A stretch of DNA of 38,904 nucleotides from Pseudomonadota bacterium (GCA_035437965.1 DAOMZC010000002.1:6973-45876); one strand, 5' to 3'; shown: positions 1-38,904, counted from the first letter of the stretch. The notes: a model not told the origin generated them from the sequence alone. Numbers and translations are program-made.

Positions 1-55
1 GCGGCGGGGTGCCGCAGGTGACAGGACCCGCTCCGGTTCGTATTGCGTTAGGCGC
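1..55 (+). repeat. 55-bp direct repeat, copy 1 (begins at the window edge and may extend further left)
   Basis: nt 1-55 (gcggcggggtgccgcaggtgacaggacccgctccggttcgtattgcgttaggcgc) are identical to nt 138-192. Identity breaks at nt 56 versus 193. Confidence 0.9.
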
Positions 56-137
56 GTTGTTCGAACCGCGCCCCAGCTGAAGCCAAAAACTTTCCATTAG
101 GAGCGGGTGGCGCCGGAGGCGGGGACCCCGACGCGCC

Positions 138-192
138 GCGGCGGGGTGCCGCAGGTGACAGGACCCGCTCCGGTTCGTATTGCGTTAGGCGC
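138..192 (+). repeat. 55-bp direct repeat, copy 2, ending just 5' of the ATG at 193
   Basis: Perfect 55/55 match to nt 1-55, period 137 bp. The intervening 82 bp (56-137) is unique within the window. Confidence 0.9.
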
Positions 193-276
193 ATGGCTCA
201 GATCGATGCGCCCGCTCCGGGAATTGTGCTGCGCGGCGGGCCCGCTCGTGATAGCAAGAGTGTGGAGGACCGGAGC

Positions 277-687
277 ATGGAAGGTGCGGGCCGACATCCA
301 TACTTTGATGACCGCGCGGCGGCCCCCTGGTTTGTCTCTGTGGAGGCAGGACTCGCGGCGGCGCGCGCCGCTGAGCGCCGGGTGCTGCTGGTCGTGAGCC
401 GCCCCGACTGCGGCGGCAGCCGCGCCCTGCTGGAGCGCGTGCTACCCAAGGAGGAGATCGCCGAAGCCGTGCAGGAAAGCTTCATCTGCATCAGCGCCGA
501 CTCCCGCGCCCCCGCCCCCGAGGTCGCCCGCCTCCTTGCCCAGCTGCCCAAGACCGAGCCCACCCCCGTCTGCATCTACCTCGACCCGCGCGCGCCCGGC
601 GAGCCCCGCGTCCTCCACTCCACCGCCGGCGGCCGTCCGCCGGCCGTCTTCCTGCGCGACCTGACCGAGGCCCTGGCCAAGCGCTGA
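277..687 (+). CDS. Thioredoxin-fold family protein (single-Cys CxxS variant), 136 aa
   Basis: In ORF 193..687, the ATG at 277 has GGAGGA (264-269) 7 nt upstream, while the ATG at 193 has no SD. VLLVVSRPDCGGSRALLERVLPKEEI... resembles thioredoxin-like/DUF255-type folds. Family call is by motif recall only. Confidence 0.5.
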   Translation: MEGAGRHPYFDDRAAAPWFVSVEAGLAAARAAERRVLLVVSRPDCGGSRALLERVLPKEEIAEAVQESFICISADSRAPAPEVARLLAQLPKTEPTPVCIYLDPRAPGEPRVLHSTAGGRPPAVFLRDLTEALAKR

Positions 688-717
688 GCTCCCAAGCCCG
701 GTCGAGTTGCGGCGCGC

Positions 718-1209
718 TCAGCTCGGGCCCATCGCCGGATAGTGGACGACCTGCTCGCGCAGGCGCGCCGGCCGCGGCACCGTGATGTCCTCCACGTGCA
801 GCAGGGACCGCAGCCACGGACCGCGCTCGGTCGAGAACTGCTTGAAGCTCAGGCGCCGGGACTGCTTGCGCGCCTGCCCGTAGGTGATCCACCGCGCCAC
901 CGGGTGCTCGTCACCGCTGGCGCTGCGCCCGGTCCAGGTCACCAGCCAGTAGCTCAGCTCCGGCTCCAGGCGCCCTTCCAGGTAGCGCAGGCCGTCGCGC
1001 TCGATCACCTCGGGCCGGTAGACGCGGTGGAACTCGTAGACGAGCCGGCCGCTCGCGTCCTCGAAGCCCCACTGCGGCTGCGCGCTCCACCCGGGCGGCA
1101 GCGGCGGCAGGGGCCGCACGTCCTCGTTTGCATCGCTGGTCGCGCCGGTGTTGCCGCCTTCGCTCTCCCAGGTCGCGAGCGGCTCGGTGTTCGGGTTTTC
1201 CTGTGCCAT
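718..1209 (-). CDS. Hypothetical soluble protein, 163 aa
   Basis: ORF with AAGGAGG 5 nt upstream of the ATG at 1209. GC-rich third positions are typical of the window. No TM segment, signal peptide or recognisable catalytic motif. Confidence 0.6.
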   Translation of the reverse strand: MAQENPNTEPLATWESEGGNTGATSDANEDVRPLPPLPPGWSAQPQWGFEDASGRLVYEFHRVYRPEVIERDGLRYLEGRLEPELSYWLVTWTGRSASGDEHPVARWITYGQARKQSRRLSFKQFSTERGPWLRSLLHVEDITVPRPARLREQVVHYPAMGPS

Positions 1210-1233
1210 GGGAACCTCCTTGCCAGGCTCGGC

Positions 1234-1605
1234 CTACTCGACCGGGAAGTCGACGCTGCGGATGGACTTCAAGATCTGCTCGCAGTCGGCTTGCCCGCGC
1301 TCCAGGTGACCGAGCTGCGCGTGCACGACCCGCTGCATGCGGCTGCTGTCCGCGTACAGGCTGCTGAGCTCTTTGGGCGCCGGCCGGGCGAACTGGTCCT
1401 GCTTGCACTGCGTCGCCATCTGCTGGCGGAACTGCTGCAGCTCTTGGATGGCTACGTGGTCCTCTTTCCCCCAGTGCCAGTATAGGAGTCCCATCAGTCC
1501 GCCGCCCACCACGATGCCCGCCACCGTCAGCAGATTACGCTTGGAGTGCGGGGTGTCCCCGATATGTACCGGGGCTGAGTTTTGCGCTGCGTGCTTTCTG
1601 GTCAT
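1234..1605 (-). CDS. Hypothetical single-pass membrane-anchored protein, 123 aa
   Basis: Internal ATG at 1605 of ORF 1234..2331, with AGGAGG 7 nt upstream. One TM segment (LLTVAGIVVGGGLMGLLYW). The upstream part of the 365-aa ORF is Arg/Pro/Gly-rich and overlaps the better ORF 1728..2297. Confidence 0.6.
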   Translation of the reverse strand: MTRKHAAQNSAPVHIGDTPHSKRNLLTVAGIVVGGGLMGLLYWHWGKEDHVAIQELQQFRQQMATQCKQDQFARPAPKELSSLYADSSRMQRVVHAQLGHLERGQADCEQILKSIRSVDFPVE

Positions 1606-1727
1606 GACAAACCTCCTATGTTGCTGCGGGACAGGCAGTACCCGGGAGACCCCGGGCTGACTGTGACGTGCGGAATTGACACACTGTGCGGTGCCGCCCG
1701 AGCGCACTCCCCCGGGCGCGCCGGCCG

Positions 1728-2297
1728 CTACTGCTTCGCCGGACGACGGAAGGCGCGCATGATCTGCGGGATCGTCTGCGCGGCCAGGATTCCCAGCTCG
1801 ATCGTGGCTCCCAGGGCGCTGGTGATATCGCCCGCGGGGAGGCTGAGGTTGGCTTGCTTGTAGTCGGGAAGCATCGGCTTGGCCGACTCCACCGGTGAGA
1901 CATGGAGCGGCGGCCACCGACGGTGGACCGGCGCCAGCCGGCGCCGCGGCAGCGGCATCGGCCCGTCCACCGTCAGGGTCAGCTTGGCCGCGACGACGAG
2001 CAGAATGCCCCCGGCGACGAGGTTGAGGCCCATGATCACCAGGTGGGCCACCGCGACGGAGAAGCGCTCGACCAGGAACGCGTGCAGGGCCAGATTGAGC
2101 ATCACCCAGCCCACCGCCAAGAGCGTCACCCCGACGAGCGCGAGCAGGAAGACGATCGACCCGCGGCGCACCGTGCGCGAGGCCCGGCACAGCATCGCGT
2201 CGGTGTGCTCCCTGATCGAGCCGCCGGTCGCATGGATCATATGAAGGACGCGATTCTCGACGCGGCCGCCCAGGTGGGCGAAAAACTCCGTGATCAT
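1728..2297 (-). CDS. YqjE/DUF1469-like ('phage holin family') two-TM membrane protein, 189 aa
   Basis: Two long hydrophobic helices (IVFLLALVGVTLLAVGWVMLNLAL and VAVAHLVIMGLNLVAGGILLVVAAKL) follow a charged N-terminus, the layout recalled for DUF1469/YqjE proteins. Confidence 0.55.
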   Translation of the reverse strand: MITEFFAHLGGRVENRVLHMIHATGGSIREHTDAMLCRASRTVRRGSIVFLLALVGVTLLAVGWVMLNLALHAFLVERFSVAVAHLVIMGLNLVAGGILLVVAAKLTLTVDGPMPLPRRRLAPVHRRWPPLHVSPVESAKPMLPDYKQANLSLPAGDITSALGATIELGILAAQTIPQIMRAFRRPAKQ

Positions 2298-2484
2298 CGG
2301 CGTCCCTCCGCGGCCCAGTGACTGTGACCACCGTCGGCTGAATCGTTGGCTGAGTTGTTGCCTGAACTGGGCGAGCTACTGCGATTGTCTGGGGGGCGGC
2401 GCGTCGTGCTCACGATTCCATCTCCGCGTCTTGGGTGTCAGCGCGAAGCTTTGCAAAGGACGTGCTAGGCCGAGCAGGTGGGGG

Positions 2485-3861
2485 CTAGGCGAAGTGCTGC
2501 ATCATGAACGTCTCGTACTCCAGGGTGTCGAGCTTGGACGACAGCAGCCATAGGCCGACGAGGTTGGTCAGCAGCATCGACGAGGCAAAGCCATACCCGT
2601 AGTACTCCGGCCCGAGATACTGGCTGAGCAGCGTGAGGGCGGTATTGGACACCAGGAACACCATGCTGAGGCCGAAGGTGATCCGCCGCTGGTCGAGGTA
2701 GAAGAAGATGTTGAGGACGGCCAGCAGCAGCACCTGCAGCCCGGCCGCCACCACGTCTATGTAGAACAGATACAGGTACCCCTGCGAGATGCCGAGCGCC
2801 CCGAGGAGCTGGCTGCCGCACAGGATAAGCAGGATCACGGTCAGCCCCTGCACCTTGAGGATCTCGTAGATGCCCTGGCGCACCACGTACACCATGGCGT
2901 CCTTCAGGCGCTCCAGGTTGTCCAGGGTGTCGCCGTTGCGCACAGCGTCGTAGAACGCGTCGTAGCGCTCGACGAAATCGGTCTCGATGCGGACCAGGAA
3001 CACGCTCATTCCGGGGATGATCGACAGGTAGGATAGGAAGATCGGAATGTCGTAGATGAGCGAGCTGCGCAGCGGGCCGATGACGTGCTCGCTGGTCGTT
3101 GGGTTATACCAGAACACGATCTTGTCGGCCCAGATCGCCAGGTTGTAGACAAGGCCGACCAGGAACAGGGTCGGGTAGAAGCGCTCGCGCTCCAGGAACT
3201 GGAACGCCACCAGGCCCTTGCCGGGATAGCTGCGCATCACCAGGCCGAGCAGCACGAACATCAGCACCGCGTGCCCGAGCAGGAACCCGAGCAAGAGCCC
3301 AGGGTGCCCGAACGAGCGCAGGAGCAGCGCCGCCCCGACCACCACGGTGCAGCCGATGGCGAACGAGAGGAGCACCTGGCGGTAGGCTTTAAGGGAGGAC
3401 AGCACCACCACCACGATCCAGATGTTGCTCAAGGTGACGAACGTCGCGACCATCAGCACGCGATAGGCCAGCGGCTCGCGGAACAGCGTCGCGACGAGCA
3501 GCGTGCCGAGCGCGCCGCTGCACACGCTGGTCAGGGTGATCGCGCCCAAGAGGTTCGGCAGCACCAGATAGGGCTTTTTCTCAAAGAGCCGATCGGCGAC
3601 AAAGCGCGACAGCGCCAGCTGCAGGCCGCCGGTCAGGATGAGGGTGCTGGCGATGAGGTAGGTGACCGAGATCTGGAAGCGCACCATGTTCTGCGCCGCC
3701 GCCCCCGAGTCGCGCCCGAGGATGCCGATCGCCAGCACGCTGCAGATCGATAGGAGCCACGGTCCCGAGCTGATCGCGCCGGCAAAGCCGTAGGCGCGCA
3801 GCATGCCCAGGAAGCTCTTGGTCTGGAGGAGTTTGCGGAGCTCGAAGCCGATTCCTGCCAT
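2485..3861 (-). CDS. pelG: PelG, polytopic inner-membrane Pel export/polymerisation component
   Basis: Starts MAGIGFELRKLLQTKSFLGMLRAYGFAG..., the characteristic PelG N-terminus. Multi-TM throughout. GAGGA SD 6 nt upstream. Last gene of a pelA-G ordered cluster. Confidence 0.9.
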   Translation of the reverse strand: MAGIGFELRKLLQTKSFLGMLRAYGFAGAISSGPWLLSICSVLAIGILGRDSGAAAQNMVRFQISVTYLIASTLILTGGLQLALSRFVADRLFEKKPYLVLPNLLGAITLTSVCSGALGTLLVATLFREPLAYRVLMVATFVTLSNIWIVVVVLSSLKAYRQVLLSFAIGCTVVVGAALLLRSFGHPGLLLGFLLGHAVLMFVLLGLVMRSYPGKGLVAFQFLERERFYPTLFLVGLVYNLAIWADKIVFWYNPTTSEHVIGPLRSSLIYDIPIFLSYLSIIPGMSVFLVRIETDFVERYDAFYDAVRNGDTLDNLERLKDAMVYVVRQGIYEILKVQGLTVILLILCGSQLLGALGISQGYLYLFYIDVVAAGLQVLLLAVLNIFFYLDQRRITFGLSMVFLVSNTALTLLSQYLGPEYYGYGFASSMLLTNLVGLWLLSSKLDTLEYETFMMQHFA

Positions 3862-3910
3862 GAATATTCCTCAGCGGAGCGCGCTCCGCGGTGAGCCCTC
3901 GGGTGGACTT

Positions 3911-5671
3911 TCAAAGCGTCGGACGCGCGGCGGCTTTTGCCAGGACCGCTGCCGCTGCCGCGGCGGTCGTCGCCGGCCGCGGCGGCGGGACGGCGCGGGT
4001 GACCAGGCCCTGGCCCTGCCGCTGCATCGCCTCTTTATAAGTGCGGCGGTAGTTCTCCAGCATGTCGCGCTGGGTGTAGAAGCGCTCGACGCGGCGGATG
4101 CCGGCCTGCTGGGCGCTGCGCCAGCGCGCCTCGTCCTGGAGCAGCGCCACCGCCGCCTCCGCGGTGGCGTCCGGGTTGGCGATCGAGACCACCGCCCCGG
4201 CGTGTCCGAACGCGCGATCCTCTTCGCCCGCGCCCTCGATGATCTCGCGGCACGAGCCGACGTTGGTCGCGACTGCCGGCACGCCGCTGGCGAAGCCCTC
4301 CAGCAGCACCAGCGGCTGCGCCTCGCTGATCGAGGTGAGCATCATCAGCCCGAGCTTGGGCAGGATGTCCTCGACCTTCTGGAAGCCGAGGAACTTCACG
4401 TGGCCGGTCAGGCTCAGGCTGCTCACCAGATCTTCGCACTCGTGCGCGTAGGCCGGATCCTCGTCGGTGGGGCCGATGATCCAGCCCTCGGCGTCGGGCA
4501 GCCGGTTGCACACGCCGCGCATCGCGCGGATAAACGTCTTGATGTCCTTGATCGGCACCACGCGCCCGATGAGCCCCAGCACCAGCGGAACCTTGTCGGC
4601 CCGCCGCGCGCGCAGCGGCGCGAAGCGATCGAGGTCGATGCCGTTGGGAATGACCTGGGTGCGCTCCTCGGCGGCGCCGTCCTTGATCTGGCGCCGGCGG
4701 TTGCCGTCGTAGAGCGAGATGATCGGGGTCGCCGCGTCGTAGGCGAGGCGCCCGATGCCCTCAAAGAACCGGATCCACAGCTGGCGCACGTAGCCGACGC
4801 CGCCGCGCAGGCCGCCCTGCTGCTCTTCGCTGGACTCCTTGATCCAGTCGGCCTGCGCGAGGTCGATCTTGCGCTCCTTGGTGTAGATTCCGTGCTCGGT
4901 GATGATAAACGGGCGCAAGGTGCGGTGGTGCAGGAGCACCCCGAGCAGCCCCGCGTACCCGGTAGACACCGAGTGATAGACCCGGCTCGGCGGCAGCTTG
5001 CGGGCGATCTCGGCGAGCTTGAACACCGGCGCGTGCATCATGCGCACGGTCCAGAAGTAGTCGAGGAAAGACGTGTCGGTGCAGCGGCTCTGGTACTCAT
5101 CGCAGATGGTCTCCCAGGTCGCCTCGCTCAGCAGGAAGTCGTCGGCCGGGATGCCGTCCGGCTCGCCGATGCTGGAGATGAAGCGGTGCAGGAGCTCGGG
5201 CGGCATCGGCAGCTCGGGGTTGCGCAGCGCCTCGTGCACGAGCTGGCTGTCGCGGAAGCGCGCGACCTTGCCGGGACGGGGGCTGGGCTTGAGGCGCCGC
5301 CCGGCCTCCATCAGGTAGTGGGTCTGCAGCAGCACGACGTTATCGGGCAGCTTGTACTTGGGCGCGCCGTACTGCTTGGGATCACTGCCGAGAAAGACCA
5401 GCGCGAACTTGATCTCGGGCAGCCCGCGGATGATCTGGTGCACCCAGCTCGACACGCCGCCGCTCACGTACGGGTAGGTACCCTCAAGGAGCAGGGTGAC
5501 ATCGGCGAGCGGCTGCGCGGCGCCGTTTTTGCCGTCGGGCAGCTTGGCCGGCGCCTTGGCCTTGAAGAAGCGGGCGAAGGGACACCTGCGGGGCTCGGCG
5601 CCCACCGCCTCGCTGCCGCCCATGCGGGCGAGGATCGCATCCAGGAAAGAAAGCTTCAGCGCGGTGGCCAT
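3911..5671 (-). CDS. pelF: PelF, cytoplasmic GT4-family glycosyltransferase (586 aa, Ala/Pro-rich C-terminal tail)
   Basis: LLLEGTYPYVSGGVSSWVHQIIRGLPE (PelF-type N-terminus). GT4 EX7E-like region SISEAQPLVLLEGFASGVPAVATNVGSCREII. GGAGGA SD. The start overlaps the pelE 3' end by 16 nt. Confidence 0.9.
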   Translation of the reverse strand: MATALKLSFLDAILARMGGSEAVGAEPRRCPFARFFKAKAPAKLPDGKNGAAQPLADVTLLLEGTYPYVSGGVSSWVHQIIRGLPEIKFALVFLGSDPKQYGAPKYKLPDNVVLLQTHYLMEAGRRLKPSPRPGKVARFRDSQLVHEALRNPELPMPPELLHRFISSIGEPDGIPADDFLLSEATWETICDEYQSRCTDTSFLDYFWTVRMMHAPVFKLAEIARKLPPSRVYHSVSTGYAGLLGVLLHHRTLRPFIITEHGIYTKERKIDLAQADWIKESSEEQQGGLRGGVGYVRQLWIRFFEGIGRLAYDAATPIISLYDGNRRRQIKDGAAEERTQVIPNGIDLDRFAPLRARRADKVPLVLGLIGRVVPIKDIKTFIRAMRGVCNRLPDAEGWIIGPTDEDPAYAHECEDLVSSLSLTGHVKFLGFQKVEDILPKLGLMMLTSISEAQPLVLLEGFASGVPAVATNVGSCREIIEGAGEEDRAFGHAGAVVSIANPDATAEAAVALLQDEARWRSAQQAGIRRVERFYTQRDMLENYRRTYKEAMQRQGQGLVTRAVPPPRPATTAAAAAAVLAKAAARPTL

Positions 5672-6777
5672 GAGTGCTCTTCCTCCAACCAGTGCGCGGC
5701 GACGCTGCTGAGCAGCGGCTGGGTATTGAAGTAAAGCGGATCGATGGCGCGCAGGTAGTGGGCGACCATCGGGAACCGCTGCTGGCGGAACGCCACCTCG
5801 GCCAGGTACGGCAGCACTTTCTCCAGCGCCATGCCGAGCACCTGGGCCTTGAGGAACGACTTCTCCGCGGTGGCCAGATCGTCCTGGCGAAGGGCGATGC
5901 TGCCGAGCAGGAACAGGCTCTCGCGATCGTCGGGCACCACCTGCAGGGCGGCGTCGATGTGGCGGCGGCCTTCGGCCAAAAGGTAGCTCTGCACCTCGCC
6001 CTTGGCGAGGCCGAGCTTGATCATCTCAAGGTGCGTCTGGGCCAGGCGCTTCTGCAGCTTGGCGCGCGTGCCGACATCGCGCGCGGTCGCCAGCTGGGTG
6101 ATGAACGACTTGAGCAGGCCGCTGAACCCCTGCTCCTTGCGATCGAGGATCGAGTAGGCGAGCAGCCGCACGTCATCGACCGGATCTGTAAGCGCCAGCC
6201 GCAGCACCTCGGCGTCGTTGTGATCGCGCAGGTGGCGCACCGCGAGCACCGCGGCCAGGCGCCGCTCGGGGGAAGGGCAGTAGCGCAGCATCGCCGACAG
6301 CGCGCCGTCGCCGTACTCCGGGCGGGCGGCGACCGTGGACGGCTGGTGCGGCAGCGCCGGGAAATCGACCGCCAGCCAGGGCTTGGGCGGCGGCGGGCGG
6401 TTGGGGAAATAGAGCTCGGCGAACAGGCCCCCGAGCATGCCGAAGGTGCCAAAGGGCGGCATGAAGAACGTGATCGCGAACAGGAACAGCAGTCCCGACC
6501 AGCGCGGCTCCTGCTGCGACGGCGGCATCATGCTGTGCAGGGCCTGCGCGGTGAGGGCGCAGGCGCCCGCGTGGACCACCACGATGACCACCGCGCTCAG
6601 CCAGCTCACCCGGCCCGACAGCGCGCTGGAGAACGTCAGGACCTCCAGCAGCACGGCGGCCAGGCAGCGCAGCAGGCCCTTGCGGATGAGCGCCGGCGAC
6701 CGCGCATCGTTGCGGTTGAGCATCTCGATCATGTCAGAGCTGGGCAGGTGGCTCTGCGGCTGCGCGTGCTCAGCCAT
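5656..6777 (-). CDS. pelE: PelE, inner-membrane protein with helical-repeat (TPR-like) C-terminal domain
   Basis: Positioned between pelD and pelF. N-terminal TM helices followed by a helical repeat region. Overlaps pelD (8 nt) and pelF (16 nt). The call is mainly by synteny and architecture. Confidence 0.75.
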   Translation of the reverse strand: MAEHAQPQSHLPSSDMIEMLNRNDARSPALIRKGLLRCLAAVLLEVLTFSSALSGRVSWLSAVVIVVVHAGACALTAQALHSMMPPSQQEPRWSGLLFLFAITFFMPPFGTFGMLGGLFAELYFPNRPPPPKPWLAVDFPALPHQPSTVAARPEYGDGALSAMLRYCPSPERRLAAVLAVRHLRDHNDAEVLRLALTDPVDDVRLLAYSILDRKEQGFSGLLKSFITQLATARDVGTRAKLQKRLAQTHLEMIKLGLAKGEVQSYLLAEGRRHIDAALQVVPDDRESLFLLGSIALRQDDLATAEKSFLKAQVLGMALEKVLPYLAEVAFRQQRFPMVAHYLRAIDPLYFNTQPLLSSVAAHWLEEEHSWPPR

Positions 6778-8140
6778 GGATCTCGCACCTTTCCTTCAGA
6801 GCATCGAGCTGCGCCTGCGCCGACTCCGACTCTCCGAGCTCGATGTAGTGCGAGCGCACCCCCAGCTCGCCGAGCGGCTTGCCGAAGCGGTGGTTGGCCC
6901 AGACCTCCAGGCGGTGGAGGAAGCCGCGCACTCCCTCGACATCGGTGAGCGGCATGACCAGGAACAGGACGCGGTGGTCCTTCTTGCTGCGCGCCAGCCA
7001 CTGCTGATCGAGGATGCGGTGCTGCTCCAGGAGCTCGCTCCACAGGGTCGGCGGCGCCGTCGCCGGATCGACCACCAGGCCGAGCAGGGTGGCGGCCAGC
7101 CGGTGCTCGCGGGCGTTCTTGTGGCTGCGCATCAGGCACGTGTGGAACTCGTAGGCACCGCCGCCGGCGGCCAGCGCCAGGAGGTCGCCCATGTGCCCGC
7201 CGAGCATGGCCAGAAGATTCAGGTGATCGCGGCTGAGCGCCACGAACGGCAGCGCCTGCACCGTCACCACGCCCCACATCTTGCCGTGCACATCGACTAG
7301 CGGAATGACCGCCAGCAGCGCCTCGGAGATCCGCACCGGGCCCGACTCCTCCATGAGCGTCTGGGCGGCGGGCCGCGGCGGCGCCGCGCTGTCGGGGCGG
7401 ATGCAGGTCAGCTGCTTGGTCTTGAGCGCCTCGACGAGCAGCGGCGCATCGATCGGCACCGGCTTGGGGTTGCCGAGCTTGGCCACCACCTGCGGGATGA
7501 GGATGTTGTAGTCATCCACGCGGTACAGCGCCGCGACCTGCAGCCAGCCGAAGCTGCCCAGCACCTCCATCAATAGATGGTGCAGCTCGCTCTTGTCGGG
7601 CGAGTCCGGATCGACGGTGAGGACGCGCTCGCGCAGGTAGGTGATGGTCTCGCGCAGGCTGCGCGTGTTGGCCAGGACCGCGCGCTCCAGCCGCTCGTGC
7701 GAGAGCGCCAGCAGCTGGTAGGAGCGGGTGAACTTCTGCACCCGCAGGTGGTGGTGGAAGTTGAGCTCACTCAAGCGGTGCAGGCGGCGGTGCCACATGT
7801 CACAGAACTCGCCGGCGAGCATCCCGGTCAAAAGCAGGCCCAGGGCCAGGCTGCCGGGGAAGCGCGGCACCTCGGGACGGCCGAGGCGAAACGCGACATA
7901 GATGAACACACTGAGCGCCGCCGCGCTGCCCAGGCCCGACGCGAACCCATAGCGCAGCCCCAAGAGCAGCGGCGCCAGCATGAGCCAGGGGAAGCTGGCG
8001 TGGAGGAAGAACGGATCGGCCCGGTGGTACCACAGCCCGAGCAGCGGCAGCATCAGGGTGAGCGCGGCCCACTCCAGCACCACCAGCGCGGGGTGGGGAC
8101 TCGGGAGGTCTTCCACAGTCGGTTGCAGGTGCGTCAGCAT
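6770..8140 (-). CDS. pelD: PelD, inner-membrane c-di-GMP receptor (TM + GAF + degenerate GGDEF domain)
   Basis: Four N-terminal TM helices and a cytoplasmic domain of matching size. RxxD motif (RILD, nt 7007-7018) sits in the C-terminal domain where the PelD I-site lies. AAGGA SD. Position in operon fits. Confidence 0.85.
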   Translation of the reverse strand: MLTHLQPTVEDLPSPHPALVVLEWAALTLMLPLLGLWYHRADPFFLHASFPWLMLAPLLLGLRYGFASGLGSAAALSVFIYVAFRLGRPEVPRFPGSLALGLLLTGMLAGEFCDMWHRRLHRLSELNFHHHLRVQKFTRSYQLLALSHERLERAVLANTRSLRETITYLRERVLTVDPDSPDKSELHHLLMEVLGSFGWLQVAALYRVDDYNILIPQVVAKLGNPKPVPIDAPLLVEALKTKQLTCIRPDSAAPPRPAAQTLMEESGPVRISEALLAVIPLVDVHGKMWGVVTVQALPFVALSRDHLNLLAMLGGHMGDLLALAAGGGAYEFHTCLMRSHKNAREHRLAATLLGLVVDPATAPPTLWSELLEQHRILDQQWLARSKKDHRVLFLVMPLTDVEGVRGFLHRLEVWANHRFGKPLGELGVRSHYIELGESESAQAQLDALKERCEIHG

Positions 8141-8159
8141 GAAGTTGCGTCCTTGGGCC

Positions 8160-8768
8160 CTACTTCAGCGCCAGGTGATCGACCATCGCGCGCATGAGCC
8201 GCTCGGCGACGCCGCTGACGGTCTGGGCGCCGAACCCGCTGCGCGAGCCGGTGGCCACCCACTCGGGCCGGCCGGTCTGGATGTTGATGACGCGCAGGCT
8301 CAGGCCGACCGCGGCCTCGCCCTCGGAGCCGTTGCGGTAGCGCCACTCTTGCACGCTGCCCGCGAGGCCATAGACGTAGCCCTCGGCGCGCGCCCACTGC
8401 AGCGCCTTTTCGTAGCGCTGGCGCTCATCGATGTCGACCAGCGCCACCGACTCCTTGGTCTCGGGGTAGCGCTGCAGATCGATGTTCCACCGCACGCGCA
8501 CGAGCGAGCTGGCCAGCTCCTCGGCGCGCTCCCCGGCCTGCGGCGTCTCGCCGTAGTCGCCGAACGGCAACAGCACCCACCGCGCCCCGGAGCTCAGCGG
8601 CATGCCCGGCCGGATGTCCATCACCGAGGAGCACCCGGCCAGGGTCACCATGAAGAACAGGCCCATCATGAGCAGCCACGCCAGCATCAGGCGCAGCCGT
8701 GGGTAGGTCAGGCGCTCGATGGCAGGAATCGGTGGGACCAGCGAGTCAGTATTGTGCGGAACGTACAT
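8160..8768 (-). CDS. pelC: PelC, outer-membrane lipoprotein
   Basis: Lipobox LAGC after a hydrophobic h-region. GGGGGAG SD 7 nt upstream. About 200 aa. Position between pelB and pelD. Confidence 0.8.
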   Translation of the reverse strand: MYVPHNTDSLVPPIPAIERLTYPRLRLMLAWLLMMGLFFMVTLAGCSSVMDIRPGMPLSSGARWVLLPFGDYGETPQAGERAEELASSLVRVRWNIDLQRYPETKESVALVDIDERQRYEKALQWARAEGYVYGLAGSVQEWRYRNGSEGEAAVGLSLRVINIQTGRPEWVATGSRSGFGAQTVSGVAERLMRAMVDHLALK

Positions 8769-8789
8769 GACGATTCTCCCCCAGCTTTC

Positions 8790-11700
8790 TTAACGGAACG
8801 TGTAGCTCAGGCTCACGCCGGCGTTGAGCACGCCCGGCCCGAGCCAGCGGTTATTGGCGACGAAGCCTTTGACGCTCACTTCCTGGCGGCGCGGCAGGGC
8901 CAGGGTGACGCCGGCGCTCATCTCGAAGCCGACCAGGTTCACCGGCCACAGCCAGCCGACCCAGGCGTCGGCGAAGTAGCGCCAGCGGCCGGGGCCGATC
9001 GGGGCGACGCCCGGGAAGCGGTGCTCGACGCGGGTGCCCACGCCGGCCGCCGCGAACTCCAGCGGCAGCGTGTTGATGAGCTCCGAGGCCGAGGTCGAGC
9101 CGGCGCCGAACTCGGGGCTCTTGTCGGTGAGCAGGAAGTTGCGGGTGTAGCTGCCGCTGGCCCGCACCGTCCACAGCGGCCGCACGCGGCGGATGCGATA
9201 GCCGAGCTCGAGGTCGAGGTTGCCGCCGGCGCCGATCTCCTGATCGGTGCGCGTGTGGTAGTGGTAGAAGTTGCCCTGCACGTTTAAAAGTCCGTCGCCG
9301 GCGAAGCTCGTGCTGAGGCCCACGGTGGCGCGGTGGCGGGCGCCGTAGATGCGCAGCCAGCGCGAGTCGGTGGCGAGCTCGTTCAAGTGCAGGCCGAGCT
9401 GCAGCGTGCCGACGCGCCCGAGCCGGAAGGTCTCGTTGGCCCAGCCCGACCACAGGTTGGCGTCGGCGCGCAGGTTGGCCCCGACCCCGACCTCGAGCCG
9501 CCCGAGGCGGTGGCGGTACTGCCCGTAGACCCCCAGGTCGACCTCGGTGGCGCTTGCCTGCGGATCGTCGGCGCCGTTGAGGAACAGCTGGTTGACCCCG
9601 ACGCGGCCGCCGAGCGCCCAGATGCCGCGGGCGACCAGCGCCGACACCGAGGTGTTGAGGATCGCCAGGTCGTTGACCGTCTGCACGCCGGCCGACAGGC
9701 TGACGATCTGGGCGTTCTCGGGCACCTGATCCTCGCCCGCGGTGGCGTCCTGATCGAGGACGCGCAGCGGCGCCGGCGCCGGCTCGGCCTCTTCGTCGGG
9801 CGCGGTGCTGGCGTCGGCCAGGGTCGGCTGCTGCTGCAGCTGGCCGGGCTTGGGCGCCTTGGGGTAGCGGCCCCACGGATTGGTCCGGGTCACGGTGCTG
9901 CTGTCGGTCACCCAGCTGTTCGGCGCGGCATTTTCGCCGTCGCTGCGCCAGGTCGCCATGAGCCCCTTCTGCACCTCCGGCTCGAGGTCGGCGCGCATCA
10001 CGCCACCAAGCCACCGCGAGCCCTTGCCCGGCCCGTAGGCATCGCGCACGAGCTCGGCGTAGGCCTTGAGCTTCTCACGCTCGGCGGGCGAGGAGCCGCG
10101 GTGCGCCGCCTGCAGCGCCTCGGGACGCAGCTGCTCGATCGCGAAGCGGCGCAGGGTGCGCGCGTCGCTGCTGCGGCTGACCGCATCGAGCGTCGAGATA
10201 TAGCCGAGCAGCCACAGGTGATCGGTCGGCCGCTGCGTCCACTCGCGCTGGTAGAAGGAGATCGCCCGCTTGGTGCTGCCGAGCATCGCCCAGCCGGTGG
10301 CAAACGGCAGCCACAGCGCCGGCTCATTGCGCGCGATGGGTTCCCAATCGGTCAGAAAGCGCGCCAGCGCCGCCCGGTTGTGTTTGCCGCGCAGCCGCTC
10401 GCGATCGTCGCTGTGATCGATAAGCAGCCACAGCACGTCGGCGCGCGCCGCCACCGTGTGCGGATCGAGCGCCACCACCCGCAGGTAGGCGCGCTGCGCC
10501 CGGTCGTAGTCCTTCTGCTGCGAGTAGTAGTCGGCAAGCGTCAGGTAGTAGCGCTTGCTGTCCTTGAACAGCTCCGCATCGCGCTCGGCAATCTCGATGA
10601 GGTGCTCCATGTCGGGGAAGCGGCGCAGCTTGACCGCGATGTCCATCGCCGCCAGCAGGAACTCGGGGTCCTTGAAGCGCCGGTAGGCGTCCACCGCGAC
10701 CCCGATCGCCTCGTCGGCCTGGCCGCTCGACTCGGCAAGCTGGACGTAGCGCTCGACGCTCTCGCGCACCAGCGCGCCCTTGGCCCACAGGAACCGGTAC
10801 TCTTGCAGGCTCTCCGGGCGCGGCTCGCTCTGCCACACGAGCTCGGCGAGCAGCTTGAGGAACGACTTGCGGTCCTCTTCGAGCTTCTTGTCTTCCTTGG
10901 TCAGCTCCTTGCCGGCGCGCTTGGTCGCCTCGGTGGCCGGTCGCTGGCTGGGGGCGCCCAGCGGCGGCTCGGCCGTCGCCGACTGCATGGTCAGCTCGGC
11001 GCGCCCGAGCAGCCCCTGGGTGCTGGCGATGCCGGCGTGATCGAGGGCGTCGCGCAAAAGGACGTAGGCCTTGTCCGGCTGGTGCAGCTGCCACAAGAGC
11101 TGGGCGCGGTGGGTCACTTCCTTGATCGAGCTGCCGAAGTCGCGGCTGAGCTTCTCGTAGGTCGCAAGCGCGCCCTCCAGATCGCCGCGCCGCTCGTGCA
11201 CCTCGGCCAGCGCCTCGACGGCCTCGCGGTGATCCGGGTAGTGCCCGAGGTAGGCGGTGAGGACCTGGACGAGCTCCTCGGGGCGGGCGACGTTCTCGAA
11301 CGTCTCGACCAGGGTCGCCAGCTCGCTGTTGGTCAGCCGGCCGCGCCGCGACTTGGCCGCCAGGAGGTCGGCGAGGATCTCCATCTCGTACAGCTGCGGC
11401 GCCATCTTGAGGGCCTGCTCCAGGTGCTTGCGATCGCCGCCGTGCAGCGCCAGGTAGGTCAGCTGGGCGAGCGCGAGGTCGGGGCGGTTGTTCCACAGCG
11501 CCAGCTGCGCCAGCCGCTCGCGCTGCTTGCGGTCGCCGGGGCGGCGCGCGACCAGGCGCTGCGCCAGCTCGAGCGCGGCGAGCGGATCGCCGGACGCGAG
11601 CTCCACATCGAGCTGGCTGGCGAGCAGGGTTCCGTCGTTGGGCCGCTTGGCGAGCAGCGCCCGCCCCCAGTCTTTGGCCAGCTGCGGCTTCTGGTTGGCC

Positions 11701-12713
11701 AGCGCCAGCCGGGTGGCGGCGGCGAGCAGCTCGACATCGCCGGGGAACAGCTTCAGGTAGCGGCCGGCGGTGATCAGCGCCAGCTCGGGCTTGTCGGCGG
11801 CGCCCAGGGCCAGGAGCGCCAGCTTGGCGTAGCGCAGCCGCTCGGCCGGGTCCTGGACCACCCGCACCAGCGTGTCGTAGTAGTTGGCGGCGGCGGCGGG
11901 CTGGCCGTTGGCGAGCGCCAGCTTGGCCGCCGCCGCGAGCAGCTCGGGATCATCGGGGAACTGCTCGAGGTAGCGCTTGGCGAACGCCAGCGCCTTGTCA
12001 CCCAGGTTGGCGCTGGTGAGCGCCGCAAGGGCCAGCAGCGCGTAGCGCCGGCGCGCCTGGGGATCGGTCTCGCTCTGCGCCAGCTGATCATAAAGGACGC
12101 CCGCCGCGGCCGGCTGGCTGCTCGCGAGCTCCTGCTTGGCCGCTTCGGTGAGCCACTTGCTGCGCTGCTTGGGATCGGCCACCGCCAGGCGCAGGTAGAT
12201 GCGGCCGGCGAGCTCGGGCTGGCCGATGCTCAGGCTGCTCGCCGCCAGGCGCAGGAGCTCCTCGGTGCTCAGCGGCTTCCCGAGCTGCGCCTCGATTTCT
12301 TTGATGAGCTGCTGGACGCGCTCCGGTTCACTCACCGCGCGCTCCGGATTCTGCGCGTACTGCGCCATGTGCAGCTGCATCGCCAGGCGATCGATCGCCG
12401 CCTGCAGCTGCGGATCGGTGCGCGGCAGCGAGTCGAGCAGCATGGCCGCCTCCTCGAGCCGGCCCAGCGCAAACAGGGTCTGCGCCAGCCGCAGCTTCAG
12501 CCCGACATCGTTAGGCTGCACCGCGATCATCAGCCGCAGGTACTGCAGCGACAAGCTGTCGGGGCGCGCCAGGGTGTTTACGAGCGAGCTCGAGGTCGGC
12601 GCGATGAGCGCAAGCACAAGCAGCAGTCCCAGCGCCAGGAGGATCAAGTGAGACCGCTTGAGCAGGTGCTCACGCCGACTCGGCCGCTGGCTGAGATCTG
12701 AGGGATTCAACAT
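8790..12713 (-). CDS. pelB: PelB, TPR scaffold plus C-terminal beta-barrel porin, 1307 aa
   Basis: The N-terminal ~900 aa are Ala/Leu-rich TPR-like repeats (LRLAQTLFALGRLEEAAMLL, AANYYDTLVRV...). The C-terminal ~350 aa have an alternating beta-strand pattern ending ...GVSLSYTFR. Second gene of the operon. Confidence 0.85.
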   Translation of the reverse strand: MLNPSDLSQRPSRREHLLKRSHLILLALGLLLVLALIAPTSSSLVNTLARPDSLSLQYLRLMIAVQPNDVGLKLRLAQTLFALGRLEEAAMLLDSLPRTDPQLQAAIDRLAMQLHMAQYAQNPERAVSEPERVQQLIKEIEAQLGKPLSTEELLRLAASSLSIGQPELAGRIYLRLAVADPKQRSKWLTEAAKQELASSQPAAAGVLYDQLAQSETDPQARRRYALLALAALTSANLGDKALAFAKRYLEQFPDDPELLAAAAKLALANGQPAAAANYYDTLVRVVQDPAERLRYAKLALLALGAADKPELALITAGRYLKLFPGDVELLAAATRLALANQKPQLAKDWGRALLAKRPNDGTLLASQLDVELASGDPLAALELAQRLVARRPGDRKQRERLAQLALWNNRPDLALAQLTYLALHGGDRKHLEQALKMAPQLYEMEILADLLAAKSRRGRLTNSELATLVETFENVARPEELVQVLTAYLGHYPDHREAVEALAEVHERRGDLEGALATYEKLSRDFGSSIKEVTHRAQLLWQLHQPDKAYVLLRDALDHAGIASTQGLLGRAELTMQSATAEPPLGAPSQRPATEATKRAGKELTKEDKKLEEDRKSFLKLLAELVWQSEPRPESLQEYRFLWAKGALVRESVERYVQLAESSGQADEAIGVAVDAYRRFKDPEFLLAAMDIAVKLRRFPDMEHLIEIAERDAELFKDSKRYYLTLADYYSQQKDYDRAQRAYLRVVALDPHTVAARADVLWLLIDHSDDRERLRGKHNRAALARFLTDWEPIARNEPALWLPFATGWAMLGSTKRAISFYQREWTQRPTDHLWLLGYISTLDAVSRSSDARTLRRFAIEQLRPEALQAAHRGSSPAEREKLKAYAELVRDAYGPGKGSRWLGGVMRADLEPEVQKGLMATWRSDGENAAPNSWVTDSSTVTRTNPWGRYPKAPKPGQLQQQPTLADASTAPDEEAEPAPAPLRVLDQDATAGEDQVPENAQIVSLSAGVQTVNDLAILNTSVSALVARGIWALGGRVGVNQLFLNGADDPQASATEVDLGVYGQYRHRLGRLEVGVGANLRADANLWSGWANETFRLGRVGTLQLGLHLNELATDSRWLRIYGARHRATVGLSTSFAGDGLLNVQGNFYHYHTRTDQEIGAGGNLDLELGYRIRRVRPLWTVRASGSYTRNFLLTDKSPEFGAGSTSASELINTLPLEFAAAGVGTRVEHRFPGVAPIGPGRWRYFADAWVGWLWPVNLVGFEMSAGVTLALPRRQEVSVKGFVANNRWLGPGVLNAGVSLSYTFR

Positions 12714-12722
12714 CTTTTTCCC

Positions 12723-15335
12723 TTACCGTCCCGCGTCCTTCTGGGAGAGCCCAGCCGGGTTCATACACACCACTGCGCGACCACTCTGGTCGAGATCGAG
12801 GTAGCGCCCCTGCGCAAGGTCATGCTCGCCGACTACGCCCTGCGAGCGACCGCGATCCAGGGTGCCGCCCACACCGGACTTGCTGTCGAGCCGCAGCGTC
12901 GTGAGCTCGCCATCGCCGCGCAGCTGCAGGCAGCCGTCCTGGCGGCGGGCCAGGGTGAGGCGCTGGAAGTCCTGCACCTTGCGGATGTACTCACTTGCGT
13001 AAACCGGCGTCGCTCCCTGATCGAGCGCCCACTGATACGCCTGCTGCAGCACCTTGAGCGAGCCAATCTTGCTGCCCGAGTAGAAGTGATAATAGATGTT
13101 GATGGGCTTGAGGCGCCGCGGCTTGTCGGTGAGCTGGAAGGTGCTGATGACGTCGCGGAAGCCGTAGTACGGACCGCGCCACAGGTTCGTGTAGACGTTC
13201 TCGTTCTGCACCGGCGCGTACACCTGGTAGTAGGGACCGATCGGGCGGCCCATCGGCGACAGCTCGGTCAGGCTCGGCCGGCGCACCGACATGACGGAGT
13301 TGCCGCCGTTCATGTTGTAGATTCCCAGGCCGCTGGTCAGCGCCACCGCCTCAAGCGGAGCGACCGCCGCGCCGGGCCACAGGAAGACCTTGACCGGCTT
13401 GTCCTTGGGCGCGAGGCGCTGGTTTATGTACGCCACCGAGCCGTCGATCTCGCGCTTCAGCGAAAAGTCGTAGCGGAACATTCCGTTGATGTCGCCGTCT
13501 TCCTGATCGTGTCCGTAGCGCAGCAGATCGAACGGGTGGCTGTAGGAGTGCGACGCGACCTCGACGTAGGGCAGGGCGAAGATGTCGCGGGCGATCGGCT
13601 CCAGCGCCGGGGCGAGCTTGGGCCACTTGCCCTTGGCGCCGATCTCGCCTTCGATGATCGAGACTGTGGTCTTTATCTGGTAGCGCTTGAGGACCTTGTC
13701 GAGGATCACCTGACCGCAGTAGTGGTTGCCCGGCATCTGGGCGCGGCTCGGGAAGCCGTCGCCGTCGATGTGGACCATGAGGATGCGGCGGCCGTTGACG
13801 GTGGTGACGTCGGCCGCTGGCAGCTCCGGCAGCTGCAGCGCCTGTTTGAAGAAGGCAAAAGGGTTGATGATCCAGCGGTAGGAGTGGTCGTAGCCCTCCT
13901 CGGTGAGGTAGGGGTTCATGGCCATGCCGCCCCAGCTCGTGGTGAACACCGCGTCCATGCGCGTCCCGCCGCGATCCTCGACGCTGAGCAGGCGCCGCGC
14001 GCCGGCCCCCGAGACCTGCAGGGGGTAGAACACATTGCGCCGCGCGCTCACCTTGGCCTCGAAGCCGGTCAGCTCGGGGCTGGCCAGCACCAGCTGCGGC
14101 TCGCCCTTGGGGCGGCGGTCCAGGCGCGCGATGCCCAGCCGCTGCTGCAGCTGGGCGTCGGGCAGAAACCCCAGGTGATCGAGCACCGCCACCTTCATTC
14201 CCGAGTCGACCTGCGCCGCCAGCCACGCCCGATACGCCCCCGGATCCGGCATCAGGTCGTCGGTGAACCAGGTGACGATGCCGGCGTAGCGATCGCCGAG
14301 CGAGCCGCCCGGCAGGGTCCCGCGCACATCGACGTAGTCGATGGCGTAGCCCAGGTGCTCGAGCACCACCGCCGCCATCGTGTGGACCGGCGTGTAGGCG
14401 ACATCGGCGTACTGCCCGCGGTCGCGCTGCTCCGAGCTGTCGTATAAAGCAAGGATGCGGCGCGGCACCACCTCCACGGTGCCGACCCCGATCGTCAGCA
14501 GATCGTGGTCACTGATAAAAGGAGTCATGCCGAGTGCCGCGATGCGCCGCGCGGTCGAGCGGGCCAGCTCGCGCTGCGCCTTGGGTACGTAGTCCACCGC
14601 GGTGATCGGCAGGTGATAGCGGTCGCGCGCGGTGCGCAGCTTTTCGAGGAGCCAGGTCCGATCCGGCTCGCTCACCTCGCCGTAGGTCTTCTTGCTCGGG
14701 TCGTAGCTGCGGAACAGCGACTCCACCACCAGGCCGGTGGCCAGCTGGCCGACCGCCGGCAAGAGCTCGAAGCCGCGGTTGAACAGGAGCTTCACGCCGG
14801 GGAAGCGGTCGTGCACCTCCTTGATGATCTGGGCCAGCCCCTGCTCCTGCGCCGCGCGCTGCGCCGGGGTCTGCACCGCCCGCTGGTAGCTGTCGAGGTT
14901 GTCGAGGAAGAAGGCGCGGAAGCCGCGGTCCCACAGCGGCTGGAAGCCCTTGTCGATGAGCTGCCGCCGCCAGCCCGGCTTGGCGGCATCCATGATCACC
15001 GTCTGCCAGCTGGGGTTACTGCCCAGGCGCAGGCTGGCGTCGAGCTGCGCCGCTGCGTCGGGGCTGACCTCGCTGAGGCTGATATAGGCAAAGACGGTGG
15101 TGCCGCGGCGGGTGAGCAGCGCCACCTGGTCCTTTTCGGCCTGATCCGCTTGCACGACAACCTGGTCAAACTGCGAAAGCTCGGCGCCGGGTAGATTTGA
15201 ACCGTAATAAAAAGCGACACTCGGATTGGCCTGTGCGTTAACGCTCAGGTCGGCGGGCCCCGCGGAGCTAACTTGAGGGTGGGCGAATTCGCTCAGTGTA
15301 GATAGCAACAGGAGACCCAAAGTCAGGTGCCGCAC
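12723..15335 (-). CDS. pelA: PelA, periplasmic bifunctional glycoside hydrolase / CE4-like de-N-acetylase (870 aa from the GTG start; the ORF extends to an ATG at 15422)
   Basis: N-terminal TIM-barrel hydrolase-like region (FAYISLSEV, GFRAFFLDNLDSY). CE4-type metal motifs HIDGDG (13755-13772) and HSYSH (13536-13550). GTG at 15335 has AAGGAG 7 nt upstream and starts a signal-peptide-like RHLTLGLLLLSTLSEFAHP. The 29 codons upstream are AT-rich and atypical. Confidence 0.85.
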   Translation of the reverse strand: MRHLTLGLLLLSTLSEFAHPQVSSAGPADLSVNAQANPSVAFYYGSNLPGAELSQFDQVVVQADQAEKDQVALLTRRGTTVFAYISLSEVSPDAAAQLDASLRLGSNPSWQTVIMDAAKPGWRRQLIDKGFQPLWDRGFRAFFLDNLDSYQRAVQTPAQRAAQEQGLAQIIKEVHDRFPGVKLLFNRGFELLPAVGQLATGLVVESLFRSYDPSKKTYGEVSEPDRTWLLEKLRTARDRYHLPITAVDYVPKAQRELARSTARRIAALGMTPFISDHDLLTIGVGTVEVVPRRILALYDSSEQRDRGQYADVAYTPVHTMAAVVLEHLGYAIDYVDVRGTLPGGSLGDRYAGIVTWFTDDLMPDPGAYRAWLAAQVDSGMKVAVLDHLGFLPDAQLQQRLGIARLDRRPKGEPQLVLASPELTGFEAKVSARRNVFYPLQVSGAGARRLLSVEDRGGTRMDAVFTTSWGGMAMNPYLTEEGYDHSYRWIINPFAFFKQALQLPELPAADVTTVNGRRILMVHIDGDGFPSRAQMPGNHYCGQVILDKVLKRYQIKTTVSIIEGEIGAKGKWPKLAPALEPIARDIFALPYVEVASHSYSHPFDLLRYGHDQEDGDINGMFRYDFSLKREIDGSVAYINQRLAPKDKPVKVFLWPGAAVAPLEAVALTSGLGIYNMNGGNSVMSVRRPSLTELSPMGRPIGPYYQVYAPVQNENVYTNLWRGPYYGFRDVISTFQLTDKPRRLKPINIYYHFYSGSKIGSLKVLQQAYQWALDQGATPVYASEYIRKVQDFQRLTLARRQDGCLQLRGDGELTTLRLDSKSGVGGTLDRGRSQGVVGEHDLAQGRYLDLDQSGRAVVCMNPAGLSQKDAGR

Positions 15336-15751
15336 AATCGAACTCCTTGAGGATATAGTTGAATGAAATTTCCCGTCCGCCAGCTTTTTTAGTATAAAAT
15401 GTAGGGAATTTAATACCATCAATGATATCGCCTAGTTAGCCAATTCAGGCGGCTGACTGGGAAAATCTTTGATCCCAATGGCGCATGGGGAATTGCGCGC
15501 CACACTAAAGTCTGTTGCGAGCAAGAGGGATCGGAAGAATTCCCGATCGCCGCTGAAGCCCGTCGGAGTGGTTCTAGCCTGTCGTCCGCTTGGCGGGCGA
15601 TTTGCGATTAAGCAATAAGGCAAGCCAGCAGCGCCCGAAAGAGTTTAATTGGTTATTCGGTTAAGCTGATATTCAAATAGAACGTCTCGGGCAGTCGCAA
15701 AGAGTGAATTTACAAAATCCAGTTCTCGTTGACTCGTAAGGGGAGGGGTAA
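15336..15751. promoter_or_regulatory. Divergent pelA / glmS control region (416 bp, visibly lower GC)
   Basis: Non-coding gap between divergently oriented pelA and glmS. It is AT-richer than the flanks and contains the hairpin gatcgg-aagaattc-ccgatc. No confident -35/-10 or -24/-12 element could be assigned. Confidence 0.5.
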
Positions 15752-17740
15752 ATGTGCGGAATTATTGGGTATCTTGGTCATCAGCAGGCGCTGCCGATTC
15801 TGCTTGAGGGCCTGAAGCGGCTTGAGTATCGCGGCTATGACTCGGCCGGTCTGGCGATGGTAAACGACAATGGCTTACAGGTACGCAAGGCGGCCGGGCG
15901 TATCTCTATTCTTGAAGGCAAGGTAAGCGGCGAGCGCGACACCCTGCTCGCCGGCAGCCTCGGCATCGCCCACACCCGCTGGGCGACCCACGGCGAGCCG
16001 AGCGAGATCAACGCCCACCCGCACGTCGACGACGCCATGCGCGTGGCGGTGGTGCACAACGGCATCGTCGAGAACCACGCCGTGCTGCGCCAGTTCCTGC
16101 AGAGCACCGGCGTCGTGTTCACCAGCCAGACCGATACCGAGGTGCTGGCCCACCTCATCGCCTACCACCTGCGCGGCGACAAGAGCGGCGTGCGCCCGGG
16201 CAACGGCCACAACGGCCACAACGGCCACCCGCCGGTCGGGCACGCCGCGCCGGTCCTGCTCGGCGCCGGCTCCGGTTCGACGCCGGCGCCGAGCGAGGGC
16301 GCCGCGGCGGCGGGCAGCAACCACAAGCTGGGACTCCTGGAGGCGGTGCTGGCCGCCCTGGCCGAGGTCGTGGGCACCTTCGGAATCGCCGTCATCTCGC
16401 GCGATCACCCGGGGTGCATCATCGCGGCGCGCCGCGGCAGCCCGCTGCTCATCGGCATCGGCAAGAACGAGTATGTAGTGGCCTCCGACGCGGCGGCGAT
16501 CGTCGCCCACACCTCCAACGTCGTGTACCTGGAGGACAACGAGGCGGTCGAGGTGACCCTCGGCGGCCTGCGCACCGTCACCCTGGATGCCGTCCCGGTG
16601 ACCAAGACCGTCGAGCACATCGCGGTGGCGCTGGATGAGCTGTCGCTGGCCGACTACCCGCACCGCATGCTCAAGGAGATCTTCGAGCAGCCCGAGTCGC
16701 TCGCCCTGTGCCTGCGCGGGCGCCTGGATCGCATCGGCCACCGCGTGCTGCTCGGGGGGCTGGAGCGCGTCGAGCGCGAGCTGACCCGCACCCGCCGCTT
16801 CATCCTGACCGGCTGCGGCACCGCCTGGCACGCCGCGCTCGTCGGCGAGTACCTGATGGAGGACCTGGCGCGCATCCACACCGAGGTCGAGATCGCCAGC
16901 GAGCTGCGCTACCGCAACCCGCTCATCGACGAGCTGACCACCCTCATCGCGGTGTCGCAGTCCGGCGAGACCGCCGACACCCTGGCGGCGCTGCGCGAGG
17001 TGCGCGACAAGGGCGCCCTGGCCCTCGGCGTGGTGAACGTCGTCGGCTCGTCGATCGCTCGCAACACCGACGCCGGCATCTACCTGCACGTCGGTCCCGA
17101 GATCGGCGTCGCCAGCACCAAGGCGTTCACCGCCCAGGTCGCGGTGCTGGCGCTGCTCACCCTGTGGATGGGCCGCCGCCGCCACCTGTCGCAGGAGCGC
17201 TACGGCGAGCTCCTCGACAAGCTGGCGCAGATCCCGGCGCACATAAAAGAAGTGCTGGGCCAGTCCGAGCACATAAAGGAAGCGGCCAAGAAGCTCTACC
17301 AGCACGAGAACTGGCTGTACCTGGGCCGCGGCTATCACTTCCCGGTCGCGCTGGAGGGCGCGCTCAAGCTAAAGGAAATCAGCTACATCCACGCCGAGGG
17401 TCTGTCGGCGGCCGAGATGAAGCACGGCCACATCGCGCTCATCGTCCCCGGCATGCCGGTGGTCGCGCTGGCTCCGCAGGGCAGCCAGTACGACAAGATG
17501 ATGAGCAACATCGAAGAGGTCAAGGCGCGCGGCGCCCGGGTGATCGCCGTCGGCACCGCCGGCGACACCCACCTGCGCAAGCTGGCCGATGAGATGTTCG
17601 AGATCCCGGCGCTGCCCGAGCCGCTGCAGCCGATGGTCGCGGTCGTGCCGCTGCAGCTATTGGCCTACCATACGGCGGTGCTGCGCGGCTGCAACGTCGA
17701 TAAGCCGCGTAACCTCGCCAAGAGCGTAACCGTGGAGTAA
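15752..17740 (+). CDS. glmS: Glutamine--fructose-6-phosphate aminotransferase GlmS (662 aa, with ~50-aa low-complexity insertion)
   Basis: MCGIIGY Ntn-Cys start, SIS-domain SQSGETADT, canonical C-terminus PRNLAKSVTVE. SD aaggggagggg upstream. Confidence 0.95.
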   Translation: MCGIIGYLGHQQALPILLEGLKRLEYRGYDSAGLAMVNDNGLQVRKAAGRISILEGKVSGERDTLLAGSLGIAHTRWATHGEPSEINAHPHVDDAMRVAVVHNGIVENHAVLRQFLQSTGVVFTSQTDTEVLAHLIAYHLRGDKSGVRPGNGHNGHNGHPPVGHAAPVLLGAGSGSTPAPSEGAAAAGSNHKLGLLEAVLAALAEVVGTFGIAVISRDHPGCIIAARRGSPLLIGIGKNEYVVASDAAAIVAHTSNVVYLEDNEAVEVTLGGLRTVTLDAVPVTKTVEHIAVALDELSLADYPHRMLKEIFEQPESLALCLRGRLDRIGHRVLLGGLERVERELTRTRRFILTGCGTAWHAALVGEYLMEDLARIHTEVEIASELRYRNPLIDELTTLIAVSQSGETADTLAALREVRDKGALALGVVNVVGSSIARNTDAGIYLHVGPEIGVASTKAFTAQVAVLALLTLWMGRRRHLSQERYGELLDKLAQIPAHIKEVLGQSEHIKEAAKKLYQHENWLYLGRGYHFPVALEGALKLKEISYIHAEGLSAAEMKHGHIALIVPGMPVVALAPQGSQYDKMMSNIEEVKARGARVIAVGTAGDTHLRKLADEMFEIPALPEPLQPMVAVVPLQLLAYHTAVLRGCNVDKPRNLAKSVTVE

Positions 17741-17782
17741 TCCGAGTAGTCGTAGGAAACTTGGGAAAGCGGAGGAGCCAAG

Positions 17783-18781
17783 ATGGCGCATTATCTAGTC
17801 ACCGGCGGCTGCGGGTTTATCGGCAGCCACCTTGCCGACCTGCTCCTTTCGGGCGGTCACACGGTGCGAGTGCTGGACGATCTGTCGACCGGCAAGCGGG
17901 AAAACCTGTCGCCCCAGGCCGAGCTTGTCATCGGCGATGTCGCCGACCCCGAGAAGGTGGCGCAGGCGATGGCCGGCGTCGACGGGTGCTTTCACCTGGC
18001 GGCGGTGGCCTCGGTCGATCGCTGTAACCGCGACTGGCTGGGCACCCACCGGACCAACCTCACCGGCACCATCACGATCTTCGACTGCGCGCGGGCGACC
18101 GCGGCGCGGCCGGCGATCCCGGTGGTGTACGCCTCGTCGGCGGCGATCTACGGTGATCAGCCGCAGGTGCCGCAGGACGAGCGGATGGGGCCGCAGCCGC
18201 TGTCTTCCTACGGCGCCGACAAGCTCGGCTGCGAGCTGCACGCCCGCGTCGCCACCCACCTGCACGGGGTGCCGGCGGTGGGCATGCGGTTCTTCAACGT
18301 GTACGGCAAGCGTCAGGACCCCAAGTCGCCCTACTCGGGAGTGATCTCGATCTTCTGCGATCGGCTGCGCCAGGATCTGCCGATCACTGTGTTCGGCGAC
18401 GGCCAGCAGGTGCGCGACTTCGTCTATGTCGGCGATGTGGTGCGGGCGCTGGAGCTGGCGATGGCGGCGCCCGCGAAGCTGCCGGCGGGCAGCGTGTTCA
18501 ACGTCTGCACCGGGCGCTCGACCAGCATCCTGCTGTTGGCCGATACAATCGCCACGCTGTGGGGGCGAAAGCCGAGCATCGTCCAGGCGCCGCCGCGCGC
18601 CGGCGACATCCGCGTCTCGATCGGCAGCCCCGAGCGCGCCGCGGCGGCCCTGGGGTTCCAGGCCAGCACCACCCTGCCCGTGGGGCTCGGCCGGATGCTC
18701 CTGGGCGATCTGCCCGAGCGGCCGCCGCTCGCCGAGCCCGCGCCCGCCGCCTCCCACGCCGCGCCCGCCGCGGCTCCGTAA
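17783..18781 (+). CDS. Extended-SDR NAD-dependent sugar-nucleotide 4-epimerase (PelX/WbpP-like candidate)
   Basis: TGGCGFIGSHL Rossmann motif, catalytic S(x)n YGADK (YxxxK), about 330 aa. GGAGGAG SD. Substrate specificity cannot be read from the sequence. Confidence 0.8.
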   Translation: MAHYLVTGGCGFIGSHLADLLLSGGHTVRVLDDLSTGKRENLSPQAELVIGDVADPEKVAQAMAGVDGCFHLAAVASVDRCNRDWLGTHRTNLTGTITIFDCARATAARPAIPVVYASSAAIYGDQPQVPQDERMGPQPLSSYGADKLGCELHARVATHLHGVPAVGMRFFNVYGKRQDPKSPYSGVISIFCDRLRQDLPITVFGDGQQVRDFVYVGDVVRALELAMAAPAKLPAGSVFNVCTGRSTSILLLADTIATLWGRKPSIVQAPPRAGDIRVSIGSPERAAAALGFQASTTLPVGLGRMLLGDLPERPPLAEPAPAASHAAPAAAP

Positions 18782-19276
18782 AGGGCGCCGCCGACGACGA
18801 TCGGCTGGCTGACCGCCCCGCCGATCGCCTGGCCGGCGCCCACCGATCGCTGAAGCAGGCGAGAATCTGCCGCGCTTCGCAGTCCCTCGATCGCAAGAGC
18901 GGCCCGGCAACTTCTCACCATCAGCGACGGAAAAATCAGCGAATTCCGCTCCCCGGGCACATGTCGCTAGGGGCACGGCGGTGTGTCCCGAGGGTCACAT
19001 GCGTATGCCCCTGAGGACATATGTATGCGCCCCGCCCGGCCAAAAAAAGTTACAAAAAAATAACAGAATATTTCCACGGCGCTACAAATCTCCGACGCTG
19101 ATGTGGGATGGTTCGGGCGCGATCGCGGACGATACGCTGAGAGACATCCAGGACGGGTTGTCCGGACTGAAAAAAAGCAGACCAAAACAGAACAGCAGAG
19201 TCACCGGGAGAAGTGAATGACGCGACGAGTGAACGACCGCCCCACGACAGCACGCAACTCGCATGAAGGAGTATCA

Positions 19277-20683
19277 ATGCCGGCGCTACGTACTGTTAAG
19301 ACCACCGATGTTGAGATGGTATCAAGTGGCGGCCGCTCCGCTCTGCGTGGTGCACTTTCCCTGACTCTGTTTGCTGGGACTCTGTTTGCCGGGACTCTGG
19401 CCGCTTGCGGCAACCCGGAGATCGACTCCGAGACCGATGCCCTGGAAGCAGTGGCGATCGAGCCGAGCGCGGCGGCAGCGCAGAGCCGCCTCTTCCCGAC
19501 CCGGCTCACCCTGCAGAGCGGCAAGGTCAGCGCGCAGCCGCTGACCGTGCTGGCGACGCAGGACCAGTCGGGGACCGTGGACACCTGGGTCAACTACCTG
19601 GAGTTTTCGCCGGGTACGGCGGTGCAGGCCACCTTCACCTTCACCCTGCCGTCCTCGGTCACGCCGGCGCAGCTCGCCAGCCTCACCCTGCTCACCAACT
19701 ACAAGGGCCAGGCCAAGGCGACGCAGACCTGGAGCTTCCAGCTGTATGACGTTGCCAATGCGCGCTGGGTCACCGTGGGCGACAACCAGGCGGCCAAGAG
19801 CTGGGTGTGGAGCCCGCTGGCGTTCGTGCCGACCGGCACCGCGGCGAACTTCGTCAGCGCCAGCCGCGAGCTCAGCCTGCGCCTTGTGACCAAGAGCGCG
19901 GCGGACAACTGCGACCTCGACTACCTCGCCCTCAGCTACACCACCGGCTCCGCCCAAAGCCCGACTCCGACTCCGACCGGCCTGTGGGTTCCAAGGCCCG
20001 GTACGAGCTGGCAGATTCAGTTTGCCGGCACGCTGGATACCTCGGTGAATGTGAAGGCGTTCGATCTGGATCTGTTTGGTACCTCCAAGGCCACGATCGA
20101 TCAGCTGCACGCCAAGGGGACCAAGGTGATCTGCTACTTCAGCGGCGGCAGCTCCGAGACCTACCGCCCCGACTTCGGCAGCTTCCCACCAAGCGTCCTC
20201 GGCACGACCCTGGGCGGCTACCCCGACGAGCGCTGGCTGGACGTCCGCCAGCTCGCCATCCTCGGCCCGATCATGACCGCGCGCATGGATCTGGCAAAGG
20301 AGAAGGGCTGCGACGCGGTGGACGCCGACAACATGGACGGCTACACCAATAACTCCGGATTCTCGATCTCGTACGCCCAGCAGCTGGCCTACAACAAGCT
20401 GATCGCCGACGAGGCGCACAAGCGCGGGATGTCGATCGGGCTCAAAAACGACCTGCTGCAGATTAAAGACCTCGCCGACACCTACGACTTCGCGATCAAC
20501 GAGCAGTGCCTGGAGTACTCCGAGTGCTCCTATATGAAGCCCTTCATCGATCGGAATAAAGCCGTGTTCGCAATCTCCTACTCGGGCTCGCAGTCGAGCG
20601 TCTGCTCGCAGTCAAACCCGCTCGACTTCGACATGCTGATAAAGAACCTCTCGCTCGACAGCTACCGGGTCACCTGCCGCTAG
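19277..20683 (+). CDS. Secreted lipoprotein: N-terminal beta-sandwich-like domain plus GH114 endo-alpha-1,4-polygalactosaminidase domain
   Basis: ATG at 19277 has GAAGGAG 5 nt upstream. Lipobox LAAC. PTPTPT linker. C-terminal KVICYFSGGSSETYRPDF and GCDAVDADNMDGYTNNSGFSISYAQQLAYNKLIADEAHKRGMSIGLKND match the GH114 (Glyco_hydro_114) signature as I recall it. Confidence 0.8.
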   Translation: MPALRTVKTTDVEMVSSGGRSALRGALSLTLFAGTLFAGTLAACGNPEIDSETDALEAVAIEPSAAAAQSRLFPTRLTLQSGKVSAQPLTVLATQDQSGTVDTWVNYLEFSPGTAVQATFTFTLPSSVTPAQLASLTLLTNYKGQAKATQTWSFQLYDVANARWVTVGDNQAAKSWVWSPLAFVPTGTAANFVSASRELSLRLVTKSAADNCDLDYLALSYTTGSAQSPTPTPTGLWVPRPGTSWQIQFAGTLDTSVNVKAFDLDLFGTSKATIDQLHAKGTKVICYFSGGSSETYRPDFGSFPPSVLGTTLGGYPDERWLDVRQLAILGPIMTARMDLAKEKGCDAVDADNMDGYTNNSGFSISYAQQLAYNKLIADEAHKRGMSIGLKNDLLQIKDLADTYDFAINEQCLEYSECSYMKPFIDRNKAVFAISYSGSQSSVCSQSNPLDFDMLIKNLSLDSYRVTCR

Positions 20684-20700
20684 TTGAAGCTCGCTGCGCC

Positions 20701-20732
20701 AGTGTCCCAGTGTCCTAATGTCCTAGTGTCCT
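20701..20732 (+). repeat. Tandem octamer repeat x4 (agtgtccc agtgtcct aatgtcct agtgtcct)
   Basis: Read directly from the sequence, 18 nt after the GH114 stop codon and about 130 nt upstream of the next gene. Confidence 0.9.
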
Positions 20733-20811
20733 TACCTGGGTGCGGCGCCGGAGCTCACCGTGTCAGATCTGCACAGTGATCCTTTGTAGGTGTATGCCCC
20801 TGATCTCAGTC

Positions 20812-20841
20812 TTGATTTGCCCCGGCACTTCAAAATATAGT
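20812..20841 (+). promoter_or_regulatory. Candidate sigma-70 type promoter (TTGATT-N18-TATAGT) for the 204-aa gene
   Basis: TTGATT at 20812-20817 and TATAGT at 20836-20841, 24 nt upstream of the ATG at 20865. Pattern match only. Confidence 0.3.
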
Positions 20842-20864
20842 GACATCCAAGGACTTCCGCCTGC

Positions 20865-21479
20865 ATGAACGAGTTCATCCCCCGTAGCGACCCGCAGCTC
20901 TGCCTCTGGCTCGACAACTACAGCAAGCGCATCGCGGTGTACGGAGCTCGCTTTGGCCTCACTGCCGATGAGATCACCGCCCAGCAAAGGTGGTGCGACG
21001 AGCTTACCGAGGCGATAAAGACCGACGATCAGAAACATAAGGAGTGGCGGGCCGCCGTCAAGGTGACGCGCGAGGTGAAAAAATCGTCGCTGGCCGCGGT
21101 GCGGGCGATGATCGAGCGCATCAAGCACCTGCCCGGCTGGACACCGAGCATCGGGCAGGCGATGGGGGTGGTGAAGAAGGCCCCGCTGCCGACGCCGATG
21201 GACGCGATCAAGCCGAAGCTGCAGGTGGTTACCGAGGCGGGGCAGGTGCGGCTGAAGTTCACTCGGCGTCCGCTCGATGGGATAAACGTGTATATGCGGC
21301 GCAAGGGCGAGGCGCAGTGGCAGCTCTTGGCGCGCGCCACCCGGTCGCCGTTTATCGATCCGACGGCGCTCCTTTTCCCGAATACCTCGGAGATCCGCGA
21401 GTATCGGGCGATGGGAGTGCGCAAGGATAAGGAAGTCGGCCAGCCGAGCGACATCGTGGTCGCTGTCGTCGGTGCCTAG
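20865..21479 (+). CDS. Hypothetical protein, 204 aa (helical N-terminal half, beta-rich FN3-like C-terminal half)
   Basis: ATG ORF with coding-like composition and no strong competing ORF of coding-like composition. No recognisable catalytic motif. Confidence 0.6.
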   Translation: MNEFIPRSDPQLCLWLDNYSKRIAVYGARFGLTADEITAQQRWCDELTEAIKTDDQKHKEWRAAVKVTREVKKSSLAAVRAMIERIKHLPGWTPSIGQAMGVVKKAPLPTPMDAIKPKLQVVTEAGQVRLKFTRRPLDGINVYMRRKGEAQWQLLARATRSPFIDPTALLFPNTSEIREYRAMGVRKDKEVGQPSDIVVAVVGA

Positions 21480-21493
21480 CCGGCGTTCCGGCT
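21478..21493 (+). terminator. Weak stem-loop overlapping the stop codon (agccgg-cgtt-ccggct)
   Basis: Perfect 6-bp stem with a 4-nt loop and no U-tract, so at best a weak or partial terminator. Confidence 0.25.
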
Positions 21494-21532
21494 CGTCGGA
21501 AGCTCCGCCCCGCGTCCCCCGCTGGCCGGGAT

Positions 21533-21548
21533 TGGCATGTCCCCTGCA
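21533..21548 (+). promoter_or_regulatory. Sigma-54 type -24/-12 promoter (TGGCAT-N5-CTGCA)
   Basis: GG and GC are at the canonical spacing of TGGCAC-N5-TTGC. It sits about 90 nt upstream of the ATG at 21638 in a non-coding gap. Confidence 0.55.
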
Positions 21549-21637
21549 TTGCTCGCAAGCCAGATTCCTGAGAGCTCTTAATCACGCTTCAGGTTGGTGT
21601 TCTGGCTCTGTGACTGGCTTTGCGAAAGGGGGGGACA

Positions 21638-22660
21638 ATGTCCCACGAAGAGAATACTACTTGTCTACTCTCGACCGAGGATGCGGATCGCTATCTCGAG
21701 CGGGTCAGTGAGTTTATCCGCTCTGCTCGTCTGAATGCGCAGTTCCCGCCGGCGCAGCGGCTGCTCGGCTACCTGACGGCGATGCACTCGCGCACCCATG
21801 ACGGGCTGTATCCCAAGCTGAGCGTCGACGCCGAGTCCGGGCTGCCCTCGCCCAAGGAGTGCCTGCGGGTCAAGCTCGACGCGGCGCTCGCTGCGACGAT
21901 CAGCTCGTCGACGCCCAGCCACCTCGGGTCGCGGCCGCTCCTGCACAACGTGCAGCGCGCCCACCAGCTGTATCGCGCCCGGCTGCGCTCGCTGGGGCTC
22001 TTGCCGCTCGATGCGATGCGCGTCGATCTGCAGCGCATCGATCATGATCGCGGGACGATCTCGGCGCGGGTGATCCTCGACAAGGTCGATGAGAACAACC
22101 TGTACATGCGCTGCACGGTCGAGATGTCGCAGCGGGTGCCCGCCCTGGAGTCGCACCAGCTCTTGTCGCTGCGCGGCCAGGACGTGGCGGCCAGCCCGGA
22201 GCTCGTCGCCCGCATGTCCGAGCTGGCGTCGCTCGATGCCGAGTACACGCTGATCGAGCTGTCTTCAGTGCCGGGCGTCACCGTGCACCGGGTCTCGCGC
22301 GCCACCATCGGGCCGTGCTTCCTGGCCGAGCTGCCGCGGACGCCGCCGCTCGGCGCGCTCCTTTCGGGTCGGCGGGGGGCGATTGCCACCTTCGGCCTCG
22401 ATGTGGCGGCGCGCGACCTGCTGGCCAGCGGCAACAACGATCCGCTGCCGAGCCCTCGCCGCGACAACATGCCGGTCGAGCTGCGCGCCGAGTACGAGCG
22501 CGCCCGCATACGCCTGGACTACCGGGTGTTCCGCGATCGCAAGTTCGTCACCGATCTGGCGACCCAGCCGGCGCTGGAGGGGCTGTGTCAGGCGGCCGGA
22601 ACGCGCAACATCATCTACGCCGCTGCGCCGATCGGAGCCCGGATCGAGGCGTGGGCATGA
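21638..22660 (+). CDS. Orphan 340-aa protein, translationally coupled partner of the giant GHKL protein
   Basis: ATG at 21638 preceded by aaggggggga. Stop TGA (22658-22660) overlaps the ATG (22657-22659) of the next gene. No motif I recognise. Confidence 0.7.
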   Translation: MSHEENTTCLLSTEDADRYLERVSEFIRSARLNAQFPPAQRLLGYLTAMHSRTHDGLYPKLSVDAESGLPSPKECLRVKLDAALAATISSSTPSHLGSRPLLHNVQRAHQLYRARLRSLGLLPLDAMRVDLQRIDHDRGTISARVILDKVDENNLYMRCTVEMSQRVPALESHQLLSLRGQDVAASPELVARMSELASLDAEYTLIELSSVPGVTVHRVSRATIGPCFLAELPRTPPLGALLSGRRGAIATFGLDVAARDLLASGNNDPLPSPRRDNMPVELRAEYERARIRLDYRVFRDRKFVTDLATQPALEGLCQAAGTRNIIYAAAPIGARIEAWA

Positions 22661-25600
22661 GCGAGCCGGAGATTAATCAGGACCTCGCCGTAGAAGATGT
22701 GCTCGAGCAGCTGGTGAGCCAGTTCGCCGACCCGCTGTGCTTCCTGCGCGAGCTGGTGCAGAACTCGATCGACGCCGGCAGCACCAAGGTCGAGGTGACC
22801 TGCACGTTCGAAGACGACAGCCCCTTGCTCGCGGTGGCCGGCGGCCTGGTCGCCGCCGACGCCAGCCACGGCAAGGCCGCCGAGCTCGGCACCGCGATCA
22901 TCCGCGTCGTCGACTTCGGCGAGGGCATGGACGGCCACATCATCGACAGCCGGCTTACCCGCCTGTTCAGCTCGGACAAGGAGGGCGATCGCACCAAGCT
23001 CGGCAAGTTCGGCACCGGGTTCATCTCGGTGTTCGCGCTGCAGCCGGACGCCGTGTGCGTCGACACCGGGCGCTACGGCGAGAGCTGGCGCCTGGTGTTC
23101 CAGCCCGATCGCACCTTCACCCGCATCCGCTTGAGCGAGCCGGTGGACGGCACCACGGTGCGCCTGTTCAAGACCATGCAGCGCGGCCAGTTCGAGACGC
23201 TGGCGCGGCGGGTGCGGCGGACGCTCGTACGCGACTGTCCGCACGTCGAAGTGGCGCTGCGCTATCAGGGCGAGCTGCTCAGCCGGCCCCTTTCCCTGGA
23301 GGTGCTGGAGGCGCCGGTCAAGATCACCGCGAAGGCGCACGGGGCGACGATCGTGGTCGGCTTCACGCCGCCCGGCGCGCCGGCGCGGGCCACCCTTTAC
23401 GGGTGCGGTCTGACGCTGCTCGCGCGGCCCTCCGAGCTTGCCGGCATCTCCTACAAGATCGACTCGCCGGCGCTGGAGCACACGCACGGCCGCGACGGCG
23501 TGCTGCGCGGCGAGCACTACCAGGCGCTCATGACCACGGTGAAGGCGCTGGCCAGCGGCCAGCTGGTGGAGGAGCTGTTCACGAGGCTGGAGAAGGGGCT
23601 GCAGGAGCCGAGCCCGCCGGCGGCGGAGCTCGTCGAGTGGCAGCGCTGCGTCGCCGACCTCCTGCGGCGCGGCGCGGCGCTGCCCGAGTCGTGCGCGCAG
23701 CGGCTGGTGGCGTGCTCGCCGCACGGGGAGCTCTACCCGCTGGCCGCCTGTCAGGACGCGGCGCGCGCCGAGCGGCTCTACAGCGCCGCCGAGCCCTCGC
23801 CGCTGAGCACCGCCGCGGTGGCCGCCGGCGAGCTGGTGCTGTCCGACTGGCAGACCGAGCTCCTCGGGGCGCTCGTGCGCGGGGAGCCGCCGCGGCTGGA
23901 GCGGACGCTGGTGCTGCCGCTGCCGCTCATCCCGAAGGACCTGGACGAGGTGCAGTGGGCGGGGGCCGAGGCGCTGCGCACCGCCGTCCTCATGCTGGTG
24001 CGCGCCGCCGAGGGGCCCGTCATCACCGTGGAGCTCGGCAGCCTGGCCTACCCCGGCTCGGGCGCCGGCGAGCTGCCGTGCATCGTGCAGGCGCAGCCGT
24101 TCGCCGCCAGCCGGCTCGCCGCGGCGCACCCCAAGGACCAGCGCTGGCCGGAGCCCGGCGACGACAAGGCCCTGCGCAGCACCTGGGTGCTCAACGCCGA
24201 CCACCCCACCTTCAAGACCCTGCTGCCGCTCGCCGAGAGCGAGCCCGAGCTGTGCGCCTACTTCCTGACCAAGCTGTGCCTCCTTGGCAGTCCGCAGCTC
24301 GGCGAGCTCAATGTCCGCCTGCTGACGCTGGCGCTGGAGCAGCGCGCCCAGCGCCAGGAGGCGCCGCTCATCGCCCGCCAGCGCCTGCTCACCTCGCTCA
24401 CCCGGATCGAGGGCGAGATCGTCTCGTCGGGCTCGTTCACCATCGATCCCGAGCGGGTGCGCGACAAGCTCCGCCGCTCGCGCTTCGAGAACCCGCTGCG
24501 CTACGTCCTGGAGCTCGTCCAGGCGGCGAGCCTCAAGGGCGCGACCCACCTGGAGTTCCGCTTCGGCGCCGACGACATGCAGCTGCGCTTCAACGGCGAG
24601 CCGTTCACGGCTGGCGATTTCGAGCAGCTCTACTCCGCGCTGCTCCACCGCGGCGAGGGCCGCGAGGGGCAGGCGCGCAACGTCCTGGCGCTCGGCCTGT
24701 GCGCCGCGCTGCAGCTCGATCCGGCGCTCATCCACGTCGAGAGCGGCGACTCCTTCGTCGAGCTGCGCCCCGGCCAGCCCGACCGCCTGGGGACGCTGCC
24801 GGCGCCCGCGCCGCTCACCCAGATTCGCGTCCGCCACCGCCTGGGCCTGGACCTGCTCAAGCGCTACGTCGATCACCTGGGCGGCCACCTGACCGAGGAG
24901 CTCCTCTTGCAGGAGCGCTGCCACCACGCCTGCATGGCGATCGAGCTCGATGGCAGGATCATCTCGCAGGGCCACACCTTCCCCAACGTGGCGTTCGCGC
25001 GCACCTTCAGCAGCGACGGCATCTCCGGCACGGTCGCCATCGCCCCGCTGCCCGCCGCGCCGCCGACCGAGAGCAGCGTGCAGCTGGCGCCGGCGGCGGT
25101 GCTCAGCTCGTCCTTCCTGCGGCTCATCAAGAACGATGTGTGGGTCGACACCCAGCTGCCGATCGAGCTATTGCCGGGTTTCCTGGCGCTCGCCGAGAGC
25201 TCGGCGTATCGGCTGGATTTCTCTCGCGAGCACGTGGTCCAGGACTCGCACTACGCGGCGGCGCTGCGCGCGGTGGCGGCGGCCCAGGTCGAGCTCCTGG
25301 CGGCGCTGTGCGAGCGGTCGACGCAGGGGCCGTTCATGGACGTCCTGCACCTGCGGGCGCTGCTGCGCGGACTCCTGTCGCGGCTCGGCGGGCTGGCGCC
25401 GCTCCTGCGCTGGGCGCAGCTGCCGGTCGAGCAGTTCCCGCCCGAGGTCGTGACCGAAGGCAGCTCGCTGTGGCCGCTGGAGGTCGAAAAGGGCCTGGCG
25501 CTGCTCGAGGTCCCGATCTTCTACACGACGATCGGCGACATGGTCTCGCTGCGCGTCCTGCTCGACGATCTGGCGCAGCACCGCACCATCGCCTACAGCT

Positions 25601-28155
25601 CGTACCGCAGCCGCGAGCCCGACCCCAAGCGGCCGGTGGTGCTCTACCTTGCCGAGCCCGGCGATCACGATGTCCTGCACGAGCTGTTCGGCAGCGCGCT
25701 CACCTGCCGCGACGCCGCCATCCAGCTGGCCTGGAAGCGCGAGCACAACCGGACGGTCTGGCTGAGCCGCACCTACCAGCCGCGGCTGACCAGCCAGCAG
25801 CTGCTCGCCCGCGCGCCGCTCAGCGGCCCGGAGTTCACCGGCGAGGTCGGCATCGAGTCGGGCCCGCAGGTGCTGGAGTCGCGCGAGCGGCTGCTCAACC
25901 GGCCGTGCACGCTGCGGCTGCTCCTGATCAAGGACGGCTGCCTGCTGGTCGAGAAGCGGGTGCCGTTCCCCGCCCCCGACCTGAGTGTGGTGGTGATGGG
26001 GAACTTCACCCCGAGCTACCTGTTCGACGACGTGATCAGCGATGGCGCGCTCACCGAGGTGGTGGACGCCCTGTTCGACGCCCTGCCGGTGCTGATCGAG
26101 CAGCTTGCCCTGGTCCCCACCGGGCAGGCGGAGATAGCGGCGCAGAGCGGCGCGCTGGCGTGGCGGGCGTGCGTGCTGCGCCGGCTGCTCATGCTGGTGC
26201 TGTCGGCAGAGGCGCGGCGCAGCGCCCGCGCCGCGATGGGGGTCGCGACGCCGAGCGCGGGCGGCGCGGGGGAGCTCATCCCTCACCCGCTGTGGATGCA
26301 GCTCGAAGAGGTGCAGCTGTTCGAGGCGCTCGACGGCAAGCTGCTAAAGCCGCGCGAGCTCGCGGAGCTTGCCCGCGGCGCCGAGCCGCTGCCCGTGCTC
26401 TGCCCGTCGCCGACCGTGCTGCCCAGGCGCCTGGCCACCTGGACGGCGCTCGGCCGCTCCGACAGCGACACAAAGAAGGCGTGGTATAAGGCCCACGCGC
26501 AGTCACCGACCCGGCTGCCGGTTGAGGAGCCGCCGCCGCTGATCCTGTACCTGGCCCCCGCCGAGCGCGCGCTGCTCAGCGAGCTCGGTCAGCAGCTGCC
26601 GGGGCTGCGCCTGGTCGATGCCGAGCCGTGGCTGCGCAGCGTCGAGACGGTCGCGGCGCAGAGCACCCGCCACGCCGAGCTGCTGCTGCTGCCCCGGGAC
26701 TGCGAGGTGGCGGTGCCGCTGGTCGGCATCGAGGGGGTGCTCGGGCTCATCGAGGAGACCGAGTTCCTCGCCATGGCCGACGAGGCCGAGGCCGAGCCGC
26801 GGATCACCGTGGCGCTGTTCTGCGAGCGCCGCAGCCTCGGTAGCGGCGAGCTCTACCTGCCGGGCGGGCAGTTCCTGTCGGCGGTCGCCGATCACCCGCA
26901 GCTGCGGCTCGACCCAGGCGGCAAGAGCCTGGACGAGAACGAGGCGCTGGTGGCGGTGCGCACCGGCATCGCCGCGGCGCTGCCCGAGCTGCTGGCGGCG
27001 CTGGCCGAGCACGCGCTGCCCTGGCCGACCCTGTACGGGCGGGTTCTGCTCACCGCGGCCACCGCGCTGTTCCCCCGGCCGGCCTTCCGCCGCGCCTACG
27101 ACACCCTGCGCTCGTACTGCAGCCGGGGCGACTACCCCGGGCGGCGCCCCGAGGACGCCGAGCGCGAGTACGGGGCGCTCTTGCGGCTGACCGTCGCCAC
27201 CTCGCTCAAGCGCGTCGAAGAGGTGCTGCAGCGCCACCTGGACAGCGACGAGCCGCTGTCCATCTTCCAGGTGACCCGCGAGCTCCTGCCGATGCTCGCC
27301 GAGTCGTGGGAGGCGGTGCCGCCGGATCGCGAGGCGGCCGAGCTGACCCAGGCCACCCAGCTGCCGCCCGGCGCCATGGCGTGGATCGACACCCTCTACC
27401 CGGACAGCGATGGCCTGCCGTTCGGGGAGCGGGTGCTCCTCATCCTGCCGGCGCTGGCCGAGGCGCCGCTGCTGGTCACCCCCGCCGGTGACAGCCTGAC
27501 CCTGGATGCGGTGATCACCGACTACCAGGAGCACGGCCACGTGCTGTACTCAAGCGGCAAGGCGGCGCCGCCGGCCGCGACGCGACCGCTCATCAGTGAT
27601 CCCGACGGGCTGCTGCTGCCGCTCCTGCACTGCCTGTTCGGCGCCGGCCAGGTGCACGAGGTCAGCGCGCTGGCGCTGCCGCCGCCGCCACCGGTGCCGT
27701 CGCCGGCGCTGCCGAGCTGGCCGCTGCCCCGGCCGGTCAAGTCCGAAGGGAGCGCCGGCGCGCTCGGCGATCGCCTGCTCGCCGCGGTGCTGCAGGAGAT
27801 CCGGGCGGTGCGCGGCCGCAACGAGCGCCTGCTCAACAACGTCAACCTGGCCTGGCTGCAGCTCCGCGAGAGCGAGCAGCCGCGCGCCGTCATCTGCGAC
27901 CGCCAGCAGTTCCTCATCAACCGGCGCCACCCGACGGTCCAGCGGGCGCTGCGCAACTCGACCGTCGATCCGCAGAGCGTGCGCTTCTTGGCCTCGGCGG
28001 TGTACACCGCGCTCAGCACCCGGCTGGACGGGGTCTATCCGGCCGACGCGGCGCACTTCCACCGCCGCCTGGCGGCGCGCGCGCTGGCCGAGACCGCCGA
28101 GGCGCGGGCACCCGGGCGCCCGGCGCCTTCCAAAGTGAGCATGAATCCTGCTTAG
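22657..28155 (+). CDS. Giant (1,832 aa) protein with N-terminal Hsp90/MutL-type GHKL (Bergerat-fold) ATPase domain and a second degenerate module
   Basis: Start chosen at the ATGA overlap. The ORF track extension to 22315 lies inside the upstream gene in another frame. Motif I ELVQNSIDAG (22750-22779), motif II DFGEGM (22912-22929), motif III GKFGTGF (23002-23022). Uninterrupted 5.5-kb frame. Confidence 0.8.
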   Translation: MSEPEINQDLAVEDVLEQLVSQFADPLCFLRELVQNSIDAGSTKVEVTCTFEDDSPLLAVAGGLVAADASHGKAAELGTAIIRVVDFGEGMDGHIIDSRLTRLFSSDKEGDRTKLGKFGTGFISVFALQPDAVCVDTGRYGESWRLVFQPDRTFTRIRLSEPVDGTTVRLFKTMQRGQFETLARRVRRTLVRDCPHVEVALRYQGELLSRPLSLEVLEAPVKITAKAHGATIVVGFTPPGAPARATLYGCGLTLLARPSELAGISYKIDSPALEHTHGRDGVLRGEHYQALMTTVKALASGQLVEELFTRLEKGLQEPSPPAAELVEWQRCVADLLRRGAALPESCAQRLVACSPHGELYPLAACQDAARAERLYSAAEPSPLSTAAVAAGELVLSDWQTELLGALVRGEPPRLERTLVLPLPLIPKDLDEVQWAGAEALRTAVLMLVRAAEGPVITVELGSLAYPGSGAGELPCIVQAQPFAASRLAAAHPKDQRWPEPGDDKALRSTWVLNADHPTFKTLLPLAESEPELCAYFLTKLCLLGSPQLGELNVRLLTLALEQRAQRQEAPLIARQRLLTSLTRIEGEIVSSGSFTIDPERVRDKLRRSRFENPLRYVLELVQAASLKGATHLEFRFGADDMQLRFNGEPFTAGDFEQLYSALLHRGEGREGQARNVLALGLCAALQLDPALIHVESGDSFVELRPGQPDRLGTLPAPAPLTQIRVRHRLGLDLLKRYVDHLGGHLTEELLLQERCHHACMAIELDGRIISQGHTFPNVAFARTFSSDGISGTVAIAPLPAAPPTESSVQLAPAAVLSSSFLRLIKNDVWVDTQLPIELLPGFLALAESSAYRLDFSREHVVQDSHYAAALRAVAAAQVELLAALCERSTQGPFMDVLHLRALLRGLLSRLGGLAPLLRWAQLPVEQFPPEVVTEGSSLWPLEVEKGLALLEVPIFYTTIGDMVSLRVLLDDLAQHRTIAYSSYRSREPDPKRPVVLYLAEPGDHDVLHELFGSALTCRDAAIQLAWKREHNRTVWLSRTYQPRLTSQQLLARAPLSGPEFTGEVGIESGPQVLESRERLLNRPCTLRLLLIKDGCLLVEKRVPFPAPDLSVVVMGNFTPSYLFDDVISDGALTEVVDALFDALPVLIEQLALVPTGQAEIAAQSGALAWRACVLRRLLMLVLSAEARRSARAAMGVATPSAGGAGELIPHPLWMQLEEVQLFEALDGKLLKPRELAELARGAEPLPVLCPSPTVLPRRLATWTALGRSDSDTKKAWYKAHAQSPTRLPVEEPPPLILYLAPAERALLSELGQQLPGLRLVDAEPWLRSVETVAAQSTRHAELLLLPRDCEVAVPLVGIEGVLGLIEETEFLAMADEAEAEPRITVALFCERRSLGSGELYLPGGQFLSAVADHPQLRLDPGGKSLDENEALVAVRTGIAAALPELLAALAEHALPWPTLYGRVLLTAATALFPRPAFRRAYDTLRSYCSRGDYPGRRPEDAEREYGALLRLTVATSLKRVEEVLQRHLDSDEPLSIFQVTRELLPMLAESWEAVPPDREAAELTQATQLPPGAMAWIDTLYPDSDGLPFGERVLLILPALAEAPLLVTPAGDSLTLDAVITDYQEHGHVLYSSGKAAPPAATRPLISDPDGLLLPLLHCLFGAGQVHEVSALALPPPPPVPSPALPSWPLPRPVKSEGSAGALGDRLLAAVLQEIRAVRGRNERLLNNVNLAWLQLRESEQPRAVICDRQQFLINRRHPTVQRALRNSTVDPQSVRFLASAVYTALSTRLDGVYPADAAHFHRRLAARALAETAEARAPGRPAPSKVSMNPA

Positions 28156-28181
28156 GAATCCTGCCTATAAGGAGAACTTTG

Positions 28182-28652
28182 ATGACCACCATGAACCAGG
28201 ACAAGCAGCACAACAAAATCGACAACAGCAACGGCAGTAAGAATGGGCATGGGAGCGATATGATGAGCGACAACCAGAAGCGCAAGCCTGCTGTCGAGTC
28301 ACGGACGGAGAACCAGGTCGACGCGGCGGCGGACAGCGCCTCCGACGCGCTCAAGAACGCCGCCGACCTGGCCAAGGACGCGCTGGGCCAGGCCGAGAAG
28401 GAGGCCCAGGTGATCGTCCAGGAGTTCAAAGAGCGCCTGGAGCCCCTGGATCAGTGGGTGCGCACGACGACCCAGGAGCACCCCTACCTGGTGGTCGGCT
28501 CGGCGATCGGCGTCAGCTTCCTCGCCGGGTTCCTGATGCGCCGCCGCGCCGCGGTGAGCGCCGGGGTCGCCGTCGGTTTCTTGACCGGCTGCGTCATCAG
28601 CGGCCGCTCGTTCGCGCTGGCCAAGCAGGCCGAGGCGGCCAGCCGTAAGTGA
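28182..28652 (+). CDS. ElaB/YqjD-like DUF883 tail-anchored stress protein, 156 aa
   Basis: AAGGAG (28169-28174) 7 nt upstream of the ATG. Hydrophilic low-complexity N-terminus, helical middle, C-terminal anchor HPYLVVGSAIGVSFLAGFLMRRR typical of DUF883. Confidence 0.75.
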   Translation: MTTMNQDKQHNKIDNSNGSKNGHGSDMMSDNQKRKPAVESRTENQVDAAADSASDALKNAADLAKDALGQAEKEAQVIVQEFKERLEPLDQWVRTTTQEHPYLVVGSAIGVSFLAGFLMRRRAAVSAGVAVGFLTGCVISGRSFALAKQAEAASRK

Positions 28653-28796
28653 GTGTGTCAGAGCCGCACGCTGTGCTATTCGTGCACCCACGGGGTGGAA
28701 GGGGGACGAGCCGGCTCGGGCCGCGGCCTTATGCGCGCGACCCTGAGCCGTCTTGTCTGCACGCTGTCCGGTAACCAACAAGTAGGGAGTATGCAG

Positions 28797-28958
28797 ATGT
28801 TCTACTGGGCCGCAGTTCTATTAGTAATCGCCATTGTGGCTGCTGCTTTTGGATTCGGCGGCCTGGCGGCCAGCGCTGCGGGGCTGGCCAAGATCGTTTT
28901 CTTTATCGCGATCGTGTTCGCACTGATCACGTTCGTGGTGGGGGCCCGCCGGAAGTGA
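28797..28958 (+). CDS. UPF0391/DUF1328 (YtjA-like) small membrane protein, 53 aa
   Basis: MFYWAAVLLVIAIVAAAFGFGGLAASAAGLAKIVFFIAIVFALITFVVGARRK closely matches the YtjA family pattern. GGGAG SD 7 nt upstream. An alternative ATG lies at 28791. Confidence 0.8.
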   Translation: MFYWAAVLLVIAIVAAAFGFGGLAASAAGLAKIVFFIAIVFALITFVVGARRK

Positions 28959-28970
28959 AAGGAGCGCGTC

Positions 28971-29948
28971 ATGACTACTTCGCTCTCTCCGGCGCTCGAT
29001 GGCACGCTGCAGTTTTTCAATAACCGCAGCGGCCAGCGGGTCGCCTATTACAAGTCGCGCGGGAACCAGGGTGCTGTGATCGACAGCCATCCCCTGGTGC
29101 TCCTGCATTCCATCAACGCCGCGGCCTCGGCCTACGAGGTCCGCCCGCTGTTCGAGCACTTCGCGCCCACGCGGCCGACCTTCGTGCTGGAGTGGCCGGG
29201 CTTTGGTCAGTCCGAGCGGACCCCTGCAGACCGCAAGCCGGACTACGATTTCCGTCTGTATGCCGACACCCTGCAGGACTTCCTCGAGCACCTGAGCAAG
29301 AACCACCCGCCGAGCGACGTGGTGGCGATGTCGCTGTCGGGCGAGCACGCAGCGCTGGTCGCCAAGGAGCGGCCAGATCTGTTCCACTCGCTGACGCTGC
29401 TGTCGCCGACCGGCCTGACCCGCGAGCCGCCGCGCGCCGATCGGTTCTCGCACTTCCTGCCCCGGCTCCTGAGCGGCCGGCCGTGGTCGCAGCCTCTCTT
29501 CAGCCTGCTCAGCAGCCACGCCAGCATCCGTTATTTCCTGGGCAAGTCGTTCTTCGGACCTGTCGATGAGGGCCTCTTGTCCTACTGCTACCAGACCTCG
29601 CACCAGCCCAACGCGGACAGCGCCCCGTGGGCGTTCCTGGGCGGCCGTTTCGCCGTTCCCGAGGTGTTCCAGCGGGTCTATCTGGAGGTCCAGACTCCCA
29701 CCCTGGTACTTTATGACAAGGACGCTTATTCGTCCTTCGATCGCCTGGGCGAGCTCCTTTTGAAGAACCGCGTTTTCCGCGCCATGCGCATTCCCAACAC
29801 CCGCGGTCTGCCGCACTGGGACAATCCGAAGCTCACCTGCGCGGCAATCACCCAGCACCTGCACGCGACCCGGCGGCCCACCTCGGTCCCCGACCTCGTC
29901 CCCGAGCTCCAGCAGAGCCAGCGCTCGCATCCAAACCTGCTGAGTTAA
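28971..29948 (+). CDS. Alpha/beta-fold hydrolase, 325 aa
   Basis: HPLVLLHSINAAAS (oxyanion region), nucleophile-elbow-like VVAMSLSGEHAA, about 320 aa. AAAGGAG SD. Substrate unknown. Confidence 0.7.
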   Translation: MTTSLSPALDGTLQFFNNRSGQRVAYYKSRGNQGAVIDSHPLVLLHSINAAASAYEVRPLFEHFAPTRPTFVLEWPGFGQSERTPADRKPDYDFRLYADTLQDFLEHLSKNHPPSDVVAMSLSGEHAALVAKERPDLFHSLTLLSPTGLTREPPRADRFSHFLPRLLSGRPWSQPLFSLLSSHASIRYFLGKSFFGPVDEGLLSYCYQTSHQPNADSAPWAFLGGRFAVPEVFQRVYLEVQTPTLVLYDKDAYSSFDRLGELLLKNRVFRAMRIPNTRGLPHWDNPKLTCAAITQHLHATRRPTSVPDLVPELQQSQRSHPNLLS

Positions 29949-29966
29949 GCGGGAATCACAACAAAA

Positions 29967-30027
29967 AGGTCCGTCCGCTACCTTCCGATCTTTCAATCGG
30001 GGCGATCGGGGCGGTAGCGGCGGACCT
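29967..30027. terminator. Bidirectional intrinsic terminator between convergent genes
   Basis: Arms aggtccgtccgctacc (29967-29982) and ggtagcggcggacct (30013-30027) give a 15-bp stem with one bulge. An inner hairpin ccgat-ctttca-atcgg is present. Flanked by acaaaaa (a U-run for minus-strand transcripts) and ctcttat. Confidence 0.75.
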
Positions 30028-30053
30028 CTTATGCCGGTGTGAGAATCCCCGAC

Positions 30054-30335
30054 TTACGGAACGATGCCCACGCACTCGGGGCAGTTGAACGTCGCCGAGG
30101 CGCAGCTCTTGGCGCCGATGCAGGTGTTGCAGATGTCGGCCTTGGACATGTAGCTCTGGTCGGCGTTGGCGTTGTTGCGGCAGCGCGACTCGCAGGTCGC
30201 GGTGTCGTAGCTCTTGTCGTAGCAGTCCTTGTAGCGGCTGCAGATGCCGGCGCAGTCGATCGCGTTGGAGACGGCTCCGCAGCCAACTAGGAGCATGCAG
30301 ACGGTACCGAGAATGGCAGAGGCAAGGGTCTTCAT
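30054..30335 (-). CDS. Small Cys-rich lipoprotein, 93 aa
   Basis: Signal peptide plus lipobox LVGC. Ten further Cys in the 74-residue mature part. GGAG-containing SD (aaaaggagag) upstream. Confidence 0.7.
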   Translation of the reverse strand: MKTLASAILGTVCMLLVGCGAVSNAIDCAGICSRYKDCYDKSYDTATCESRCRNNANADQSYMSKADICNTCIGAKSCASATFNCPECVGIVP

Positions 30336-30407
30336 AGCTAACTCTCCTTTTGGTTTGACTTAAGTTGACGTTGTCTGAACTACAGCGTAGGAACTCGGGA
30401 TGGCCGA

Positions 30408-31007
30408 CTACTCGAGCCTGAACTCGACGCGGCGATTGAAGGCGTAGTCCTGCTCGGTCTTGCCGGTGCGGATCGGGTCGTGCTCGCCCTCGCCGTGGAT
30501 GGTGATCGGGATGCTCAGGCCCTTCTGCTCGAGCATCTGCTTGACGTAGTCGGCGCGCCGCTTGGACAGGTCGAGGTTGTACTCCTGGCTCCCGCGGGCG
30601 TCGCAGTGACCATCAAGGTGGACCGCTTTGGCGCCGCGGCTCTTGAGGCAGCGGACGTTGTAGTCCAGCCAGCGCGCGGCTTCGGGAACGAGCTCGACCG
30701 AGTCATAAGGGAAGTAGACGTTGACGATCTTGCACGCGGGCTCGACGTTGAACGAGATATCGAGCATGCGCGGGTTGGGATAGCTCTGGAAGCACACGCG
30801 CTGATCCGGATGGCAGAAATCCCCAAGCGGGCACTCAGAATCCGCCTTGCAGTTGCCCTTGCTCTCCGGATCCCGCTGGACAAAGACCGGGTCGGAGACC
30901 TGCAGCTTGCCCGGAGTCTCGACGTGCTCCTCGGGGGCGGGCTTTGAGTGGGCGCAAGCAGTTACGAAAATCGGGGCAAGGACTAGATTCAGGTAGCTGG
31001 CCTTCAT
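30408..31007 (-). CDS. OmpA/Pal-like peptidoglycan-binding lipoprotein, 199 aa
   Basis: ATG at 31007 with AAGGAG 6 nt upstream. Lipobox VTAC. OmpA_C signature ...LDGHCDARGSQEYNLDLSKRRADYV...NRRVEFRLE. Confidence 0.8.
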   Translation of the reverse strand: MKASYLNLVLAPIFVTACAHSKPAPEEHVETPGKLQVSDPVFVQRDPESKGNCKADSECPLGDFCHPDQRVCFQSYPNPRMLDISFNVEPACKIVNVYFPYDSVELVPEAARWLDYNVRCLKSRGAKAVHLDGHCDARGSQEYNLDLSKRRADYVKQMLEQKGLSIPITIHGEGEHDPIRTGKTEQDYAFNRRVEFRLE

Positions 31008-31061
31008 GGCGGACTCCTTAGTTGATTTAGGAATGCCTGCAAACAAGTGACGTTGCCTACA

Positions 31062-31076
31062 GCAAGGGGTATGCCA
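31062..31076 (-). promoter_or_regulatory. Sigma-54 type promoter (minus strand TGGCAT-N5-TTGC) for the OmpA-like / Cys-rich lipoprotein genes
   Basis: The plus strand reads gcaa-ggggt-atgcca, so the reverse complement is TGGCATACCCCTTGCT. The predicted TSS is about 40 nt upstream of the ATG at 31007. Confidence 0.6.
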
Positions 31077-31239
31077 CGGACTGCTCGATGAGGACTCCGG
31101 AGTGCGACCGTACTCTCTGCCAGCGCAGCGTAAATGTACTTGGGAGACTCCGGATTTTTAGAAAGGACTGACGGGAAAACCCTGGCAATGTGGTGTGCGC
31201 TGCTGACTCAGTATGCGAATCTGACACAGCTGTGCGCTG

Positions 31240-31254
31240 TGGCATCTGCCTTGC
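31240..31254 (+). promoter_or_regulatory. Sigma-54 type promoter (TGGCAT-N5-TTGC) for the LEA-like gene
   Basis: tgTGGCATctgccTTGCTcg. The -12 GC lies about 65 nt upstream of the ATG at 31320. Confidence 0.6.
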
Positions 31255-31319
31255 TCGCGCTGTGATTTGGCGCGGCGCTCGCCGGAGCGGCTGCTACAAT
31301 TCCCTTAAGGAGGATTCCC

Positions 31320-31589
31320 ATGACTCACCGCACGATTCAAAACACCATGGACAAGGCCAAGGATCTTACCTCCGAGGTAGCGAGCAAGGTGGAGGAGCTC
31401 TCGCGCAAGGGGGCCTCGGTAGTAAACAAGGTAGAGAACAAGGTCAGCGAGGCGGCGCAGAGCGCGGGTCACCGCATGCAGGAAGCGGCCTACCAGGCCG
31501 GGCACCGGATGCAGGAGGCGGCCCAGAAGGTCGGGCATGTGGCCAGCGAGGTAGTGACCAAGGTCGAGCACAAGGCCCACATCAAGTAG
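31320..31589 (+). CDS. LEA group-3-like / apolipoprotein-like 11-mer repeat protein, 89 aa
   Basis: AAGGAGG SD. After the first 11 residues the protein parses into seven consecutive 11-residue units (KAKDLTSEVAS KVEELSRKGAS VVNKVENKVSE AAQSAGHRMQE AAYQAGHRMQE AAQKVGHVASE VVTKVEHKAHI). Confidence 0.75.
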   Translation: MTHRTIQNTMDKAKDLTSEVASKVEELSRKGASVVNKVENKVSEAAQSAGHRMQEAAYQAGHRMQEAAQKVGHVASEVVTKVEHKAHIK

Positions 31590-31669
31590 TGAAGCCGGCT
31601 GCATCGTGCGGGTCGGCCTTCCCGAAGGTCGGCCCGCGACTCCCACGACCAGGTCTTTGCAGCGGCGGA

Positions 31670-32404
31670 CTACTCGGGCATCGGGAGGGGCTGGTTGGAG
31701 CTGAGCGTCAGCGGGAACGGCGTGAAGCTGGGAGTCTGAAGGCGCGCCTGGGTGTACAGACTCAGCTTCTGATTGTATTCCCTTTCGATCGTGCTGCTCA
31801 GGGTCGCGTGCTTGCTGATCTCCTGGCGGCGCAGGGTATGCTGGGTCTCGGCCTCGGTGACCTGCTGGTCGAAGGTGGCGACCGGGAGCTTGCGCGGCGG
31901 CAGGCGACCGTAGCGGGCGGCCAGGCGCGCCTGCTCCTGCTCGATGCGCGCTTCGGCGAGCTGCAGGTGGGTGTCGGCGACGGCCAGCTGCGCTTCGCTC
32001 ATCGCCCGCCGCTGCCGGCAAAAGCGCAGGTGCGCCTCGGCCGCGTCCTCGGCCAGCTTGGCGACGCGCAGCTCGGCCTGTAGGCGGGCGAGCAGGGTCC
32101 CTTGCTGGCGCGGCTGTTCCTTATCAAGCTCGGTCAGGAGCTTCTGCGAGCCAAGGCGCGCCGCGACGCTCTCGAGCTGGGCGTCATCGAGCGCGCGGCG
32201 GGCGGCCATTAGATCGATCTGCGCCTTGTCCTTTTCACTCTGGGCGCGCTCGCGATCGCCCTGCCAGCTGACGAGGTTCTGCTTCTCGCTCTGGGGCAGG
32301 TCGGCGATCATCGCGGCATCCACCTTGTACCTCAGGCTGCCGGTGCAGGCGGTAGTTCCCACGAGCAAGGCCAGGGCACTGAAGCAGAGCGTTTTTCGCA
32401 GCAT
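31670..32404 (-). CDS. Coiled-coil lipoprotein, 244 aa
   Basis: ATG at 32404 (MLRKTLCFSALALLVGTTAC, lipobox TTAC) with GGAG upstream. Long Ala/Gln/Glu/Arg/Leu helical region. The upstream ORF start at 32443 would fall inside the predicted promoter. Confidence 0.65.
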   Translation of the reverse strand: MLRKTLCFSALALLVGTTACTGSLRYKVDAAMIADLPQSEKQNLVSWQGDRERAQSEKDKAQIDLMAARRALDDAQLESVAARLGSQKLLTELDKEQPRQQGTLLARLQAELRVAKLAEDAAEAHLRFCRQRRAMSEAQLAVADTHLQLAEARIEQEQARLAARYGRLPPRKLPVATFDQQVTEAETQHTLRRQEISKHATLSSTIEREYNQKLSLYTQARLQTPSFTPFPLTLSSNQPLPMPE

Positions 32405-32444
32405 CCATGATCTCCAGGACAAGAGTAGTTGCGGCAAGGGCAAC

Positions 32445-32459
32445 GCAAGGAGCGTGCCT
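32445..32459 (-). promoter_or_regulatory. Sigma-54 type promoter (minus strand AGGCACG-N4-TTGCG) for the coiled-coil lipoprotein gene
   Basis: The plus strand reads gcaa-ggagc-gtgcct. GG/GC spacing is canonical. The predicted TSS is about 30 nt upstream of the ATG at 32404. Confidence 0.5.
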
Positions 32460-32610
32460 GAAGAACTCTGCGAGGGATCGCGGCGGCGCCGGCCCGCTCG
32501 GCGCGGCAGCTGAGTGTGTCAGCACGTCTCAGCGCGACACCTGCGCACACCCGCGAGCGCGAGCGGCGGCCAGCCGAGCGGAGCCAGCGACGAGAAGAGA
32601 AAACCTCTAC

Positions 32611-32625
32611 TGGCACGCGCTTTGC
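32611..32625 (+). promoter_or_regulatory. Sigma-54 promoter, perfect consensus (TGGCACG-N4-TTGCT)
   Basis: ctacTGGCACGcgctTTGCTcaaa. The -12 GC lies about 55 nt upstream of the ATG at 32680. Confidence 0.7.
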
Positions 32626-32679
32626 TCAAACCTGCAGCAGCAGGGTCACATCGACCGAACCCAGACAGACAGGTGGAAC

Positions 32680-33159
32680 ATGAGCTACGTCATCTACGCA
32701 CTATTCCAGGAACCAGGGATGGCCGAAGTTGCGCTGCAGGATCTCGCCCGGGCGCAGATTCCCGAGAAGGACTGCCACATCTTCGTTCATAAAAAGCAGC
32801 TCACGCAGGGCAATGACCTGCGCGCCTCGGAGTGTGATGGCCGGCAGGGGCTGGCGATCGGGATCGCGACCGGCATCGTGGCCGGCGCGCTGATGGGCTG
32901 GCTCATCGCCGGGCCGCTCCACCTGTGGGCGCTGCCGCTCGGCGCGGCGATGGGCCTGGGTATCTTCCTGGGCGTCATCTGCGGGGCGCTCGGCGGCGGA
33001 ATCTACGGGACCGGGCTGCTGCAGAGTAACCTCAAGCGGCTGTCCGATCGATTCCGTCCCGGACAGACTCTGATCACCGCCGAGATCGAGAGCCTGCAGT
33101 GCCGGGACATCGTCGATCAGATCTTCAAGAAGCACGGCGCGATCGAAGCGACGCGCTAA
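32680..33159 (+). CDS. Hypothetical membrane protein with glycine-zipper TM hairpin, 159 aa
   Basis: ATG at 32680 with aggtgg SD. GLAIGIATGIVAGALMGWLIAG and LGAAMGLGIFLGVICGALGGGIYG are flanked by soluble segments. The upstream part of ORF 32407..33159 is Arg/Ala-rich and contains the promoter. Confidence 0.65.
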   Translation: MSYVIYALFQEPGMAEVALQDLARAQIPEKDCHIFVHKKQLTQGNDLRASECDGRQGLAIGIATGIVAGALMGWLIAGPLHLWALPLGAAMGLGIFLGVICGALGGGIYGTGLLQSNLKRLSDRFRPGQTLITAEIESLQCRDIVDQIFKKHGAIEATR

Positions 33160-34562
33160 CCGGGCCTGGAGGTCGGCGGCTCTGAAGAGAACAGAGGCGA
33201 TGGCTCCGGGGGTCCGGCCGACAGGTGCAGGGCTACCCGGAGCCCGCCGCTGAACAAGGGATGGCTGCGGGCAAAGGGCCCGGCGGCGCGGGCGAGCCGT
33301 GCGTCGGTGGTGAGCACACCGAGGCGCCACCCGGGGGCGCTGCGCGCGAGGCGCCCGAGGTCGTGGTAAAGGCGCTGCGGTGTGCGCAGGCGGACTCCGT
33401 AGGGAGGGTTGGACAGGACGAGGCCGGGCGGACCCGCGGGAAGGCGGCTGTGGCTCAGGTCGGCCACCGACCAGGTGATGAGGGACTCGACCCCGGCGCG
33501 GGCGGCGTTGCGGCGGGCCGTAGCGATGGCAGCAGGATCGAGATCCGCGGCGTACAGGAGCCCGGAGCGGAGCGGGCGGGTGGCGGCGTCGGCCGCGGCC
33601 AGCAGCGCGGACCACACGGACGGCGCGAACGTCGGCCAGCTGTGGAACGCGAATGAGCGGTGGCGGCCCGGGGCACGGCGCGCGGCGAGCAAGGCCGCCT
33701 CGATGACCAGGGTGCCCGAGCCGCAGGTGGGGTCGAGGAGCGGCGTGCTGCCGTCCCATTCGCAGAGCGAAAGGAGCGCCGCGGCCAGCGTCTCACGCAG
33801 GGGCGCGCCGGCATCCTCGCTGCGGTAGCCGCGGCGGTGCAGGAGTTCGCCCGAGGTGTCCAGGCTGATGGTGAACAGGTCGTCGGCGCCGCGCGCGATG
33901 AGGTGAAGCTCGGGGGCGGCGCGCGACGAGTCGGCGGGCAGCACCGCGATGCCGCGGTCGGCGATCCCCAGGGCGATGCGCTCGGCGACGGCGCCGGAGT
34001 GATACAGGCGGCAGCGGTGGGCGGTGGCCGCGACGGTGACGCGCACCGGGGAGGGGGCGAAGCGCTCCCACGGGAGCTGGGCGATCTGCCGCCGCAGGCT
34101 GGCAAAGTGCAGGGCGCGCAGCTCGGCCAGGCGCAGCAGCACCCGCGAAGCGCTGCGTAGCCACAGGTTGGCGCGATAAAGGGTGGCCAGGTCGCCCGTG
34201 AACTCGACCCCACCGGGCACCGTCACCAGCTGCCGCGCGCCGGGCAGCGCCTGCAGCTCCGCCGCCACCACCGGCTCCAGCCCGGGCGTGGCGACGGCAA
34301 ACAGCCGCAGCTCGGGCGGCGCCGCGTTCCCTTCACGCACCGCGGCAGGCTGCTCACGGAGTCGCCTTGGCGGCGCACCAGTGCGGGCCCCACTCAGATC
34401 GGGGAGAGCCGAACGCACCGTGACCCGAGCGGCTGGCGCCGAGCGAGCCGCCGGCGGACCTGCTGGCGCAGTGGAGGGCGCTGGGGTCCTTTTGGGAGCG
34501 GACGCGGGCGGCTTGCTCGCAGCAGTACGGGCGGCGCGCGTATGCGGGCGCTTCAGGCGCAT
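33156..34562 (-). CDS. THUMP-domain class I SAM-dependent RNA methyltransferase (start codon uncertain)
   Basis: LFAVATPGLEPVVAAEL (THUMP-type N-terminus), SAM motif LLDPTCGSGTLVIEAA, catalytic NPPYG. The first ~95 residues of the ORF are Pro/Ala/Arg-rich, so the true start may be downstream (for example the GTG near 34340). Confidence 0.75.
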   Translation of the reverse strand: MRLKRPHTRAARTAASKPPASAPKRTPAPSTAPAGPPAARSAPAARVTVRSALPDLSGARTGAPPRRLREQPAAVREGNAAPPELRLFAVATPGLEPVVAAELQALPGARQLVTVPGGVEFTGDLATLYRANLWLRSASRVLLRLAELRALHFASLRRQIAQLPWERFAPSPVRVTVAATAHRCRLYHSGAVAERIALGIADRGIAVLPADSSRAAPELHLIARGADDLFTISLDTSGELLHRRGYRSEDAGAPLRETLAAALLSLCEWDGSTPLLDPTCGSGTLVIEAALLAARRAPGRHRSFAFHSWPTFAPSVWSALLAAADAATRPLRSGLLYAADLDPAAIATARRNAARAGVESLITWSVADLSHSRLPAGPPGLVLSNPPYGVRLRTPQRLYHDLGRLARSAPGWRLGVLTTDARLARAAGPFARSHPLFSGGLRVALHLSAGPPEPSPLFSSEPPTSRPG

Positions 34563-35737
34563 GACGGGGCGGAGTCCAGGACGTGGAAGAAGCGGTCCAG
34601 GTCCTCGTCGGTGTTGAAGGCATGCGGGGCCAGGCGGATGCCGCCGGCGCGGCGCGAGCAGGCGACCCGCTGGGCAAGCAGGTAGCCGGCCAGCTTGTCG
34701 ACCGCGGCGCCGCCCGCGGGAATGAACGTTACGATCGGCGAGCGCAGCCCGCCGCCCCGCGGCAACAGCAGCCGGTGCCCGCGCTCGCGCAGCCCCTGGC
34801 TCAGGCGGTCGGCGAGCTCCAGCGCCGCCGCGTGCACCCGCTCCAGGGACAGCGCCAGCAAGAGCTCGATCGCCGCCGCGCCGCCCAGGGCGCCGAGCAG
34901 CAGCGGCGAGCCCGGCTCGAACCGCCGCGCGTCGGCAAACGGCGAGCGCTGCGGATCGACCCGATCATCGGGCGTGCCGTAGGTCATCGCCCCGTGCAGG
35001 AGCGGCCGCAGCTCCGCCGCCCGCCCGGGAGCGAGCGCCAGAAAGGCGTGCCCGAGCGGCCCGCACAGCCACTTATGGGTGCCGCCGGCCACCGCGTCCA
35101 CCCCCAGGGACTGCAGGTCCATGGGGAACAGCCCCAGCGCCTGAATGGCATCGACGACCAGCCAGGCCCCGACGGCGCGGCAGGCCCGGCCGAGCGCCGC
35201 AAGATCGGTGACCGCCCCGGTCTGGTACTGCACCCACGACACCGCCACCGCGCGCGTGCGCGGCGTGATCGCCGCATGCAGCCGCTCCTGGACGAGCGAG
35301 AAGTCGGGCTCCGACTGCACCACCCGCACCACGGCGCCGGTCCGCCGCGCCGCCTCGTGCCAGGGGTAGGCGTTGCTCGGGTATTCCTGATCCCACAGCA
35401 CGAGCTCGTCCCCGGCGGCAAGGGGCAGCCCCAGCGCCACCTGCGACAGCGCCGCGGCGCAGGTGTGGAACATCGCGACGTCGGTCGGCCGGGCGCCGCA
35501 CAGGCGGGCGTAGACGGCGCGCGCGCGGCCGTAGTCGGCGAACAGCTCGTCGATGGCGAACCAGCCGCGGCCGAGGCCCTGGGCGGCCCGCTCGATGGCC
35601 TGCCGGGCCGGCCGGCACATCGGCGCGATGCCCGCCGTGTTCAGCAGCACCGCGCCTGCTTCCTGCTCGAACTCGGCGCGCAGCCGCGCCCGTAAGCCCG
35701 CCAAGTCCTGTGCGTCCCAGCGCTCGCCCTCGCTCAT
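34553..35737 (-). CDS. Class V (PLP-dependent) aminotransferase / cysteine-desulfurase-like protein, 394 aa
   Basis: Fold-type I pattern with GGTHKWLCGPLGHAFL (PLP-Lys in THKW). Length and layout are typical of aminotransferase class V. Confidence 0.75.
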   Translation of the reverse strand: MSEGERWDAQDLAGLRARLRAEFEQEAGAVLLNTAGIAPMCRPARQAIERAAQGLGRGWFAIDELFADYGRARAVYARLCGARPTDVAMFHTCAAALSQVALGLPLAAGDELVLWDQEYPSNAYPWHEAARRTGAVVRVVQSEPDFSLVQERLHAAITPRTRAVAVSWVQYQTGAVTDLAALGRACRAVGAWLVVDAIQALGLFPMDLQSLGVDAVAGGTHKWLCGPLGHAFLALAPGRAAELRPLLHGAMTYGTPDDRVDPQRSPFADARRFEPGSPLLLGALGGAAAIELLLALSLERVHAAALELADRLSQGLRERGHRLLLPRGGGLRSPIVTFIPAGGAAVDKLAGYLLAQRVACSRRAGGIRLAPHAFNTDEDLDRFFHVLDSAPSCA

Positions 35738-35768
35738 GGCGGGACATCCTAACCGCGCCGGCGGCGCC

Positions 35769-36590
35769 TTACTTCTTATTTAGCGGCAGGACGGCGGCGC
35801 CCAGGATGTGGCCGTCGGACTCCGACTGCACCAGCACGACCGCGCGCAGCGCCTCGGGCTTCCACCCGGCCTCCAGGCGCAGCGGGACCTGGGCGGTATA
35901 GCTGTCGCCGCGCAAGGTACCCAGCACCTTCATGGTGCGGACCACCGGCGCGTGGTGCAGCGTCTGGCCGGAGTTCTCGCCGCGCGTCACCTTGGTGCTA
36001 AGTCCGCTCTCGGTGATCGCCAGCAGCACCGCCGCCCCCTGGGGCTTGCTCGGCGCCGCGACCTGCACCGCCAGCCCGTCGCCCTGGCGCTTGAGCTGCA
36101 CCATCGCCTGATTGGGCCGCTTGGCCGACGTCGTCACCGCCGAAGCGGCGCCGCTGCGATTGGACCCCAGGACATCGATCTGCCCGTCGACCACCAGCTG
36201 CGGCGTATAGTTGCGGGTGCCCAGCCAGTTGGTGTAGCGCACCTGCCGCGCCGTGTACTCCGCCGACGAGAACGGGTCGCGCCACCCGAGGTAGTCCCAG
36301 TAGTCGACGTGCAGCTCCATCGCCACCACCGGCTGGCCGTCCACCGCCCCGGCGCTGTCGAGCTGCGCCAGCACCGCATCGGCCGACGGGCAGCTCGAAC
36401 ACCCCTCGGACGTGAAGAGCTCCAGCACCACCGGGGCGCGCGCCGGCTCGGCCGGCTTGACCTCGGCCGCGCTCGGACTCCCCAAGCCGAGCAGCGAAGA
36501 GGCGAGCACGAGCGCGCCCGTCACGCCGAGCGAGCCGGCCCCCGTCTCAAGATGGCGCCCAGCCTGCGAAGCCCTGTTGCGTATGGTCAT
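35769..36590 (-). CDS. DUF1223 thioredoxin-like secreted protein, 273 aa
   Basis: VVLELFTSEGCSSCPSADAVL and ELHVDYWDYLGWRDPF are hallmark DUF1223 motifs. An N-terminal signal-like segment is present. ATG at 36590 is preferred over TTG at 36626. Confidence 0.8.
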   Translation of the reverse strand: MTIRNRASQAGRHLETGAGSLGVTGALVLASSLLGLGSPSAAEVKPAEPARAPVVLELFTSEGCSSCPSADAVLAQLDSAGAVDGQPVVAMELHVDYWDYLGWRDPFSSAEYTARQVRYTNWLGTRNYTPQLVVDGQIDVLGSNRSGAASAVTTSAKRPNQAMVQLKRQGDGLAVQVAAPSKPQGAAVLLAITESGLSTKVTRGENSGQTLHHAPVVRTMKVLGTLRGDSYTAQVPLRLEAGWKPEALRAVVLVQSESDGHILGAAVLPLNKK

Positions 36591-36638
36591 TGGATGTCTT
36601 CCGATCTGATGGACATGGAGTTCCAAACTGACTGAAAT

Positions 36639-38903
36639 TCAGTAGCGCAGCGGCAGCCGGATGCCGGCCTGCAGCTTGAACCTGTTGATCGTGTCCTCGA
36701 GGAACGAAAAGCCCCGCTCGATGCGCTCGAGGCTGATCTGGCCGACGGTGAGGTCGGACATCTGGAGCTCGCCGAAGCCCCGGTAGTGGGCCGCCGCGTT
36801 GCCCAGGATGCCCCACTCGGCCAGGCCGCACATGCGCACGTACAGCCCGAAGCGCTTGCACAGCTGCACATCGAAGGTGCTGACGCCGAACTGGATGCGC
36901 ACGGTGTCCAAGCGTAGCTTCTGGCGCAGCGGGTCGGCAACCTGGTTGGTAAGTAGCTGACTGGTCACGAGCTTGGCGGCCGGGTCGCCGTACTCGATGG
37001 CGCGGGCGCTCGGGGCGCTGCTGATCGGCGAGGCGGGGGTGACCTGCGAGCGGCCGCCGCGCAGGGTGTCCGACAGGTCGCCGAGCACCAGGTAGCTGGC
37101 GCAGTCGGCGCTGCTGATCCCCTCGGAGGCCAGGCACTCGACCTTCAGCTCGCTGACCCGGCCGCGCAGCGCCAGCTCGATGTTGCGCTGCTGGTCGTTC
37201 TGGTCGAAGTCGCGGGTGCCGCCGCGCACGTCGACAAACGGCGTGTCCGGCCAGCGCGCCGACGAGATGAACTCGATCTTGCTGTCGCCCTTGACCTGGA
37301 ACTCGCCGCGCAGGCCGGGGACCCAGAACTGCCCGCCCTCGACGCGGATGACGCCGCCCATGGCGATGTCGACGAGCGGTCCGTTGACGGTGAAGCCGGT
37401 GGTCGCCAGGCGCAGGTCGGCGATGTTGTTGCGCACCCTGAAGGTGCCGCGGGTGCGCACGTTCAGGTTCAGCTCCAGCGCCGAGAGGAACGCGTCGCCG
37501 TCCCAGAAGGGCTTCTCTTCCTCGGTGACGCGGCGCGCCGAGAGGAAGCGGTCGGCGAGGTCGAAGTCCTGCAGGTAGCGGCCCGAGACCACCTCGATGT
37601 CGCCGATGAGGTGCATCTCGTCGCGGTTGCCGGTGAGCAGCAGGCCCGGCGAGGTCGCCTCGAAGTTGTACACGCCGCCGGCGCTGTGGCGCACGTTGTC
37701 GAGCTTGACGGTCAGGCGCACGCTGTCGAGCGCCTTGTGCCACTCGGGCTTGATGAAGCCGCCCAGGCCACTGTGCTCGATGCGCCCGTTGAGCGCGAGC
37801 TTGCCGTCGCCATCGACCAGGCCGACGAGCGGCTCGCCGCCCGGCTCGCCGGCGACGCGGCCGATGATGATGCGGCTCGGGGTGCCGCGGGTCGTCGAGT
37901 TCACAAAGCGCACGGTGCCGCGGGAAAACGACAGCTCGTGGAAGCGCCGCAGGTTGAGGAACACGTCCTTGGCGGTCAGCGTGCCTTCGACGATCGGCTC
38001 GGCGAAGCTGCCGCTCACCCGCAGGCCGGACAGCCCCAGGCTGCCGCGCGCCTCGGCGAGGTTGCGGGCGAACTTCCACTGGATGAGGCGGGCCGAGATC
38101 TCGCCGCGCAGCTGGAAGCTGATCTGGCCGGGCTGCACCGGGGTCCAGCTCTTGAGCTCCACCGTGCCGTCGGCGATCGTCTCGGCGCCGTCGACCACCA
38201 GCTTCAGGTTGTGCAGGCTCGCGCGGTCGGGGTAAAGCTCCAGCTGGCCGGTGGGGATGTCGAGCGGCGTATCGATGTCGTAGGGCACGAGGTGGGCGCC
38301 GCGCAGGTCGGCGTGGCCGCGCACCGCCAGCGCGCCCGCCGCGCCGGTGACGTGCACGTCGACGGTCGCCTCGCCGTGGGTGTGGCGGAAGGTGGCGCGC
38401 AGGAGGTGCTCCAGGAGCTCCAGGCGCAGCTGGCCGAGGATGTGGAGGTCGCTGCCGGCGGTGCCCAGCAGGCCCCGCAGCCGCACCTCGCCCGAGTCCT
38501 GGCTGGCGTGGCTGTCGGCGACCAGCGCCGCCGGCCCGTGCCCATCGCCGGGTCCGAGCTGGACCGGGGCGTTGGCGCGCTCGCCGACCTGGCGCTGGCT
38601 GTGGAAGTGGGCCTGGCCGACCTCGAGCTCGTGCCCGTCGGTGCACAGCAGCACGTCGCCTTCGTTGTAGGCCAGGTAGCGCTGGTCCTCGCCGTCGTCG
38701 CTGACGGTGCGGATGGTGAACAGCGCCCGCGACAGCCGCAGGGTCGCCGACAGCGGCAGCGCGGAGTCGGGGGCGCGCTCGGCGAGCTTGGGGCAGGCCG
38801 GGCCGCGGCCGCCGGTGGCCGTCGCCAGGGCGGGCGGCAGCGGCTGGAATAGGCCCCGCGGGTCCTCGCCGAAGCGGATGCGCAGCTTGCCGCCGCTCTG
38901 CAC
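36639..38903 (-). CDS. tamB: TamB/AsmA-family translocation-and-assembly module protein, C-terminal 754 aa (5' end outside window)
   Basis: The ORF is open to the window edge. Repetitive beta-rich sequence (VDVHVTGAAGALAVRGHADLRGAHL...) and a DUF490-like C-terminus ending ...RFKLQAGIRLPLRY. Confidence 0.65.
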   Translation of the reverse strand: MQSGGKLRIRFGEDPRGLFQPLPPALATATGGRGPACPKLAERAPDSALPLSATLRLSRALFTIRTVSDDGEDQRYLAYNEGDVLLCTDGHELEVGQAHFHSQRQVGERANAPVQLGPGDGHGPAALVADSHASQDSGEVRLRGLLGTAGSDLHILGQLRLELLEHLLRATFRHTHGEATVDVHVTGAAGALAVRGHADLRGAHLVPYDIDTPLDIPTGQLELYPDRASLHNLKLVVDGAETIADGTVELKSWTPVQPGQISFQLRGEISARLIQWKFARNLAEARGSLGLSGLRVSGSFAEPIVEGTLTAKDVFLNLRRFHELSFSRGTVRFVNSTTRGTPSRIIIGRVAGEPGGEPLVGLVDGDGKLALNGRIEHSGLGGFIKPEWHKALDSVRLTVKLDNVRHSAGGVYNFEATSPGLLLTGNRDEMHLIGDIEVVSGRYLQDFDLADRFLSARRVTEEEKPFWDGDAFLSALELNLNVRTRGTFRVRNNIADLRLATTGFTVNGPLVDIAMGGVIRVEGGQFWVPGLRGEFQVKGDSKIEFISSARWPDTPFVDVRGGTRDFDQNDQQRNIELALRGRVSELKVECLASEGISSADCASYLVLGDLSDTLRGGRSQVTPASPISSAPSARAIEYGDPAAKLVTSQLLTNQVADPLRQKLRLDTVRIQFGVSTFDVQLCKRFGLYVRMCGLAEWGILGNAAAHYRGFGELQMSDLTVGQISLERIERGFSFLEDTINRFKLQAGIRLPLRY

Positions 38904-38904
38904 C

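Follow-up and report, generated by a model that had tools for sequence, protein, structure and literature searches.

Hsp90 is a homodimer that uses its two ATP sites unequally, a property which has been probed with engineered dimers carrying one dead site. In the canonical parallel dimer a wide distance separates the C-terminus of one protomer from its partner's N-terminus. We know of no co-chaperones of the bacterial HtpG. GHKL ATPases of the MutL, MORC and SMCHD1 kind are large as well and are often paired with coiled-coil proteins, and TmtA (Tiamat) is listed as a single-gene defence system. For TRAP1 it is established that the two ATP sites are used asymmetrically (PMC5550277), and sacsin combines tandem Hsp90-like modules in one chaperone (PMC3710099).

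The window, i.e. the whole analyzed stretch of 38,904 nucleotides, carries the minimal form of a cassette of three to five genes which has so far been found only in Myxococcota. This form comprises a partner gene, here named A, and a second gene, B. Judged from the sequences, B is a natural head-to-tail fusion of two Hsp90-like proteins (B1 and B2) that are encoded by separate, overlapping genes in most relatives. We propose that the locus encodes an ATP clamp of the Hsp90 type, asymmetric in build and served by a dedicated partner; to this reading we give about an even chance. The features are listed in Table 1.

Table 1. Features of the A-B module and the following gene, counted from the first nucleotide of the window
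Feature	Position	Strand	Basis
Candidate sigma-54-type -24/-12 element TGGCATGTCCCCTGCA (TGGCAT-N5-CTGCA)	21533-21548	+	GG-N10-GC spacing
Gene A, 340 aa	21638-22660 (ATG 21638, TGA 22660)	+	partner protein, no family match
ATGA stop/start overlap of A and B	22657-22660	+	read from sequence
Gene B, 1,832 aa	22657-28155	+	ORF
B1 module, B aa 1-569	22657-24363	+	GHKL family matches, invariant ATP motifs, TRAP1/HtpG profile matches
B2 first part, predicted pseudo-Hsp90 N and middle domains, B aa ~570-1150	24364-26106 (end approximate)	+	hhalign, model, Foldseek
B2 variable, mostly helical region, B aa ~1151-1699	26107-27753	+	poor alignment, model secondary structure
B2 conserved C-terminal domain, disordered tail and stop codon	27754-28155	+	motif INRRHPTVQRAL...DPQSVRFLASAVYTAL
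DUF883 (ElaB-like) gene	28182-28652	+	PF19029 match

The GC3 values (0.87 in A, 0.93 in B) and full-length homologues with identities of 39-97% mark both ORFs as genuine genes rather than artefacts of a high GC content. A conserved G-rich ribosome binding site precedes gene A. The coupled pair of a 340-aa and a 5.5-kb ORF, as given in the preliminary description, was recovered in all its features, and the coupling is kept in relatives: the 4-nt overlap was also present in the loci L001, L006 and L004, and an overlap of 8 nt was found in L073.

The start codon of A lies 105 nt downstream of the sigma-54-type element, which shows the -24 GG and -12 GC in canonical spacing and is close to TGGCAC-N5-TTGCW. 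The pattern TGGCAY-N5-YTGCW had four matches in the window with 0.2 expected. Upstream of A, the element was identical in L001 and L049 and differed by one base in L006, these being the three closest loci. In 21 more distant loci it was not found ahead of the cassette. The element noticed earlier at this site is thus present, enriched in the window and conserved in the closest loci, but it is confined to the window's clade and was dropped as a family-wide feature. A sigma-54 promoter for the A-B module is plausible for this clade only. A Pfam scan of the window genes, apart from a few small ORFs, detected no sigma-54 activator domain. After the distant cassette of L073 come a sensor kinase gene and the gene of a sigma-54 activator of the NtrC type.

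The DUF883 gene starts 26 nt past the stop codon of B, has its own AGGAG ribosome binding site and is not separated from B by any terminator-like site that we could find. It follows B in L001 and L006 as well, and not elsewhere; in this clade it is probably co-transcribed with B. Upstream of the module a complete pel operon, GlmS, an epimerase and GH114 are located, and DUF883, DUF1328, OmpA and TamB genes lie downstream. The neighbour genes are metabolic, conserved-unknown or envelope genes. This neighbourhood was common to the closest relatives L001 and L006 only, whereas the distant cassettes had unrelated neighbours. In a search for neighbours of B1-B2 conserved across all loci, the top cluster consisted of antisense ORFs within B1 and was artefactual; the real neighbours are clade-specific. 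A stress or desiccation role had initially been favoured from the gene context. This argument is weak, as the neighbours are syntenic in the closest relatives only, but proteostasis is still a better guess than defence.

The N-terminus of B contains the GHKL motifs ELVQNSIDAG, DFGEGM and GKFGTGF. B passed the cut-offs of Pfam HATPase_c_3 (30.4 bits, cut-off 25) and, in two stretches, of the NCBIfam sacsin-type ATP-binding domain NF047352 (50.7, cut-off 50), and remained below the gathering cut-off of Pfam SACS PF25794 (E 1.5e-6, 28.6 bits, cut-off 32.8). The proposed Bergerat/GHKL domain of Hsp90/sacsin type is supported, and the B1 profile favours the Hsp90 family, with TRAP1 (6.6e-10), HtpG (1.5e-9), Grp94 and Hsp90 as best matches. 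Among 18 sequences E32, N36, D39, D86, G88, G90, G116, G119, G121, T166 and R279 of B1 were invariant. Motifs I (ExxxNxxD), II (DxGxG), III (GxxGxG) and IV (T) of an Hsp90-type N domain were all present, and the Arg loop of the middle domain (T276-x-x-R279-D280) was invariant, too. A second collinear stretch, aligned weakly (E 0.09) to TRAP1 residues 404-616, spans 'leiNprH', the Hsp90 C-terminal 'N..H' motif. The HtpG model PRK05218 and the HSP90 model PRK14083 gave 19.2 and 19.5 bits with cut-offs of 371 and 455, respectively. B is Hsp90-like in fold and not an HtpG orthologue. In these comparisons B1 emerges as a divergent, Hsp90-like protein; its ATP site is intact, and it is predicted to be ATPase-competent. 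Pfam detected no HisKA or other kinase domain in B at E <= 1, the GHKL domain being N-terminal, so the lack of a histidine-kinase DHp/H-box noted before holds.

The two modules are paralogues: hhalign aligned B1 with B2 across 329 columns (probability 98.65%, E 4.6e-16). The ATP site of B2 is degenerate: it reads ELVQAASLKGA, and both DxGxG and the glycine lid are missing. Ala in place of the Mg-binding Asn was invariant in 32 B2 sequences. We regard B1 and B2 as a predicted live and dead pair, because the ATP motifs are invariant in B1 and replaced in B2 with the replacement itself conserved. The structural model of B2 (pLDDT 81) was searched with Foldseek, and the best 50 of 214 matches (E <= 0.001) all belonged to the Hsp90 family. 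TRAP1 was matched with an E of 3.2e-12, and the TM-score to Hsp90-family targets reached up to 0.57, with 490-560 columns over the N and middle domains and 735-741 columns in some alignments. An Hsp90-type middle domain was thus found in the B2 model, on TRAP1, Hsp90 and Grp94, and in B1 by homology and the Arg loop. By its model, B2 adopts an Hsp90 N and middle fold. It combines a nucleotide site that is dead, and conserved as such, with a long extension that varies among relatives. It had previously been stated that B lacks an Hsp90 middle/C-terminal layout and that some 1,600 residues carry nothing assignable; B instead holds two Hsp90-like N and middle modules.

Stand-alone B2 proteins ranged from 769 to about 1,670 aa. 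The variable region differed among relatives by large insertions and deletions and had no family match in Pfam or, by profile, among PDB sequences. Conserved residues of the C-terminal domain include H1758, P1759 and D1771. The C-termini of B1 and B2 were weakly similar (hhalign probability 27%, 27 columns), and both contain an 'N..HP' motif which weakly resembles the one of the Hsp90 C domain. Profiles of B2 and of its C-terminal domain gave nothing significant against PDB sequences. The idea that the C-terminus of B2 carries a HEPN motif (Rx4-6H) was rejected, since no conserved Arg accompanies the conserved 'HP'.

B1 and B2 were adjacent in all 59 loci long enough to show both, with overlaps of 4-8 nt that couple their translation, and B1 is a separate gene in most relatives. 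Fusions were found in about 10 protein clusters; in the window's clade both modules are joined in one chain by a linker of about 25-30 aa. To find loci via A alone, a metagenome scan with a narrower A alignment was used. These loci revealed the full cassette order X-A-Y-B1-B2, in which A is often accompanied by X, a coiled-coil protein, and by Y, an AAA+ ATPase. B1/B2 adjoined A in 17 of the 19 informative loci, so A and B are conserved neighbours. The "two-gene module" of the preliminary description is accordingly a reduced form of X-A-Y-B1-B2, and B itself represents two fused genes. The composition of the cassette was patchy: X and Y were present or absent, B was sometimes convergent and at least two copies occurred per genome. 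B1-B2 was duplicated in L029 and L035. Many genomes carried B1-B2 without A, and A is therefore not essential to the core. Searches of PADLOC, NCBIfam and PHROGs found nothing for A, X, Y and B2; against PDB sequences, profiles of X and Y likewise gave nothing significant. The cassette was described neither in Pfam, NCBIfam, PADLOC and PHROGs nor in a literature search, and a term search of PMC7159879 gave nothing relevant. The module is without annotation in every profile library searched, as had been supposed.

For A no family was found in Pfam, NCBIfam, PADLOC or PHROGs, in line with the earlier remark that the partner has no assignable motif. It is not an orphan, though, since its profile retrieved at least 248 representative clusters, none of them annotated. 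A Pfam search of 55 diverse family members found no family, and the A profile gave nothing significant against PDB sequences. The AlphaFold2 model (pLDDT 86.4, pTM 0.85) had no Foldseek match in the PDB (best E 0.04, TM <= 0.27) or in BFVD. The fold of A is thus modelled with confidence but resembles no recognisable structural relative. Weak beta-sheet matches to NTF2-, GID4- and MlaC-like folds were discarded as noise. An Aha1-like co-chaperone fold was also dropped, as no Aha1 or Hsc82-Aha1 entry was among the structural matches. A weak SNF7 match of the A profile (E 0.12) had raised the idea of an ESCRT-III/Vps4 pair for X and Y. It was rejected because the match is in A and not in X and overlaps beta strands of the model, and because the X and Y profiles match nothing. 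By reading of the sequence, neither A nor B has a signal peptide or a membrane segment.

The Hsp90 assignment rests on the GHKL cut-offs that were passed, the TRAP1/HtpG/Grp94/Hsp90 preference of the B1 profile, the paralogy of B1 and B2 and the structural matches of B2. On this basis B1 and B2 would jointly form a clamp of the Hsp90 type whose asymmetry is hard-wired. It would close and open as ATP is bound and hydrolysed at the single live site, and the substrate-binding surface may be formed by the dead module and its variable extension. A could be a stoichiometric adaptor, a co-chaperone or a dedicated client, and Y, where present, might deliver or extract substrate. The job of the cassette would then be the remodelling or assembly of specific proteins rather than defence. 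In the window's lineage the module may be transcribed from the sigma-54 promoter, probably together with the ElaB-like stress gene, so it would answer an activator-dependent stress or developmental signal.

Several points speak against a clamp. The short linker in the fused B may not permit the parallel Hsp90 geometry, and an Hsp90-type C-terminal dimerisation domain in B is weakly supported by the sequences. B1 scores far under the HtpG and HSP90 family cut-offs, and the core often occurs without A. Furthermore, the patchy, modular make-up with changing gene orientation, the several paralogous cassettes per genome, the tandem duplications and the extreme variation of the second half of B2 in length and sequence also resemble conflict systems. 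The cassette could accordingly be an NTP-dependent anti-phage or anti-invader system, with B1 as GHKL switch, the variable B2 extension as invader sensor and X, A and Y as regulatory or effector part, whose effector activity would so far escape sequence comparison. The top defence-library match of B1 was TmtA (PADLOC; E 4.8e-4 to 0.03 in the window and down to 5.9e-8 in relatives), a weak match which covered only the GHKL head, with about 30-100 of its residues. In the window it took up about 24-110 residues of profiles with 1,063-1,486 positions, and overall at most about 100 of 1,063-1,782 profile positions; no full-length match was obtained. One B-only locus, L002, adjoins phage-tail-like genes. 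Myxococcota, the only group with the cassette so far, are reported to be rich in conflict systems (PMC7159879).

None of the components showed a recognisable effector domain (nuclease, protease, TIR, pore or other), and no PADLOC system was matched. Defence or mobile genes flanked the cassette neither in the window nor in the genome loci examined. No copy was found on plasmids, phages or IMG/VR contigs; the cassette is chromosomal and syntenic, and A and B diverged as fast as the syntenic genes around them. We consider a conflict system unlikely. This ordinary chromosomal behaviour, i.e. the neighbour-like divergence and the lack of mobile copies, of a PADLOC system and of a recognisable effector domain, is one reason why we favour the clamp chaperone.

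The size of B and the coiled-coil pairing would also be typical of a MutL-, MORC- or SMCHD1-like nucleic-acid clamp, whose GHKL heads dimerise in an ATP-driven manner and entrap DNA or RNA for chromosome organisation or repair, and the GHKL head has weak NCBIfam matches to MutL and topo VI-B. However, the MutL model TIGR00585 reached 15 bits with a cut-off of 180, and MutL, GyrB and MORC were absent from the best 50 of the 214 structural matches of B2, which were all of the Hsp90 family over the N and middle domains. This agrees with the lack of MutL and GyrB elements noted at first reading. Hsp90 paralogues ranked first in the B1 profile search and Pfam found no DNA-binding or nuclease domain, so we regard a nucleic-acid clamp as very improbable. 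Least probable of all is a dedicated assembly factor for the envelope or exopolysaccharide machinery of this lineage, suggested by the position between the pel operon and the ElaB-like, OmpA and TamB genes and by the probable co-transcription with DUF883, since that neighbourhood is limited to L001 and L006, distant cassettes differ and A and B show no signal peptide or membrane segment.

Returning to the asymmetric Hsp90-type clamp, X-A-Y-B1-B2 may equally well be or not be what we suppose: an undescribed multi-ATPase machine, made of a fixed asymmetric Hsp90-type heterodimer, a new-fold protein, a divergent AAA+ ATPase and a coiled coil, or else a new Hsp90-based immune class. If the former is true, A, X and Y would be the first proteins dedicated as partners to a bacterial chaperone of the Hsp90 type, and an operon linking Hsp90-like proteins to these partners would alter the picture of HtpG as a chaperone without known co-chaperones. 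The natural, ancient live and dead pair would offer a ready-made system for asking what the second site is for. If the cassette serves defence instead, it would be a new type of defence system that makes use of a chaperone fold. In both cases, four families without annotation (A, X, Y and stand-alone B2) are placed in one functional unit.

Compared with known systems, B shares with TmtA of Tiamat the large size and the N-terminal GHKL head, but the remainder does not align and the cassette comprises several genes. Like sacsin (PMC3710099), B is a giant protein with Hsp90-like modules in series, and it reaches the NF047352 cut-off and not that of Pfam SACS. Unlike sacsin, it has two modules instead of three, the second with a dead ATP site, shows no UbL, DnaJ or HEPN domain in Pfam, and is bacterial and operon-encoded with partner genes.

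Asymmetric TRAP1/Hsp90 heterodimers (PMC5550277) likewise combine one hydrolysing and one non-hydrolysing protomer per clamp. These are engineered, whereas the asymmetry of B1 and B2, whose dimer we infer from adjacency and fusion, would be genetically fixed and ancient. The Hsp90 family itself (HtpG, TRAP1) is resembled in several features: B1 has the Bergerat N domain with motifs I-IV and the middle Arg loop, and the B2 model can be superposed with the N and middle domains of TRAP1, Hsp90, Grp94 and HtpG. The differences are two non-identical modules, predicted to be live and dead, in place of a homodimer, about 650 extra residues in B2, the fusion of the window's modules into one chain and an operon in which the cassette genes stand together with the dedicated partners A, X and Y.

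The promoter-like element, gene A (340 aa), the ATGA overlap and gene B (1,832 aa) proposed in the preliminary description were all recovered at the positions listed in the table. Both genes carried a coding signature (GC3 of 0.87 for A and 0.93 for B) and had full-length homologues. The G-rich RBS and the ATG of A were kept across three related loci, in support of the assigned start. As the G+C content of the window was 68.6%, long spurious ORFs were common, an example being the 786-aa ORF antisense to B. Similar antisense ORFs misled GC3-based gene calling in several loci.

Features of the A-B region and its surroundings in the window
Feature	Position	Strand	Remark
pel exopolysaccharide operon, complete	2485-15422	-	
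204-aa protein, no family match	20865-21479	+	directly upstream of A
Sigma-54-type element TGGCATGTCCCCTGCA	21533-21548		GG-N10-GC spacing, as in sigma-54 promoters
Gene A	21638 (ATG) to 22660 (TGA)		340 aa
A/B overlap, ATGA	22657-22660		TGA of A overlapping ATG of B
Gene B	22657 to 28155		1,832 aa
Antisense ORFs inside B, 345-786 aa	22615-24975, 25168-26286, 26503-27540	-	typical high-GC artefacts
DUF883 (ElaB-like) gene	from 28182	+	26 nt past B, own RBS
Small hydrophobic ORF	~28797-28957	+	position of the DUF1328 (UPF0391) gene in the syntenic L001
Sigma-54-type element	31061-31076	-	
Sigma-54-type element	31240-31255	+	
Sigma-54-type element	32611-32626	+	

B had initially been regarded as a single giant GHKL protein. 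In most relatives it was found to be split into two adjacent genes, here named B1 and B2. A scan with the B alignment, using one genome per species, recovered 43 loci. Nearly all were labelled as Myxococcota lineages (Polyangia, the Nannocystaceae Enhygromyxa, Plesiocystis and Paraliomyxa, Bradymonadia, and unclassified 'Deltaproteobacteria' and Myxococcales MAGs) and one only as 'bacterium'. The separate B1 gene encoded ~510-730 aa matching aa 17-566 of the window B, the separate B2 gene ~770-1,670 aa matching aa 570-1811, and the ends of the two genes typically overlapped by 4-8 nt. Fusion of the two is genuine, as ~10 protein clusters of 1,825-1,886 aa carried it. The closest relative of the window, the Polyangia MAG JBGANQ010000009, shared 84% identity in B and 94% in A with fully syntenic flanks. 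In locus L004 (11032-16604), a relative of 58% G+C, a 590-aa and a 1,275-aa gene were cut exactly at the B1/B2 junction and A was still coupled through a 4-nt overlap. L002 (1-4091 and 15480-16964) carried a fused B of 51% identity but no A; genes of phage tail tube, tail-assembly-chaperone and E217_gp31-like type lay nearby, and the gene immediately after B was convergent and encoded a KaiC/RecA-like ATPase.

The GHKL assignment of B was borne out by Pfam HATPase_c_3 (30.4 bits, cut-off 25) and by the NCBIfam sacsin-type ATP-binding domain (50.7, cut-off 50). Pfam SACS stayed under its cut-off (28.6 versus 32.8), and HtpG, HSP90 and MutL of NCBIfam matched weakly. Within B1 (aa 1-569 of the window B) the ATP-binding residues E32, N36, D39, D86, G88, G90, G116, G119, G121 and T166 were invariant in 18 sequences, and a TxxRD loop (R279) was present at the place of the Hsp90 catalytic Arg. 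The B1 profile matched TRAP1 (6.6e-10) and HtpG (1.5e-9) best in the PDB, then Grp94 and Hsp90-beta, with sacsin (2.8e-7) behind these Hsp90 paralogues. A second collinear stretch between B1 and TRAP1 was weak (E 0.09) and ended at the Hsp90 C-domain motif, where TRAP1 'leiNprHalikkL' stands opposite B1 'lvvNaDHPtvktLl'.

Comparison of B1 with B2 (aa 570-1832) by hhalign gave a probability of 98.65% and an E-value of 4.6e-16 over 329 columns (B1 aa 21-382, B2-local 39-421); B2 is therefore paralogous to B1 over its first ~400 residues. In this alignment the Mg-binding Asn was replaced by Ala in B2, and the D of motif I, the adenine-binding Asp and the lid glycines were missing as well. The Ala was invariant in 32 B2 sequences. 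The nucleotide site of B2 is a conserved pseudo-site and not a product of decay.

For B aa 596-1795, AlphaFold2 with 32 sequences gave a model of mean pLDDT 81 and pTM 0.47, so that the domains are predicted well and their mutual arrangement is uncertain. Foldseek returned 214 PDB matches at E <= 0.001; the 50 listed were all of the Hsp90 family, with TRAP1 at 3.2e-12 and a TM to target of up to 0.57, and MutL, GyrB and MORC were absent among these 50. The alignments comprised 490-560 columns spanning the N and middle domains, a few reaching 735-741 columns. The earlier statement that B has no Hsp90 middle/C-terminal layout thus fails for the middle domain. The C-terminal parts of B1 and B2 resembled each other weakly (probability 27%) around a common N..HP motif. 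Past the pseudo-Hsp90 part B2 was mostly helical with very large insertions and deletions among relatives, followed by a conserved C-terminal domain of ~120 aa; neither the helical region nor this domain was assigned in any library searched.

No match to A was found in Pfam, NCBIfam, PADLOC or PHROGs, and a word-indexed search brought 12 clusters only. However, it is not the orphan it had been taken for: when 1.84 billion representatives were searched exhaustively with its profile, 248 representative clusters matched at E <= 1e-3, 92 of them at E <= 1e-30. Full-length members had ~300-370 aa and shorter matches look like fragments. Pfam gave no family for 55 members, and the names looked up were 'hypothetical protein' or none. 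The AF2 model of A was confident (pLDDT 86.4, pTM 0.85) and predicted a helical N-terminal part and long curved antiparallel sheets, without a significant structural match in PDB or BFVD.

The proposed two-gene module proved to be part of a larger arrangement. HMMs applied to the 24 loci of a metagenome scan seeded with A alone revealed a recurrent cassette of tightly overlapping genes in the order X-A-Y-B1-B2. X is a coiled-coil protein of ~360 aa without family, followed by A, and Y a divergent AAA+ ATPase of ~520-600 aa (PF00004 at 22 bits, Walker A GxGxxGCGKT). Neither X nor Y was present in the window, which is of the type A plus fused B. The complete order was found in at least 13 loci and X-A-B1-B2 in at least six; A-B1-B2 occurred as well, and B1-B2 or fused B alone was found in ~30 loci, mainly of Nannocystaceae. 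A and B are conserved neighbours: the length of the locus allowed a judgement in 19 A-seeded cases, and B1/B2 adjoined A in 17 of them, the exceptions being L060 and L062. On this distribution, B1-B2 is the core, to which A is bound as an accessory module, either alone or together with X and Y.

Tandem B1-B2 duplications or extra B2 copies were seen in L029 (1137-13658), L035 (8154-20904), L028 (10858-19108) and L036 (9965-17004), and several MAGs carried two separate cassettes of different type. In L056 the X homologue lay within an ORF of ~717 aa (6798-8951), about twice the usual length and possibly an overlong call, and B1-B2 was convergent to X-A. A, X, Y and stand-alone B2 had no entry in any of four profile libraries. 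Likewise, no description of the cassette was found in the literature searched or by a term search of PMC7159879.

The sigma-54-type pattern occurred four times in the window versus 0.2 expected, an excess that suggests clustering of sigma-54-dependent genes in this region; at least three of the elements were directly upstream of genes. Among the three downstream elements at least two directly preceded genes (an OmpA-like gene and an 89-aa ORF). The element in front of A was identical in the closely related L001 and L049 and changed by one base in L006, but 21 more distant cassettes had no such element upstream. A sigma-54 promoter is thus plausible for the closest loci only, and the element is a clade-specific, putative regulatory feature. 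In a distant A-B1-B2 locus (L073, MAG JAFGRB010000189) the next genes in the direction of the cassette encoded a sensor kinase with HisKA domain and a sigma-54 activator of the NtrC type (17369-20241). Divergent genes upstream in this locus encoded a Tricorn_N/PD40 protein and an S8 peptidase.

No terminator-like site was found after B. The DUF883 gene, the small hydrophobic ORF and the alpha/beta hydrolase gene behind it may be on the A-B transcript; the B-DUF883 arrangement was common to L001 and L006 only. The 204-aa protein upstream of A was kept at the same position in L001 (87%) and L006 (77%), has a sigma-70-like site in front of its gene and is unrelated to X. Further upstream were the pel operon, GlmS, an epimerase and GH114; downstream were DUF1328, the hydrolase, OmpA, RlmL, an aminotransferase, DUF1223 and TamB. 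The pel operon contained PelG, PelF, a TPR PelE-like gene, PelD (GAF and PelD_GGDEF), PelB (TPR and PelB beta-barrel), a PelA-like GH114 plus deacetylase and, at the PelC position, a 202-aa gene without Pfam match. More distant cassettes had different neighbours, metabolic or without known family, and therefore the stress or desiccation role previously deduced from the local context is weakly founded.

The cassette combines a pair of Hsp90-type paralogues, B1 with its nucleotide site intact and B2 with a site whose dead state is conserved. Adjacency and coupling of the two are obligatory, and in one clade they are fused; coupled to them is the partner protein A without recognised fold. B1 and B2 probably associate, since they are fused in one lineage and proteins so fused usually interact ('Rosetta-stone'). 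Together they could form an asymmetric ATP-driven clamp. Its cycle would be powered by the single live site, and the substrate surface would be that of the dead module and the extension. A might bind as adaptor, co-chaperone or client, and Y, where present, might feed or extract substrate. The protomers of a canonical Hsp90 dimer run parallel, which puts the C-terminus of either one a long way from its partner's N-terminus; with a junction of 25-30 residues, fused B may be forced into another geometry. TRAP1, with its asymmetric ATP cycle (PMC5550277), and the chaperone sacsin, with Hsp90-like modules in tandem (PMC3710099), serve as precedents.

We favour such a chaperone-like reading, to which we give about an even chance. 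Identities to the L001 and L006 orthologues were 94% and 73% for A, 84-86% and 62-76% for B, and 70-94% and 52-81% for the syntenic neighbours. A and B thus diverge at the same rate as their neighbours, which was counted for an ordinary cellular role, as was the conserved synteny of B1-B2 across several Nannocystaceae loci. Both observations speak against a conflict or defence system, which we consider rather improbable. Such a system would fit the modular accessory gene content, the convergent orientation of some B genes, the hypervariable B2 extension, the tandem B1-B2 duplications of L029 and L035, the several cassettes per genome (L006 and L010 in bin.80, L009 and L011 in MAG-82, L035 and L038 in GMC8) and the weak matches to the GHKL head of TmtA. 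However, plasmids, phages and IMG/VR contigs held no homologues except generic GHKL heads, and neither an effector domain nor a PADLOC system was found for the cassette.

Among known families, B was rejected as MutL or MORC by the 50 structural matches listed for B2, as TmtA because matches were weak and confined to the GHKL head, and as histidine kinase because Pfam showed no kinase domain such as HisKA at E <= 1 and the GHKL domain is N-terminal. The fold and motifs of B are Hsp90-like, yet it is no HtpG orthologue (19 bits versus cut-offs of 371-455). It shares the serial Hsp90-like modules with sacsin, whereas the other domains of sacsin are missing. The system is an Hsp90-type ATPase within an undescribed multi-gene cassette.
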